A DNA stretch of 62,293 nucleotides, filler included. It is 6 parts of 6 records of this genome, joined end to end, with 100 filler letters (N's around TTAATTAATTAA, not from the genome) between each part and the next. Parts side by side here need not be neighbours in the genome. Positions count along the whole stretch, not along the records: positions 7,174 to 26,170 come from SRR31156797_8723; 5 more parts are not named here. One strand, 5' to 3'. Below, piece by piece: positions 1-62,293 of this stretch. Position 1 is the stretch's first letter; the number at the start of each line of letters is the position of its first letter. Made by a program: the position numbers and the translations under genes. The notes under the pieces are model-generated. The model had not been told where the DNA came from and searched no databases. It saw only the letters and a program-made list of their open reading frames with translations.

Positions 1-1437
1 TTCTACGAGATGCCCCATGCGGCCTGGAAGGACATGGCCGAGGGACGCAGCAGCTTCGTCGTCTCAGCCAACAAGACCGAGACCTATGGAATCATCGCCG
101 TATCCGGAGATGATGAGGCTCCCGAGGCTGAAACCGTGCAGCTGCCCGAATACGGCATCTCCGAGCTGAAGCAGCAGGACGCCGCGCTGGTCGGAAAGAT
201 AGAAGAGCTTGAGAAGAGCGTGGAAGAGCTCTCCCATAAGAGGGATCTCCTCTCCCGCTACCTGAAGCATCTGGAAGAGGACGCGGAGTACGAGAGTCTC
301 AAGGCCGGACTGGGCAATGAGGAGCTTCTGCTCTTCTTCAGCGGTTATCTCCCCGTGCGGGATGCCGATAAAGTGAAGGCTCTGGCTGCCGGGAACGGCT
401 GGGCCCTGGCTCTCAGTGAGCCAAGCGAGGAGGATGCGGTTCCGACCCTTGTGGAGAATAACAAGGCCGTTACCACAATAAAACCTCTTTTCGATGTTCT
501 CGACGTACTGCCGGGTTACCGGGAGACGGATATCAGTCTGGACTTCCTGATCTCCTTTACCCTGTTCTTCGCCATGATCATCGGTGACGCTGGTTACGGA
601 ACCCTCTTTCTGCTGACCACCCTGTTTGTCAGGATGAAGTCGAAGAAGGGTGGGCCCGCCTTCAATCTGATGTACCTCCTGTGTACGGGTACCATCGTCT
701 GGGGCATGCTGACGGGAAACTGGTTCGGCTCCAGAGCCCTGGGAAGCTGGGCGCCCCTGAAGAACCTGGTTCTGCCGCAGATCTCGGCCTTTCCCGATCT
801 CTTTGATCCGGATCTGGACAGCGGCGCCACGGTGAAGTACATCTGTTTCATCATCGCCACGGTGCAGCTCTGTATCGGGCGGCTGAAGAACTTCTTTATC
901 AAGATGCCCTCCCTGGCCGCCGTTGAGCAGCTGGGCTGGCTGACCATGATGATCGGTGTTTACCACATTGTGCTCTTCCTGGTTCTTGGTGTGACCCCCA
1001 TTCCTCCTTATGCCCTGAAGCTGATCGGCGGCGGTATCGCGGCCATCATCCTCTTCGGACAGCAGGAGAAGGGAGTGAACTTCTTCAAGGGCGTATTGCG
1101 GGGCTTCAATCCTATCGGATTGTTCCAGCTTTTCCTCGACTCGATCAGCAAGCTGTCGGATATTATCTCCTACATCAGGCTTTTCGCCGTCGGTCTGGCA
1201 TCCCTGGCCATCGCCGTCAGCTTCAACAGTATGGCGGCGCCCATGATGCAGGAGCCCGGAGTGGGGATGGTTGTAGGTGCATTGATCCTATTGCTGGGTC
1301 ATGCCCTGAACATAGTAATGGGAGCTCTTTCGCTGATCGTACACGGCGTGAGGCTCAATATGTTGGAATATTCAGGCCATTTGGATTTGGAATGGTCGGG
1401 ATTTAGATATGAGCCTTTCAAGAAGGTTCAGGAATAA
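1..1437 (+). CDS. atpI: V/A-type ATP synthase subunit I (5'-partial)
   Basis: Frame is open from base 1. Motifs FFAMIIGDAGYG, SDIISYIRLFAVGLA and HGVRLNMLEY are typical of V-ATPase subunit I/a; subunit K follows. Confidence 0.95.
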   Translation, partial: FYEMPHAAWKDMAEGRSSFVVSANKTETYGIIAVSGDDEAPEAETVQLPEYGISELKQQDAALVGKIEELEKSVEELSHKRDLLSRYLKHLEEDAEYESLKAGLGNEELLLFFSGYLPVRDADKVKALAAGNGWALALSEPSEEDAVPTLVENNKAVTTIKPLFDVLDVLPGYRETDISLDFLISFTLFFAMIIGDAGYGTLFLLTTLFVRMKSKKGGPAFNLMYLLCTGTIVWGMLTGNWFGSRALGSWAPLKNLVLPQISAFPDLFDPDLDSGATVKYICFIIATVQLCIGRLKNFFIKMPSLAAVEQLGWLTMMIGVYHIVLFLVLGVTPIPPYALKLIGGGIAAIILFGQQEKGVNFFKGVLRGFNPIGLFQLFLDSISKLSDIISYIRLFAVGLASLAIAVSFNSMAAPMMQEPGVGMVVGALILLLGHALNIVMGALSLIVHGVRLNMLEYSGHLDLEWSGFRYEPFKKVQE

Positions 1438-1467
1438 AAAAGAAAGAATAGTTTTAAGGAGATAAGT

Positions 1468-1890
1468 ATGGATATTGGAATGATTGGATTTGCTGCTGCA
1501 TTGGGACTGGCTGGTTTTGGATCTGCTTTCGGTGCCGGATTTGCCGGACAGGCTGCTATCGGTGCCTGGAAGAAGTGTTTCGCTTCCAACAAGCCCGCTC
1601 CCTTCCTTCTGGTCGCCTTCGTCGGCGCTCCCCTGACACAGACCATCTACGGTTTCATTCTGATGAACCAGATGCTCGCTTCCGACGCTTCCGGCTACAA
1701 GCTGCTGGGCATGGGTATCTTCGGCGGACTGGCCATGGGCGCTTCCGCCTACGCGCAGGGTAAGGCCGGCGCCGGCGCTGCCGACGCCATGGGTGAAACC
1801 GGAAAGGGTTTTGTGAACTACCTGATGGTACTCGGCGTTATCGAGACCGTCGCCCTGTTCGCCATGGTCTTCCTGATGGGCGCCCTCTAG
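1468..1890 (+). CDS. atpK: V/A-type ATP synthase subunit K (proteolipid, duplicated hairpin)
   Basis: 140-aa hydrophobic Gly/Ala-rich protein with PLTQTIYG, SAYAQG and a single C-terminal Glu (VIETVALF); AAGGAG RBS upstream. Confidence 0.95.
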   Translation: MDIGMIGFAAALGLAGFGSAFGAGFAGQAAIGAWKKCFASNKPAPFLLVAFVGAPLTQTIYGFILMNQMLASDASGYKLLGMGIFGGLAMGASAYAQGKAGAGAADAMGETGKGFVNYLMVLGVIETVALFAMVFLMGAL

Positions 1891-1916
1891 GCAGAGCCTC
1901 TTATCACAGTTAAACT

Positions 1917-1944
1917 GGCTCCCCGCAAGGGGAGTCTTTTTTTA
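1917..1944 (+). terminator. Rho-independent terminator after atpK
   Basis: GGCTCCCC-GCAA-GGGGAGTC stem-loop followed by T8. Confidence 0.9.
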
Positions 1945-2039
1945 TGTTCCCTCATCATCTATAATAAATTAACCGGGTAATGCGAGATTATTCGGGCAAC
2001 AATAATATCTGGAAATGAAATCATCTGGAGATAGTTTCT

Positions 2040-3101
2040 ATGTCAATATCAAGAAAGGTTCTGGTCGGATCGGTTCCCATGGGAGGGGACGCCCCCGTCA
2101 GCATTCAGACCATGTGGGACCGTCCTGTGGAGAGGGTGGACGCGACCCTGGTCGACGCGGTCGACAATCTGAACCGCAAGGGCTGCGATATCATCCGTTT
2201 CGCCCTGCCCAACAGGAGGGCCGTGGACATCCTCGCCCCTCTGCTGAAAGAAACGCCCATGCCCCTGGTCGGCGATATCCACTTCGATTATAAGATCGCC
2301 CTGGCGGCCATTGAAGCGGGGTTTCAGAAGATAAGGATCAATCCCGGCAACATCGGAGAGGCCTGGAAGGTGGAAGAGGTGATCGCAGCGGCCGCCGACA
2401 GAGGCACGGTCATACGCATCGGAGCCAACGAAGGATCCCTGCCCACCGACGGCGAGTGGACTCCCACGGCCCGCAGCGCCCGGCTGATAGAGGCGGCCGA
2501 GAGGAACCTGGAGCTCTTTGAGAAGAAGAACTTCAGGGATATTGTGATATCCCTCAAATCGTCCGATATAGAAGTAACGTACCTTTCCAACAGGGAGTTC
2601 AGAAAGAGATATGACTATCCCCTTCATTTGGGGATCACAGAGGCGGGGCCCTTGATTCCCGCCATCGTCAAGTCAAGCATCGGGCTGTCCGATCTGCTTC
2701 GCGAAGGGATAGGCGAGACCGTCAGGATCTCCATCTCCGATAATCCCGAGTACGAGGTCCTGGCGGCGGCGGAACTTCTGGGCGCCCTGGGTCTGAGGAA
2801 GGGGCGGATCAGGATCATCGGCTGTCCCAAATGCGGTCGGACCTCATTCGACACACATGGGTTTCTGGAGTCGGTGAAGGAGGAGCTCAACACCATTCCG
2901 GCGGATATATCCGTCGCCGTGATGGGATGCTCGGTCAACGGCCCCGGAGAGGCGGCCCATGCGGACCTGGGGATCACCGGGAACGGTAAGCAGGTGCTTA
3001 TCTTCAGGCGCGGAGAGGTTATACGGAGGGAAGAATTTTGTTCGGCGAAAAAAGCGTTTCTCGAAGAATTGGACAAGCTGCGGGAAGTCTCTTCCTCCTG
3101 A
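2040..3101 (+). CDS. ispG: (E)-4-hydroxy-3-methylbut-2-enyl-diphosphate synthase
   Basis: Motifs DIHFDY, KIRINPGNIG, PLHLGITEAG, CPKCGRT and MGCSVNGPGEA. Confidence 0.97.
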   Translation: MSISRKVLVGSVPMGGDAPVSIQTMWDRPVERVDATLVDAVDNLNRKGCDIIRFALPNRRAVDILAPLLKETPMPLVGDIHFDYKIALAAIEAGFQKIRINPGNIGEAWKVEEVIAAAADRGTVIRIGANEGSLPTDGEWTPTARSARLIEAAERNLELFEKKNFRDIVISLKSSDIEVTYLSNREFRKRYDYPLHLGITEAGPLIPAIVKSSIGLSDLLREGIGETVRISISDNPEYEVLAAAELLGALGLRKGRIRIIGCPKCGRTSFDTHGFLESVKEELNTIPADISVAVMGCSVNGPGEAAHADLGITGNGKQVLIFRRGEVIRREEFCSAKKAFLEELDKLREVSSS

Positions 3102-4156
3102 TCATGCTTGCCTCGCTCCCCGCGGGCGCGGCTGCCTCGGATCTGCCGGGCTGGGTCCTCTTTGAAAAGGGCCTGTCCCTCTTTGAAGAGGGGCGGCTGG
3201 ATGAGGCCCTGGAGATGATTACTCTGTCGGCCGGAGAGGGCGAGCCCAATCCGGAGATCCTCTACTGGACGGGGCGGATCTATGAGGCCGAAGGGGACTA
3301 TTTCCTGGCGGAGCTGCGCTATGAGGAGGCCCTGGAAAAGTCCCGGTTCCTTTATATTCCGGATCAGAGATGGCAGATCTACTACAGCCTTTCGGACATC
3401 TATCTCAACCGGAAGGATTTCAGCGATTACGAGCGCATCCTCCTGACCGTCTTCGACGAGGAGATGAAGCGGAACACCGAGATCATCAGGCGGGAGCACA
3501 GCTATGTTCAGATGCTCAAGAGCGACGGCCTGGACAAGCTCCTCCTCCTCTACCGTCTGAAGCTGAGCTATGCCCTGGAGGCTTCGGTCAGGCTGGGGCG
3601 CTTCTATAACGGACAGGGGCTCTGGAAGAGCTCGCTGATCAAGAATCTCTATGCGGTTCTGAGCTACTTCAGCGCCGGTGCGGAGCTGCTGATCAGCGAG
3701 GCCCCCGACTTTTCTTTTCCCGTGGATATGGAGGAGGCCTGGGAGGCGGATCCGGAATTCCTGATTTCCGCTTACGAAAGGATGTGCGCCGCAGGGGGGC
3801 GTGAGTTCTCTTTCTCCCGGAATCTGACCACCCTCGAGCCCGACCGAATCGCCGGGGATCGAAAGAGGGCGGAAGAGATAATACGAAAGGATCGTCCGAA
3901 GTTCGTGATGACGCCGTCCCTCTATACCCTCCTCAAGATGGAAGATCACGTATTGAGGGGAGGGGCTCTCAAGCTGGAAGATCTGTACGCTTCCCTCTTC
4001 TTTCTGGGGGAGGCCCTCTACCGGGAGGGGAGTCCCGAAAGGGCGAAAGAGCTGTGGTCTCTTCTCGGTGCGAGCGGAAGCGATTCGTCCTGGAAGACAC
4101 TGGCAACGGAAAAAATTGGAAATCCCGATCTGAAAACCCCTTTTTTAAAGTACTGA
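3038..4156 (+). CDS. Exported tetratricopeptide-repeat protein
   Basis: N-terminal hydrophobic signal followed by TPR-like helices ([32 protein letters not shown]). Start codon uncertain; overlaps the ispG end. Confidence 0.75.
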
Positions 4157-4175
4157 ACAGGAGTATAGTAGCTGC

Positions 4176-6989
4176 ATGAAGAATCTTGTAGTGAAGGGTG
4201 CCAGGGAGCACAACCTCAAAAATATCAGTCTCGAACTGCCGCGGGACAAGTTTATCGTCATCTCGGGCCTGAGCGGAAGCGGCAAGTCGTCCCTCGCCTT
4301 CGATACCATCTTTGCCGAGGGGCAGCGACGCTATGTGGAGTCCCTCTCCGCCTATGCCCGCCAGTTTCTGGGTCGGATGGACAAGCCCGACGTGGACTAT
4401 ATCGAAGGCCTGTCTCCGGCCATCTCCATTGAGCAGAAAACCACCCATAAGAATCCCCGTTCCACCGTGGGGACCATCACCGAGATCTATGACTATCTCC
4501 GACTTCTTTTCGCCAGGGTGGGCGTGCCCCACTGTCCGGACTGCGGCATCCCCATCAAGGAGCAGTCGGTGGATCAGATCATAGACGCGGTGCGTTCCAA
4601 GCCGGAGGGAAGCAAGCTGGTCATCCTCTCTCCTCTGGTCAGGGGGAAGAAGGGGGAGCACAGGAAGATCTTCTCAGATGCCCTTAAATCCGGTTTCGTC
4701 AGGGTTCGCGTGGACGGCGAGATCCTCTCCCTCGAGGAGGAGATCAAGCTTGAGAAGAACAGGAAGCACTCCATAGAGATCGTCGTCGATCGGGTGAAAC
4801 TGAACGACGAGACCCTTTCGCGGCTGACCCAGTCCATCGAAACGGCCCTGAGCCTGTCGGAGGGCCAGGTGATCATACAGGACAAGGGGGAGGGGACGGA
4901 GCAGTTCTTCTCGGAGAAAAACTCCTGCCCCAACTGCGGATTCAGTATGCCCGAGCTTCAGCCACGGCTGTTCAGTTTCAACAATCCCTACGGGGCCTGT
5001 CCGGCCTGTTCGGGCCTGGGGCAGACCCTTGAGTTTTCCAGGGACAAGATCATGCCCGATCTTTCCCTTTCCTTTAATCAGCACGGCGTGGCTCCCTACA
5101 ATCCCAAGGCCAACTGGCATCGCAGCTGGTTCGAAGCCCTGGCGAAGTACTACGGATTTTCTCTGGACACCCCTTTGGGTGAACTGGATCCGAAGCATCT
5201 GGACATAATGCTCTACGGCACCGACGATACGATCGAGGTCCTGTATGAAAACCAGAAAGGGACGGGACGCTTCGAATACAGCTCCCAGTACAAGGGGATC
5301 ATCGACGATCTGAAGCGGCGCTACAGGGAGACCAGTTCCGATTCCATGAAGGACTGGATCGAGGGTTTCATGGAAAAGCGGAGCTGTCACAGCTGCGGGG
5401 GCAAGCGTCTCAAGAAGGAGTCCCTCCACGTCCTCGTGCACGACAGGAACATCGACGAGCTTACCCGCCTGTCCGTTAAGGAGGGGGCTTCCTTTTTCAG
5501 GGACCTGGAGCTGACTGAGACGGAGCGGCATATTGCCCAGCAGATCCTCAAGGAGATCCGCGACCGCCTGAGCTTCCTTGAGAGCGTGGGGCTGGAGTAT
5601 CTGACCCTGCACCGGGAGGCCGCCACCCTGTCTGGAGGGGAGGCCCAGCGCATCCGGCTGGCCACGCAGATTGGGTCATCCCTCGTCGGAGTGCTTTATA
5701 TCCTGGACGAGCCCACCATAGGGCTACATCAGAGGGACAACGAGAGGCTGATCAACACCCTCAAGCATCTTCGCGACATCGGCAACACCCTGATCGTCGT
5801 AGAGCATGACGAGCAGACCCTGCGCACGGCCGACTATATTGTGGATATCGGTCCCGGCGCCGGCGTTCACGGGGGCAAGATCGCCGCCCAGGGAAGCCTG
5901 GAAGACATAATGAGCAATCCGGCAAGCCCGACAGGACGCTTCTTGAGCGGAGCCGTGACCATCGATCCCCCCGCCGAGAGACGGGAGGGGACGGGAAAGA
6001 AGATCGCCGTGCTCGGAGCGGAGGAGCACAACCTGAAGAATCTGGATCTCGAGATTCCCCTGGGGACCATGACGGTGATCACAGGCGTTTCGGGCTCCGG
6101 GAAGTCCACCTTTCTGACGGACATCCTCTATCCCGCCCTGAGCAACCACCTGCACAGGACGAAGCATGACGTGGGGCGGTGCCGGGAGATCACGGGAATG
6201 GAGGAGATAGACAAGGTCATCTGCATAGACCAGAGCCCCATCGGCAGGACCCCCCGCTCTAATCCGGCCACCTATGTGGGCCTGTTCACGCCGGTCCGGG
6301 AGCTCTTCGCCTCCCTGCCCGACGCCAAGGCCCGCGGCTACAAGCCCGGCCGTTTCTCCTTCAACGTGAAGGGGGGGAGATGCGAGCACTGCCAGGGGGC
6401 GGGAACCCAGAAGATCGAGATGCACTTCCTTCCCGACGTTTACGTCACCTGCGACGTCTGCAAGGGGAAGAGGTTCAATCGGGAGACCCTGGAGATCCGT
6501 TACAAGGGGAAGAACATCAACGAGGTCCTGGATATGGCCATCGATGAGGCTGTGGAGTTCTTCTCCGCGATTCCCACCATCGCCAACAAGTGCCGGACCC
6601 TCCAGTCTGTGGGGCTGGGCTATATCAAGCTGGGCCAGTCGGCCCTGACCCTGTCGGGAGGAGAGGCCCAGAGGGTGAAGCTGGCCCTGGAGTTGTCCAA
6701 GCGTTCCACCGGAAAGACCTTTTACATCATCGACGAGCCCACGACGGGGCTCCACTTCGCCGATGTGAAACAGCTGATGGAGGTGCTTCAGGCCCTGGTG
6801 GACAAGAAGAATACCATCTGCATGATCGAGCACAATCTGGATGTGGTAAAGGTCTGCGACCATGTGATCGATCTGGGGCCCGAGGGCGGAGACAAAGGGG
6901 GGCATCTCGTCGCGGCGGGAACGCCGGAAGAGGTCGCCTCCTGTCCGGAATCCCATACGGGACGCTTTCTGAAGGAGCTCCTGGTCTGA
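4176..6989 (+). CDS. uvrA: Excinuclease ABC subunit A
   Basis: N-terminal GAREHNLKN, two Walker A motifs ([18 protein letters not shown]), two LSGGEAQR signatures and CxxC zinc fingers. Confidence 0.99.
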
Positions 6990-6993
6990 GCCC

Positions 6994-7073
6994 ATGAACC
7001 GAAGACGGATAATCCTTACCCATCTTTTGCTGCTCCTGTCCGTTTTCGGTTTGAACTCTCAGGAAAGTTCTAT
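6994..7073 (+). CDS. N-terminal fragment of an exported protein (3'-partial at contig end)
   Basis: MNRRRIILTHLLLLLSVFGLNSQESS reads as a Sec signal peptide, 4 nt after the uvrA stop. Confidence 0.5.
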
Positions 7074-7173
7074 NNNNNNNNNNNNNNNNNNNNNNNNNNN
7101 NNNNNNNNNNNNNNNNNTTAATTAATTAANNNNNNNNNNNNNNNNNNNNNNNNNNNNNNNNNNNNNNNNNNNN
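7074..7173. other. Artificial contig spacer
   Basis: 44 N + TTAATTAATTAA (stops in all six frames) + 44 N. Confidence 0.99.
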
Positions 7174-7418
7174 TTGCGTGAAATATTTTGCCAATAAAAA
7201 CACGAATATTGTTGATAAGATACTGCGCTTATTCATCTGGCGCAAAAGCGCTCAAAAAGTAAACCAAATTTATAATTCATATTTCAGGTTCAACCTCAAA
7301 GAATTAGGCAATCAGTAGGATATTTCAAATCAGCAATCTGCACCAAAACAATTAAAAATCAATACGTTAATTTTTCTAAAATCTAATTCAACACCTTCAT
7401 GCCTTGTATCCAAAATCC

Positions 7419-7426
7419 TATTTTTG
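7419..7426 (+). promoter_or_regulatory. Bacteroidota sigma-A -7 element
   Basis: TATTTTTG matches TAnnTTTG, about 40 nt before the phhA start. Confidence 0.55.
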
Positions 7427-7464
7427 GGGTACAATTTTGAAGAGTTCTAAATTAAGCGCATAAA

Positions 7465-9201
7465 ATGATGGAAATGAATGAAGTGCTCAACAGGCTACCC
7501 AAACACCTGATGAGTTTAGTGATAGACCAGCCTTACAACGAATACACCGAACAAGACCATGCCGTTTGGCGCTATGTGATGCGTCAGAATGTGAAATACC
7601 TGAGCCGCGTTGCCCATGGATCATACCTGGAAGGATTAAAGAAAACCGGCATCAGCATCGATCGCATTCCGCACATGTATGGCATGAACCGGATTTTGAA
7701 GGAGATAGGCTGGGCTGCAGTTGCCGTGGATGGCTTTATTCCTCCGGCCGCTTTTATGGAATTCCAGGCCTACAAAGTGCTGGTTATCGCGGCGGATATC
7801 CGCCCCATCAATCAGATTGAATACACACCGGCTCCTGACATCATCCATGAAGCCGCCGGGCATGCACCCATCATTGCCGATCCGGATTATTCAGAATACC
7901 TTCGCCTGTTTGGGGAAATTGGCTCGAAAGCACTTTCTTCAGCCAAAGATTATCAGCAATATGAGGCCATCAGGCACCTGTCCATTTTAAAAGCAGATCC
8001 CTATACGCCAAAAGCAGACATCGAAAAAGCAGAAAAGCACCTGGATGATTTGGATAAAAATATGGGTGAACCTTCCGAAATGTCACTGATCCGTAACCTG
8101 CACTGGTGGACGGTTGAATACGGACTGATCGGTGAGATTGATAAACCAAAGATTTATGGCGCCGGATTACTTTCATCCATCGGCGAAAGCTTCAGTTGTT
8201 TGAAAGATGATGTGGACAAACTCCCCTATTCCATTGATGCGGTAAACTATAGTTTTGACATTACAACACGCCAACCACAACTTTTTGTTACGCCGGATTT
8301 TGAATACCTCACCACCGTACTATGCCAATTTGCCGAACGCATGGCATTAAGGCGTGGCGGGCTTTACGGGCTGCAAAAGGCTATTGAATCAGAAAATACA
8401 GCAACCTGTGAATTTTCTTCGGGATTGCAGGTTTCAGGTACATTCAGCGATTTGATCGTTTCGTGCGACAGGGCTGCATATCTAAAAACATCCGCACCAA
8501 CCCAGCTGTCAGTCGATTATAAACAACTGAAGAATCATGGAACTAACTACCATAAAGATGGATTTGGCTCACCGGTGGGAAATTTCAAAAATTCTGAAAT
8601 ACCCCCGGAACTATTATCGGTAAATGAGTTGATCGAAATTGGCATTGTTGAAGATGAAGTTTGTGAAATTGAATTTGAATCCGGGGTGGTTGTAAAGGGA
8701 AAACTGGAGCGAATCCTGCGTCATAAGGAAAAAAACATACTCTTCACGTTCACAGATTGCCTTGTGAAATTTGAAGACCAGGTATTGTTTGAACCATCAT
8801 GGGGAAAATTCGATATGGCAGTTGGCCAAAGGATTGTTTCGGTATATACAGGTCCTGCCGATGCGGATGCATATGGCCTTGAATTCCCGGTTCCCCAGGA
8901 AAAAACGCATAAAATAATGCATGCTGATTCAGCGCGGCAATTGCATCAGCTCTACGAAGAAGTGCGGAAAATGCGGGAACACGATGCTGACATTTCCAGA
9001 CTGACCGACATCTGGCGAACACTGCAAAAGCAATATCCGGATGAATGGTTGCTACCCATAGACATTCTGGAGCTAACCAGGAAAAACAATCTTAACTCCG
9101 GGCTTGATGCGGAGATCACACAATTCCTGCTAAGTAAACAGGAAAATGATGATACCCTTGTTAACCTGGTAAGTAATGGTTTAAGCCTGGTTTCAGAGTA
9201 G
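7465..9201 (+). CDS. phhA: Aromatic amino acid (phenylalanine 4-) hydroxylase, long form
   Basis: YTPAPDIIHEAAGH (two Fe-binding His), WWTVEYGL, IYGAGLLSSIGE; C-terminal extension of about 280 aa. Confidence 0.9.
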   Translation: MMEMNEVLNRLPKHLMSLVIDQPYNEYTEQDHAVWRYVMRQNVKYLSRVAHGSYLEGLKKTGISIDRIPHMYGMNRILKEIGWAAVAVDGFIPPAAFMEFQAYKVLVIAADIRPINQIEYTPAPDIIHEAAGHAPIIADPDYSEYLRLFGEIGSKALSSAKDYQQYEAIRHLSILKADPYTPKADIEKAEKHLDDLDKNMGEPSEMSLIRNLHWWTVEYGLIGEIDKPKIYGAGLLSSIGESFSCLKDDVDKLPYSIDAVNYSFDITTRQPQLFVTPDFEYLTTVLCQFAERMALRRGGLYGLQKAIESENTATCEFSSGLQVSGTFSDLIVSCDRAAYLKTSAPTQLSVDYKQLKNHGTNYHKDGFGSPVGNFKNSEIPPELLSVNELIEIGIVEDEVCEIEFESGVVVKGKLERILRHKEKNILFTFTDCLVKFEDQVLFEPSWGKFDMAVGQRIVSVYTGPADADAYGLEFPVPQEKTHKIMHADSARQLHQLYEEVRKMREHDADISRLTDIWRTLQKQYPDEWLLPIDILELTRKNNLNSGLDAEITQFLLSKQENDDTLVNLVSNGLSLVSE

Positions 9202-9338
9202 GTTTAATTATAGCATAATAACTCATATTTGAGATTTCCCCTATCATTCTGTATCAATCCTTTATCCGATTCCAGACAAACTTGAAATTCGGCCATTTTT
9301 TTTCTAACTTTATGGCGTTAACCAATAAACCCAACGCC

Positions 9339-10034
9339 ATGGATAATTTTCTGGAGGAATACCTTAGGCAGAAATTCCATCATTCTGAAACCACCCTCAA
9401 TAAATCTTCAGGACCTGTTGTAACCATTTCAAGGGAATTTGGCTGCGATGCTGTGGATACATCCCGGAAACTGGCCCGGCATATCAACACCTATTTTTTG
9501 GGGATTGGCGAAACTGATAAATGGGAGATCATCAGTAAGGAAATTCTTGAAGAATCTGCCAAAGCGCTACAAACTGATACCAAAAAGGTGGAATACATTT
9601 TTAAATTCGAAAAGCGCACACAGGTAGATGACTTTTTTTTGTCGATGACTTCAAAACACTACCAAAGCGACTGGCAGGTAAGAGAAGCTGTACAGCATGT
9701 GGTAAAAGCTTTTGCCGACAAAGGGTACGCCATAATCGTGGGCCGGGCGGGGGCGCAAATCACACACAACATCGAAAAATCGTTGCACGTAAAATTAATG
9801 GCTCCGTTTGAATGGCGCGTAAACCATGTAAGAGAAAAATACCAGACATCAGAAAAACTGGCCCACAAAAAGGTTAAAGAAATGGATGCCAACCGTCAGA
9901 AATTATTGGAGATGTTCTCTAAAAAGGTCAATTGCGACCATTGCTATGATGTGCATTTTAATGTATCCACCCTCACTACTGAGATGATAATTTTAGATAT
10001 TGTACATATGATGCAACTCAAAAAGCTGATCTAA
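9339..10034 (+). CDS. Cytidylate kinase-like family protein
   Basis: VVTISREFGC P-loop-like motif, IIVGRAG, LHVKLMAPFEWRV. Start uncertain (9312 or 9339). Confidence 0.8.
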   Translation: MDNFLEEYLRQKFHHSETTLNKSSGPVVTISREFGCDAVDTSRKLARHINTYFLGIGETDKWEIISKEILEESAKALQTDTKKVEYIFKFEKRTQVDDFFLSMTSKHYQSDWQVREAVQHVVKAFADKGYAIIVGRAGAQITHNIEKSLHVKLMAPFEWRVNHVREKYQTSEKLAHKKVKEMDANRQKLLEMFSKKVNCDHCYDVHFNVSTLTTEMIILDIVHMMQLKKLI

Positions 10035-10060
10035 AATTTCTGAACAAATTCTAATCAAAA

Positions 10061-11482
10061 TCATTTTTTTGAATTTGCATCCAGAACATTCATAACCCGC
10101 TCACTGTATTCCAGATTAATCGTATTCATTTTTTGATTGCCATTTCTTATCATCATCCTGGTATTTATCACGGCTTCTGCCTCAATTCGATCAAACACCT
10201 TTCGTTGCTCCAACTCAGAAATATTTTTCCCTTTAGCGCTCACCGAAAACTCCCTGAATTTTGCAAAAGCGGATAGCTCCTTTTTGATCTCATTTCCAAA
10301 CGCAGGATGGATTTCTTCAACACCAAAAATGTATGGAATGTAACACGTTGTTTGCGGTGCTCCTATTCCTGCCCACAAAATGGCCCCATCATCTGTTTCC
10401 ATTCCGGGGTGAAGTTGTATCACATCTGTATGAACAGCATTCCAGGAAGCGATTGGCCGTTCACCATCAATTCCCCGATCATCAACCTGGTTCTCAAACG
10501 CAGTGCCTTCATACCTGTCACGCAAAATATCAAAGCATTTTTTAAGGGTGATCTTTTCGTTAGGAGCCAGGAAATCAGGATAGTCATCGAGGTCTGATGA
10601 TAACTTCAGCTCCGGGTTCAGGATGTTCTGGCAACGCCAGATACGACGTGTATCATAATAGGATTTTTCATTGCTTTCGCGCCGGCCACCCCCAAATGCA
10701 GCCGAGAAATCAAATTCTGTACCATCCGGGACCCAAAGCCTGTGCTGTTTACAGAAGCCCAGCAAATCTGGCGAACAATAATAATTTAGTGTATCGTTGG
10801 GATTGATATAGCTAATCCTGTAACCATTGGCCTGTGCCCAATAACAGGAGTCGGGTACCCGGACGGCAGCCCAACTGTGTCCACCGCCCGATTCGATAAA
10901 CCATATTACAGAGGTATCAGCAACACCAACGCCACTTGGATAAGTAACGCCGTAGCTTGTATAAAATGCCCCCAGGATTTTTACACACTCCCGGGCCGAT
11001 TTGGCGCGCTGTAATGCCACATACCGGATGCCACCGGTAACCCCATCATTAACAAGCGGGTCAGCAATGATGGCTTTTTTATTGCGGTCGGGTTTTAAGG
11101 CTACTCCTCCGGCAATGGCCACACCGAATTCGTTGATGGCAACAGCATCGCCTTCTGCATAACCTCGTTCAATTTCAAGCGATAACCAGGCCCAGGTAGT
11201 ATCAGCCTGTGGTATAGTAAGCCCTGAAGGAAAGGTAATGGAATCTGTTGAGCCATAAACCTGCCGTTGATGTTTCACAATGTGGGATTTTTCAGTGCCC
11301 GAGAGATCATTGTTGTGCGCAAGTAGCACGGTTCCATCAGCAGATGCATTTTTCCCCACAAGCAACATAAAACATTCCTGTTGCTGTTCGTGGCTTGTGG
11401 ACTGTGCCGGTGCTACTTTTGAGACAAGAAAGAGTAACATTATCGAACTTGTCCAAATATTAACCCATCTAAATATCTTCAT
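10061..11482 (-). CDS. C69 family dipeptidase (Ntn hydrolase), secreted
   Basis: Signal peptide followed by CFMLLVGKNASADGTVLLAHNND (catalytic Cys), INEFGVAI, LQRAKSARE. Confidence 0.85.
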   Translation of the reverse strand: MKIFRWVNIWTSSIMLLFLVSKVAPAQSTSHEQQQECFMLLVGKNASADGTVLLAHNNDLSGTEKSHIVKHQRQVYGSTDSITFPSGLTIPQADTTWAWLSLEIERGYAEGDAVAINEFGVAIAGGVALKPDRNKKAIIADPLVNDGVTGGIRYVALQRAKSARECVKILGAFYTSYGVTYPSGVGVADTSVIWFIESGGGHSWAAVRVPDSCYWAQANGYRISYINPNDTLNYYCSPDLLGFCKQHRLWVPDGTEFDFSAAFGGGRRESNEKSYYDTRRIWRCQNILNPELKLSSDLDDYPDFLAPNEKITLKKCFDILRDRYEGTAFENQVDDRGIDGERPIASWNAVHTDVIQLHPGMETDDGAILWAGIGAPQTTCYIPYIFGVEEIHPAFGNEIKKELSAFAKFREFSVSAKGKNISELEQRKVFDRIEAEAVINTRMMIRNGNQKMNTINLEYSERVMNVLDANSKK

Positions 11483-11536
11483 AATACCGATACAATTGAA
11501 TCGTTTTAAATAAATACACCCGCAGCATAAAAAGCC

Positions 11537-12325
11537 ATGATGCAAAAGCTACAAATACTCATTTTACTCCTGTCAACTTCGCTGCTCATGAGTTGTAGCA
11601 AAGATAATGATACCAACCAACCTCACCAATCCCCTCCCAACACTTGTGATTATGAGGCGATCCAGCGTGGTATCGTATTCCTGGAAGATGGCCAAAAAAT
11701 ACTCTATGGTGGAGAAAATGAGAACTGGCATTTTAAGATTGACAACCTGAATCTGGATATTTGCAGATTCAGTAATGGGCTTGGCCGGGAAAGTTTCCAT
11801 GCCCTTCTCGAGCCTGAATATGTTTCGGTGGAAAGCGAATTGGATTCATATGGTGAGCATGAAAGAACCATAGTGGTATTTTCTGATGATGGGGCGAAAG
11901 CTTATCCGATTAGCCTGGTCCGGGATCATGAGGTTGTGAATGAGGTTGTTGATGGCGAGCCGGTAGCCATCGTTTACTGTGTGCTGGCCAATTTTTTCAG
12001 GGTGTATTCACGCCGTGTTTGTGATACGATATTCACATTTGCTTTGTCGGGATATACCTACAACGATCCAAATATTTGGGATGGCAGGGATGGTTTTGTT
12101 TGGTGGGACAGGGAAACGGAAAGCCTTTGGTGGCCATTGATTGATGAAGCTGTTTCAGGCAAAATGAAAGGAGCCGGTCTGACTGTTTATCCGCAGGGTA
12201 AATGGACAGAAATGTTATGGCATGATGTTTTGGAAAAGTATCCGGATGCCCGGGTTTTGAAAAGAGGCCAAACCATGGAACCACCTGAAATCTGGCCCCG
12301 ATTTGAAGGAAATCCTTGCCGTTGA
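11537..12325 (+). CDS. DUF3179 domain lipoprotein
   Basis: Lipobox LLMSC; motifs AKAYP, HEVVNE, YCVLA, WDRETESLW. Confidence 0.8.
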   Translation: MMQKLQILILLLSTSLLMSCSKDNDTNQPHQSPPNTCDYEAIQRGIVFLEDGQKILYGGENENWHFKIDNLNLDICRFSNGLGRESFHALLEPEYVSVESELDSYGEHERTIVVFSDDGAKAYPISLVRDHEVVNEVVDGEPVAIVYCVLANFFRVYSRRVCDTIFTFALSGYTYNDPNIWDGRDGFVWWDRETESLWWPLIDEAVSGKMKGAGLTVYPQGKWTEMLWHDVLEKYPDARVLKRGQTMEPPEIWPRFEGNPCR

Positions 12326-12366
12326 AGCTGACCATAACTAATAAAAATAAACATCTGCTCAAAAAA

Positions 12367-12732
12367 ATGACACCTGCTGAGGAATTCATATCAGGGTTTG
12401 AAGGAACCCAAAAGGACATCATGATTTACCTTCATGATATGATCACCAATCATCCAGGCATAACTTCCAGGATCAGTTATAGGCTGCCGTTTTATTACCG
12501 TAAGAGCTGGATATGCTATTTAAATCCGACAAAAACCGACGGCGTTGAATTTGCTTTCACGCGCGGCAATGAGCTATCCAATGAGCAGGGTATACTGGAC
12601 CCAAAAGGCAGAAAACAGGTTTCGAGTGTTACCTTTTATCAGATAGGGGAAATTCCGCATGAAACACTATTGGAAGTTCTACAAGAGGCTTTGATTATTG
12701 ACGAGAAAGTTCCATACTCAGTCAGAAAATAG
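12367..12732 (+). CDS. DUF1801 (YdhG-like) protein
   Basis: ISYRLPFY, FTRGNEL, GRKQV pattern typical of DUF1801. Confidence 0.75.
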   Translation: MTPAEEFISGFEGTQKDIMIYLHDMITNHPGITSRISYRLPFYYRKSWICYLNPTKTDGVEFAFTRGNELSNEQGILDPKGRKQVSSVTFYQIGEIPHETLLEVLQEALIIDEKVPYSVRK

Positions 12733-12838
12733 TTTGGTCCAATTATTTTTTTCCAACCCGCTGGTTTAACTCACTTCAGTATCAATAATCTTAGGAGGAA
12801 AAATCATATCTTTACCCGACAAACCAAACCATCATCAA

Positions 12839-13621
12839 ATGAAGATTCCGATTTACCAGGTAGATGCATTTACCCAAAATGTTTTCAGTGGAAACCCGGC
12901 TGCAGTTTGCCCGCTGGATTCCTGGCTACCAGAAGAACTGATGCAAAAAATTGCTTTGGAAAATAACCTTTCTGAAACGGCATTTTTTGTAAAAACCGGC
13001 AATGTATTTGAAATCAGGTGGTTCACACCTACCATTGAAGTTGACCTGTGCGGGCATGCCACCCTGGCATCGGCACATGTATTGTTTAACCACCTCGACT
13101 ACAAAAGTGACATTATTTTCCTGAAATCAAAAAGTGGAAATCTTAGGGTAAAAAAGGAGGATGACCTGCTTGTTTTGGATTTTCCGTCAGGATTTTATGA
13201 AAGTATATCCATACCTTCAAAACTGACAAAAGCATTGGGCCGCGAACCCGTTGATGCCGGAAAAACACTGGATTATCTTATCGCGGTTTATGAGGATGAG
13301 TCTTTCATCGAAAACCTGAACCCAGATTTTCAAATGCTGAAGGAACTACCGGGTCATGCACTCATTGTAACTTCGGCAAGCAAAAAAGTTGATTTTGTAT
13401 CCCGGATGTTTGCCCCATCTATTGGCATTGACGAAGATCCGGTAACCGGTTCTGCCCATACCATCTTAACTCCATACTGGTCGCACAAACTTGGTAAGGT
13501 GAATATGCACGCCAGGCAAATTTCGGCCAGGGGTGGTGATTTGTATTGTAAAATTTCCGGAGACCGTGTGGAGATCGGTGGAAAAGCCATTACCTATTTA
13601 GTTGGGGAAATTGAGTTGTAA
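12839..13621 (+). CDS. PhzF family isomerase/epimerase
   Basis: QVDAFT, GNPAAV, NLSETAF, EVDLCGHATLA, EDPVTGSAH. Confidence 0.95.
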   Translation: MKIPIYQVDAFTQNVFSGNPAAVCPLDSWLPEELMQKIALENNLSETAFFVKTGNVFEIRWFTPTIEVDLCGHATLASAHVLFNHLDYKSDIIFLKSKSGNLRVKKEDDLLVLDFPSGFYESISIPSKLTKALGREPVDAGKTLDYLIAVYEDESFIENLNPDFQMLKELPGHALIVTSASKKVDFVSRMFAPSIGIDEDPVTGSAHTILTPYWSHKLGKVNMHARQISARGGDLYCKISGDRVEIGGKAITYLVGEIEL

Positions 13622-13711
13622 TGAGTTGTTAAAAAAGATGTGAGTTGTGAGACTTAAGGCAAATTGATGCTGTCAAAATCCGGGAGAAAAAATGCTTTGT
13701 TATTATTTTAC

Positions 13712-13719
13712 TAATTTTG
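13712..13719 (+). promoter_or_regulatory. Bacteroidota -7 promoter element for tatA
   Basis: TAATTTTG, 21 nt upstream of the tatA ATG. Confidence 0.55.
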
Positions 13720-13740
13720 CACATCTAAAACGTAAAGACC

Positions 13741-13929
13741 ATGAATCTACACAGCATATTGATGTTCACCTTCGGCCCGATGGAAATCATCATCATACTC
13801 GTTATTGTTTTATTGCTTTTTGGCGGAAAGAAAATTCCTGAACTCATGAAAGGTATGGGAAAAGGGATCAAAGAATTTAAAAAAGGCGTTAACGAAGAAG
13901 ACGACAAACCGGAGCAATCCAGCAAATAA
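13741..13929 (+). CDS. tatA: Twin-arginine translocase TatA/E subunit
   Basis: [37 protein letters not shown]. Confidence 0.95.
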
Positions 13930-13950
13930 TTTGCTGCTTTCCTGCGCTAC

Positions 13951-16900
13951 TTACTCCCGCACAATTTCACGAACTTTTACCAACGGCTTCAGTTTTTTGA
14001 TAGCCTGTCTTACAGTTTTGGTATCCTCAAAAATCAGGCGTAGCTTACTTTTGGTTTGATCCATGATGAATGCAACCGGGTTGTGCTTCATGTAATTGAG
14101 AATATGTGTGAAAGCCTGCGACTGGTAGTAACTCGATGTTTCATCGCCAACAAAATAACCAATCAGTTTACCGTTTTTCAGTACGATCTTTTCAAACCCG
14201 ATTTTCTTTGCAAGCCAGCGCAATCTGATGGTATTAAAGAGATCATAAACCTCATCAGGTGGCCTGCCGAAACGGTCGGTAATTTGTTTTTCGAATCGCT
14301 CTAAACCCGCTTCATTTCCAATATTATCCAGTTCCTTGTAAAGGCTCAGGCGTTCGGTGGTTACTGAAACATAATCTTTCGGGATTAAAATCTGCAGATC
14401 GGTTTCCACCTGACAGTCCAGTACAAACTCTTTTTCAGGCTGATCTTTAAACACATCCTTAAACTCTTCCTCGCGCAATTCAAGCATAGCTTCATCCAAA
14501 ATCTTGTGATACATTTCATATCCGATATCTGAAATAAATCCGCTCTGTTCAGCTCCCAGCAGGTTACCGGCACCTCTAATATCAAGGTCGCGCATAGCAA
14601 TGTTAAATCCGCTACCCAGGTTCGAGAACTCTTCAAGCGCCCTCAACCTTTTCCGGGCTTCGGGAGTTAAAGTTGTGATGGGTGGGGAAAGCAGATAACA
14701 GAAAGCTTTTCTATTAGCACGTCCTACCCTGCCCCTGAGCTGATGCAAATCGCTGAGCCCAAAATTTTGTGCATCGTTGATGATAATGGTATTGGCGTTG
14801 GGAATATCCAGGCCATTCTCCACGATGGTAGTGGCTACAAGCACGTCGAACTCACCATCGATAAAACCGAGCATCACTTTCTCGAGTTTAGAGCCTTCCA
14901 TCTGTCCGTGTCCAATACCTATCTTTACCCCTGGAACAAACTTCTGGATCATATCGGCCACATCGTTGATATTTTGTACACGATTATGCACAAAAAACAC
15001 CTGGCCATTTCTGGATATCTCATAATTAATGGCATTGCTGATTACCTCCTCACTGAATCCGCGCAATTCCGTCTGGATGGGAATGCGGTTTGGTGGCGGC
15101 GTATTGATAACGGAAAGGTCGCGGGCGCCCATCAACGAAAACTGCAGGGTACGCGGGATTGGTGTCGCAGTCAGCGTGAGCGTATCCACATTTACCTTGA
15201 GCTGCTTGAGTTTTTCTTTTACAGACACGCCAAACTTTTGCTCCTCATCGATGATCAGCAGGCCCAGATCCTTAAATTTTATTTCCTTCGAAACCAGCTT
15301 ATGGGTCCCGATCAGAACATCCACTTTCCCATCAATCAGCCCTTTGTAAATCCGGGTTTGCTCTTTGCGCGATTTAAAGCGGTTAACATATTCAATATTC
15401 ACCGGAAAATCTTCAAGCCGCTTTTTAAAAGTTTTATAATGTTGCAATGCCAGGATGGTTGTAGGCACCAGAAGGGCCACCTGTTTACTGTCGGTAACCG
15501 CCTTAAAAGCAGCCCGCATAGCAACCTCTGTCTTCCCAAAGCCCACATCACCGCATACGAGCCTGTCCATGGGATATTCTTTCTCCATATCCGTTTTGGC
15601 ATCGTTGGTGGCTTTGTACTGATCCGGAGTATCCTCGTAAATAAACGAAGCCTCTAATTCATGTTGCAGATAGGAATCAGGTGCGAATGCAAATCCTTTG
15701 GCTGCCTTACGCTCTGCGTAAAGCTTGATGAGGTCTTTGGCAATATCCTTGACCTTTTTCTTGGTGCGCTCTTTGAGACGAGTCCAGTTGTTGGTACCCA
15801 GCCTGTTGAGCTTTGGGGCAATGCCTTCTTTACCCACGAACTTGGCAATGCGGTGCAGCGAATGGATACTCACATACAACAGGTCGCCATTATCGTATAC
15901 CAGGCGGATGGCTTCCTGCTGTTTACCGTTGTTATCGATACTTTGCAAACCATCAAAACGGCCCACACCATGATCGATATGGGTAACATAATCTCCGGGT
16001 TGCAGGTCGTAAATCTCCTTAAGGGTGATGGCCTCTTTACCTTTCAGGCTTTCGCGAAGGTGGAAACGGTGGTACCGATCGAAAATCTGATGATCTGTAA
16101 AACAGGCAATTTTAAGGTCATTATCCACAAATCCGCCGTGGATTGGCAAAGCAATGGTCTCGTATTCAAGTTGATTGGGATTTTCCTCCTTCCGCACAGC
16201 ATCATCCAGGATAGCATGCAAACGTTCGGCCTGCTTGGCATTGGAGGTAAAGATCACATTCTCAAAACCCGACCGTGTATTGTTATGCAGGCTCGAAATG
16301 AGCATATCAAAATTCTTGTTGAACGATGGCTGCGGCAAAACATCAAACTGCCAGCTTTGATCGGCTGACAACATTTTGTGATTCCCGAATTCTACAATCG
16401 AAAATTTGAGAGCCCCCTGTACGAATTGAGCTCCGGATATGAAAAGCCCCTCAGGATTTACCCGTTCATTTTCGCCGGCCAGTTGACCGTAGGCTGCCAC
16501 TGCCTTTTCCAGTTCCCTGTCCATTCGCTCAATGGTGAGGTTGGCGTCATCAAACCAAAACGTGGAATTGTCAGGGATAAATGTGGTTAGGGAAACCTTT
16601 GTAAAATCCTCCTCGCGTTTTTGCAGGTCGGGCATGATGGACACCTGGCTGAGCATGGTGAGCGAAAGCTGGTTCCCCGGTTCAAAAGTCCGGATGGATT
16701 CCACATCATCACCAAAAAACTCGATGCGGTATGGGTAATCGCTTGAAAAGGAAAAAATATCGATGATACCGCCGCGCACGGCAAACTGACCGGGTTCAGC
16801 TACAAAATCCACTTCTTCAAATTTCAGATCTTCCATAGCCTCTGTCATAAAATCCAGCGAGAGTTTATCGCCTTTTTTGACCATCAACGTGTTTTTGGCC

Positions 16901-17337
16901 ACTGTGAATTTATCCACCACTTTTTCTGCAAGTGCTTCAGGATAGGTAACCACAGCAAAGCCACGGCGGCGGCCATGCAATTTGTTGAGTACCTCGCTCC
17001 GCAGCAAAACATTGGAACTGTCGGTACGTTCAATCTCGTAAGGCCTTTTGTAGGAAGTGGGGAAAAACAACACCTTGCGCTTGCTGTATTCCATGTCGCG
17101 TTCACGGAAAAGGCTTTCCAGGTCGTTGTGGAAATAGGCTGCTGTTTCCTTATCGGGAAGGACAAAAATCTGGTTTCCTTTGAGGAGTTGCACCAACGAT
17201 GCCGCCACGAATGCCCGCATCGATCCCTTGCTGCCATTGATGTGCAGCCTTTTTGTCCGTTCGTCCAGCAGTTGTTCAGCTATTTGCCGCACAGCCGGAC
17301 TTTCGGCATACAATGTTAAAATTTCGTTACTCGTCAC
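13951..17337 (-). CDS. mfd: Transcription-repair coupling factor
   Basis: UvrB-homology N-terminus, RID (HIDHGVG), GDVGFGKT, DEEQ, QLRGRVGR, TRG motif RDLDIRGAGNLLG. Confidence 0.99.
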   Translation of the reverse strand: MTSNEILTLYAESPAVRQIAEQLLDERTKRLHINGSKGSMRAFVAASLVQLLKGNQIFVLPDKETAAYFHNDLESLFRERDMEYSKRKVLFFPTSYKRPYEIERTDSSNVLLRSEVLNKLHGRRRGFAVVTYPEALAEKVVDKFTVAKNTLMVKKGDKLSLDFMTEAMEDLKFEEVDFVAEPGQFAVRGGIIDIFSFSSDYPYRIEFFGDDVESIRTFEPGNQLSLTMLSQVSIMPDLQKREEDFTKVSLTTFIPDNSTFWFDDANLTIERMDRELEKAVAAYGQLAGENERVNPEGLFISGAQFVQGALKFSIVEFGNHKMLSADQSWQFDVLPQPSFNKNFDMLISSLHNNTRSGFENVIFTSNAKQAERLHAILDDAVRKEENPNQLEYETIALPIHGGFVDNDLKIACFTDHQIFDRYHRFHLRESLKGKEAITLKEIYDLQPGDYVTHIDHGVGRFDGLQSIDNNGKQQEAIRLVYDNGDLLYVSIHSLHRIAKFVGKEGIAPKLNRLGTNNWTRLKERTKKKVKDIAKDLIKLYAERKAAKGFAFAPDSYLQHELEASFIYEDTPDQYKATNDAKTDMEKEYPMDRLVCGDVGFGKTEVAMRAAFKAVTDSKQVALLVPTTILALQHYKTFKKRLEDFPVNIEYVNRFKSRKEQTRIYKGLIDGKVDVLIGTHKLVSKEIKFKDLGLLIIDEEQKFGVSVKEKLKQLKVNVDTLTLTATPIPRTLQFSLMGARDLSVINTPPPNRIPIQTELRGFSEEVISNAINYEISRNGQVFFVHNRVQNINDVADMIQKFVPGVKIGIGHGQMEGSKLEKVMLGFIDGEFDVLVATTIVENGLDIPNANTIIINDAQNFGLSDLHQLRGRVGRANRKAFCYLLSPPITTLTPEARKRLRALEEFSNLGSGFNIAMRDLDIRGAGNLLGAEQSGFISDIGYEMYHKILDEAMLELREEEFKDVFKDQPEKEFVLDCQVETDLQILIPKDYVSVTTERLSLYKELDNIGNEAGLERFEKQITDRFGRPPDEVYDLFNTIRLRWLAKKIGFEKIVLKNGKLIGYFVGDETSSYYQSQAFTHILNYMKHNPVAFIMDQTKSKLRLIFEDTKTVRQAIKKLKPLVKVREIVRE

Positions 17338-17361
17338 GATTCACCCTGCAATTTGCGGCTG

Positions 17362-17369
17362 CAAAAATA
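17362..17369 (-). promoter_or_regulatory. Bacteroidota -7 promoter element for mfd
   Basis: The minus strand reads TATTTTTG about 25 nt upstream of the GTG start. Confidence 0.55.
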
Positions 17370-17500
17370 GGGTTTTGATTGTGAATAGATATTTCCTGTG
17401 AGATATTATAAATTAAGGCAAGGATACATTTTTCTGATGACTTCGAATCATAGGATGAATTGCTGGTTTTATGATTTTATAAAATCCTGTTTGCACCTGA

Positions 17501-17542
17501 TCTAAAATCAAAAATCTTCAATCGATAATCTGATATCAACTA
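17501..17542. repeat. Degenerate heptanucleotide tandem repeat (6 units, TCnnnnA)
   Basis: tctaaaa tcaaaaa tcttcaa tcgataa tctgata tcaacta in the hemH-mfd intergenic region. Confidence 0.55.
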
Positions 17543-17563
17543 TTCCTGAAATTAATCAATGCA

Positions 17564-18577
17564 CTAACTCCTGCTCTCTCCCAAAATCTCCATCACCGCC
17601 TCCACCCAAACATCAGCGCTGTTGAGGCTTTCGACGAGTTGCAGCTTTTCGCCGCCGGCATTTTCGAACAGTTCGCGATATTCGAACCCGATTTCTAAGG
17701 TGGTTTCGAGGCAGTCGGCCACAAAGGAAGGTGCGACAACCAGCAGCTTGCCGATTCCTTTCGCGGCCTGGTCAACAATGGTTTCATCGGCAAAGGGTGT
17801 CATCCAGTTTTTGCTGAGGCGCGACTGGAAGGCGGTGGAGTACTTCTCCGGCGGCAGGCCGAGCTTAGCAGCCAGCAGCCGTGTGGTGGCATAGCACTGG
17901 GCGCGGTAACACAACCGTCCGTGCGGCGGCATTTCGCTTTCGCAACGGCAGTTTTCCACCGTCACATCCGGATGGATTTTGTTGATCTGCCGGTTGGGCA
18001 GGCCATGGTATGAAAACAGGATGTGATCGAAAGTTTCGGGCTGATAGGCATTGATCCGTTTTGCGAAAGCATCCACAAAGGCCGGATGATCATAAAACTG
18101 ATTGATGATTTGCAGCGACGGCATGGCCTGGCGGCTGCCAATCTGCTTCATGGTGGCCTCCACCACCGAACCCGTTGTTGAAGAGGCATGCTGCGGATAG
18201 AGCGGGAGAAGCACAACCTGATCGTAGTTCTTTTCCAATACTTCATCCAGCACCTTTCGCAGGGAGGGATTGCCATAGCGCATGGCGCCAAAGAAATCCG
18301 TTTCAGGGCCGGAGCGCTGCTGCAGCTTTTCGGTGAGATCGTTGAGGTGCAACAGCAGGAGAGATCCCTTCTTCGTCCAGAGGCGACGGTAAAGTTGGGT
18401 GGATTTGGGCGCGCGAAACGGCACGATGATGAGATTGACCAGCATTTTCTGCAGAAGCCACGGCAGGTCGATCACGCGGCGGTCGTTGAGGAACTCGGAA
18501 AGATAGCGGCGCACCTGCCTTACCTCCGCGTTGTCGGGAGTGCCCACATTTACCAATATGACAGCTTTTTTACCCAT
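17564..18577 (-). CDS. hemH: Ferrochelatase
   Basis: LVNVGTP, FLNDRRVID, MRYGNP, LPLYPQ, SYHGLP, FQSR, FVADCLETTLEIG. Confidence 0.97.
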   Translation of the reverse strand: MGKKAVILVNVGTPDNAEVRQVRRYLSEFLNDRRVIDLPWLLQKMLVNLIIVPFRAPKSTQLYRRLWTKKGSLLLLHLNDLTEKLQQRSGPETDFFGAMRYGNPSLRKVLDEVLEKNYDQVVLLPLYPQHASSTTGSVVEATMKQIGSRQAMPSLQIINQFYDHPAFVDAFAKRINAYQPETFDHILFSYHGLPNRQINKIHPDVTVENCRCESEMPPHGRLCYRAQCYATTRLLAAKLGLPPEKYSTAFQSRLSKNWMTPFADETIVDQAAKGIGKLLVVAPSFVADCLETTLEIGFEYRELFENAGGEKLQLVESLNSADVWVEAVMEILGESRS

Positions 18578-19958
18578 TGGATTGTTCGATCAGGGAATCG
18601 GCAATGATGCGGCCCTGCTTTACACGGTCGGCAATGCCGATGCCGTCGCGGATGTTGCCGGCCAATAGCAGCCCGGGATGTTCTTTTTCGATGAGGATGA
18701 TGCGGGCCAGGCGTTCTTCGGATGAGCGTTCATATTGCGGGATGGCATGCGGGTACCTGAAAATGTGCAGCATATCCGGTGCGGAATTTTCCTTCATCAT
18801 CTTGCCAATTTCGCTCAGCACCAGGTTCCGGATCTCTTCATCCGACAAATCGAAAAGTCCGGGTTTTTTCATCCCGCCAAGGAAAACCGAGAGCAGTGCT
18901 CCGCCGTGCGGCGCGCGTCCTTCGAAGATCGCCGACGGGAAAAGGATGCCGAGCACATCGCGTTTTTCCTTTCCGGGCACCAGTCCGCCAAAAGCCTGCA
19001 GCGGAATGCCGCTCCATTTTTTATAGCCGGCCACCGTCTGTATCACGCGGGCATAGCGGAGCTGTGTGATGGGCGCAAGCATTTCCTCCGTCAAAAAGGG
19101 CAACAAGTCCGGAAGGGCATATGCCCCCACCGTGGTAATCACTTTTTCGGTTTCGATCAGTTGCTGTTTTTGGCCGTCGTTTTTTACGGAGCAAAGAAAT
19201 CCGTTTCCTGACGGATGCACAGTTACGGCGTCTGCACCGTTCACCATATTTTCACTGCCGATGGATTCCGCCATGGCGCATGTCAGGTTTGCCAGCCCGC
19301 CCCTCACCGAAAATACATCTTTGGTGGCTTTTTCTTCACGTGGATCCTTTGGTTCTTTTCTTTTTTTGATGGCGCCGCCGATGAAGCTACCGTAGTTCTG
19401 TTCCAACCGGTGCAGTTTCGGCAGTGCAAAGCGGGTGACGAGATTGTCAGGATCGCCGGCATAAATGCCCGAGATAAACGGGTCGACCGCATAATCCAGG
19501 AAACTCTGTCCCATCCTGCGGATCACCAGTTGGGCCACGCTTTCATACGGATCGCTGCCGGCCTTGCGGAAGGGTTCTCTCAGGATGCGCAGCTTGTCCT
19601 TCATGCTGAACAAAGGGGTGGTCACGCCGCCGATCAGCCCCGAAGGCAACGCGTGCCAGCTTCCGTTTTTCCAGATCCAGCGTTGTTTTGCTGACTGATT
19701 GGCAATCTCAGGGTCACATTTATCGCCCAGGTCATCAAAGAGTTCCACCAGCTCGGGTGTGGACAACACTCCGGTATTTGGACCGGTTTCGTATGTAAAG
19801 CCATTTTCAGTGCGGGTTTGGATTACACCGCCGGTTCCGGAATTTTTATCCACCAGCATTACCTCTTTCCCGGCTTTTTTCAGGTAAAACCCGAGCGTAA
19901 GGCCGGTGAGGCCGGCACCGATTATGAGATATGTCGTTTTTTGTTTTTGTTCCATCAT
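18570..19958 (-). CDS. hemG: FAD-dependent protoporphyrinogen oxidase (HemY/HemG family)
   Basis: IIGAGLTGL Rossmann motif, GGVI..ETGPN, ISGIYAGD, AIPQY, GIGIADRV. Confidence 0.93.
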   Translation of the reverse strand: MMEQKQKTTYLIIGAGLTGLTLGFYLKKAGKEVMLVDKNSGTGGVIQTRTENGFTYETGPNTGVLSTPELVELFDDLGDKCDPEIANQSAKQRWIWKNGSWHALPSGLIGGVTTPLFSMKDKLRILREPFRKAGSDPYESVAQLVIRRMGQSFLDYAVDPFISGIYAGDPDNLVTRFALPKLHRLEQNYGSFIGGAIKKRKEPKDPREEKATKDVFSVRGGLANLTCAMAESIGSENMVNGADAVTVHPSGNGFLCSVKNDGQKQQLIETEKVITTVGAYALPDLLPFLTEEMLAPITQLRYARVIQTVAGYKKWSGIPLQAFGGLVPGKEKRDVLGILFPSAIFEGRAPHGGALLSVFLGGMKKPGLFDLSDEEIRNLVLSEIGKMMKENSAPDMLHIFRYPHAIPQYERSSEERLARIILIEKEHPGLLLAGNIRDGIGIADRVKQGRIIADSLIEQSNG

Positions 19959-21337
19959 CAAACGGTTTTGGAGTATCTTCGGGCTTGACGCCGGTACTCC
20001 GGATCGATGGCCGATGCGATATTCCGGATGAACAGCGCCCCGGCAGGGGTGACTGTAATTCCGTCCGGCGACAGCCCGATCAGTCCGTCATTAACAAATT
20101 CATCCAACGCTTGTTCGTCAGGCCTGATGATTTTGAGAAGTTCACCGGTTGAAATATCCAAACCTGCTGCCAGGTTTTCCCAGTTCATTTGCAGATTGCA
20201 CATCAGCGTATTGATGCCCTCGCGGATCACCTTTTGATCGAAGGTGAGTTTCAAGCCCTTTTCTACAGGAAGCCTCCCCTGCCCGATCGTATCGATATAG
20301 TCGTCGATTTCCTTCACATTTTGAACATACCCGCCGTCGAGTTGGCTGATGGCCGATACACCAAAAGCATACACCTGTCCGGTTGTGCGGCGGGTGCAAT
20401 AACCCTGGAAATTACGGTGAAGCTGGTTGTTTTTCAGGGCCACATACAGCTCGTCCATTGGCAACACATAATGATCAAGGCCTATGGGCTGGTAGCCAGC
20501 CTCCTGCAAAACTTCACCGGAAGCCAGGAACATGTCCATCTTTTCATCTGCCGAAGGCAATCCACGCTTGTCCAGTATCTTTTGGTTGGGCTTCATCCAG
20601 GGAACATGGGCGTATGAGAAAGTCACCAGCCGGTCGGGCCGGATGCGGGCGGCTTTGCGGATGGTTTCGCTGAAACTGCTTACGGTTTGACCGGGAAGGC
20701 CATAAATGAAATCGAGGTTCACACTGATCTGTTCATCCCCCGATTTGATGTATCCGATCAGCTCTTCCACCGGCATGGCCGAAGGATCGCGGTTCACGCC
20801 CTTCAACACATCTGCATCAAAATCCTGGATACCAAGGCTGAACCGGTTGAAACCTGCTGATTTGAGATCGTCGATGTACTTATTATTCAGGTATGCCGGG
20901 TTGCATTCGATGGCGATCTCTGGCTGTTCGATAAACTGAAAGCGATCGAAAAAAATCCTGTTGATTTCTGCGATCATTTTTGACGGAATGGCATTGGGCG
21001 TGCCGCCGCCGTAGTGGATCTGTGAAACAAGGCGTTTTTTACCGATCCTTTCCGTCACCATCCCGATTTCCTTTTTCAGTGCATCAATATAGGGCTCCAC
21101 AAGTTTGCCGCTGCCAATGTTACAGGCATTGCATCCGCAGTAAAAACAAAGCTTAGTGCAAAACGGGATGTGGATATAAAAAGCGATGTGTTCCGGTTCC
21201 CCCTGGTTGGAGGCATCCAGCAACGCCAGGGCGCTAACTTCCGAAAATCCGTCTGTAAAATGGTTGGCCGGCGGATAGCTGGTGTAGCGTGGCACCGGCA
21301 TATTATACTTTTCGAGTAATTCAGGGTTAAATTTCAT
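19958..21337 (-). CDS. hemN: Oxygen-independent coproporphyrinogen III dehydrogenase
   Basis: PRYTSYP, YIHIPFCTKLCFYCGC, GGGTP and HRNFQGY (signature of true HemN rather than HemW). Confidence 0.95.
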   Translation of the reverse strand: MKFNPELLEKYNMPVPRYTSYPPANHFTDGFSEVSALALLDASNQGEPEHIAFYIHIPFCTKLCFYCGCNACNIGSGKLVEPYIDALKKEIGMVTERIGKKRLVSQIHYGGGTPNAIPSKMIAEINRIFFDRFQFIEQPEIAIECNPAYLNNKYIDDLKSAGFNRFSLGIQDFDADVLKGVNRDPSAMPVEELIGYIKSGDEQISVNLDFIYGLPGQTVSSFSETIRKAARIRPDRLVTFSYAHVPWMKPNQKILDKRGLPSADEKMDMFLASGEVLQEAGYQPIGLDHYVLPMDELYVALKNNQLHRNFQGYCTRRTTGQVYAFGVSAISQLDGGYVQNVKEIDDYIDTIGQGRLPVEKGLKLTFDQKVIREGINTLMCNLQMNWENLAAGLDISTGELLKIIRPDEQALDEFVNDGLIGLSPDGITVTPAGALFIRNIASAIDPEYRRQARRYSKTV

Positions 21338-22532
21338 TGATATCTTTCTTTCTGTAAGCAAATATAACGATAAACAGCGCAGCCACACCCAGCAGGGCTT
21401 CACCGAGGAAAAGGCCGTCGTAGCCGATCTTGTCGCCCACATGACCGCTCATTACGGCAATGATCAGTCCGCTCAGGTGGGTGATCACGATCTGCACCGT
21501 AAAATCGGTCCCCTCGCGGCCCTTTCGCACCACATCCATCGACGTGGTATAGATGGCCACTGTGCTCAGCCCGTAGGCACCCCACAGCAGGCAGATGCCA
21601 AGATAGATACTGATTAGCGGCGGTTCACTGCCGGTCATCGCATAAAAATATACTGCCGCAATGATATTGATCAGTGCAAACAGAAACAAGGAAGTGCGCC
21701 TGCCGATCTTTTTTACGATCAGTCCGGCAGCCAGCGCAGCAAGTGCCGCCACTGAAGTTCCCACAATCCCCGACATGAATCCGATCTCTTTGGCCGTATA
21801 GCCAAGATCGACCATCCAGGGCTTAAGCATAGCCAGGATGCCGATGATGCCGGAATAGTAAAACACCAGGATCAGCACGCGGCGGTACATGCCCGGGATG
21901 GCAAAGAAACGGTAAATATCGACCAGGGTTACGCGGGGCTTGTCCACTTTTTCGCGCTGCCCTGCGGGTTTGTACAAAACCAGCGGTATCAATGCAAAGG
22001 CCACGAATGCCGCAAGCAAGAACAGCAGCCATTCCCAGCCAAAATAGTAATAAGCGATCAGCAACACACCGGTGCCCAGCAGGCTGCCGGTGAAGCTTCC
22101 CGCCGACTGCATGCTGTTGCCCAGCCCGCGCTCAGCTGGTCTCAGGATGACGATGGCAAAAGCGTCGGTGGCGATGTCCTGGGTGGCCGACGCCATGAAG
22201 GCCAAAACCAGCAACACCACGATAAGCCGGAAATCTGTTTGCAGGTCGAAATGGGCGATGCTCACGATCACTGCGGCATAAAACAATTCCGACACCACAA
22301 TCCAGGCACGGAGTTGCCGCTTGTTCCTGGCTTTATTGTCAACCAGCGGCGCCCAAAGGAATTTCACGATCCAGGGCAGCTTTACCAGTTGCAGCAGGCC
22401 GATGGACTCCAGCGAGTAATTCTCCTGACGCATGATCACCGGGACCACCGTGGAGAAAAAACTCATCGGCACCGCCTGTGCGATGTAAAGACTGAAAAGG
22501 ACCGGAAACTTCGGCCACTGCTTGTTTTTCAT
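21327..22532 (-). CDS. MFS transporter (AmpG/RhtX/FptX-like)
   Basis: LYIAQAVP, LPWIVKFLWAPLVD, SATQDIATDA, EGTDFTVQ; many hydrophobic segments. Confidence 0.88.
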   Translation of the reverse strand: MKNKQWPKFPVLFSLYIAQAVPMSFFSTVVPVIMRQENYSLESIGLLQLVKLPWIVKFLWAPLVDNKARNKRQLRAWIVVSELFYAAVIVSIAHFDLQTDFRLIVVLLVLAFMASATQDIATDAFAIVILRPAERGLGNSMQSAGSFTGSLLGTGVLLIAYYYFGWEWLLFLLAAFVAFALIPLVLYKPAGQREKVDKPRVTLVDIYRFFAIPGMYRRVLILVFYYSGIIGILAMLKPWMVDLGYTAKEIGFMSGIVGTSVAALAALAAGLIVKKIGRRTSLFLFALINIIAAVYFYAMTGSEPPLISIYLGICLLWGAYGLSTVAIYTTSMDVVRKGREGTDFTVQIVITHLSGLIIAVMSGHVGDKIGYDGLFLGEALLGVAALFIVIFAYRKKDINEI

Positions 22533-22535
22533 TAA

Positions 22536-24635
22536 TTAGAACCTCACCGAAAGATTTACACCAAAGCGCATGGGCTTGCCCACCTGCACGTATTCATTCC
22601 CCAACGCATCAAAGTAAAATGCATTGTAATCGGCACCAAACAGGTTCTTGCTCCATACATCGAACTGAAATGCGCCTTTGATGAACGACACTTTCGCGTC
22701 AACCAGACCGTAGTAGTCCTGCGAGCGGGTGTTCTCCTCGTTCCAGAAAATCTCCCCTGCACCGCGGTACTGGAGGTTGAACCGCATCTTGTCGAGCAGC
22801 GTCGAATGCTGCAGGAAAACCACCTTACTCAGTTGAACGCCTACGGTATGACGCGGCACATAAGGAATGAAATTTCCGCTGTGGCTGGTGGTTGAATCCA
22901 CTTCATACGAAAGAAATTCTGCGTTGGTATAGCCATAGGTTACCAGCGCTTGGTAGCCTTTCACCGGAACGGTTTTAAGCGTCACCTCCACGCCCCTGCT
23001 CACCGAGTGGCCGGCATTTTTCAGCATGGAGCCGCGACCGCTGGGAACGGTCTGGTAAATCTGCTGGTTGCGCCAGTCGATGTAAAACAGCGCCAGCTCG
23101 GCATGCAGCCGGTTGTCGATGAGCTGGGTTTTGATGCCCGCTTCATAGTTCCAGCTGTATTCCGGTTCGAAGGTCAGGTCCTGCGGCCGCTCAAAAGTGG
23201 AATTGAAACCGCCGGTTTTATACCCCTTGGCCACAGTCGCGTAAAGGTTGGTCCTGCCAAGCTGGTAGTTGATGGCCACCTTGGGCAGCACCTCGAAGAA
23301 ATCCATGGATGGATAAGTGGTGTCGGCCAGGTTGGTGAGGTTGTCGTTTTTTTCCATGTCGTAGGTGTAATCGAGCACGTCCTTTTCATAATCCACGCGG
23401 ATACCGGCAGTTAACGAAAGCCCGTCCACCAGGAAATCGTTCAGGGTGGACTGATGGAAAAACGCATAGCCGCCGATGTTGTGATCGTAACGCTTGAACA
23501 GCTTCATGCCGGAAGCGTACACATCCACATCCACGCCCCTGTCGAACGACTGGAGGAATCCGTAGGCTCCCACCAGCCAGTTGTATTTTTTCTCACCCGT
23601 GGAGCGGGCGATTAGTTCCTGCGACAGCATGTGTTGTTTTTGCCGCTGCTCCACAAAATACAGTGAATCTTCGGTAAAATCCTGGTCGATATCCTGCACA
23701 TCATCCAGCAGTTGATAAGCCGTGGTGGATACGATCTCGAAGCGGTCGCCGCTGTATGTGGCCACAAGCGCATCCGAGAACAGGTCGCGGTCGTAGGTGC
23801 TATATTGATTATAGCTGATTTCTTCGGCCATGTTCAGCGAATCGTTATAAATGGCATAAGGATACCCGCCCTGGCGGCTGATCTCGAGTGATGCAATATT
23901 TTTAAGCGTGAAATTATCCGACAGCTTCCAGACCAGCTTATTGCGCAGACCCAGCGAATTGATTTCGTCCACTTTCTGACCATTATACTGGTTGGTGAAA
24001 TATCCGGCATTGTCCAGGTAATTCACAGCAAGGGAGTAGCCGAAGTTTTCCGAAATCTTTCCGTAATGCCCGGCATTTATGTTGTAGGCGTTGTAGTTGC
24101 CTCCCGAAAGTTTGATGTGCGTTCCCTGGTATTCAAGCGGCGAAGCGGTAACGATATTCACGATGCCGCCCATGGTATTTCTTCCGTAAAGGGTTCCCTG
24201 CGGGCCGCGCAGAACCTCGATGCGTTCCACATCAAATAAATCGAAAGCGAATGCGGCTTTCTCGAAATACGGCACGCCATCCACGTACATGCCCACCGAC
24301 GGGGCATTGATACGCGAACCGATGCCGCGGATGTAAACCGGTGAGGTAAGTTTGGAGCCGTAATCGGGCATGAAGAAATTGGGGACAACCGCCGAGGCAT
24401 CCGACAGCGTATTTACCTCATTACGGCTGATGGCCTGGCCCGACAACACCGACACGGACGCCGGTATCTCACGCAGTTTCAGGTTGTCCCGGGAAGCGCT
24501 GATCCTTACTTCGCCAAGTTCTACTTCCAGCACCGCAGTGCTGTCGGTGGAGTTGACCACCGTTTGGGCAAATCCCCCCATTGCGAACATTACGTTCAAT
24601 ATGATGATGAATGAGCTTTTCAGTTTCATATTCAT
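22536..24635 (-). CDS. TonB-dependent outer-membrane receptor
   Basis: Signal peptide, plug motifs YIRGIG and IEVLRGPQGTLYGRN..GG, C-terminal Phe (NLSVRF). Confidence 0.95.
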   Translation of the reverse strand: MNMKLKSSFIIILNVMFAMGGFAQTVVNSTDSTAVLEVELGEVRISASRDNLKLREIPASVSVLSGQAISRNEVNTLSDASAVVPNFFMPDYGSKLTSPVYIRGIGSRINAPSVGMYVDGVPYFEKAAFAFDLFDVERIEVLRGPQGTLYGRNTMGGIVNIVTASPLEYQGTHIKLSGGNYNAYNINAGHYGKISENFGYSLAVNYLDNAGYFTNQYNGQKVDEINSLGLRNKLVWKLSDNFTLKNIASLEISRQGGYPYAIYNDSLNMAEEISYNQYSTYDRDLFSDALVATYSGDRFEIVSTTAYQLLDDVQDIDQDFTEDSLYFVEQRQKQHMLSQELIARSTGEKKYNWLVGAYGFLQSFDRGVDVDVYASGMKLFKRYDHNIGGYAFFHQSTLNDFLVDGLSLTAGIRVDYEKDVLDYTYDMEKNDNLTNLADTTYPSMDFFEVLPKVAINYQLGRTNLYATVAKGYKTGGFNSTFERPQDLTFEPEYSWNYEAGIKTQLIDNRLHAELALFYIDWRNQQIYQTVPSGRGSMLKNAGHSVSRGVEVTLKTVPVKGYQALVTYGYTNAEFLSYEVDSTTSHSGNFIPYVPRHTVGVQLSKVVFLQHSTLLDKMRFNLQYRGAGEIFWNEENTRSQDYYGLVDAKVSFIKGAFQFDVWSKNLFGADYNAFYFDALGNEYVQVGKPMRFGVNLSVRF

Positions 24636-24750
24636 TTGCTTTTAATTTGATCCGGTGCAAATCCGGAAATCATAAGCCGGCCCGGCAAGGCGCGGAAAAA
24701 ATGATAAATAGTATGGTTAAAGAAAAGTGGCCGGAAAATGGCCTGGTGAT

Positions 24751-25107
24751 TCAGGAAATGTGTGGCGGGGGACGTGAAAACAAATTAAAACACAAACACC
24801 CGGTAAGGGGTATTTCGCCGGAAGGTTCGGGAAGTCTCCAAGAGGCTGCGGGCAGCGGGACAGGCTCCGGGTCCGCGGCGGATGCTGCATGACAATCATC
24901 TGCGAGAAACTGATCAGGAGATACCTGCATCGTTTTCTGCGACGGGAGCGGTTGCCACGAAACCGTGTTTTCGGCGGCCTCTTCAGTTTCAACCGGCTCA
25001 ATTTCAGCGTTCAGCTTATTGTAGGTGTACACCCCGAGATACAGCACGTACATGACCGCGATGGTCAGATACGGGATGAACGAGGAAAATAAGCTAAACT
25101 GGAACAT
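24751..25107 (-). CDS. Small membrane-anchored leader protein ending in FSRPPP (candidate arrest peptide)
   Basis: N-terminal hydrophobic helix (FSSFIPYLTIAVMYVLYLGVY), acidic Pro/Ala-rich linker, C-terminal CLCFNLFSRPPPHIS; 115 nt upstream of the TonB receptor on the same strand. Confidence 0.65.
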   Translation of the reverse strand: MFQFSLFSSFIPYLTIAVMYVLYLGVYTYNKLNAEIEPVETEEAAENTVSWQPLPSQKTMQVSPDQFLADDCHAASAADPEPVPLPAASWRLPEPSGEIPLTGCLCFNLFSRPPPHIS

Positions 25108-25768
25108 ATGTCGATATTTAAATTCTTGCAAAGAAAATCAATTTGGATTTTAGGACAAAGGGAAAGTGCTCTATTTAGGTAATTTAGAACCGGTTTAAGC
25201 TAGTATAGGGATGGGTGGAAAAACCATTTAAAATGGTAACCCTACCCAAATCTCCCATTTTATAAAATAATTCAGGCATTCTCATGAAGCAGCATACTCA
25301 GGATCAGCCTGGAGGGTTACAAAGAGCAGAGTACAGAGCGAAGGTAAAATCAAATATTTGAGTTCATAGATCGGAAATCATACATCAAAGGGGCGTCAGA
25401 TATCCGAAGTATGATTTTTAATCTGCGATAAAACCCTGAAGCGATCAATGCCTGTTACATCGCCAGGTGCCACAGGCTAAGTACTGAGGAATCAGCTATC
25501 TTTTATTTAAAGTTTCGCTCCTTTATCAGCTTTTCCACGGCCTTATCCTTTTTAGAGTTTTCGATTATTTTGTAAGCTAAAAAATAGCGGAATCAACAAA
25601 AAAAATCGCGTGATTGTTTTGCAGCATGCATGATATCTTTTTGTAGGGCCGCACCAATTTATCCATCGCAAAATCCGGTTCCGGTTGAACCACCAGAACC
25701 GGCATTAATGCCGGGCTTTGAGATAGTGCCTAGTTGTTCGGGGATATTGTTTTGACTGGAATACGGTA

Positions 25769-26170
25769 CTACAATTCCTGCAAATCCTTTTTAAGATAAA
25801 TCATATCAACAAGTTGTATATCGCCCTCGAAAATGGGATGGTCATAGTTATCCGTAAAAAAATTCTTTACCCGGTGTGATACTTCGAATCCACAATTTTC
25901 ATAAAACGACAAAATCGCCGGTGTTTCGCCTGTCCCTACAAGCATTGTTTTGAAATCGTTTTTATAGAAATCAGCAATAAATTTTATCAATGCCCTGCCG
26001 TACCCTTTGCCCTGATATTTCTCGTAAGTTGCTATGTTTTTCAACTCGCAGGTTTTGCAATTTATTGGCAATACCACGCATACACTTTTCAAATCATCAT
26101 CAAACAAAGCAAACAAGTCTCCATCCGGTAAATACTTATCAATCATATTTTCCTGCTCGTCTGCCAACAA
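25769..26170 (-). CDS. GNAT family N-acetyltransferase (5'-partial)
   Basis: ELKNIAT..QGKGYG acetyl-CoA motif, FYENCGF; LLADE N-terminal motif cut by the spacer. Confidence 0.9.
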
Positions 26171-26270
26171 NNNNNNNNNNNNNNNNNNNNNNNNNNNNNN
26201 NNNNNNNNNNNNNNTTAATTAATTAANNNNNNNNNNNNNNNNNNNNNNNNNNNNNNNNNNNNNNNNNNNN
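26171..26270. other. Artificial contig spacer
   Basis: 44 N + TTAATTAATTAA + 44 N. Confidence 0.99.
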
Positions 26271-26405
26271 GCCGCCGGTGTGGGCGAACTGCCCCTGACC
26301 AGCCCCCATGCCTCCATCATTAACGGTATATACAACGCCTGCGGCGTCAGAATCACCCAGCTTCCGGCCAAGCCCGAAAAGGTCCTGGCGGGGCTTAACG
26401 GATAA
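26271..26405 (+). CDS. mop: C-terminus of a molybdopterin aldehyde oxidoreductase (Mop / xanthine oxidase family), 5'-partial
   Basis: Not in the ORF track. Translates AAGVGELPLTSPHASIINGIYNACGVRITQLPAKPEKVLAGLNG*, closely resembling the Desulfovibrio Mop C-terminus with the catalytic GVGE Glu. Confidence 0.88.
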   Translation, partial: AAGVGELPLTSPHASIINGIYNACGVRITQLPAKPEKVLAGLNG

Positions 26406-26464
26406 TGGATGCTTGAACTTTTGGTCAGCGACGTTTCAAGCTGAATCTTAACCCGGATTCTTCA

Positions 26465-26497
26465 GAACCGAGGGGTGAAAACCCCTTGGTTCATTTT
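26465..26497 (+). terminator. Stem-loop / probable terminator after mop
   Basis: GAACCGAGGGGT-GAAA-ACCCCTTGGTTC followed by ATTTT. Confidence 0.65.
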
Positions 26498-26541
26498 ATA
26501 TGACGGTTTGAAGGCATTCAGGAAAACGGATCGGTAAAATA

Positions 26542-28854
26542 GTGGATCAAGCGGAACTGAGGCAACTGGAAAAAAAGTGTATCCAGGAGGAGGCCCCCCC
26601 ATGCGTCGCCGCCTGCCCCATTCATGTGGACGCGCGTTCCTTTATGGGATTTGTTCGCAACGAAGCCTGGGACGACGCCTGGATGGTTTTGCGCAAAACC
26701 ATGCCTTTCCCCGGCATTCTGGGTCGAATCTGCGATGCCCCCTGTAAAGAACGCTGTCAACGGGGGGAGGCGGGGGACCCCGTTGAAATCGGCCTCTTGG
26801 AAAAGGTTTGCGTCTCAAAATACCCGCCCCATTTCAGATTGCCTCCCATCCTTTCAAAAGGAAAACGGGTCGCCGTCCTGGGTAGCGGCCTCATTGAATT
26901 GACCGTTGTGTGGGACCTGGCGAGAAAAGGTTATGAGGTAACGATCTTTGAACCGGGCCCATCTCTCGGAGGAAACCTGAGGGAACTTGCGCCTGAAATC
27001 CTTCCTCCGGAGATCATCGATCGGGAAACGGCCGTTCTGAACCGTCTGGGAGTCCAAATTTCATTGGAAGCGGCTGCGCCTTGGGAGAACCTTTTGGTGC
27101 AATTGAAGGACGATTTTGACGCGATCCATATGGGATCGGGCGCGGTTCGCGCCGTGCAATCCGGTTTTCGGAAAAACGCCCGCGGCAAACCCGACGCCGA
27201 AAGCCGTATGACCGGCATGGACGGTGTTTTTGCCTCTCCGTCGTCGGAAAAACGCTTTCAATCTCCCGTATGGCAAGCTGCGGAGGGACGTTTGATCGCA
27301 ACTTCCATGGACCGGTACCTTCAGAAGGTATCCATGACGGCGGGACGCGAAAAAGAGGGCCCTTACGCCACGAGACTCCATACGAACATGAAGGGCGTAT
27401 CCGAAGCACGGGCCGTTCAGCCCTTGGACCCGGACGAAGGTTACGCGGACCATGAAGCCGCCCTGGAAGCCCGCCGATGCCTGCAATGCGAATGTCTCGA
27501 GTGCGTAAAGGTCTGTCCCTATCTCGCCCATTACAACGGTTATCCTAAGAAATACGTTCGGGAAATATACAACAACGAATCCATCGTCATGGGAACGAGA
27601 CATGCAAACGGATTCATCAACTCGTGCAGTTTGTGCGGTCTTTGCCAACGGGTGTGCCCGGAAGATTTCCCCATGCAGGATGTCTGCATGAACGCTCGCG
27701 AAGGCATGGTCCAGCGAAACAAAATGCCGCCCTCGGCCCACGAGTTCGCCCTTCTGGATATGGCTTTCAGTCGGGGACCCCGGTTTTCCCTTGTGCGTCA
27801 TGAACCGGGGCATTCATCCAGCGCCTATCTTTTTTTCCCGGGATGCCAGTTGTGCGCGTCGTCGCCGGACAAGGTTTTCGAGACCTACCGCTATTTTCGC
27901 GGGAAGATCAGCGGCGGCGTGGGGCTGATGCTCGATTGCTGTGCCGCGCCCGCCCTTTGGTCGGGACGGAGGGGGGAATTTCAAGAGGCCCTGAACTCCC
28001 TTGAAGGGAAATGGACGGATTTGGGAAGTCCGACCATCGTAACCGCCTGCTCCACCTGCTTCAGCATGTTCCGCCATCATCTTCCGGAAATGAAGGTCTT
28101 ATCCCTCTGGGAGATGTTTTCCCATGTGGGTTTGCCGGATGGATCCCTTACGCCGTCCAAAGAAAAAATATTAGCGGTTCACGACCCGTGCACAACACGG
28201 GATGATCCTGAAATGCATCGTATAATAAGGTATCTGTTGAAACAACTTGGCGTTTCGGTTGAAGAACTTCCCTTGGCCGGTGAATTCACGGAATGCTGCG
28301 GTTTCGGGGGTCTGATGCAAAACGCCAACCCCGAGGTGGCAAAAAAGACGGTCCTCAACAGGGCCGGTCTCAGCCGGTCCGATTACGTGACTTACTGCGG
28401 CATGTGCCGGGACAACCTGGGCGCCGCCGGCAAAAGAACCGTTCACATTCTCGACCTCATATTCCCCGGGCCCCCAAGCATTGATCCCGCCTCCGAAAAA
28501 CCGCCCGGATGGTCCTTGCGCCAGGAAAACAGGGCGAGATTGAAGGGAAGGTTCAAGACGGAGATATGGAATGAAAGGATGTCCCCTATGGAAGCGCATC
28601 GTAACATAAATCTCATCATCTCTCCCGTGGTGGGCGATATTCTGGAGCGCCGCAGAATTCTGGAAGAGGACATTCAAAAGGTCATTTTTCATGCGGAGGA
28701 GACCGGCAATAAGTTTGAAAACAATGAAACTGGCCGTTTTAAGGCGTCACACAAACCCTATAGGGCCACCTTTTGGGTTGAATATGCTCCTTCGGAAGAC
28801 GGTTTTACCATTTATAACGCATACTCACACCGCATGGAGGCCATTCAAGCATGA
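26542..28854 (+). CDS. Fe-S oxidoreductase fusion: GltD-like dicluster + Rossmann-like + 2x[4Fe-4S] + two CCG domains (DVU_1558-like)
   Basis: CIQEEAPPCVAACP, LGRICDAPC..C, VAVLGSG, CLQCECLECVKVCP, CSLCGLCQRVCP, FPGC..CCAAP..ACSTC, HDPC..CCGFGG..YCGMC. Confidence 0.85.
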   Translation: MDQAELRQLEKKCIQEEAPPCVAACPIHVDARSFMGFVRNEAWDDAWMVLRKTMPFPGILGRICDAPCKERCQRGEAGDPVEIGLLEKVCVSKYPPHFRLPPILSKGKRVAVLGSGLIELTVVWDLARKGYEVTIFEPGPSLGGNLRELAPEILPPEIIDRETAVLNRLGVQISLEAAAPWENLLVQLKDDFDAIHMGSGAVRAVQSGFRKNARGKPDAESRMTGMDGVFASPSSEKRFQSPVWQAAEGRLIATSMDRYLQKVSMTAGREKEGPYATRLHTNMKGVSEARAVQPLDPDEGYADHEAALEARRCLQCECLECVKVCPYLAHYNGYPKKYVREIYNNESIVMGTRHANGFINSCSLCGLCQRVCPEDFPMQDVCMNAREGMVQRNKMPPSAHEFALLDMAFSRGPRFSLVRHEPGHSSSAYLFFPGCQLCASSPDKVFETYRYFRGKISGGVGLMLDCCAAPALWSGRRGEFQEALNSLEGKWTDLGSPTIVTACSTCFSMFRHHLPEMKVLSLWEMFSHVGLPDGSLTPSKEKILAVHDPCTTRDDPEMHRIIRYLLKQLGVSVEELPLAGEFTECCGFGGLMQNANPEVAKKTVLNRAGLSRSDYVTYCGMCRDNLGAAGKRTVHILDLIFPGPPSIDPASEKPPGWSLRQENRARLKGRFKTEIWNERMSPMEAHRNINLIISPVVGDILERRRILEEDIQKVIFHAEETGNKFENNETGRFKASHKPYRATFWVEYAPSEDGFTIYNAYSHRMEAIQA

Positions 28855-29063
28855 ACAGCGAACACGTGCAACCCGGCGATCTGCATTGGAAGTGCGCCAA
28901 ATGCGGATGCCGCCTTGAGGTGGGGCCGGTGGCGGTGGAGTACATGGGCGCCCGGTTCAACACGGACCTTGCCAAATGTCCCGAATGCGGTCTTGTTTTA
29001 ATAAACGAGGAGACGGCCCTGGGCAAGATGGCCGAAGCGGAACAGCTCCTGGAGGACAAGTAG
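28851..29063 (+). CDS. Small double-CxxC redox/zinc-ribbon protein (DVU_1557-like)
   Basis: WKCAKC...CPECG...EQLLEDK; ATGA overlap with the upstream gene. Confidence 0.85.
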   Translation: MNSEHVQPGDLHWKCAKCGCRLEVGPVAVEYMGARFNTDLAKCPECGLVLINEETALGKMAEAEQLLEDK

Positions 29064-29073
29064 CGATTTGGGC

Positions 29074-29784
29074 ATGTTAAAGGTTTATGAATCCGAAAAA
29101 TTGAGGGGCGTTACAGGGCCTGCCATTCGGCCGGGAGGGTTTGAACTGACTGAAAAAGGGGTCTCTCTCTGCCGCCTGTCAAAAGGTGCTTCCGTTCTGG
29201 ATGTGGGTTGCGGCGCCGGCGCAACCACAGAATATCTGATTGCGCGCCACGGATTGAACGTATTCGGAATGGATTTATCGGAGTTGCTCCTAGGGGAGGG
29301 GCGTGGGAGAAATCGCAGCCTGCCTTTGATCCGCGGGGATGCGTCCCTTATCCCCATGCCTGATGCCGGTCTTTCCGCCATATTCTGTGAGTGCGTCCTT
29401 TCCCTCACAAGGGAACCGGAAACCGTGTTGAAAGAATTTTTCAGAATCATTGAGCCCGGAGGATATCTTATTGTCGCCGATATTTATTTGCGGATCCCGG
29501 GTGAGGGCGAAAATTTCGGGCGTCTCTCGTTTAATTGCTGTTTGAAAGGGGCCGTGACCCGGAACCGAATACAAGAAATGGTTTCAAAGGCGGGCTTCAC
29601 GCATCTTACCTGGGAAGACCATTCGGATTTATTGAAAAAACTCGCTGTCCGGATGATCTTCGCGTATGGATCCATGGAAAAATTCTGGTCCTCTTTTTGC
29701 GGAGGGACCGAATCGATGGGGATTGCGGCAAACGTCAAAAAATACCGTCCGGGCTATTATTTTCTGGCGGCGAAAAGGAGGTGA
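29074..29784 (+). CDS. Class I SAM-dependent methyltransferase (DVU_1556-like)
   Basis: RPGG, VLDVGCGAG, ECVLSL, PGGYL, CCLKGA. Alternative TTG start at 29068. Confidence 0.88.
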   Translation: MLKVYESEKLRGVTGPAIRPGGFELTEKGVSLCRLSKGASVLDVGCGAGATTEYLIARHGLNVFGMDLSELLLGEGRGRNRSLPLIRGDASLIPMPDAGLSAIFCECVLSLTREPETVLKEFFRIIEPGGYLIVADIYLRIPGEGENFGRLSFNCCLKGAVTRNRIQEMVSKAGFTHLTWEDHSDLLKKLAVRMIFAYGSMEKFWSSFCGGTESMGIAANVKKYRPGYYFLAAKRR

Positions 29785-29788
29785 ATCA

Positions 29789-30232
29789 TTGGATGAACAC
29801 ATGATTCGAATGATGCAGCTTGGAGGCAAGGGATACGTTTGCAGCCAGATTATGGTGAAACTGGCGCTGGAATTGAGGGGAGAGGAAAACCCCTCTCTCG
29901 TCCGCGCCATGGCCGGTCCCGGGTACGGTTGCGGGAGCGGCGCCGGAACTTGCGGCGCCATGGTGGGCGGAAGCTGCCTTTTGGCCCTATACGCAGCCAA
30001 AGGCGCCGGTGAGGAAACCGCATCGGATCGCCTGGCGCTGATGCAAAGCGAACTTTCCGACTGGTTTTCCCAACGGGTGGGCGAAAAGTACGGTGGTATT
30101 GTGTGCGAAACCATTCTTGGAGGGGAAGGCCCTGCCGCCTCCATTGCCGCATGCGGCGCCATCGTCTCTGAGACATACAAAAAGGCAATGGATATTCTGG
30201 CATCAAACGGGATCGACCCCGCAGCCGTATGA
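29789..30232 (+). CDS. C-GCAxxG-C-C family protein (DVU_1555-like)
   Basis: AGGAGG RBS followed by TTG; GYVCSQ, TCGAMVGG, C..IL..C pattern. Confidence 0.85.
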   Translation: MDEHMIRMMQLGGKGYVCSQIMVKLALELRGEENPSLVRAMAGPGYGCGSGAGTCGAMVGGSCLLALYAAKGAGEETASDRLALMQSELSDWFSQRVGEKYGGIVCETILGGEGPAASIAACGAIVSETYKKAMDILASNGIDPAAV

Positions 30233-31632
30233 AACAGGCGATAAAAAACGACCCCCATAAAACCGAAAGCCTCTGTCCGGTGTGCTTGCGTAAAATTTCC
30301 GCTCGAATCATAATGCGCGGGAACACCGCCTTTCTTGAAAAAATGTGCCCCACCCACGGTCTGTTCAGCGCGCCCATCTGGCGCGGGTCGCCCGCCTTTG
30401 AATCGTGGAAGCGTCCCAAGATACCCCTTAGAGCTTTTCGTGCATTCACGGAAAAGAAAAACGGCTGTCCCTTTGACTGCGGTCTCTGCCCGGACCACCG
30501 CCAACGTTCCTGCACCATCTTGATGGAGGTCACCCAAAGATGCAATTTGAATTGTCCCGTGTGCTACGCCGACGCGGGGGGCGGCCCAAACCGGGACCCT
30601 TCCCTGGATGAGATCCGAGAATTGTATGGCGCCGCCCGGAAAGCCGGTGAAAATTCAAACATTCAACTTTCCGGAGGCGAGCCCACGGTGAGAGACGATC
30701 TTCCGGAAATCGTCGCCATGGGACGCAAGAATGGTTTTGCATTCATTCAGCTCAATACCAACGGATTGAGAATCGCCCGTGATGGGGCGTACATTCGCGC
30801 TCTTAAGAAAGCGGGGCTTGCTTCCGTATTTCTCCAGTTCGACGGGGTGGATGATGAGGTCTATGAAAAGCTCAGAGGGCGAAAACTTTTAAAGGAAAAA
30901 CTCGCGGCCATCAATGCATGCGGTGAAAACGGAATCGGGGTGGTGCTGACCCCGACCCTTGTACCCGGGATCAACACCGGGAGTATGGGCGGCATCTTAA
31001 GAAAAGCGGTTGAATTGACGCCCACGGTACGGTCCGTTCATTTTCAACCCATCAGCTATTTCGGCAGGTATCCTGTTGGCGAGGGAGAAAGAAAGCGCAT
31101 GACCCTTCCCGAAATCATGTGCGCCGTTGAGTCCCAGAGTGATAAAATGTTCAAAAGGGAGCACTTCAAACCGCCCGGTTGCGAAAACGCCCTATGCTCC
31201 TTTAACGGAAACTTTTTGGTACTGCCGGGCGGCCACGTCATGCCGCTTCAAGAGAGGGCGGCCCCAAGCTGTTGTTCCGGTTCAATTAATCCGGCGCCCA
31301 TTAAAGCGGAGGAAGGCGCCGAGAAGGCCATTTCTTACGTTGCCCGTCAATGGGCCGCCCCGAAAGGGGAAAACCTTATGAAAATATCCGAAAATGTTTT
31401 CAACACCAAAAGCGGTGAAAAATGCCCATCCCTGTCCCTGGATGATTTCATCTTGAGAGCGAAAACCCATACATTTTCCGTTTCCGCCATGGCTTTTCAG
31501 GATGTCTGGAATGTGGATTTAAACCGGGTGTGCGATTGCTGCATCCATGTGATGTCTCCCGAAAAAAAACTGATCCCCTTTTGCCTTTACAACCTGACCA
31601 ACGCAAAGGGCGAGGGTTTATACCGAAAATGA
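30229..31632 (+). CDS. trsS: Radical SAM protein, Tes/MJ0619-like (TrsS/DVU_1554 family)
   Basis: TESLCPVC..CPTHG, GCPFDCGLCPDH, CNLNCPVC, SGGEPT, and C-terminal CDCCIH..IPFCLYN. Confidence 0.8.
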   Translation: MKQAIKNDPHKTESLCPVCLRKISARIIMRGNTAFLEKMCPTHGLFSAPIWRGSPAFESWKRPKIPLRAFRAFTEKKNGCPFDCGLCPDHRQRSCTILMEVTQRCNLNCPVCYADAGGGPNRDPSLDEIRELYGAARKAGENSNIQLSGGEPTVRDDLPEIVAMGRKNGFAFIQLNTNGLRIARDGAYIRALKKAGLASVFLQFDGVDDEVYEKLRGRKLLKEKLAAINACGENGIGVVLTPTLVPGINTGSMGGILRKAVELTPTVRSVHFQPISYFGRYPVGEGERKRMTLPEIMCAVESQSDKMFKREHFKPPGCENALCSFNGNFLVLPGGHVMPLQERAAPSCCSGSINPAPIKAEEGAEKAISYVARQWAAPKGENLMKISENVFNTKSGEKCPSLSLDDFILRAKTHTFSVSAMAFQDVWNVDLNRVCDCCIHVMSPEKKLIPFCLYNLTNAKGEGLYRK

Positions 31633-33034
31633 AAAGCCCGGAAATAACGCCCCTTGAAAGTTGGATCGCAAATAAGATCGGTTTATATGAAGGCCGAGGC
31701 TTAACATGGGAAAACCTTGCCCGGTACCAGCTTGGTAAAATAAATGAAACCATTCGGTATGCAAGCCGAAACAGCCCGTTTTACAAACGGCGTTTTTCCT
31801 GCGGTTCTTCCGGGAGTCTTTCGGGTTTGCGTGATTTATCCCGATTGCCCTTCACCTCGGCAGAGGACATTCTGCGCGATCCGTATCAATTCTTATGCGT
31901 GTCCCAAGACCGGGTCGCCAGGGTGGTGACCCTTCGCACAACGGGAACCACCCACAATCCCAAGCGCATCTTTTTTACGGATTCCGATCTGGAACTGACC
32001 GTCGATTTCTTTCATCACGGTATGTCCACCCTGGTCCGTCCCGGCCAAAGGGTGTTGATTTTGATGCCGGGCGAACTGCCCGGAAGCGTGGGAGACCTTC
32101 TGGTAAAGGGGCTTGCCAGGATGGACGTCCGGGGTTTTGTCCATGGGCCGGTTCACGACAATTCCGCCGTCGTCAATGAGATTTTCCATCATAAAATTGA
32201 TTGCCTCGTGGGCATTCCCGTGCAAGTCATGGGTCTGGCAAGAAGCGCCAGGGGTTCGGCCATGGGGCCGGGGCGCATTAAAAGCGTTTTGCTTAGCGCC
32301 GATTATGTTCCCCAAGCCGTCATAAGTGAGATTAAACGGGTTTGGGAATGCAGGGTGTTTCAACACTACGGCATGACTGAAACCGGTTTGGGGGGCGGCG
32401 TCGAATGCAAGGCTTTCTCCGGATACCATTTAAGAGAGGCGGATCTCTATTATGAAGTGGTCGATCCTGCAGATGGCCTGCCGGTTCCCGACGGTGAGAC
32501 GGGAGAGGTGGTTTTCACCACCCTTACCCGACAAGGCATGCCCTTGATACGGTATCGCACGGGGGATCTTGCTTCATTCGTTCCGGCGCCTTGCCCATGC
32601 GGAAGCATACTCAGGCGCATGAGCCCGGTTCGAGGGCGTATGGGCGGGGTTGCCGGCCTGGAAGGTGCATCCGGGATTTCAATGCCGGACCTGGATGAGG
32701 CCGTGTTTGCCGTTTCCGGCGTAATGAATTATCAGGCGGAAGTTTTTGCCGGGAAAAATCATGACCATCTGAAAATAAGCGTTTACACGGATGCGGAAAA
32801 TTTGGCATTAATACCCGAGAAGGTTCATGAAGCCGTAATGAGAGTTTCCCAAATACGGGATGCTGTCCATGGAAAGGCACTTTTGGTTGATACCATAGAC
32901 CATGGTCCGCCTGAGCCCCCCACGACCGGTGCGGCCAAACGCCAAATTATCGACCGGAGAAAAAATGCCCCATTGATCCAGCTAAAGGATCCGTTTCCGG
33001 ATCATCACCGGTCTGGCCCGGCCGGATTCGGGCA
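31629..33034 (+). CDS. PaaK-like AMP-dependent CoA ligase (DVU_1553-like); no stop before contig end
   Basis: SPFYK, TTGTT..PKR, YGMTE, PLIRYRTGDL; ATGA overlap with the radical SAM gene. Confidence 0.88.
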
Positions 33035-33134
33035 NNNNNNNNNNNNNNNNNNNNNNNNNNNNNNNNNNNNNNNNNNNNTTAATTAATTAANNNNNNNNNN
33101 NNNNNNNNNNNNNNNNNNNNNNNNNNNNNNNNNN
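33035..33134. other. Artificial contig spacer
   Basis: 44 N + TTAATTAATTAA + 44 N. Confidence 0.99.
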
Positions 33135-34535
33135 GGGCTGATGGGTCGGACCGTCTTCACCGACCCAGAAGGAGTCATGGGTGAAGACATACAACACTGG
33201 CAGTTTTTGCAGCGCGGACATGCGAATGGCATTGCGGCAGTAATCGGCAAAGGTCAGGAAGGTTGCGCCGAAAGGCATCAAGCCGCCGTGCAACTGCAAA
33301 CCGTTCATGATGGCAGCCATGGGGAATTCGCGTACGCCGAAGGCGAGGTTGCGGGAACCGTATCCGGTCACGCCGAAGTCGCCGTAAGTGTCGCGGAAGT
33401 GCTGTGTCTGGTTGGACGGATCGAGGTCAGCAGAGCCGCCTACCAGCGTGGGCAGGGATTCCATGACTGAATTCAGGCAGGCACCCCAAGCTTTGCGAGT
33501 GGCCATGGTTTCACCGGGAGTGAACTCGGGCCAGTCGATCTTGCGCTCGGAGCGCGGCATGGTGACTTCTTTCCACATGGCGGCAAATTCGGGGTCGGCC
33601 ATCTTTTTGTCGACCATGGCCTGCCAGTCGGCAGCGTTTTTGCGCAGTCCGTCAAAGCGGGATTGGAAGTCTGCAACCACGTCCTCGGGAACATAGAAAT
33701 CTTCGGCGGGCAGGCCAAGTTTTTCCTTGGTAGCTGAAATTTCCTCAGTGGACAGCGGAGAGCCATGGGTTTTGTGGCTGCCTTCCATGGTGGCGCAGCC
33801 TTTGGCCATGGTGGTGTGACCGATGATCAAGGTGGGCTTACCCGTTTCGAGCTGGCCTTCTTTGATGGCAGCACGAATTTCGTCTTGATTGTGTCCATCC
33901 ACTTCCAGAACCTGCCAGCACATGCCTTCGAAGACCTTGCGGTGATCGGTGCAATCGACCTGACTACAGGGGCTGGCGAGCTGAATTTTGTTGGAATCAT
34001 AGTAGACGATGAGCTTGCCAAGTCCCCACAGACCAGCCAGAGATGCGGCACCGAGAGCCACAGGCTCCTGAATGTCACCGTCACAGGACAGGGCATAGGT
34101 GTAATGGTCCATGACATCGCTGCCGAGTTTGTCACGCAGGTGCGCTTCGGCGGCGGCAAAGCCTACGGATACGGCGAAGCCCTGACCCAGCGGGCCGGAT
34201 GTTGCTTCCACGCCTGGAGTCTCGTTCACTTCGGGATGGCCGGGGGTGCGGGAACCGAGCTGGCGGAATTCCTTGAGGTCGTCAAGGCTGAGCAGACCGT
34301 TCAGGTGCAGCAGGCTGTAGAGCAGCATGGACTCGTGTCCGGCGGCCATGATGAAGCGGTCCCGGTTGAACCATTTGGTGTCATCCGGGTTGGTGTTCAG
34401 GAACTCGGAGAACAGGATAGTGGCATAGTCTGAGGAGGACATTGCGCCGCCCGGATGGCCGGAATTGGCCTTGGCAACGCCGTCCATGATCAACCCTTTG
34501 ACCACGGCGATGGTCTTGTCCGTCATCTGTGTCAT
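33135..34535 (-). CDS. tkt: Transketolase (3'-partial)
   Basis: SGHPGG, NRDRF..GH, TPGHPE, GPLGQG, GSADL, FGVREF, THDS..GEDGPTHQP. Confidence 0.98.
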
Positions 34536-34560
34536 CTTGATATACCCTTTCTAAAAGTTG

Positions 34561-35001
34561 TTATTGGGAAACTGTGTCGATGAGATCGATGCGCCGCTGG
34601 TGTCGATCACCACCGAACTCTGTTTCCAGAAAATCTTTGAGAATCCCCAGGGCCAACCCCTGGCCGGTGACGCGTTCTCCGAGGCAGAGGACGCGAGCAT
34701 CGTTGTGCTCGCGGGCCATGCGAGCGAGAAATTCATTGGTGCACAGGGCTGCACGGACGCCCATACGATTGGCGGTCATGGTCATGCCCTGACCTGTTCC
34801 GCAGATGAGTACGCCGAGCTTTGTGTCGTCTGCCTTGACTTTTTCGCAGACTTTGGCCGCAAAAAGCGGATAGTCGCAGGAGTCCAGACAGTCCGGCCCT
34901 TCGTCCTCCACCTGATACCCCCATTCCTTGAGAGTCTTGATGAACAGGGCTTTGAGATTGAAGCCCCCGTGGTCGGAGCCGATGACGATGGTTTTGCTCA
35001 C
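34561..35001 (-). CDS. rpiB: Ribose 5-phosphate isomerase B
   Basis: GSDHGG, DYP, ICGTGQG, AREHNDA, GDRHQRR. Confidence 0.97.
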   Translation of the reverse strand: MSKTIVIGSDHGGFNLKALFIKTLKEWGYQVEDEGPDCLDSCDYPLFAAKVCEKVKADDTKLGVLICGTGQGMTMTANRMGVRAALCTNEFLARMAREHNDARVLCLGERVTGQGLALGILKDFLETEFGGDRHQRRIDLIDTVSQ

Positions 35002-35064
35002 AGCATTTTCCCCTTTGCCGTTCGGTGACGTGGCAACGAATGCCCGTCTGTTTTCGAACAGCCC

Positions 35065-35379
35065 TTAACCTTGATTGTTGTCGTGCAGGTCCTTCATGCG
35101 TTCTTCACGGTCGCCTGCCAATTCGCTTTTGAGGGTGGCAATCTCTTCCTTCAGGAAGGCGATTTGCTTGAGGCAGAGTTCCTTCTCGGCCTTTTTTCCT
35201 CTAGGCTCCTCAGCGATACGTCCGAGCATGCCATATTCCCGATCCAATTCTTTTTCAAGCCTTCTCACTTCAAAGCGGCCGAGCCAGGAACGGATCAACC
35301 ATTTCATTTCAGCTATCCAAGTCTTGAGTCCAAGCAGAAAGATTTCCGTGACGGATTCATTTTGGTTATTCTTATCCAT
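35065..35379 (-). CDS. Hypothetical coiled-coil protein
   Basis: 104-aa ORF overlapping the upstream stop by 1 nt; heptad-rich C-terminus. Confidence 0.7.
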   Translation of the reverse strand: MDKNNQNESVTEIFLLGLKTWIAEMKWLIRSWLGRFEVRRLEKELDREYGMLGRIAEEPRGKKAEKELCLKQIAFLKEEIATLKSELAGDREERMKDLHDNNQG

Positions 35380-36263
35380 TATTTATCCTCGTACACCACG
35401 GGGATTTCCCCGGTTTGTTGATCCTGATAGCCGTTGTCCAGTCGAATGGGAGAAATATTGTCCGGCAGGATCAGGTTGAGTGATTTGTCAGGCCATGGCG
35501 TAATCATAAGCTCACGGGACTTTATGTGCAAGACGCCCTTCTCTCCGTTGTCCAGAGCCAGAGAGATCTTGTCAGGGAGTGGTGCTTCGTCTGATGTTTT
35601 TTCTTCGAATCGGTTAATTTCAAGCAGCCATTTGTGGGCATTTTCGTATGATTTGGTTGTTATGCCCTCGACCCGAACAGGACGGCCTACAACGTCGAGT
35701 GTAATGGAAGAGACCAGCCCGTTGTCAAAGGTGAAAACATATCCTCCCTGTGAAGAGGTAACCCGGTCGGCGGTCGTGTATCGTTTTGGAGCCAGCCCGG
35801 AAAAGTCGCCGACCAGAACGTTGCCCAGTTGGGATAGAGAAAATGGAAAGGGCATGCCCAGGCGGGTTGCTCCCAACACCGGATTAACATGGGTATAGGC
35901 CTCCTCGTCGGAGGGATAGAAAACCAACAGCCCTTTGTTGTCTTCTCGAATGTGCGCCAGAAGTTTTCCGATGGAGGCTGCCACGTCCAAACGCATTGCC
36001 CCGTCGAAATCGCCCCACATGGTCATGATGGTTCGATTGGTCCGTTTGCGGGGTTTTATGCGGGTGTAATAGAGGCTCGCCTTGACTTTCATGCCTGCGG
36101 CTTTGGGTGAAACGCAATAGTGCCGCCTGAATGATTTCCAAGCGGCGTCTGGGGTGTTCATGACTGTGCCGGGTGGGGTTTTCGGTGTGCAACCGAATGC
36201 CATAACCAGCAGCAGGGCGACCACTGATGTCGCCAAAGGCTTCAACAGGGTCTGATAACTCAT
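35379..36263 (-). CDS. Lipoprotein, possibly LolB/LolA-fold
   Basis: Lipobox MAFGC; beta-rich segments (MRLDVAASIG..IRED..LLVFYP); follows a TPR lipoprotein. Confidence 0.65.
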   Translation of the reverse strand: MSYQTLLKPLATSVVALLLVMAFGCTPKTPPGTVMNTPDAAWKSFRRHYCVSPKAAGMKVKASLYYTRIKPRKRTNRTIMTMWGDFDGAMRLDVAASIGKLLAHIREDNKGLLVFYPSDEEAYTHVNPVLGATRLGMPFPFSLSQLGNVLVGDFSGLAPKRYTTADRVTSSQGGYVFTFDNGLVSSITLDVVGRPVRVEGITTKSYENAHKWLLEINRFEEKTSDEAPLPDKISLALDNGEKGVLHIKSRELMITPWPDKSLNLILPDNISPIRLDNGYQDQQTGEIPVVYEDK

Positions 36264-38014
36264 AGGTCTTTCAGCTTCTTTCTGATCATGTCAGCGTCCG
36301 CGTGTCCAAATTTAAGGGCGAAGTTGTAGCCCTTGCGCGCTTCCTTGATCTTGCCTGCGGCAACAGCAATGTCGCCATAATGTTCCCAAATGGTCGGGTC
36401 CGTATTTACCACGTCGACTGCATAGCGAACATATTCCCACGCCTTGTCGAGATTCCCCTTCCTGAAATGGACCCACGCGACGGAATCAAGGATATACCCG
36501 TTTTCAGGGTCAAGAGCAGAAGCCTTGGTGACTAACACCAGAGCACGATCCAGTTCGCGATTTTCTTCAGCCAGTGTGTAGCCGACATAGTTCAAGGCAT
36601 TGGCGTGATCCGGGTGGGACCGAATCACAGTTTCCATCAAAGCCAGCCCTTCGGTTCGTTTTCCCATGGCCTCATAGGTCATGGCCAGCTCGTAGGTCAG
36701 TTCCGGGTCGTTCTTCAGTCGGGCAAGGCCCTGTTTCAGGGCTTTTTCGGATCCGGTAAGATTCCTGTTATGTTTGTGCAGGGTCGACTCAAGGATGTAG
36801 AAAATAGGTGCGTCGGGATACAATTCCTTGCCTTTGACCGCGATCTCCAGAGCTTCCTTTTTTTTACCCTGAAGGCTGAAAAGTTGAGCCTTGAATCGCA
36901 ACGCATGTGGATAGAGTCGATCTGTCTCGGCGACCTTGCTGAGATAGTCCAGCGCTTTGTCTGGGTCATTTTCGCCTTCGTCAGCGATGACCGCTTTATA
37001 GAAATAGTATTCCGCCGGGGTGGTTCCGTCCGATGTCAGCATATCCAACGCCGTGGACCCCTGAGCAAAGAAGTCGTCGTTGATGAACATGAGTACCGCG
37101 TCGAGAATAAAGCTTTTGGAGGGCGGACCGTCCAGCGTCAATTGTAACGCCTTGGCCGGATTGTTCAGTTTGAGGTTGAGATTGATGAGCCGAAGTCGGG
37201 CCTCGGGAAAGGAGCCATTCTGTTCCAGTATAGAGGTGTAAATTTTTTCGGCGGAGACGTAATCCTTGGCCAGTTCATATTGGAAGGCTAGCTCGACCAA
37301 GGCTTCAGAAAATTCCGGGTCCATGGCGATGGCCTTTTTCAGGCTGGCAATAGCTGCCTTGCGCATGCCGAGGTTCCCCTGCACGCGGCCCATGATGTAG
37401 ATGGCATCGGCGCTGCGTTCTTTTTCGGGAATTTGTTTGAGAACATCAAGAGCTTGAGCGTCCTTGCCAGCGTCCATGAGCATTTGGCCAAGCCGTTCGC
37501 GGGCTTGAATGTCGTCAGGACGTTTGGCCAAGTATTCGTTCATGACGTTGATGGCGTCTTCCACACGATTGTCTGCGATATAGGAGTTGGCCAGATAAAT
37601 GGTCAGCATTTGATCGTCTGGGAAGAGTGCCAGCCCTTCCTTGAGCGTTGCTCGGGAACGGCTTGTGCCTTCCGGATGATTCCAGAACAACCCTGCTTTT
37701 TCCAAATACAATTCGGGAGAAGGCTCCACGGCCAGAATACGGTCAAGGGCCTCAACTGCATTGATATGGAGCTGATTGGCTTCTTCGTCGGTCAACGGAC
37801 TTCGTTTGCCTTGGGTTACATGTCGCTGCAACTGCTGCATCTGATCCCGGTACAGGAGATAGTCGTAGTTCAGTTGTGCGGACTGGCTTAGAGGCCGGGA
37901 CGCTGGGGATATTGTTGAAGTCTTCTTTTGGGCGCAACCGGTGAGAGCCAAGAGTGCGAGAAGCACTAAGGCTGCCATCGTTGCGTGAAATTCAATCCGG
38001 TGCGTGTGTGTCAT
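36260..38014 (-). CDS. TPR-repeat lipoprotein
   Basis: Lipobox LTGC; many TPRs; C-terminal ALNYVGYTLAE..PENGYILDSVAWV..EHYGD. Confidence 0.9.
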   Translation of the reverse strand: MTHTHRIEFHATMAALVLLALLALTGCAQKKTSTISPASRPLSQSAQLNYDYLLYRDQMQQLQRHVTQGKRSPLTDEEANQLHINAVEALDRILAVEPSPELYLEKAGLFWNHPEGTSRSRATLKEGLALFPDDQMLTIYLANSYIADNRVEDAINVMNEYLAKRPDDIQARERLGQMLMDAGKDAQALDVLKQIPEKERSADAIYIMGRVQGNLGMRKAAIASLKKAIAMDPEFSEALVELAFQYELAKDYVSAEKIYTSILEQNGSFPEARLRLINLNLKLNNPAKALQLTLDGPPSKSFILDAVLMFINDDFFAQGSTALDMLTSDGTTPAEYYFYKAVIADEGENDPDKALDYLSKVAETDRLYPHALRFKAQLFSLQGKKKEALEIAVKGKELYPDAPIFYILESTLHKHNRNLTGSEKALKQGLARLKNDPELTYELAMTYEAMGKRTEGLALMETVIRSHPDHANALNYVGYTLAEENRELDRALVLVTKASALDPENGYILDSVAWVHFRKGNLDKAWEYVRYAVDVVNTDPTIWEHYGDIAVAAGKIKEARKGYNFALKFGHADADMIRKKLKDL

Positions 38015-38047
38015 CCGTTTGTCCCGGTTGGAGCGGTCAAAGCACGA

Positions 38048-39079
38048 TTAGTCCTGCTCGACTACCCAGTCCTTGGAAAAGTCTTTGATTCTGCCGGTCA
38101 TGTGCTCACGGATTTTTACCAGTAATCTGGCTTCAATCTGTCGCACTCGCTCCCGTGTAACGCCAAATCGTTCGCCGATTTCACGCAGAGTCACGGGGTC
38201 TTCGGAAAGCAACCTGTCATCAAGAATGGTTGCTTCCTTTTCATTAAGGGTAGGGCGGATTTCCTTGAGGTTGTCCAGCAGGAGATCCACAATCTGATTG
38301 TTGGCGATAGACTCTTCAACACCCGGTCCCAACGTGGGCAGAAAGTCCATTTTGGTGGCATCGGAGTCTTCGCCCAATGGAGTGTTCAGCGACATGTCAT
38401 TCTTGGACAGACGTTGGTCCATTTCGACAATTTCGGATTCGGATACGCCGAGTCGCTCGCTCAGGACTTCAGTCGTTGGATCGAAACCCATGGTCTGGAG
38501 TCGTTGCCGTTCCTTGTTCAGGTTGTAAAACAACTTCCGTTGCGTCTGGGTGGTCCCGATCTTGACCATCCGCCAGTTGTCCATGATGTATTTCAGGATG
38601 TAAGCTTTGACCCAGAATGCAGCATAGTAGGAAAATTTGATGCCTTTTTCCGGGTCGAATTTGGTCACGGCCTTGAGCAGGCCGACATTGCCTTCCTGAA
38701 TAAGATCCAGTCCGTTCTGCATCCAGCGTCGTTGGAAATCCATGGCGATTTTGACCACCAGTCGCAGGTGGGAGGAAACGAGTTGGAATGCGGCATCCTG
38801 GTCGTTCTCTTCCTGTACACGTTTGGCGAGCGCATACTCTTCTTCCGGTTCCAACATGGGGAACCGAGCGATTTCCTTGAGATAAAGCTGTAAGGGATCC
38901 CGAACCCTGACCTCTTTGGAAGAGGGCATCGGGACAAATGCGGGGAGCTTCGACTCCAGCCCTGCGGCTTTGGCCGGGGCATTGATGGGGACAGCGTTCG
39001 GTTCCGGTATATCGAGGTTCTCTTCTTCGATATCTACGATTTCCGGTTCGACTGCGGTCTTTGTCTCTTGTGATGTCAT
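38048..39079 (-). CDS. rpoH: RNA polymerase sigma-32 factor
   Basis: DLIQEGNVGL, RpoH box TTQTQRKLFYNL, region 4 TLREIGERFGVTRERVRQIE. Confidence 0.88.
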   Translation of the reverse strand: MTSQETKTAVEPEIVDIEEENLDIPEPNAVPINAPAKAAGLESKLPAFVPMPSSKEVRVRDPLQLYLKEIARFPMLEPEEEYALAKRVQEENDQDAAFQLVSSHLRLVVKIAMDFQRRWMQNGLDLIQEGNVGLLKAVTKFDPEKGIKFSYYAAFWVKAYILKYIMDNWRMVKIGTTQTQRKLFYNLNKERQRLQTMGFDPTTEVLSERLGVSESEIVEMDQRLSKNDMSLNTPLGEDSDATKMDFLPTLGPGVEESIANNQIVDLLLDNLKEIRPTLNEKEATILDDRLLSEDPVTLREIGERFGVTRERVRQIEARLLVKIREHMTGRIKDFSKDWVVEQD

Positions 39080-39273
39080 GCTATATTTTGTGTGGGTGAT
39101 TGTTGGACCCAGTTCAATACTTAATATAAAGAGCGAAAAAGGGACACTATAGATTTTATTTGACCTTATCAATGTTTTTCGGGGGTGCCGACTATGTGCA
39201 AAACCTTGCCTTTTCTTGCATCCCGCGTATTTTTCTCGCTGAGAAAATACTTGATTTTTCGTGTTTCTATAGC

Positions 39274-39295
39274 TATATCGAGATATCTTGATATA
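39274..39295. promoter_or_regulatory. SahR-type operator upstream of metH
   Basis: tATATCGAGA-TA-TCTTGATATa: 22-bp inverted repeat with one mismatch, resembling the Desulfovibrionales SahR motif ATATCAAG-N4-CTTGATAT. Confidence 0.75.
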
Positions 39296-39356
39296 AGAAT
39301 ACACCCTCTGCCAAAGGCAACGATGAAACCCTGCGGCAGGTCATACGGAGGATAGA

Positions 39357-41771
39357 GTGCCCGATTTCAGGTCCATACTCGACGACGACAGGATATATTT
39401 CTTTGATGGTGGTTACGGTACCTTGCTGCAAGGCAGGGGGCTTCCGGCCGGACTTTCCCCTGAGTTGTGGGGATTGAAGGAGCCAGATGTTATTCGTGGC
39501 GTGCATCAAGACTATTTGGATGCTGGTGCGAACGTTTTGACAACCAATACTTTTGGTGGCTCTCGTCCCAAGCTTGGCCTTGATGCTGATCCGTATGAGT
39601 TGAACAAAGCCATGACCCAGATCGCCCGAGAAGTAGCCGGTGACACAGCCTTTGTTGCTGCCTCCATCGGGCCTACAGGGCATTTCGTACAGCCGCTCGG
39701 TGACATGACTTTCCGCGAATTGGTGGACATATACAAAGAGCAGATCAAAGGGTGTGTTGACGGCGGTGCCGACCTTATTCTTGGTGAAACGCATTTTGAT
39801 CTGGCAGAAGCCCGGGCCGTGGTTATCGCTGCTCGTCTGGTGTGCGATCTGCCGGTGGCCATGTCTATGACATTCGAGGGACCGGCTTCTTTGACCGGGA
39901 CTTCTCCACTGACATTTGTCGATACCATGCAGAATATGGGCGTAGAACTTATCGGCACCAACTGTTCTGCTGGTCCAGAGCAGATGCATGAAACTCTGCG
40001 TTCCTGGCAGTGCCGCTTGGAGACCCCGACTTTTGCCGAGGCCAATGCGGGGCTTCCTGAATTGGACGACGATGGTAACACCTCTTTCCGTTTGCCGCCC
40101 GAACCGTTTGCTGAACAGGCGGTCGGGTTCGTGGACCTTGGTGCGAAGTTTATTGGTGGTTGTTGTGGAACCACCCCGGATCATATCCGTGCCTTGCGTG
40201 TCAAAGTGGGGGATACCCCATGGAAAAGACCGCAAAAGACCGACACTGCCCAGATGGTTTTGACTTCCCGGTCTGTCTCCGTACCGATTGGTTTCGACCA
40301 TCCCGGTGTAATCATTGGTGAACGCATCAACCCCACCGGTAAGAAGCAGCTTATCGCTGAATTGCAGGAAGGTGTATTCACCGAAGCTCACCGGTTTGCC
40401 ACTGAACAAATTGAACTCGGCGCACCTGTACTTGATGTCAACGTGGGCGCGCCCATGGTGAACGAAGTCGAGTTGCTGCCCGAGCTTGTTACCTCTTTGG
40501 TGGGCCGGTTCACTACGCCGTTGTCCATCGATTCCAATGACCCCAAGGCTGTTGAAGCCGGTCTGTGGAATTATCCAGGTTCGCCGTTGGTCAATTCCAT
40601 TTCCGGTGAACCCGGCAAGATGGAGGCGCTTGGTCCCTTATGTAAACTTTTTGGTGCTCCGTTTATTCTTTTACCGATCGTGGGCAACAAGTTGCCGGTC
40701 ACTGCCAAGGAGCGGCTGGATGTTATCGCTGATCTTTTAGGTCAGGCCGATAACCTAGGTATACCGCGCCGTCTGATTATGGTTGACGCTCTCGCCTTGA
40801 CTGTTTCTTCCAAACCAGAGGCGGCCCGTCACTCAATGGATGTCATGCGGCATTGTCGTGATGAATGGGGGTTGCCGACCACCATTGGATTGTCGAATAT
40901 TTCCTTTGGCTTGCCCGCTCGAGAGTTGCTCAATTCGACCTTTCTGAGCATTTCCATGGTCTCGGGGTTGTGTTCATTCATTTCCAATCCGAATTCAGAG
41001 CGTATTCAGGAAGCGTTACATGCCACCGAGGTGATGCTTAATCGTGATCCGCAAGCAGAGCGGTATATTGAGAAGTTTTCCGACTGGACCGGCGGCAGTG
41101 GTGCTGCCCAATCAGGATCAGCTCCTGCAAAAGGTGATGATACACAGGGCTTGCCTCCTGTGCAGGCAGCCGTGATCAAAGGCAACAAGGATGGCATCCT
41201 CGCACTCGTGGATGTCGAGTTGGAAGCTGGTACCAAAGCCATGGATATCGTCAACGACATGTTGATTCCCGGCATCTTGGTTGTGGGTGACAAGTATGAG
41301 AGGAAAGAATATTTCCTGCCGCAGCTTTTGCAGTCCGCAGAAACCATGCAAAATGCGTTTAAGCGGCTTCAACCGTTGCTCGAAGAGGACGGCGATGCAG
41401 GCGAAAAGCCCGTTGTCATCATGGCAACTGTCGAAGGTGATATTCACGACATTGGCAAGAACATCGTGTGTTTGATGCTCAAAAATTATGGGTTTGATGT
41501 GGTTGATCTTGGCAAGGATGTCTCTGCCGACAAAATCGTTGACGCTGCCGAGGAAAACGACGCGGCCATTATCGGATTGTCTGCGCTTATGACCACGACC
41601 ATGGTGCGCATGGAAGATACCGTGAAGCTTGTCGAAGAGCGCGGCCTGAAGGCTAAGGTCATCATCGGCGGGGCTGTTGTTACTGAAAAATTCTGTAACG
41701 CAATAGGTGCTGCCGGATGGTCCACTGACGCTGTCTCAGCCGTCAAGCTGGCGCAAAGATTGACGCAATAA
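39357..41771 (+). CDS. metH: Cobalamin-dependent methionine synthase lacking the C-terminal AdoMet reactivation domain
   Basis: Hcy domain (FDGGYGT, GTNCS, GGCCGTT), pterin domain (IGERINPTG), cap and B12 domain (GDIHDIGKN); ends at 804 aa. Confidence 0.9.
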   Translation: MPDFRSILDDDRIYFFDGGYGTLLQGRGLPAGLSPELWGLKEPDVIRGVHQDYLDAGANVLTTNTFGGSRPKLGLDADPYELNKAMTQIAREVAGDTAFVAASIGPTGHFVQPLGDMTFRELVDIYKEQIKGCVDGGADLILGETHFDLAEARAVVIAARLVCDLPVAMSMTFEGPASLTGTSPLTFVDTMQNMGVELIGTNCSAGPEQMHETLRSWQCRLETPTFAEANAGLPELDDDGNTSFRLPPEPFAEQAVGFVDLGAKFIGGCCGTTPDHIRALRVKVGDTPWKRPQKTDTAQMVLTSRSVSVPIGFDHPGVIIGERINPTGKKQLIAELQEGVFTEAHRFATEQIELGAPVLDVNVGAPMVNEVELLPELVTSLVGRFTTPLSIDSNDPKAVEAGLWNYPGSPLVNSISGEPGKMEALGPLCKLFGAPFILLPIVGNKLPVTAKERLDVIADLLGQADNLGIPRRLIMVDALALTVSSKPEAARHSMDVMRHCRDEWGLPTTIGLSNISFGLPARELLNSTFLSISMVSGLCSFISNPNSERIQEALHATEVMLNRDPQAERYIEKFSDWTGGSGAAQSGSAPAKGDDTQGLPPVQAAVIKGNKDGILALVDVELEAGTKAMDIVNDMLIPGILVVGDKYERKEYFLPQLLQSAETMQNAFKRLQPLLEEDGDAGEKPVVIMATVEGDIHDIGKNIVCLMLKNYGFDVVDLGKDVSADKIVDAAEENDAAIIGLSALMTTTMVRMEDTVKLVEERGLKAKVIIGGAVVTEKFCNAIGAAGWSTDAVSAVKLAQRLTQ

Positions 41772-41787
41772 AAGATGTCTCCGATGA

Positions 41788-41846
41788 CTGGGGGAAGGGG
41801 AGGAAAGAATCTTTCGAGAAAGGTCCTTTTCCTCTCCTTTCTCCAG
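41788..41846. terminator. Long imperfect hairpin (terminator or REP-like) after metH
   Basis: CTGGGGGAAGGGGAGGAAAGAATCTTT-CGAG-AAAGGTCCTTTTCCTCTCCTTTCTCCAG. Confidence 0.6.
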
Positions 41847-42033
41847 CCCATTCTTTTTCGCCTTCGTGAAAACTAAATAGAATATATCTATTCGAAATTC
41901 TTTTGTTATCGATTATTCGTCGGTGAGGAAGTCGCTTCTTTGCGTTCTGTGTCGGCAAGTGCTAGGACATCTGCGGCTGACAGGCATTCCTGCGGCTCAA
42001 AAAAAGAGGGGTTGCTCGCCCCGGAGATGAATT

Positions 42034-42831
42034 ATGCACAACGACGAGACCCAAGAGTTTCTGGCCTCACTTCCTGAATTGGAAGAGGGTAAGACATATT
42101 GTTTCAAATGTTATCCCGGCATTGAATGTTTCAATGATTGCTGTAGCGATCTGGATATGATCCTGACGCCGTATGACATTCTGCGTATGCGTGGGGCATT
42201 GGACATGTCCAGCATCGAATTTTTGCGTGTATATACAACCGGTCATCATGCGCCTGACACCAATTTCCCGGTGTTTAAATTCCGTATGACAGATGATAAG
42301 GCCCGGACTTGCGCCTTTGTTACTGACAAGGGATGTCGGATTTACAAAGATCGTCCCGGTGCATGTCGTATGTATCCGCTTGGTCGCGCCACCAAGCCCG
42401 ACGGGAAGGGCGGCGTGTCCGAACAATTCTTCATCGTCAAGGAAGATCACTGTAAAGGCTTTCTGGAAAAGGATGAATGGACTGGTTCTTCCTGGAAGAA
42501 AGATCAGGGATTTCAGGAATATACCGCACACAATGATCGGTACATGAACATTCTGTCCCGCATCAAGCAGGAAGGCCGTCCTGTCTCCGAAAAGATGAGC
42601 CATATGGCCACTCTGGCCCTGTATAAAGTCGACGAATTTCAGCGGTTCATCACGAAAATGCGTCTTTTTGAGCGTGTTGAGGTGGACGAAAAGCGTCAGA
42701 AAGCGATATTGGAAAACGAACATGTCGCTTTGGCCTTTGCCATGGACTGGTTCGAACTGATGCTGTTTCATGATACATCCAAGTTGAAAACCAAGGGAGT
42801 GACGCCGCGTGGGCCTGCCTGTAAATCCTAA
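42034..42831 (+). CDS. YkgJ family cysteine-cluster protein
   Basis: FKCYPGIECFNDCC, CAFV..GCRIYKDRPGACRMYP, HCKG. Confidence 0.9.
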   Translation: MHNDETQEFLASLPELEEGKTYCFKCYPGIECFNDCCSDLDMILTPYDILRMRGALDMSSIEFLRVYTTGHHAPDTNFPVFKFRMTDDKARTCAFVTDKGCRIYKDRPGACRMYPLGRATKPDGKGGVSEQFFIVKEDHCKGFLEKDEWTGSSWKKDQGFQEYTAHNDRYMNILSRIKQEGRPVSEKMSHMATLALYKVDEFQRFITKMRLFERVEVDEKRQKAILENEHVALAFAMDWFELMLFHDTSKLKTKGVTPRGPACKS

Positions 42832-43294
42832 ACTTATGTCCATTCGCACCTTCTTGAAAAAGAAGGCGGAGTTCATGCCCGGCCACAGGTTGGTCTTTAC
42901 CAACGGTTGCTTTGACGTGTTGCATCCCGGTCATGTTGATTTGCTGACGCGTACCCGTGCGCTCGGTGATTCCCTTGTTCTCGGTCTCAATTCCGATGAG
43001 TCCGTCAAGATGCTTGGCAAGGGGGATGATCGTCCTCTGAACAATCAGGATGAACGCGCGTTTGTTCTGGCAGGTTTGACCTGTGTGGATTATATCGTGA
43101 TTTTTCATGAGTCCACGCCTCTTGAGTTGATCAAGGCATGTCGTCCACAGGTTCTCGTCAAGGGTGGCGACTGGCCAGTAGATACTATCGTGGGCGCAGA
43201 TGTTGTGGAAAAAGCGGGTGGTGAGGTCCATAGCCTTCCCTTGCTCGAAGGATATTCGACAACGGACTTTTTTGAGAGAGTTCGAAACGGTTAA
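42809..43294 (+). CDS. rfaE2: D-glycero-beta-D-manno-heptose 1-phosphate adenylyltransferase
   Basis: VFTNGCFDVLHPGH, GLNSDESV, RP, LVKGGDW, GYSTT. Confidence 0.95.
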   Translation: MGLPVNPKLMSIRTFLKKKAEFMPGHRLVFTNGCFDVLHPGHVDLLTRTRALGDSLVLGLNSDESVKMLGKGDDRPLNNQDERAFVLAGLTCVDYIVIFHESTPLELIKACRPQVLVKGGDWPVDTIVGADVVEKAGGEVHSLPLLEGYSTTDFFERVRNG

Positions 43295-43305
43295 TTTAGG
43301 TAGTT

Positions 43306-44355
43306 ATGCAGAAATTCAAATTAGTCAGCATGGTCAAAGCCGCAGGTTGAGCGGCTAAGATCGCTCCAGGGGACCTGGAGACAGCACTTTCTGGACTGAA
43401 TGTCCGCCATGATGACCGCGTTCTTGCCGGAGGTCCCGGCGATAACGAGGACGCTGCCATTGTGTCTTTTCCCGCAGGGAAGGCGCTTGTGCAGACTGTG
43501 GATTTCTTTACGCCGGTGGTCAATGATCCTTACCAATTTGGACGTATTGCCGCTGCCAATGCCCTTTCTGATGTGTACGCCATGGGCGGTGAACCGTGGA
43601 CGGCCATGAACATCGTGTGTTTCCCGCCGACAAAATTACCGTTGGAAGTGCTGACCGCCATTCTTAAGGGCGGGCAGGACGCTGTGGACGAGGCCGGAGC
43701 CGTTGCAGCCGGTGGTCACAGTGTGGAAGACGATGAAATCAAGTTCGGGTTGGCTGTTTCCGGTGTCGTGGACCCTGATAATTTTGCGTCCAATCGGGGC
43801 GTGGAGCCGGGTGATGAACTGATTTTGACCAAGCCTATCGGGACCGGTGTGCTGGCTACCGCCGTCAAGGGTGAAATGCCGGGGTACGAACCGATGGAAG
43901 CATTGCTTTATGAAACCTGTGGTCGTCTCAACAAGGCTGGCGGTGCGGTTATTCGGGAGCTTGGTGTGAAAGGGGCGACGGATATCACTGGCTTTGGTCT
44001 TGGCGGTCATATGCTGGAATTGGCGGAGGCGAGTAACGTTCGTCTGGAATTACGTATGAAAAATGTTCCTTTGCTGCCCGGAGCCTTGGAAATGGCTTCC
44101 ATGGGTATGTTGCCTGCCGGATCCATTTGTAATCGTAATCACTACCTGCCCAAAGTGGATGTCGCCGATGGGTTGGACCCTATTCATTTTGATTTGATGT
44201 TTGACGCCCAAACCTCGGGCGGTCTGCTTTTGGCAGTCAAGCCGGACCAGCTTGATCAGGCTATGAACATGCTTATTCATGCCGGTGACGTCGCTGCCCA
44301 TGTCGGCAGGGCTTACGCAATTTCTCCCGGTCAGGCCTCGCTGGCAATCCTGTAA
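43306..44355 (+). CDS. selD: Selenide, water dikinase with in-frame selenocysteine (TGA 43348-43350)
   Basis: ATG at 43306 gives MQKFKLVSMVKAAG-U-AAKIAPGDL, in frame with the 43462 ORF (TVDFFTP, NALSDVYAMGG, GGHS, TDITGFGL, DAQTSGGLL). Confidence 0.95.
43364..43380 (+). promoter_or_regulatory. Candidate bacterial SECIS hairpin
   Basis: CTCCAGG-GGA-CCTGGAG, starting 13 nt 3' of the in-frame TGA. Confidence 0.7.
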
Positions 44356-44360
44356 TCGAG

Positions 44361-47300
44361 TCAGGCTTTTGTAGTTGTGGAGGATTGCGCCATTACGCGT
44401 TCGATTTCTTCCCGCAGTTTTTCCATATCAAACGGTTTCGCGATGTAGCCGTTCATTCCCGCTTCTATAAATCTATCTTTGTCTCCTTTCATGGCGTGTG
44501 CTGTCAGCGCGATAATAGGTATATCAATGTCCATATCCTGACGTATGACGCGGGTGGTTTCGACGCCGTCCAGTCCCGGCATCTGGATATCGGTCAGAAA
44601 GAGATCAAAGGCTTTATGTTTGAGTTTTTCCAAAGCCTTTTCACCGCTGTCGACGCACAAGGGAATGTGGCCGAATTTTATGAGAAGGCGTTCTACTACC
44701 ACCCGATTGACGCGTTCGTCTTCCGCCACCAGTATCGATAACCCTTCCTTTTGCAAGCAGTTTTCTTGGGTAGAGGAGCACAATGATGGCTCTGCAACCT
44801 GTTTGGCTTGAATGGTAAATGTGATCATTGTGCCTTCATTCTCGCGGCTTTCAACGTACAAATTTCCATTCATGAGCGAGACCAGCCGGTGTACAATGCC
44901 CAAACCAAGCCCAGTACCTTGATATTTGCGTGTCGTTGATCCGTCTGCTTGGGTAAAAGGGTCGAAAACATCCGAGATTTTGTCGGCGGGAATTCCAATG
45001 CCTGTGTCTGTCACCTGGAAAAAAATGCTGACAATGTCGTCTTCTGAATTTGAATGCAGAGGGTAGGCTTCAACATGTATGGAGCCTTGGTCTGTGAATT
45101 TGGCAGCATTGCCGACCAGATTGAATAATATTTGCCGGAGTCGTCCTTTATCAGCTTCGAAAAAACGAGGAAGGTTTGGATCAATGGTCCACGCCATCTT
45201 GAGGCCACGTTCTTCGACGTCGAGTCGGAAGGTTCCAATCACGGAATCGAGCATTTCTCCTAGTTCGAATTCGCTTTCTTCCAATTCCAGTTTGCCGGAC
45301 TCAACCTTGGAGAGGTCAAGGATGTCATTGAGAATTTGTAAGAGATTGCGGCCCGAATTAAGTGCTGTATTAAGATAATCCTGTTGCGCTATTTCCATAG
45401 AGGTAAGCTGCAATAATTGCATCATGCCGAGCAGGCCGTTGAGCGGAGTCCTGATTTCGTGGCTCATGTTTGCTAGAAATTCATTCTTTGAAAGGCTGGC
45501 AGCTTGTGCTTCCACCATGGCGTGTTCCAGTTCTACGGCCATGGTTTTGAGCTCCGTGATATCCGTCCCCATGTGCATATGGACCAATTTCCCGCGCAAC
45601 CATTCGATTGCACTATCATAATTAAGATACCATGTTTTGTGTTCATCGCTATATCGTTCTGAAACGAAAGTTCCAGCAGGCTTGCCGTTTTCGTCAATGA
45701 TTTTGCCCTTGGCGCAGATTTCACATTTTGTGTCGCGGCCGCGGACGTGTTGATAGCAGGTGGTGGTATCGTCGCACGGACCAAATCTGTCTTTCATGTG
45801 AGCATTCATGAAGAGAATTTCATCGGTTTCCAAATCGGAAACATAAATGTAGGCACTCATGCCATCGAGAATGGTCAACAGTCTCTCATGGGCTTGTTTG
45901 ACCTCGGTTATATCCGCAACCATGGCAAAAGCACCCAAATGATCTCCATCTTCTGAAGTCAGAGGTGAAGCGGACACCAAACCCCAGACCACGTGGCCCT
46001 CTTTGTGGACGAATTGTCGCTCATAGCGGTTACGTTTGCCGTGCAATACTTCCCCTGCACGTTTTTTGAAGTCTCCCAATTCTTGGGGCAAAAGGAACTG
46101 TGTGTATCTTTTCCCGATAACATCTACTGCATCATAGCCGAGAAATTTCGCCATGATGTCGTTGACATATGTGATACGCCAGTCGGTATCCAACCCCACA
46201 ATACCTTCATTGGCAGTTTCCACGATGAGGCGGTATTGTTCCTGCGTTTTTTTTCTGGCTTCTTCTGCATAGCGTGAATTGGTAACGTCTCTGGCATAGA
46301 CCGCAATAGTAGTTACTTCGTTTCCGTCGAGCACGGGGTAGATAACGCTTTCCAGCATTCTGCCGCCCCAGACCGTATCTTCGGTCACAGGTTCTCCCGC
46401 TGTCTTAACTTTGGTAAAAGCTTTTTTGACGGTATTTGCCAGCATGTCTGGCATGAAATCATATATGTTGCAGCCGATGGCCTGTTCCACTGAACGACCG
46501 AGGATATCCGCCAAGGTCTGGTTTGCAGCGAGGATGGTGCCTTTGAGTTCAAATAGGCCAACCGGTTCCGTAATAGCGTCCAATAGGGCGCGAACTGAGT
46601 GTTGACTCTTTTTGAGTTTCTCTTCCATTTTCTTTCGGTCAGAAATATCACGAGAGGAGCCGACAGATCCGAGCCATTTGCCGGACGTATCCCACAGGGC
46701 TTTGATAACTGATTCGACCCAAATAGTAGATCCGTCCTTACAAAAAAGTTCCAATTCTATTCGTGTAATTGTGACATCATCACCTAGAAGGGCTTTTTCG
46801 CGAGCCTCGTCGAAAGCGACTTTAAGTCGAGTTTTGGACTCAAGAGGCATGGCTTTTTCACCGTGACTCCCGACGATTTCCTCCGGGGAAAATCCGCGCT
46901 GGCGTTTTACCGATGGACTGACATACGTGTATATGAAATCTGGACCCATGGCCCAAATAACGTCATCCGTATTTTCTGCCATGAATAGGTAGCGCTCGTG
47001 CGACTTAATTGCTTCAAATTCAGCGTTTTTTTGGGCTGTGAGATCACGGACTGTTCCCCATGTTCCGCCTTTGATCTGACTATTGGGGCAGTCCCATAAA
47101 TTGACCTGAACCTGAATACGGTGTCCATCCGCCCGCACTAATTCTTTTTCAAATTCAATATCGCTTTCTTCGCTACTCAATATATTGCGAATGAATTTGG
47201 CTTCAGCTTCACGATTTTCAGGCGGAGCGAAATCCAGGGGAGTTTTGCCGATCAACTTTTCGGCAGGGTATCCCAGCATGGTGCAAAAAGCTGGGTTTAC

Positions 47301-47459
47301 CTTGAGGATGACACCTTCGGGATTGGTGTAAACGAGGCCGTCGCTGCTGGATTCGAACAACGCTTTGAAGCATCCGTCAGTCAACTCGAATTCTTTAATC
47401 TTTTCCTGACAGGATTGTTCGGTGGCGGGCTGGCCTTGAGGCGTTGTTTCTTGGGTCAT
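44361..47459 (-). CDS. Multi-PAS hybrid sensor histidine kinase / response regulator
   Basis: About five PAS/PAC repeats, H-box FLANMSHEIRTPLNG, NLVGNAAKFT, DTGIG, GTGLGL, receiver LVAED..DIQMP..KP. Confidence 0.95.
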   Translation of the reverse strand: MTQETTPQGQPATEQSCQEKIKEFELTDGCFKALFESSSDGLVYTNPEGVILKVNPAFCTMLGYPAEKLIGKTPLDFAPPENREAEAKFIRNILSSEESDIEFEKELVRADGHRIQVQVNLWDCPNSQIKGGTWGTVRDLTAQKNAEFEAIKSHERYLFMAENTDDVIWAMGPDFIYTYVSPSVKRQRGFSPEEIVGSHGEKAMPLESKTRLKVAFDEAREKALLGDDVTITRIELELFCKDGSTIWVESVIKALWDTSGKWLGSVGSSRDISDRKKMEEKLKKSQHSVRALLDAITEPVGLFELKGTILAANQTLADILGRSVEQAIGCNIYDFMPDMLANTVKKAFTKVKTAGEPVTEDTVWGGRMLESVIYPVLDGNEVTTIAVYARDVTNSRYAEEARKKTQEQYRLIVETANEGIVGLDTDWRITYVNDIMAKFLGYDAVDVIGKRYTQFLLPQELGDFKKRAGEVLHGKRNRYERQFVHKEGHVVWGLVSASPLTSEDGDHLGAFAMVADITEVKQAHERLLTILDGMSAYIYVSDLETDEILFMNAHMKDRFGPCDDTTTCYQHVRGRDTKCEICAKGKIIDENGKPAGTFVSERYSDEHKTWYLNYDSAIEWLRGKLVHMHMGTDITELKTMAVELEHAMVEAQAASLSKNEFLANMSHEIRTPLNGLLGMMQLLQLTSMEIAQQDYLNTALNSGRNLLQILNDILDLSKVESGKLELEESEFELGEMLDSVIGTFRLDVEERGLKMAWTIDPNLPRFFEADKGRLRQILFNLVGNAAKFTDQGSIHVEAYPLHSNSEDDIVSIFFQVTDTGIGIPADKISDVFDPFTQADGSTTRKYQGTGLGLGIVHRLVSLMNGNLYVESRENEGTMITFTIQAKQVAEPSLCSSTQENCLQKEGLSILVAEDERVNRVVVERLLIKFGHIPLCVDSGEKALEKLKHKAFDLFLTDIQMPGLDGVETTRVIRQDMDIDIPIIALTAHAMKGDKDRFIEAGMNGYIAKPFDMEKLREEIERVMAQSSTTTKA

Positions 47460-47613
47460 GTCCGTCTGTTTCCCCTTGGATGGTGCATCCTTTGTGTAGT
47501 CGTCGAGAAGTATACTTTTTTTATCACAAAGACCAATTATTTTCCTTGTGACTTGATGCAAAGGACGATGGTGGGTAGTATGCTCACAAACTGAAAATAC
47601 AAGGGGGCAGGCG

Positions 47614-48813
47614 ATGAAATCAGATCAATACATTTTACTTGAAGATGAGTTTGGCGCGCATAATTACAAACCTCTTGATGTGGTTATTGAACGGGGCGAT
47701 GGTATTTGGGTTTGGGACGTTGACGGGAATAAGTATATGGATTGTCTTTCAGCCTATTCAGCCGTGAATCAGGGGCATTGCAACCCCAAAATTCTGGCCG
47801 CCATGTCTGAGCAGGCCAAGAAACTTACCCTGACGTCCCGTGCTTTTCGTAATGACCAACTTGGTCCTCTTTATAAAGAGCTGTGTGACCTGACAAATTC
47901 TCATAAGGTACTTCCCATGAATTCCGGCGCAGAAGCCGTCGAAACTGCCATTAAAGCCGTTCGAAAGTGGGGGTATCAGGTTAAGGGTGTTCCTGAAAAC
48001 AAAGCAGAAATTATTGTCTGCCGGAACAATTTCCATGGAAGGACTATCACCATCGTTTCCTTCTCCACTGATCCTGTTTCCACCACGGGCTTCGGTCCGT
48101 TCACGCCTGGTTTTAAGGTCGTCGATTTTGGAGACGCCGCCGCCTTTGAAGCTGCGATCAACGACAACACTGTGGCGTTTCTTGTGGAACCCATACAGGG
48201 AGAGGCGGGAGTTATCATTCCTCCTGACGGATACCTCAAGGATATTCGTCGTATCTGCGATGAAAAGGGTATTGTTCTCATTTTTGACGAGATTCAGACT
48301 GGTCTTGGGCGTACTGGTGCGCTTTTGGCTGAAGAACATGAAGGTGTCGAAGCAGACCTCACCCTTATCGGCAAAGCCCTTTCCGGTGGTTTTTATCCGG
48401 TCTCTGCCGTTCTCTCCAATACCGAGGTACTCGGCGTGCTTAAGCCCGGTGAACATGGTTCTACCTTTGGCGGCAATCCGCTTGCCTGTGCAGTGGCTCG
48501 GACTGCGCTCAAGGTGCTCGTTGAGGACAAGCTCATTGAGAACGCGCAGAAAATGGGCGAGTATTTCATGGAAGGGTTGCGAAAAATCAAGAACCCTAAA
48601 ATTAAAGAAGTGCGTGGGCGTGGCCTGCTTATTGGTGTGGAATTTCATCACAACGCAGGTGGCGCGCGGCAATATTGCGAAAAGCTCAAGGATGCCGGAT
48701 TACTTTGCAAGGAGACCCACGAAACCATTATTCGGTTCGCTCCGCCGCTTGTTATTACTAAAGCTGACATCAATTGGGCCCTTGAACGAATTGTGCCCAT
48801 TTTGAGTCTGTAA
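47614..48813 (+). CDS. rocD: Ornithine--oxo-acid transaminase
   Basis: [56 protein letters not shown]. Confidence 0.95.
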
Positions 48814-48814
48814 A

Positions 48815-48873
48815 GCCTTCGGGCCTACCGGCGGTCGCTTTCCGCGGGACCAGGACGCTGTCCTGGACCTGCC
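48815..48873. repeat. Probable start of a REP-like palindromic element at the contig end
   Basis: Short GC-rich hairpins (GCC-TTCG-GGC; CCAGGAC-GCT-GTCCTGG) right after the rocD stop; the assembly breaks here. Confidence 0.4.
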
Positions 48874-48973
48874 NNNNNNNNNNNNNNNNNNNNNNNNNNN
48901 NNNNNNNNNNNNNNNNNTTAATTAATTAANNNNNNNNNNNNNNNNNNNNNNNNNNNNNNNNNNNNNNNNNNNN
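48874..48973. other. Artificial contig spacer
   Basis: 44 N + TTAATTAATTAA + 44 N. Confidence 0.99.
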
Positions 48974-49026
48974 CTGAGCCTACAATTAAAATATTCATCG
49001 GTATCTTTTATATGGTATTACTTAAA

Positions 49027-52000
49027 TTACATGTTATTAAAATTTTCAAAATAACCCTGGAGTGCTCCCCCAAGCTTATCTGAAAGTTCTTTATTTCCTG
49101 CATTTCGGGCTGCACGTTCCATTTTTTGAATATAAAACATATTACGCTGGATTTCGTCGCTTATGCCTCCACTTGCCAGATGTTTTGGACTGAGTGAGAA
49201 ATAATAGCTTAACTCGTCGTTTAAGTTTTCGAAAGCAGTTTCAATCATTTCTGTGCCTTTATCTGTTGCCCCGGCTTTAATATAGCTCTCGGCCAATTCT
49301 AAGGCAAAATATTCATATGGGATAATTTCGGCAGGAATAAGTTGATTACAACGATCAATGACCGCAATTGCTGAATCCTTTTTGCCTTCTGCAACCAGGG
49401 CTGATGCAAGTCGGTTAAAGCTATTCCTGATGTTGGTCATCATACGGGTATTAGTTTCATCCAGATAAACCTCCGGATCATTCATATTGCCCCAACTAAA
49501 GTTATTCATCAAGTTATTATACATGAGGCTGGTATTTACGCGCCCGTATTGCAATTGTTGCGCATTACTCTTTGTCTTTATCGGCACAAACCGGTAAGCA
49601 AATCCTTCTACCTGGAAATAATCCTGCAAGTTCATGTATTTGCTTCTGCCTACAGTTATCGACCAATAGATTGGGCGTTCCCAGTTATTGGTTGCCAAAA
49701 GATCAAGAATCATCATTTCGTCTTTCGTAAGCATACTCTTTCCAGACAAGTCTATAACAATCTCGTCCACAATCTTATCATAATCCTCAGGAGCAACAAC
49801 GTTATTTTTTATCACTGCTTCTTTATCCACTTTAAAACGAATTTTCTTTTTAGGTAAATAAGCCGCATTATCAGCTTGCTGTAATTTCGTTGCGGGATTG
49901 TCGTTAGCAATAAAACTTACGCCTTCTTTCAGGTCAACATAATCGCGTTTTATACGTGAATCGTCTAATAAATAAACAGCATCGCGGGTACCTGCACGGT
50001 ATTGTTCCGATTTAAGAGTGAAAGGCAGAGGCGTTGACTTGTACGCCTGACGACGCATTTGATCGATGTACCAATCGGTTTGCAAATAACTAAGGTTGCA
50101 TACTCTAACATCGGTGCGCACCCCTTCTACCTCCTGGTTATACCATAGAGGGAACGTATCGTTATCACCATTGGTAAATATAACAGCGTCATCCTTACAT
50201 GTTTTTAAGTAATTCGCGCCAAAATCGCGGGCTGTGTAACGTCCCGACCTATCGTGGTCGTCCCAGTTTTCAGCAGCCATTATTCCTGGTACCAAAACCA
50301 AGGCAATAATTCCTGTTAATGCACCGGCAACAGTCTCGGGAATGTATTTTTTTAAGAATTCTGATATGCCGATCACCCCAAGTCCGATCCAAATTGCAAA
50401 AGCATAAAAAGATCCGGCATAGGCATAGTCACGTTCGCGTGGCTGGTGCGGATATTGGTTCAGGTAAACCACAATGGCCAACCCGGTTAAAACAAACAGT
50501 AAAAATACTACCCAAAGGCCTTTTTTCCCTTCCTTGCCACGATTGTACTGAAAGAATATTCCCAGAATTCCTAACAATAGCGGAAGAAAATAATAGGTAT
50601 TGCGGGCTTTGCTATTAGCAAACCTGGCAGGCAGGTTATCCTGATCACCCAAACGAGCCTCGTCGATAAATTTAATTCCACTTAACCAGTTACCATTTAA
50701 AATACCACCATGACCCTGAATATCGTTTTGCCGTCCAACAAAATTCCACATAAAATAACGCCAGTACATGTGATTTACCTGGTACCTGAAAAAGAACCGC
50801 AGGTTATCACCCATGGTTGGTTTTACGATGGTTTCTACTTCTCCACGCTCATTACGGTGTTGCAGGCGTGTTCCTTTAATTTGCGCCCATTGCTGGTAAT
50901 CCTGGGCGTGTTGCGGATCCATTGAACTCCACATGCGGGGAAAAACTCCGGTAAACTTCTCATCGTAATTAGCTTTATACCTATGATGGGTTACCACATA
51001 TTTTCCATCGATTTGCGAACGAATTGCTCTTCCTTCAGTAAAACGATTCTGTGGATCGAGAGGAGAATTATAATATTGTCCTGAAAATAACGGACGGTCG
51101 CCATATTGTTCACGGTTTAAATAACCCAACAATGCAAAAGTATTGTTCGGGCTGTTCTGATCCATTGGTGGTTGGGCCGATGAACGAATAATAATTACGG
51201 CAAATGAGGAATACCCAATAAGAATTACGGCTACTGCCAACAAAACAGTATTCCAAACTACTATTTGCTTTTTATGTGTATAGTAGATACCAAAAGCAAA
51301 CAGTGCGATTACTGCTGCGCAGTAAAACAACACCCCCGAGTGATAAGGTAAACCAAAACTGTTAATAAACACCAACTCGAACCAGGAAGCAATTTTTACA
51401 AAGCCCGGAATAATTCCGTACATCACTGCTCCAAGCATTACTACCGATGCAATCAATGCCCAAATAACACCCTTACGTGTTACCTCGTATTTTCTGAAAT
51501 AATATACAAAAACGATAGCCGGAATGGCCAACAGGTTAAGTAAGTGAACTCCTATTGACAAACCAATTATATAAGCAATAAATACTAACCAACGATTGGC
51601 AAATGGCTCATCTGCAACATCTTCCCACTTCAGGATAGCCCAAAAAACCAGGGCTGTAAGCAAGGAGGAACTTGCATAAACTTCGCCTTCAACAGCTGAA
51701 AACCAGAACGTATCGGAAAAAGTGTAAGCCAATGCTCCAACCAAACCCGCTGCCACAATCGACACCGTTTGCCCCAAGGTAATTTCTTCGGCTTTCACCA
51801 TTACTTTTTTAGCCAGGTGAGTTATTGTCCAAAACAAGAACAAAATGGTTCCGGCACTGGCCAGGGCGGAAAGTACATTTACCATTTTAGCTGCTCCTTC
51901 GGGGCCTGCAAAAAGGGTAAAAAAGCGACCAACAATCATAAATATCGGAGCACCAGGTGGGTGACCAACTTCAAATTTGAAAGCTGTTGTAATAAACTCG

Positions 52001-52110
52001 CCACAATCCCAAAAACTTACTGTAGGTTCTATGGTCAATAAATAAACAACGGCCGCAATTACAAAACTAACCCAGCCGAATACGTTGTTAAACAATTTAT
52101 ATTGCTTCAT
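49027..52110 (-). CDS. DUF2723 (TMEM260-like GT-C glycosyltransferase) membrane protein
   Basis: SFWDCGEFI, HPPGAP, FWFSAVEGEVYA, GVHLLNLL, PRERDY, GDNDTFPLWY. Confidence 0.92.
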   Translation of the reverse strand: MKQYKLFNNVFGWVSFVIAAVVYLLTIEPTVSFWDCGEFITTAFKFEVGHPPGAPIFMIVGRFFTLFAGPEGAAKMVNVLSALASAGTILFLFWTITHLAKKVMVKAEEITLGQTVSIVAAGLVGALAYTFSDTFWFSAVEGEVYASSSLLTALVFWAILKWEDVADEPFANRWLVFIAYIIGLSIGVHLLNLLAIPAIVFVYYFRKYEVTRKGVIWALIASVVMLGAVMYGIIPGFVKIASWFELVFINSFGLPYHSGVLFYCAAVIALFAFGIYYTHKKQIVVWNTVLLAVAVILIGYSSFAVIIIRSSAQPPMDQNSPNNTFALLGYLNREQYGDRPLFSGQYYNSPLDPQNRFTEGRAIRSQIDGKYVVTHHRYKANYDEKFTGVFPRMWSSMDPQHAQDYQQWAQIKGTRLQHRNERGEVETIVKPTMGDNLRFFFRYQVNHMYWRYFMWNFVGRQNDIQGHGGILNGNWLSGIKFIDEARLGDQDNLPARFANSKARNTYYFLPLLLGILGIFFQYNRGKEGKKGLWVVFLLFVLTGLAIVVYLNQYPHQPRERDYAYAGSFYAFAIWIGLGVIGISEFLKKYIPETVAGALTGIIALVLVPGIMAAENWDDHDRSGRYTARDFGANYLKTCKDDAVIFTNGDNDTFPLWYNQEVEGVRTDVRVCNLSYLQTDWYIDQMRRQAYKSTPLPFTLKSEQYRAGTRDAVYLLDDSRIKRDYVDLKEGVSFIANDNPATKLQQADNAAYLPKKKIRFKVDKEAVIKNNVVAPEDYDKIVDEIVIDLSGKSMLTKDEMMILDLLATNNWERPIYWSITVGRSKYMNLQDYFQVEGFAYRFVPIKTKSNAQQLQYGRVNTSLMYNNLMNNFSWGNMNDPEVYLDETNTRMMTNIRNSFNRLASALVAEGKKDSAIAVIDRCNQLIPAEIIPYEYFALELAESYIKAGATDKGTEMIETAFENLNDELSYYFSLSPKHLASGGISDEIQRNMFYIQKMERAARNAGNKELSDKLGGALQGYFENFNNM

Positions 52111-52215
52111 TTTAGATTGATTTCTGAAAGCTTAAAAATCTGCGAAATAATTAACAGGTGCGAAGATAAGGGTTTTGATGGAAATGGCTAAATACTAAAT
52201 TCAAATTAAGATTTA

Positions 52216-52956
52216 TTATGCCTTAATCATAATCCCCGAAACCATTCGTCCGGTAGCTATCCCATCGCGGCGTGCCGAATAAAATGTGTCTTCCTCTTTA
52301 TAAGAGCATTGCCCGAGTACCTCGATATTGGATGATTGTAGGCCACATTTTAATAAAACCTGACGATTCGCTTCCCAAAGGTTAAAATGAAATTTGCCTG
52401 CTCCGTTTTTATGCAAAGTAAGTTTGTTTTCAGGAATTGAATTTCGGGCAGCTTCAACAACCTCATCCCCTACTTCATATATTTCAGGACTAATTGAGGG
52501 CCCGATAGTAGCCTGAATACTTTCAGCCGAAGAACCAAAATTCTGAATCATTCTAAAAACAGCCTTTTCCACTATTTTTCCAACCGTACCACGCCACCCG
52601 GCATGAATGGCTGCAATTGCTTTTTGTTCCGGATCAAAAAGTAATACCGGAACACAATCGGCAGTTTGAATACACAAACAAAGGTTCGGGATATTGGTCA
52701 CCAAAGCATCGGTATCTTCAAAACACAAAGTATTGGTCTTCAAAACATCTGCCACGCAGTTGGTGTGAGTTTGTTTTGGAAAAACAAGCTGGTTGGCTTG
52801 CACATTTAAGGCATTGGCCAATTTCGTTTTATTCGCAGCAGAATTGGTATACCGAATAGCATTAATCGGTAAAAAGTTTTTGGTAGTGGTAAAAGCCAAT
52901 AACGAATCATATCTATCAAAAATTTTATAGGTAATCAGGTGCTGTTTGTTATCCAT
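52216..52956 (-). CDS. pgeF: Peptidoglycan editing factor / purine nucleoside phosphorylase YfiH
   Basis: QTH, DALVT, TADCVPVLL, HAGWRGT, GPSI, FYSARR. Confidence 0.93.
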   Translation of the reverse strand: MDNKQHLITYKIFDRYDSLLAFTTTKNFLPINAIRYTNSAANKTKLANALNVQANQLVFPKQTHTNCVADVLKTNTLCFEDTDALVTNIPNLCLCIQTADCVPVLLFDPEQKAIAAIHAGWRGTVGKIVEKAVFRMIQNFGSSAESIQATIGPSISPEIYEVGDEVVEAARNSIPENKLTLHKNGAGKFHFNLWEANRQVLLKCGLQSSNIEVLGQCSYKEEDTFYSARRDGIATGRMVSGIMIKA

Positions 52957-53626
52957 TTAGTAAGAGATCGTTTAAATGCTTTTTGTCAAGCAAAGTAACT
53001 GTTTTTCTTTCTATTTTAATTAGTCCCTCCGATTGCATTTCGCCAAGCACCCTGCCCAGAGATGGACGTGTTACCCCAAAAAGTTCGGCAAGTTGTTGTT
53101 GGGTGTTTTTTAATTCAAACGAAAGCAAACGGTCGCCGGTTTGTTGCAAAAGAAAATGGGCCACCTTTTCTTTGATGGTTTTGAAACTTAAAAAATGAAG
53201 TTTTTGTGAAAGGAATTGAGCTCGTGTTGAAATATTATTCAAATAATTTCGAAGCAAGCGAGTATTCAATTGAAGCAGCTTCAGAAATTCGACAACCGGG
53301 ACGGCCAGAATCTCTGTTTTTTTATTTGCTGTAACCGTAACGGGGAACCTGTTTGCTTTACCAAATAAAAATGCCGATGCCAAAGGTCGTGGAGCTTCAA
53401 CATCTTCGATTTTAACTGTTTTTCCTGAATAATCGATCATTTCGCCCCGAACACTACCAGCTAAAACAATGAATAAATAGGTAACTTCATCGCCAGCTTG
53501 CACAACAATATCATCTTTCGAAAACTTCCGAATCTGAAAATGGATTTTTGAAAGCAAGGTCTTACATTCTTCTTCCGGGATGCCCATAAAAACGGGGCAA
53601 CGACTAATTAATGAAAAATCTATCAT
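52949..53626 (-). CDS. hcpR: Crp/Fnr family regulator, HcpR type
   Basis: cNMP-binding domain and HTH (QQQLAELFGVTRPSLGR); divergent from ferredoxin-hcp. Confidence 0.85.
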   Translation of the reverse strand: MIDFSLISRCPVFMGIPEEECKTLLSKIHFQIRKFSKDDIVVQAGDEVTYLFIVLAGSVRGEMIDYSGKTVKIEDVEAPRPLASAFLFGKANRFPVTVTANKKTEILAVPVVEFLKLLQLNTRLLRNYLNNISTRAQFLSQKLHFLSFKTIKEKVAHFLLQQTGDRLLSFELKNTQQQLAELFGVTRPSLGRVLGEMQSEGLIKIERKTVTLLDKKHLNDLLLNG

Positions 53627-53629
53627 GTT

Positions 53630-53645
53630 TGTAACAAATGGTACA
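53630..53645. promoter_or_regulatory. HcpR-type operator
   Basis: TGTAAC-AAAT-GGTACA near-palindrome (TGTAAC-N4-GTTACA with one mismatch) in the divergon. Confidence 0.75.
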
Positions 53646-53666
53646 TTTCTGGAAACAACAACACTC

Positions 53667-53674
53667 TACTTTTG
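53667..53674 (+). promoter_or_regulatory. Bacteroidota -7 element for ferredoxin-hcp
   Basis: TACTTTTG (TAnnTTTG), 21 nt downstream of the HcpR box. Confidence 0.6.
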
Positions 53675-53705
53675 TTGCATAAACTTAATGAAAAGGAGAC
53701 AGAAA

Positions 53706-54587
53706 ATGATACGTGATATTATAAAAATTGATGAGGAATTATGTGACGGGTGCGGTGTTTGTGTACCAAACTGCCACGAAGGTGCACTACAAATTATCGA
53801 CGGGAAAGCCCGGTTAATTAGCGAGTTAATGTGCGATGGGCTTGGTGCCTGCATCGGGCATTGTCCGCAGGGAGCTATAACCATTGAGAAGCGCGAAGCA
53901 GATGCATATGATGAAATAGCTACAATTTCGCAAATGGTTAAACAAGGAAAAGCTACCATGTTTGCCCATCTTAAACATTTACAAGACCATAACGAAACCG
54001 GTTACTTGCAGCAGGCACTTGGATTTATAAAAGCCAATACCGATGCTATGCCTTTTAAGCTAAACGAAGTGCACGAGTTATTGCACTCGAAAAAAGAAAC
54101 GGGCGAAAGTCAATCATGCGGTTCGGGTGGTGGTTGTCCCGGATCTGCACCAATGGCATTTGATGCAGGAGATTTAAAAATGGCCTCACCTGCCCAAGAG
54201 GTTCCATCTGCATTAACACAATGGCCGGTTCAGTTGCATCTGATCAATACAAATGCTTCGTATTTTAATGGAGCCGATTTGCTGGTTGCTGCTGATTGTG
54301 CAGGATTTGCTTACGGAAATTTCCATAACGATTATATTAAAGGACGCAAAATGGTTATTGCCTGTCCGAAACTCGATCAGGGAACAGATATCTATATTCA
54401 GAAGTTGGTTAAACTTATCGACGAATCGAAAGTGAACACAATAACTGTTGCCATTATGGAAGTTCCTTGTTGTGGAGGTTTATCTAAAATGGTAAAAATG
54501 GCCACCCAAATGGCAGCTCGTAAGGTACCGGTAAAAGAAGTTGTAATAGGTATTCAGGGTACGGTGTTATCTGAAGAATGGATTTAA
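53706..54587 (+). CDS. 4Fe-4S dicluster protein (FrdX-like, hcp-associated)
   Basis: CDGCGVCVPNC, CDGLGACIGHCP, GCPGS, WPVQL, ACPKLD, MEVPCCGG; AAGGAG RBS before ATG 53706. Confidence 0.88.
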   Translation: MIRDIIKIDEELCDGCGVCVPNCHEGALQIIDGKARLISELMCDGLGACIGHCPQGAITIEKREADAYDEIATISQMVKQGKATMFAHLKHLQDHNETGYLQQALGFIKANTDAMPFKLNEVHELLHSKKETGESQSCGSGGGCPGSAPMAFDAGDLKMASPAQEVPSALTQWPVQLHLINTNASYFNGADLLVAADCAGFAYGNFHNDYIKGRKMVIACPKLDQGTDIYIQKLVKLIDESKVNTITVAIMEVPCCGGLSKMVKMATQMAARKVPVKEVVIGIQGTVLSEEWI

Positions 54588-54677
54588 AAATCCACCTCAC
54601 CTATTAGGAGTAAGAGTATTTCCAATCGCCGGGTATAAAAAGTTCAACAAATTAAAAATTAAATAAAAATTACTGAA

Positions 54678-54713
54678 ATGAATATGTTTTGTTTTCAATG
54701 TCAGGAAGCAGCA
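54678..54713 (+). CDS. hcp: Hybrid cluster protein / hydroxylamine reductase, N-terminus (3'-partial)
   Basis: MNMFCFQCQEAA matches the characteristic Hcp start MFCxQCQE; the context of hcpR and ferredoxin agrees. Confidence 0.85.
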
Positions 54714-54813
54714 NNNNNNNNNNNNNNNNNNNNNNNNNNNNNNNNNNNNNNNNNNNNTTAATTAATTAANNNNNNNNNNNNNNNNNNNNNNNNNNNNNNN
54801 NNNNNNNNNNNNN
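54714..54813. other. Artificial contig spacer
   Basis: 44 N + TTAATTAATTAA + 44 N. Confidence 0.99.
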
Positions 54814-54815
54814 AA

Positions 54816-55928
54816 GATTTTCAGAACAGAGACCTGCCTTTGAATACCGGTAACAGTAAGGTTTATTTCAATGTAAACGCTTATCCTGTCAGCTATAACA
54901 ATGGAAGTATCACCGGGGTTATTATCACTGTAAAGGATGTAAAGAGAATACGAAAACACGCCAATGATATAATCGGTCGTAAAGCTATTTATACCTTTGA
55001 TAAGATGGTGGGAGTCTCAGAGGCTTTCACAGAAGCTGTCGATTTTGCAAAGAAAGTCGCTGACAGTAATTCGACAATTCTGATTACCGGAGAAAGCGGG
55101 ACGGGAAAGGAGATATTTGCCCAGTCCATCCATAATTACAGCGGACGCCGAGATGAAGCTTTCGTGGTTCTCAACTGCGGGGCGATTCCAAGAACCCTTA
55201 TCGAATCTGAGCTGTTTGGCTATAAGGAAGGTTCCTTTACGGGAGCGCGGAAGGGCGGTCAGGCGGGAAAGTTTGAGATTGCCGATGGGGGAACCCTTTT
55301 TCTGGACGAAATAGGGGAAATGCCCTTGGATATGCAAGTGAAACTGCTGAGAGTTATTGAGGAAGGAGTGGTCACCCGCTTGGGCGGACATGATTATATA
55401 CCGGTCAATGTCCGGATTATTGCGGCCACAAATAAGGATTTGACCGCTGAAGTTCAGGACGGGCTCTTCAGAAAAGATCTGTTTTACAGACTCAATGTCC
55501 TACCTATTCGTCTGCCTGCCTTACGGGAAAGACCCGAAGATATTCCTCTATTGATTGATTTCTATAGCAAGAAACTATCGAGGAAAATTAACAAGAAAGA
55601 AGTGGACATCTCCCCCGCACAAATGAAAGCGTTTTGTACACATACCTGGCCCGGTAATATTCGGGAGCTTGAGAATATGATGGAGCTGATTATCATTTCA
55701 GAAAAGATCCCATCTTCTTTCCCTATTAATCAGCAGCTTGAAATCCATTCAGTTTCCAAAGTCATGCAGGATTCTCCCTCACCTGCCCTTGAGGAGGTAG
55801 AGGAATCTCATATCAGAAGGGTACTTGAGGAAAACGACTATAATATTACCGTTTCTGCAAAGAAGCTTGGGATCGGCCGTAATACACTGTATCGCAGGAT
55901 TCAAAGCTATAAAATAGACTGTTCCTGA
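54816..55928 (+). CDS. Sigma54-dependent Fis-family activator (5'-partial), probable AOR regulator
   Basis: PAS remnant, [61 protein letters not shown]. Confidence 0.95.
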
Positions 55929-55987
55929 ATGACACAGTGTTCCACTCTGGAGCAGTGTGTCGCTCTGAAGTGTTCCATTGTGGAGCG
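55920..55987. promoter_or_regulatory. Tandem upstream activator sequences
   Basis: TGTTCCTGAATGACACA (55920), TGTTCCACTCTGGAGCA (55938), TGTTCCATTGTGGAGCG (55971): 17-bp imperfect palindromes. Confidence 0.7.
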
Positions 55988-56125
55988 TAATAACTTGTCT
56001 TCCTCATTGTTCAGAATAATATACTCCACTTTTTTACTCTCTAATAAGGTATAGATGGCTGAATCACTGCACTTTAAGGCTTTTTTATCCAGAAAACAAT
56101 ACGTTTTATCTCCAATCCTGTTTTG

Positions 56126-56141
56126 TGGCATGGCAATTGCA
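56126..56141 (+). promoter_or_regulatory. Sigma54 -24/-12 promoter of aor
   Basis: TGGCATGGCAATTGCA, with exact GG-N10-GC spacing. Confidence 0.88.
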
Positions 56142-56245
56142 TTGTAATTCAAAGATCAACAGCGGGAGGGAACCACTCTCCGGGAGTTCTTCCCGAAAAT
56201 GATATGTTCTTCAGCCGCTGATTTCCATGAAGGAGTGTAATAGAA

Positions 56246-57985
56246 GTGAATAAATTCATCCGCGTAAACATGACTACCAGAGAAGCCGTTATCGAGACCG
56301 TTCCTGAGAAATACGCAGGCCTGGGAGGTCGAGCCCTTACATCCAACTTTGTTAACGATGAAGTAAAGCCCAGTTGCCATCCCCTGGGGAAGAACAATAA
56401 ACTGATCATGGCTCCCGGCCTTTTGAGCGGTACGAGCGCTCCCAACTCCGGCCGTATGTCCGTAGGTGCGAAGAGCCCCCTGACAGGAGGTATAAAGGAG
56501 TGCAATACCGGAGGTGTGGTCTCCCAGCAGATGGCCAAGATGGATATCAAGGCTCTTGTTATCGAGGGAATGCCCGAGGACGATAAGTTTTACATCATTA
56601 AAGTTGATATGAACGGTGTGACCATCGAGGAGTCTCCTTCTGAGATCCTGGGAGGATGCGGTAACTATAGGGCCATCGAAGTTCTTAGTAAGAAATACGG
56701 CGAGAAAGTCGGAATCGCCATTGCCGGTCCCGCCGGTGAGTACAAGTTTGCATCAGCCAACATCTCCTTCAAGGATCCCGATGGCAATATCCGAAGCGCC
56801 GGCCGCGGAGGCCTGGGAGCCGTCATGGGTTCTAAAAAAGTAAAAGCCGTCGTATTTGATGAAACCGGTGCCCGGAAGGTACCTATTGCCGATCCTGAAA
56901 AGTTCAAGGCTGCTTCCAAGGTCTTTGCCAAGGCCCTTATGGATCATCCCGTAGCCGGCCAGGGACTGGCCGCCTATGGTACGGATGTTCTGGTCAACAT
57001 ATTGAACGAAGCCGGCGGTCTCCCCGCCCATAACTTTACGGCGGGACGTATCGATCACAATGACAATATTTCCGGTGAAACCATGAACGCCACCATCACC
57101 GAGCGGGGGGGAGAGGGTAAGGTCTCTCACGGCTGTCACCGCGGCTGTATTATCCGCTGTTCCCAGTGGTACACCGACAAGCAGGGTAAGTACATTACCA
57201 GCGGCTTTGAGTATGAAACCATCTGGGGCTTCGGTGCCGACGCGGGTATCAAGAGTCTGGACGCCATCGCCTACATCGACAGGGAGATGGATGACATCGG
57301 TGTGGACAGCATTGAAACGGCTGTTGCCGTCGCAACAGCCATGGAGGGCGGCCTTCTGCCCTGGGGAGACGGTGAGGCCGTGCTTGAGGCCATCAAAGGG
57401 ATCGCCACTCCCACTCCTCTGGGACGGATCCTGGCCGGCGGATGCGCCGTGGTTGGAAAGGTCTGCGGTCTCTACAGAGTTCCTGTTGTAAAAGATCAGG
57501 CTATTCCCGCCTACGATCCCCGTTCGGTTAAGGGTATCGGTCTGACCTATGCGACCACCCCCATGGGAGCCGACCATACCGCCGGTTACTGTATTTCCGG
57601 TAATATCCTGAAAGTCGGGGCCGACCTGGATCCTCTTAAGAAGGACGGCCAGATCGAATATGCCCGAGCCATGCAGATCGGAACAGCGGCTGTCGACAGT
57701 ACCGGAATGTGCCTGTTTGTTTACTTCGGTATTGCCGACAATCCCGGCGGATATCAGGCTCTTATCGATATGATCAATGCCCAGTACGGCATCAATCTGA
57801 CATCAGAAGACGTAGATAAACTGGGAGAATCGGTACTTAAGGTGGAAAGGGATTTCAACAAGAGAGCCGGTTTCACAAATGCCCATGACCGCCTGCCCGA
57901 GTTCATGGAATATGAGGCGCTGCCTCCTCACAATGTGGTTTGGGACTTCACTCCCGAAGAGATCGATGAGGTTTATAACTTCTAA
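56246..57985 (+). CDS. aor: Aldehyde:ferredoxin oxidoreductase (tungsten-containing AOR family)
   Basis: KSPLTGGIKE, GPAGE, AGRGGLGAVMGSK, CHRGCIIRC, EYET, D..GVDSI, PAYDPR, GADH, DSTGMCLF. Confidence 0.95.
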   Translation: MNKFIRVNMTTREAVIETVPEKYAGLGGRALTSNFVNDEVKPSCHPLGKNNKLIMAPGLLSGTSAPNSGRMSVGAKSPLTGGIKECNTGGVVSQQMAKMDIKALVIEGMPEDDKFYIIKVDMNGVTIEESPSEILGGCGNYRAIEVLSKKYGEKVGIAIAGPAGEYKFASANISFKDPDGNIRSAGRGGLGAVMGSKKVKAVVFDETGARKVPIADPEKFKAASKVFAKALMDHPVAGQGLAAYGTDVLVNILNEAGGLPAHNFTAGRIDHNDNISGETMNATITERGGEGKVSHGCHRGCIIRCSQWYTDKQGKYITSGFEYETIWGFGADAGIKSLDAIAYIDREMDDIGVDSIETAVAVATAMEGGLLPWGDGEAVLEAIKGIATPTPLGRILAGGCAVVGKVCGLYRVPVVKDQAIPAYDPRSVKGIGLTYATTPMGADHTAGYCISGNILKVGADLDPLKKDGQIEYARAMQIGTAAVDSTGMCLFVYFGIADNPGGYQALIDMINAQYGINLTSEDVDKLGESVLKVERDFNKRAGFTNAHDRLPEFMEYEALPPHNVVWDFTPEEIDEVYNF

Positions 57986-58021
57986 TTGCTTGTGTTTCAG
58001 GTATATTAATAAAACCTAGAT

Positions 58022-58054
58022 GGCTCTGCCGGACTCATGTCCGGCAGAGCCTTT
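58022..58054 (+). terminator. 13-bp hairpin after aor (terminator/attenuator)
   Basis: GGCTCTGCCGGAC-TCAT-GTCCGGCAGAGCC followed by TTT. Confidence 0.7.
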
Positions 58055-58106
58055 GTCAGGGGGCAGTCTCTCTCTGATAACGTTCCTGATAGGAGGAGTG
58101 GATCTT

Positions 58107-58448
58107 TTGGCGGAAAAGGGTAACAAAAAGATTGAAATACGCGGATTCCTTCAGCTTGATTCCTATTTGAGGAAGAAATACGGTAAGCCTCCTCTCTTTC
58201 TTGAAATCCAGGAGCCCCTCTCCGGTTCCAAACTGGCTGAACAGCTTGGTATTCCCAGGGATGATATTGAAGTCATTTTTATTAATGGGCTGGTGTACGA
58301 GTTGGATCATATCATCAATCCCGGTGATCGGATGGCCTTTCTGCCCCCAGGCTGTCCGGGCCCCTACCGTATCGCCTTCGGATTCTACAGTAAAAATCAG
58401 GGTAACGAAGCCAATTTCAAAATAAAGAGAAAAAAAACAGGCGGTTGA
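58107..58448 (+). CDS. MoaD/ThiS-like protein with a PPGCPGP C-terminal extension
   Basis: AGGAGG RBS then TTG; beta-grasp pattern LGIP..IEVIFING..INPGDRMAFLPP, then GCPGPYR and a tail ending TGG. Confidence 0.75.
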   Translation: MAEKGNKKIEIRGFLQLDSYLRKKYGKPPLFLEIQEPLSGSKLAEQLGIPRDDIEVIFINGLVYELDHIINPGDRMAFLPPGCPGPYRIAFGFYSKNQGNEANFKIKRKKTGG

Positions 58449-58452
58449 ATCG

Positions 58453-58677
58453 ATGCAGGTCACTGTTAAATTATTTGCAACTTTAAGAGAAAATCGGGAA
58501 AAAGAAAGCAGTCTGGAGCTGGAATCCGGTGCCGATGTCAGAGACATTATCGATCATCTGGGAATTCCCGAAAAGCAGGCGACAATCATTTTCATTAATG
58601 GCCGGGGGGGAAAGCTGGATCAGACCCTGACGGAGGGGGATACGGTCTCGATCTTTCCGCCCGTCGGAGGAGGCTGA
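58453..58677 (+). CDS. moaD: MoaD/ThiS family sulfur carrier
   Basis: VTVKLFATLRE, IFING, L.EGD.VSIFPPVGGG. Confidence 0.9.
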   Translation: MQVTVKLFATLRENREKESSLELESGADVRDIIDHLGIPEKQATIIFINGRGGKLDQTLTEGDTVSIFPPVGGG

Positions 58678-58680
58678 TCT

Positions 58681-59148
58681 CTAATGTCCTTCCCCTCTGA
58701 ACATTTTCAGGGTGTGATCCATTATGGGGATGAGCACCCGGGTACAGCATCGGACGGCTTTGACTGATCCGGGGAAATTGACCACCACGGTTCTGTCCCT
58801 GTAACCCGCGTATCCCCGGGAGAGCATGGCCATGGGGGTCTCCTTATAGGATTCCGCCCTGATGATTTCGGCAATCCCGGGCAGTTCTCTGTCACAGAAA
58901 TCACGGCTGATCTCCGGGGTTATATCCCTGGGAGAGATGCCTGTTCCGCCGGTGGTGAGGATGAAATCACTGTCCCCCGACTCTTCAAAACCCTTGCGGA
59001 TCGGCCCCTCATCATCCGGAACGATTACTCTGGTGACATTGCAGTTCGGGTAGGCTTCCCTTACCATCTTTTCAATTTCCGGTCCCGAGAGGTCTTCATA
59101 TTCCCCCCGGCTGGCTCTGTCACTGACAGTAAGAACAGTCACTTTCAT
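58681..59148 (-). CDS. mog: Molybdopterin adenylyltransferase (MogA/MoaB)
   Basis: LTVSD, DLSGP, VPDD, TTGGTGISPRDITPE, LSRG, NFPGS. Confidence 0.92.
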   Translation of the reverse strand: MKVTVLTVSDRASRGEYEDLSGPEIEKMVREAYPNCNVTRVIVPDDEGPIRKGFEESGDSDFILTTGGTGISPRDITPEISRDFCDRELPGIAEIIRAESYKETPMAMLSRGYAGYRDRTVVVNFPGSVKAVRCCTRVLIPIMDHTLKMFRGEGH

Positions 59149-59566
59149 TTGTAATTATCCCTCCCCGTATCACCTTGACGAAGATCCCCTTTCGGGGCAT
59201 GACGCAATCCCCCACGGCCTGATATATAGCGCAGCCGTGGTGGCACTCCTTTCCGATCTGGGTCACTTCCACCTCACACCCGCCCAGGTTCAGACGGGTG
59301 CCGACGGGGAGGCTACTGAGATCTATGCCTTCGGTTGTGATATTTTCGGCAAAATCACCGTATTTCAGTTCAATCCCTTTGCCTCTCATGCTCTCAATAT
59401 CCTCATTCGCCAGAAGGGATATCTGACGATGCCAGTTCCCTGCATGGGCATCCCCTTCAATCCCGTGGTCTACCTTCAGCTCCATGGAATCGACAGGGTG
59501 CTTCTGGATCCCCTTCTTCTCCGAAATGTTCAGGGAGAGTATTTTGAATGTCTTCAATTCGCTCAT
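59120..59566 (-). CDS. MOSC domain protein
   Basis: GIEGDAHAG..RQISLL, GDFAENIT, TQIGKECHHGC..CVMP..GIF. Confidence 0.92.
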   Translation of the reverse strand: MSELKTFKILSLNISEKKGIQKHPVDSMELKVDHGIEGDAHAGNWHRQISLLANEDIESMRGKGIELKYGDFAENITTEGIDLSSLPVGTRLNLGGCEVEVTQIGKECHHGCAIYQAVGDCVMPRKGIFVKVIRGGIITNESDCSYCQ

Positions 59567-60015
59567 GACAGTTCCTTTTTCGTTTTTTCTACAAGATGGA
59601 TATCTCCTATACGCATCTTCTTGTCCACGGCCTTGCACATATCATAGATGGTTAAGGCGGCGACGCTGACGGCTGTGAGGGCTTCCATCTCTATGCCCGT
59701 TTTATCCGTGCAGACCGTCTTCGCCCGGATCCTGACACCGTCATCTTCAATCCTCAGGTCCAGGACAGCCTGGTCCATGGCGATGTTGTGGCACAGAGGG
59801 ATGAGAGAAGAGGTCTGCTTGGCCCCCATGACGCCTGCGAGATTCGCCGTCGTCAGGACATCCCCCTTTTTAACCTGATTTTCGGTGATCAGCCTCATGG
59901 TTTCGGGAGTGCAGAATATCTTGCCCTCGGCCGTGGCTGTTCTATGTATCACAGGTTTGGCAGATACATCCACCATCCTGGCTTGTCCTTTTTCATCAAT
60001 ATGGGAAAAATTCAT
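59563..60015 (-). CDS. moaC: Cyclic pyranopterin monophosphate synthase
   Basis: MVDVS.K, KGDVL, LIPLCH, TGIEMEAL, YDMCKAVD. Confidence 0.97.
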   Translation of the reverse strand: MNFSHIDEKGQARMVDVSAKPVIHRTATAEGKIFCTPETMRLITENQVKKGDVLTTANLAGVMGAKQTSSLIPLCHNIAMDQAVLDLRIEDDGVRIRAKTVCTDKTGIEMEALTAVSVAALTIYDMCKAVDKKMRIGDIHLVEKTKKELS

Positions 60016-60828
60016 CTATCCTCCTATCTCCACCATGTTATGTGTGGAGCAGCTGCTTCCGCAGCGGGGTTTCTCCTGAATCGCCCTTTTCAGAGCCTTC
60101 CTTATCGCTTTTCTGTCCTTTGAGTCTATGAGTATCTCATTGTCCGAATGGAGGCAGGGTTTGAGGCTGCCTGTCGACAGGAGACGGATACGGTTGCATT
60201 TGTGACAGGGGGGAGGGCGGTGGTAGATGATCTTTTCTTCCGGGAACTTATCCTCCGTCAGGTTATATTCCCTTATCCTCTGAAGTGTGATCCCCTTCTC
60301 AAGACAGAAGGCCTTCATTTCATCCATTTCTTCCCGCGTGGTCTCTGTGGATATGACCATGTTTATCTTCAGGGGGAATCCTTGTGATCCGGCCGCTTCG
60401 ATTCCCTCCAACACCTTCGAGAGATCTCCCCCCCTTGTCAGCTCCGCGTATCGTTCGGCATTCAGGGTATCAAGAGAGATGTTGATACTGTCGAGTCCTG
60501 CCTTCTTCAGCTCTGCCGCATGGGAGCTCAGAAAGTGACCGTTTGTCGTCATTCCCAGAATCTCCAGCCCATCGATCCTTTTCAATAGTGATACAAGTGT
60601 GCAGATCCCCTTCCGGACCAGAGGTTCCCCTCCGGTAAGGCGTATTTTTGTGATCCCCATGGCCACGGCTTCCTCGGCGATGGCCGTTATCTCCTCAAAG
60701 CTGAGACAGTCGTTATGGCTTTTTTTTTCAACCCCTTCTTCGGGCATGCAGTAAATACAGCGGAGATTGCAGCGGTCGGTCACAGAGATCCGCAGATAGG
60801 ATATTTCTCTGTTATAAGAGTCTAACAT
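60016..60828 (-). CDS. moaA: GTP 3',8-cyclase (short form)
   Basis: YLRISVTDRCNLRCIYC, TGGEP, NISLDTL, CHKCNRIRL..KPCL, C-terminal IGG. Confidence 0.93.
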   Translation of the reverse strand: MLDSYNREISYLRISVTDRCNLRCIYCMPEEGVEKKSHNDCLSFEEITAIAEEAVAMGITKIRLTGGEPLVRKGICTLVSLLKRIDGLEILGMTTNGHFLSSHAAELKKAGLDSINISLDTLNAERYAELTRGGDLSKVLEGIEAAGSQGFPLKINMVISTETTREEMDEMKAFCLEKGITLQRIREYNLTEDKFPEEKIIYHRPPPCHKCNRIRLLSTGSLKPCLHSDNEILIDSKDRKAIRKALKRAIQEKPRCGSSCSTHNMVEIGG

Positions 60829-61978
60829 GAACGATCTCTCCCGCTGCTATGTGGCTGATTCCCTGATCCACAACAATTAATCCATCAGCTTCTGCCATGG
60901 CGTTCAGATGGGAGGAGCCGTGATATCTGATCGGCCATACCTTGTTCTCCCTGAAGTTAACGGGAAGGAATTCCGATCTGTCTGTGCTCCGTCTTCGGAT
61001 CTCCCGTCCTAATTCTCCTCTAAGAACATCCGGGGCATATTCCAGACCGCAGCAGTGCCAGATCAGATGCTTGACAAATACTTCGAATAGGATAAACGTA
61101 GATACGGGGTTTCCGGGCAGTCCGAAGACAAAGCAGTCTTCCCTGCTGCCGAACCACAAAGGTCTGCCCGGCTTGATCGCAGCCTTGTGGAACTCCTTCT
61201 TGACATTCAGTTTTTCGAGGGTTCCCGGGATGAAATCGAATTCTCCCATGGAAACACCACCGGAGAGAATGAGGACATCATTTTCATCCAGCCCTTTCCG
61301 AATAATCCGGTACAGCTTGTCTTCATCATCAACTGTGATGCCGTAGTACTGTACGGGACATGAGATGCCTTCCGCCTGAGCCACAAGCTGAGGACCGTTG
61401 CTGTTGTAGATCTCTCCGTCCTTCAGAGGAGTTCCTGGTTCGCGGATCTCAGAGCCTGTTGTGATAATACCTATACGGGGCGGAACGGCGACTTCTACTT
61501 CCGCCAGTCCGAGGGATGCCAGTATCCCGATCTCTTTGGGCTTCAAACGGCGCGGCGTAAGGACGGTCTCCCCTGTTTTCAGGTTTTCACCCCTGAAGAT
61601 GATATTATTAAGGGGCTCTTCCTCTTTAAGACTGATGGTGTCCCCATTCTTTTCGGTAAATTCTATCCGGATGATCTTGCCACAGCCATCGGGAATCTTG
61701 GCTCCCGTCATAATGGCGGTGCATTCTCCTCTCTTAAGAGGACGGGATGCCAGCCCTCCGGCTGCCACGGTTTCCATAAGCTTCCAGGGGCCGCGGTCAT
61801 CGTCGGCGCAGACGGCCCATCCGTCCATAGCCGCTTTATCAAAGGGAGGAGAGTCTATTGTCGAGACCACTGGGCGGGCCAGCAGCCGACCCGCTGCCAG
61901 ATCCAGGGGGACTGTTTCTGTTTTAAGAATCTGTTTCTGTTTGTTCAGTACTTCGATTATTCCTTGAATGCCCAGCAT
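60812..61978 (-). CDS. moeA: Molybdopterin molybdo/tungstotransferase
   Basis: PPFDKAAMDG, IMTGA, TTGSE, SNG, SGGVSMG, KPGRP, LPGNPVS. Confidence 0.95.
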   Translation of the reverse strand: MLGIQGIIEVLNKQKQILKTETVPLDLAAGRLLARPVVSTIDSPPFDKAAMDGWAVCADDDRGPWKLMETVAAGGLASRPLKRGECTAIMTGAKIPDGCGKIIRIEFTEKNGDTISLKEEEPLNNIIFRGENLKTGETVLTPRRLKPKEIGILASLGLAEVEVAVPPRIGIITTGSEIREPGTPLKDGEIYNSNGPQLVAQAEGISCPVQYYGITVDDEDKLYRIIRKGLDENDVLILSGGVSMGEFDFIPGTLEKLNVKKEFHKAAIKPGRPLWFGSREDCFVFGLPGNPVSTFILFEVFVKHLIWHCCGLEYAPDVLRGELGREIRRRSTDRSEFLPVNFRENKVWPIRYHGSSHLNAMAEADGLIVVDQGISHIAAGEIVHVRLL

Positions 61979-61995
61979 CTATCGATCCTTTTAAA

Positions 61996-62292
61996 TTAGT
62001 ATAGTTGAATGGCGGAAGGGGAGAATATTACATCCAGCTCTTCCTCCGGAGAATATTGATTAAGACTCATTTCGCTTTCGCTGACCCTGGCTTTGATTGT
62101 GTGGCCCTGACAGTCAAGCTTTATCGTATACTGTCCTGTCTTGTAGGGTCTGATAGACTCAATGACGGCCGAGAGACAATTCATGCTCTCGCCGGCGCTT
62201 TTTTTGCGTGAGAGTGTAATATTTTCAGGCAAAATCACAGATGTTGAAAACTCTCCCTGACGAGCGGGACACTTGATAATGAACCTTCCCGT
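61996..62292 (-). CDS. C-terminal TOBE domain, probably of a molybdate/tungstate ABC ATPase (5'-partial)
   Basis: Frame is open to the window end; PENITLS..SMNCLSAVIESI..IKARVS..VIFSPSAI resembles a TOBE domain; lies upstream of moeA. Confidence 0.6.
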   Translation of the reverse strand, partial: TGRFIIKCPARQGEFSTSVILPENITLSRKKSAGESMNCLSAVIESIRPYKTGQYTIKLDCQGHTIKARVSESEMSLNQYSPEEELDVIFSPSAIQLY

Positions 62293-62293
62293 A

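Follow-up and report, generated by a model that had tools for sequence, protein, structure and literature searches.

A candidate operon for the salvage of a late haem precursor in the Bacteroidales

A Bacteroidales bacterium that appears unable to make the porphyrin ring carries a six-gene precursor-salvage operon that probably imports coproporphyrin(ogen) III and then converts it to haem. The operon lies on the minus strand of the window, i.e. the whole 62,293-nt stretch of DNA that was analysed (parts of six records of one genome joined end to end). It has five same-direction ORFs, which encode a TonB-dependent receptor, an AmpG/RhtX-like MFS permease, a true HemN, a HemY-type oxidase and the ferrochelatase HemH, with a small sixth ORF upstream. 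This reading builds on the identities of the genes, their conserved order, the absence of most of the early haem pathway from carrier genomes and the complementarity between the operon and HemE.

Within this scheme, the receptor and the MFS protein are the proposed outer-membrane and inner-membrane importers of a haem precursor; the former would take a late, metal-free intermediate across the outer membrane and the latter would take it across the inner membrane. The cargo would most likely be coproporphyrinogen III, or else coproporphyrin III, which would have to be reduced; the operon has no evident porphyrin reductase. HemN would then turn coproporphyrinogen III into protoporphyrinogen IX, the HemY-type oxidase would yield protoporphyrin IX, and the ferrochelatase would insert iron, so that cytochrome bd and other enzymes are supplied with protohaem. 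The upstream ORF, which ends in an RPPP motif, is probably a ribosome-arrest leader that regulates the operon. An import-and-finish reading of this kind was put forward in the first-pass annotation of the same DNA and is supported here by synteny, by the absence of early-pathway genes and by the phyletic pattern; we infer the ligand from pathway logic, as well as the direction of transport and the role of the leader.

Gene content of the operon

From receptor to ferrochelatase, the minus-strand genes encode the TonB-dependent receptor (22536..24635, 699 aa; Pfam Plug and barrel), the MFS permease (21327..22532, 401 aa; Pfam MFS_1), HemN (19958..21337, 459 aa; TIGR00538), the HemY-type protoporphyrinogen IX oxidase (18570..19958, 462 aa; TIGR00562) and HemH (17564..18577, 337 aa; Pfam Ferrochelatase and TIGR00109). 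The ORF coordinates confirm the spacings first reported for these five co-directional genes, namely +3, −11, −1 and −8 nt, with −4 in place of −1 if HemY uses its alternative TTG start at 19961. The 11-nt overlap joins the HemN start to the MFS stop, the HemN start being the ATG that matches profile position 2 (the longest ORF begins at 21442). A sixth conserved co-directional gene, absent from the earlier list, is a candidate leader ORF of 118 aa (24751..25107, minus strand) that was recognized from an ORF BLAST cluster and a C-terminal motif; as read from the sequence, a spacer of 115 nt (24636..24750, minus strand) separates its stop from the receptor start.

By curated cut-offs, the identities of HemN, the HemY-type oxidase and HemH are established. 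HemN scores 443.7 bits on TIGR00538 (cut-off 324.95) and 136.6 bits on the HemW model TIGR00539, below the cut-off of 205.4, which marks it as a true HemN and not a HemW-like protein. The PRYTSYP/RNFQGY signature of true HemN, previously noted, is present at residues 16 and 308, and the CxxxCxxC motif of the radical-SAM cluster is at residue 60. HemN is the oxygen-independent, radical-SAM coproporphyrinogen III dehydrogenase, and its substrate is a reduced porphyrinogen that is readily oxidized in air. The oxidase scores 259.9 bits on TIGR00562 (cut-off 97.85) over residues 9–454 and has Amino_oxidase (Pfam, 133.1 bits) and NAD_binding_8 domains. Its earlier label, hemG, follows gene-symbol usage, not enzyme family; a flavodoxin-type HemG was rejected, the protein being a 462-aa FAD amine-oxidase fold with no flavodoxin match. 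HemH reaches 299.9 bits on Pfam Ferrochelatase (cut-off 27) and 232.5 bits on TIGR00109 (cut-off 124.6).

The two transporters are placed less sharply. The receptor has a signal peptide, a plug (Pfam Plug, 80.1 bits, residues 54–158) and a 22-strand-type barrel (TonB_dep_Rec_b-barrel, 106.4 bits, residues 180–651), without an N-terminal signalling extension. It falls under every NCBIfam cut-off, the best model being the TonB-siderophore subfamily TIGR01783 (161.2 vs 223.5 bits), and on the haem/haemoglobin receptor model TIGR01785 it scores 62.9 bits, below the cut-off of 316.85. Its best solved relative is FyuA, the yersiniabactin/pesticin receptor (4epa, E = 1.4e-33, residues 59–697). The permease scores 91.5 bits on MFS_1 and was initially described as AmpG/RhtX/FptX-type. 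Those are indeed its best NCBIfam matches, but it is not a member by threshold, since both scores are under the curated cut-offs (172.1 bits on RhtX/FptX TIGR02718, cut-off 356.15; 148.8 bits on AmpG TIGR00901, cut-off 350). With a profile of the MFS family, the best solved relatives are AmpG structures (E = 1.3e-32). The sequence resemblance of the transporters to siderophore importers (FyuA, RhtX/FptX) counts against the salvage reading.

The cluster was said to hold no early tetrapyrrole genes, and profile searches found none anywhere in the window. The class-III aminotransferase gene at 47614–48813 was considered as HemL and rejected, its product being an ornithine aminotransferase. The hem block is, as claimed, richer in GC than the 7.2–13.9 kb part (per-kb values of 0.485–0.548 against 0.385–0.448 for 7–14 kb), but the outlier is the low-GC stretch and not the hem block, because most of the window lies at 0.46–0.61. 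No Rfam match was found in 17000–26600 at E up to 1, and sigma-70-type promoter matches were fewer than in shuffled sequence (4 vs a mean of 9.4) in a scan that does not model Bacteroidota promoters.

Synteny and phyletic distribution

The receptor/MFS association with the late hem genes was followed in the best 80 of 422 genome_contigs stretches encoding an MFS relative, together with 20 more distant loci (45–55 % identity) from a 301-genome sample of the order. Among the countable loci of this combined set, the receptor is directly upstream of the MFS gene in 82/82, HemN directly downstream of it in 87/90, and HemY next after HemN in 78 of 83; HemH comes next on the same strand in 63/77 and is present anywhere in the locus in 68/77. 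The linkage to hemN/G/H for which the first-pass annotation proposed a check is thus borne out by these adjacencies. The flanks are not conserved (Mfd, for example, is in 1/80 of the best 80 of 422 loci), and within 5 kb no flanking family, be it a haemophore, a regulator, a reductase or any other, occurs in more than 10 loci, the leader ORF being the sole conserved neighbour. The arrangement is far beyond chance and recurs in about 100 species-level genomes with differing flanks. The MFS gene is often joined to HemN by overlapping codons and HemH is the most loosely linked gene; this pattern favours a connection to HemN through its substrate over one to the ferrochelatase through iron.

There are exceptions to the standard arrangement. 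The G117 pair (L083) sits directly after a receptor-DUF4374-PepSY_TM cluster of xenosiderophore type in a genome without HemN, the MFS orthologue of G086 (L087) has no adjacent receptor, the G215 operon (L107) runs receptor-MFS-HemY-HemH without HemN, and G126 has both HemE and the operon.

In full-pathway relatives (L103, L104), the genes are ordered hemA-hemC-hemD-hemB-hemL-hemE-hemN-hemY-hemF-hemH on one strand; by comparison, the receptor-MFS pair stands in the place of hemA-hemE, directly before hemN. On a HemN tree of 131 rows (86 transporter-linked and 45 full-pathway), the context changes 13 times, with at least 11 of the changes forced by well-supported branches. Shuffled labels gave a mean of 37.6 changes, and 0/500 shuffles were as low as observed. 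More than one inherited event is behind the transporter-linked context.

Five carrier genomes, i.e. genomes behind the related loci, were searched for the early pathway; one of them is a single 4.6-Mb chromosome record. HemA, HemB, HemC, HemE and HemL each gave no hit over cut-off in any of the five (0/5), with control genomes positive in every search, and a HemD homologue, the sole remnant of the early pathway, was found in 5/5. The check proposed earlier, whether the hosts are without hemA/L/B/C/D/E, came out in favour of the import reading, with the HemD homologue as the exception. An orphan HemD is likewise described for other Bacteroidota in the available text of PMC13096392. Cytochrome bd subunit I is encoded by all five carriers, which implies that they need haem.

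The phyletic sample comprises 301 genomes of the order, most of them metagenome bins of unreported completeness and contamination; 45 have the MFS protein (orthologues of 46–96 % identity), 50 have HemE and 89 have HemN. Among the 89 HemN genomes, HemE occurs in 48 and the MFS protein in 42, with both in one and neither in none. The 251 HemE-negative genomes divide into 41 with HemN and MFS, 3 with MFS only, 0 with HemN only and 207 with neither. The MFS protein is accordingly found in 1/50 HemE-positive vs 44/251 HemE-negative genomes, and the complementarity of HemE and MFS gives a Fisher p of 6e-44, a value that ignores kinship among the genomes. Three MFS-positive genomes (G022, G060 and G072) have HemB and no HemE, which is compatible with entry into the pathway downstream of HemE. 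Of the genomes with ferrochelatase, 74/80 are HemE-positive or MFS-positive; a ferrochelatase match is missing from 12/45 MFS-positive vs 8/50 HemE-positive genomes. One of those 12, G257, has the operon on a 3.4-Mb contig.

Alternative cargoes and roles

Given the family resemblances, the pair might import a ferric chelate (a siderophore or xenosiderophore) and be co-transcribed with the hem genes to feed iron to the ferrochelatase or as part of a shared iron-limitation response. Besides the full-length match of the receptor to FyuA (E = 1.4e-33) and the TonB-siderophore and RhtX/FptX models that score best, this explanation draws on more remote relatives of the permease. Weak MFS homologues (24–32 % identity) occur elsewhere in the phylum, and at six such loci examined by tblastn (27–30 %) a receptor, an AraC-type regulator and fused ABC transporters are often adjacent, a yersiniabactin-like set of uptake features that in L154 has the full AraC-receptor-MFS-ABC-ABC order; no hem genes were found at these six loci. 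The position of the G117 pair directly downstream of the receptor-DUF4374-PepSY_TM cluster points the same way. An iron supplier, however, would be equally useful to bacteria with the full pathway, and yet the MFS protein is all but restricted to HemE-negative genomes (44/251 vs 1/50), where HemN never occurs without it (0/41). Moreover, the pair is joined to HemN and not to HemH, the loosest member, which was not found in 12/45 MFS-positive genomes, and both transporters are under the curated cut-offs of the siderophore families. Import of a ferric chelate is, on balance, unlikely.

A cargo that is some other tetrapyrrole, such as protoporphyrin(ogen) IX, a metalloporphyrin or haem, so that HemN is not the entry point, we consider improbable. 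It is suggested by the three MFS-positive genomes without HemN, among which G215 retains receptor-MFS-HemY-HemH and the other two, G117 and G086, encode HemY and HemH at other places in the genome, and by the growth of Porphyromonas gingivalis on protoporphyrin IX plus iron, as given in the available text of PMC13096392 and PMC12094164. Against it, HemN lies right next to the MFS gene in 87/90 countable loci, is a true HemN by curated score and is kept over 45–96 % sequence divergence, which is sensible only if the cargo precedes protoporphyrinogen IX; imported haem would require none of the three enzymes. There is very little to recommend the remaining possibilities, that the MFS protein exports toxic porphyrin intermediates or that the linkage has no functional meaning. 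MFS proteins can run in either direction, but a TonB-dependent receptor, which is an import device, is adjacent in 82/82 countable loci, the full-pathway genomes that make such intermediates almost never have the pair (1/50), and the HemN tree shows the order preserved across at least 11 changes of context. Of the readings considered, import of coproporphyrin(ogen) III is the one that we judge probable.

The upstream ORF, related systems and significance

The 118-aa ORF encodes a hydrophobic helix at its N-terminus and, after a variable central part, a conserved F-S-R-P-P-P that stops three residues short of the C-terminus. It has no Pfam or NCBIfam match, but in 51 loci, counting the window, a same-strand ORF of its BLAST cluster immediately precedes the receptor gene. 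When loci with at least 600 nt upstream (n=80) were searched for R[PA]PP followed by 0–14 residues and a stop, the motif was found in 59/80, i.e. in 57/61 of the close set and 2/19 of the distant set, as against 27/790 random 930-nt windows; it is mostly R-P-P-P and is literally R-A-P-P in 4/59 motif-bearing loci. The fold of 24615–24840 is no better than that of shuffled sequence (z = −1.2). In a protein atlas, the nearest clusters are Bacteroidota hypotheticals (0.97), with SecM_small at 0.92 as a weak lead. Judged from its sequence, the ORF is a candidate for a RAPP-like arrest-peptide regulatory leader, or else for a small membrane subunit. RAPP/RGPP arrest uORFs upstream of TonB-dependent receptors (CruR of Bordetella pertussis) and the PPP-stalling CutF of Rhodobacter capsulatus are described in the available text of PMC12992588 and bioRxiv 10.1101/2025.02.05.636593. 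RAPP-like leaders are small proteins that have a localization signal at the N-terminus and R-(A/G)-P-P near the C-terminus, and their genes precede those that they regulate. The small size of the ORF, its N-terminal helix as a candidate membrane or secretion signal and its place upstream of a receptor fit this description, and an R-x-P-P lies a few residues before the stop; the ORF differs in that the motif is mostly R-P-P-P, in its conserved N-terminal helix and in that the signal would be porphyrin or haem status and not copper.

Several known systems resemble parts of the operon. FptA/FptX (pyochelin), RhtA/RhtX (rhizobactin 1021) and FyuA/YbtX (yersiniabactin) are cognate pairs of a TonB-dependent receptor and an AmpG-like MFS protein, with the same families and the same two-protein architecture. 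Unlike them, the operon pair is under the curated cut-offs, is joined to hemN-hemY-hemH and not to genes for siderophore synthesis or release, belongs to a clade nearly confined to HemE-less genomes (1/50 HemE-positive) and would carry a metal-free tetrapyrrole in place of a ferric chelate. In haem-auxotrophic Bacteroidota, too, late haem enzymes persist alongside an orphan HemD; according to the portion of PMC13096392 available, the residual pathway of P. gingivalis comprises HemD, HemN/HemW, HemG and HemH, but its genes are scattered and its 'HemN' is HemW-like, whereas the HemN of the operon is true. Leishmania likewise retains no more of the haem pathway than the last three enzymes and must import haem or ready-made porphyrins; it is a eukaryote, however, whose transporters (LHR1, FLVCRb) are unrelated and whose enzymes are mitochondrial, and it has no operon.

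A literature search, with subscription journals and supplements outside its scope, found neither a receptor-MFS-hemN-hemY-hemH operon nor a characterized bacterial importer of coproporphyrin(ogen). The earlier statement that no characterized transporter pair was known stands to that extent, but the idea of uptake is already in print: the available text of PMC12094164 raises, as a 'theoretical hypothesis', that PPIX or coproporphyrinogen III is imported by HusA/HusB of P. gingivalis, which is an unrelated system. HusA/HusB is a porphyrin-binding haemophore plus a receptor, without an assigned inner-membrane step, whereas the operon encodes a true HemN together with both membrane steps, and a conserved haemophore gene is absent from its surroundings. 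We tentatively suggest, at somewhat less than even confidence, that the operon is the first route defined genetically by which bacteria take up a metal-free intermediate of haem synthesis, namely coproporphyrinogen III or coproporphyrin III, in which a re-purposed siderophore-type pair replaces the first six steps of the pathway and the RPPP leader senses tetrapyrrole status.

Many bacteria of the environment and of hosts are haem auxotrophs, and what is known of their acquisition of the porphyrin ring concerns mostly haem as such; the operon offers a concrete, testable candidate gene pair for the import of a haem precursor. It would add a new class of cargo to the FptX/RhtX/AmpG-type permeases and FyuA-like receptors, and the RPPP leader may be a further case of arrest-peptide control of a TonB-dependent receptor. 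For annotation within this order, it provides a rule, in that HemN without HemE comes with the MFS protein (41/41). The operon, whose MFS protein occurs in 45/301 genomes or about one in seven of the sampled species of the order, suggests that members of anoxic communities exchange late haem intermediates as public goods; if the more tentative reading given above is true, cross-feeding on porphyrinogens would be commonplace in digesters and anoxic sediments.

The operon and its small upstream gene

The stretch from 17564 to 25107 of the window contains six minus-strand genes, all read in the same direction. The first to be transcribed is a 118-aa ORF (25107 to 24751), followed by genes for a 699-aa TonB-dependent receptor (24635 to 22536), a 401-aa MFS permease (22532 to 21327), HemN (21337 to 19958), a 462-aa protoporphyrinogen oxidase (19958 to 18570) and the ferrochelatase HemH (18577 to 17564). 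The spacings of +3, -11, -1 and -8 nt that the first-pass annotation gave for the last five genes match these coordinates. HemN scores 443.7 bits against an NCBIfam cut-off of 324.95, the oxidase 259.9 against 97.85 and HemH 232.5 against 124.6. The designation as a true HemN is borne out, as the HemN model scores far above that for the chaperone HemW and the protein contains both signatures quoted for it, along with the radical-SAM cysteine motif. The label 'hemG' for the oxidase gene needs correction, however; its product has an FAD amine-oxidase fold and is of the HemY type rather than the flavodoxin HemG. The receptor consists of plug and barrel without an N-terminal signalling domain, and falls below every subfamily cut-off, its top NCBIfam match being a siderophore subfamily (161.2 versus 223.5 bits). 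Likewise, the top models for the MFS permease, RhtX/FptX (172.1 bits; cut-off 356.15) and AmpG (148.8 bits; cut-off 350), are both matched below cut-off.

In 51 loci, among them the window (24751-25107, minus strand), the receptor gene is preceded on the same strand by an ORF of approximately 117 aa, at a median distance of 134 nt. Conservation of this ORF is confined to its two ends, an N-terminal hydrophobic helix and a C-terminal (F/L)-S-R-P-P-P with a few residues after it. Compared with L001, the closest locus to the window, the small ORF is only 42 % identical, whereas the proteins of the five adjoining genes are 89-96 % identical. When the 900 nt upstream of the receptor were searched for R[PA]PP followed by 0-14 residues and a stop codon, the motif was found in 59 of the 80 loci having enough upstream sequence (57/61 in a close set and 2/19 in a distant set of MFS relatives), against a background of 27 of 790 random windows. 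The protein matched no Pfam or NCBIfam family, and searches of the leader region found neither a conserved RNA fold nor an Rfam element. PMC12992588 describes ribosome-arrest leaders that are small membrane or secreted proteins bearing R-A/G-P-P at the C-terminus and that show enrichment in front of TonB-dependent receptor genes, with CruR of Bordetella pertussis controlling its downstream receptor by arrest; for CutF of Rhodobacter capsulatus, stalling at a PPP motif is reported (bioRxiv 10.1101/2025.02.05.636593). By comparison with these, the small ORF is probably an arrest-type leader. It resembles the RAPP-type leaders in size class, in having R-x-P-P near the C-terminus and in preceding a TonB-dependent receptor gene, but its motif is mostly RPPP, with RAPP itself in four loci (L025, L029, L047 and L095).

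Outside the operon, the window consists of unremarkable anaerobe chromosome, with genes for V-ATPase subunits, UvrA, Mfd, MetH, aldehyde:ferredoxin oxidoreductase and the molybdenum cofactor. No early haem gene was found across the window; a class-III aminotransferase at 47614-48813, considered as HemL, is an ornithine aminotransferase. The hem block is indeed richer in GC (0.485-0.548) than the 7-14 kb stretch (0.385-0.448), as had been remarked, but the remark misleads, since most of the window has the GC content of the hem block, and it is the 7-14 kb stretch that stands out. Two stretches, 7001-14000 and 49001-55000, have a GC content of 0.35-0.45 versus about 0.46-0.61 for the remainder, and the former encodes biopterin-hydroxylase-like, cytidylate-kinase-like, C69 peptidase, DUF3179, DUF1801 and PhzF-like proteins. 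At 26542-28854 (plus strand), 1.9 kb from the upstream end of the operon with a GNAT gene inside that gap, lies a gene for a 770-aa pyridine nucleotide-disulfide oxidoreductase/dicluster-binding protein (NCBIfam 'diclust_near_Sec', 1021 bits).

Conservation of the module and its exceptions

Relatives of the MFS permease number in the thousands; the top 120 share 65-96 % identity with it, and those that have a name are annotated as MFS transporters from Bacteroidales metagenome bins. When one genome was scanned for each species, 422 stretches were found to encode a relative; the best 80 of them were taken with 10-kb flanks as the close set, and 20 loci at 45-55 % identity, drawn from 301 sampled genomes of the order, were added as the distant set. 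Counting only loci with sufficient sequence on the relevant side, the receptor is directly upstream of the MFS gene in all cases (close 65/65, distant 17/17, total 82/82), HemN directly downstream in 87 of 90 (69/70 and 18/20), HemY next after HemN in 78 of 83 (64/65 and 14/18) and HemH next on the same strand in 63 of 77 (58/60 and 5/17); 68 of the 77 loci contain HemH at some position. The flanks vary, with Mfd in 1/80. When all ORFs in the 5 kb around the module were clustered, the small upstream ORF was the one further family present in more than 10 loci.

Some genomes are exceptions to this pattern. In genome G117, the pair comes directly after a receptor-DUF4374-PepSY_TM cluster and HemN is absent, HemY and HemH being elsewhere in the genome. 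At that locus (L083, 1344-9735, plus strand), the trio upstream of the orthologous pair, a CarboxypepD_reg receptor, DUF4374 and PepSY_TM, is of xenosiderophore type, and no hem gene is nearby. In G086 (locus L087), the MFS gene follows an SPFH-family gene without receptor or HemN, and HemY and HemH are in the genome. G215 (L107, 384-6487, minus strand) has receptor-MFS-HemY-HemH with HemN cleanly missing, leaving approximately 160 nt between MFS and HemY. G257 carries receptor-MFS-HemN-HemY on a 3.4-Mb contig (locus L081) and has no ferrochelatase (PF00762) match in its genome, and G163 has no HemY match. Finally, G126, the sole sampled genome with both systems, has hemA-C-D-B-L-E on a contig ending just after hemE and receptor-MFS-HemN-HemY on a separate contig (L105 and L106); it is either a real evolutionary intermediate or a mixed bin.

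Distribution of the transporter and absence of the early pathway

The 301-genome sample was searched with MFS (E ≤ 1e-20), HemB, HemE, HemN (E ≤ 1e-60) and ferrochelatase, giving 45 (all at least 46 % identical), 57, 50, 89 and 80 positive genomes, respectively. MFS and HemE occur together in only one. Among the 89 HemN genomes, 48 have HemE, 42 have MFS and none has neither; the 251 HemE-negative genomes comprise 41 with HemN and MFS, three with MFS only, none with HemN only and 207 with neither. Ferrochelatase genomes are HemE-positive or MFS-positive in 74 of 80 cases. Fisher tests, which ignore relatedness, give P values of 2e-3 for MFS versus HemE and 6e-44 for HemN versus MFS in HemE-negative genomes. 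As a partial control for relatedness, a HemN tree was built from 131 rows, 86 transporter-linked and 45 full-pathway, dropping HSPs covering ≤400 query residues and with rows containing internal stops liable to exclusion. The tree requires 13 context changes, of which well-supported branches force at least 11, versus a mean of 37.6 for shuffled labels; therefore, the association is not one inherited accident. Across a 371-genome sample of the phylum, strong MFS matches occur in only four genomes, all of which are also in the order sample, and a further 18 genomes have matches at 24-32 % identity.

The first-pass annotation also raised the question of whether the hosts lack the early steps. In the genomes behind five loci related to the window, which include a single 4.6-Mb chromosome record and the genome of L001, HemA, HemB, HemC, HemE and HemL are each over cut-off in 0/5, with control genomes positive for each model. 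The matches below cut-off are 24-68-bit URO-D-family paralogues for HemE in 4/5 and, for HemL, a best paralogue of 338 bits versus a cut-off of 527. All five encode subunit I of cytochrome bd, a haem enzyme; thus, these five need haem and cannot make coproporphyrinogen. HemD (uroporphyrinogen III synthase) is the exception, as a homologue is present in 5/5, where it is without substrate given the absence of HemA, HemB, HemC and HemE. One such orphan is at 1257432-1258070 on contig 1 of G001, inside locus L032 and approximately 8 kb upstream of its operon, and PMC13096392 reports orphan HemD in other Bacteroidota. Several carriers, such as the genomes of L032, L094 and L096, have contigs of megabase length, and the bins occur in sediments or digesters.

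The cargo of the receptor-permease pair

In full-pathway relatives (loci L103 and L104), the genes run on one strand as hemA-hemC-hemD-hemB-hemL-hemE-hemN-hemY-hemF-hemH. Carriers keep the tail, hemN-hemY-hemH, with the receptor-MFS pair in the place of hemA through hemE. This positional replacement is the strongest single argument on what the pair supplies, and we infer from it that this is the HemE product, coproporphyrinogen III, or something that turns into it. An entry point after HemE fits the three MFS-positive genomes that keep HemB without HemE. The cargo is best read as coproporphyrin(ogen) III, which is probably imported and then converted to haem.

The main rival cargo is an iron chelate, because the pair resembles siderophore-type importers. 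The best solved relative of the receptor is the yersiniabactin/pesticin receptor FyuA (E = 1.4e-33, full length), the remaining siderophore receptors of solved structure matching its plug only, and the MFS profile matches AmpG, with the acetyl-CoA transporter as a weaker match. Six loci of weakly matching MFS homologues in the phylum sample (27-30 % tblastn identity) were examined; none has hem genes, and a receptor is directly upstream in 4/6. The four (L150, L151, L152 and L154, from other Bacteroidota) include AraC-type regulators near the L152 and L154 pairs and fused ABC transporters near L150, L151 and L154; L154 has the complete AraC-receptor-MFS-ABC-ABC order, which is the arrangement of loci for yersiniabactin or pyochelin uptake, and has the appearance of yersiniabactin-type uptake. 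The hem-linked pair thus appears to have branched off from import systems of the siderophore type. However, full-pathway genomes would profit equally from an iron supply, yet only 1/50 has the MFS. Moreover, the MFS gene is joined to HemN rather than to ferrochelatase, whose linkage is the loosest of all and which goes undetected in 12 of 45 MFS-positive genomes; since no match was found in 8 of 50 HemE-positive genomes either, bin incompleteness is part of this gap. On these grounds, import of an iron chelate ranks below coproporphyrin(ogen) and is rather unlikely. Another tetrapyrrole is about equally improbable as the cargo, although the genomes with the MFS but no HemN suggest that protoporphyrin(ogen) may be accepted as well. 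Export, or linkage without meaning, is very improbable.

Chemically, the chief gap in coproporphyrin(ogen) import lies in the requirement of HemN for reduced porphyrinogen; this form would have to be taken up as such in anoxic habitats, or else some reduction step would exist. Partial late haem pathways are known in haem-auxotrophic Bacteroidota, and according to PMC13096392 and PMC12094164, Porphyromonas gingivalis has scattered haem genes with a HemW-like 'HemN', its uptake of coproporphyrinogen III or PPIX via HusA/HusB being termed a 'theoretical hypothesis'. Leishmania, according to PMC9143042, keeps the last three haem enzymes, the same three as the carrier operon, and requires imported tetrapyrroles. 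The full-text literature searched, whose coverage ends short of subscription journals and supplements, gave no description of a receptor-MFS-hemN-hemY-hemH operon and no characterized bacterial coproporphyrin(ogen) importer. The operon as first described is thus confirmed, and the description extended. The proposal that carriers import a porphyrin and finish it to haem is supported by the comparative tests put forward with it, namely synteny and hosts without early genes, with the identity of the cargo being what we infer. The system may be filed as a siderophore-type import pair that has been re-purposed for a haem precursor and joined to a known residual pathway.
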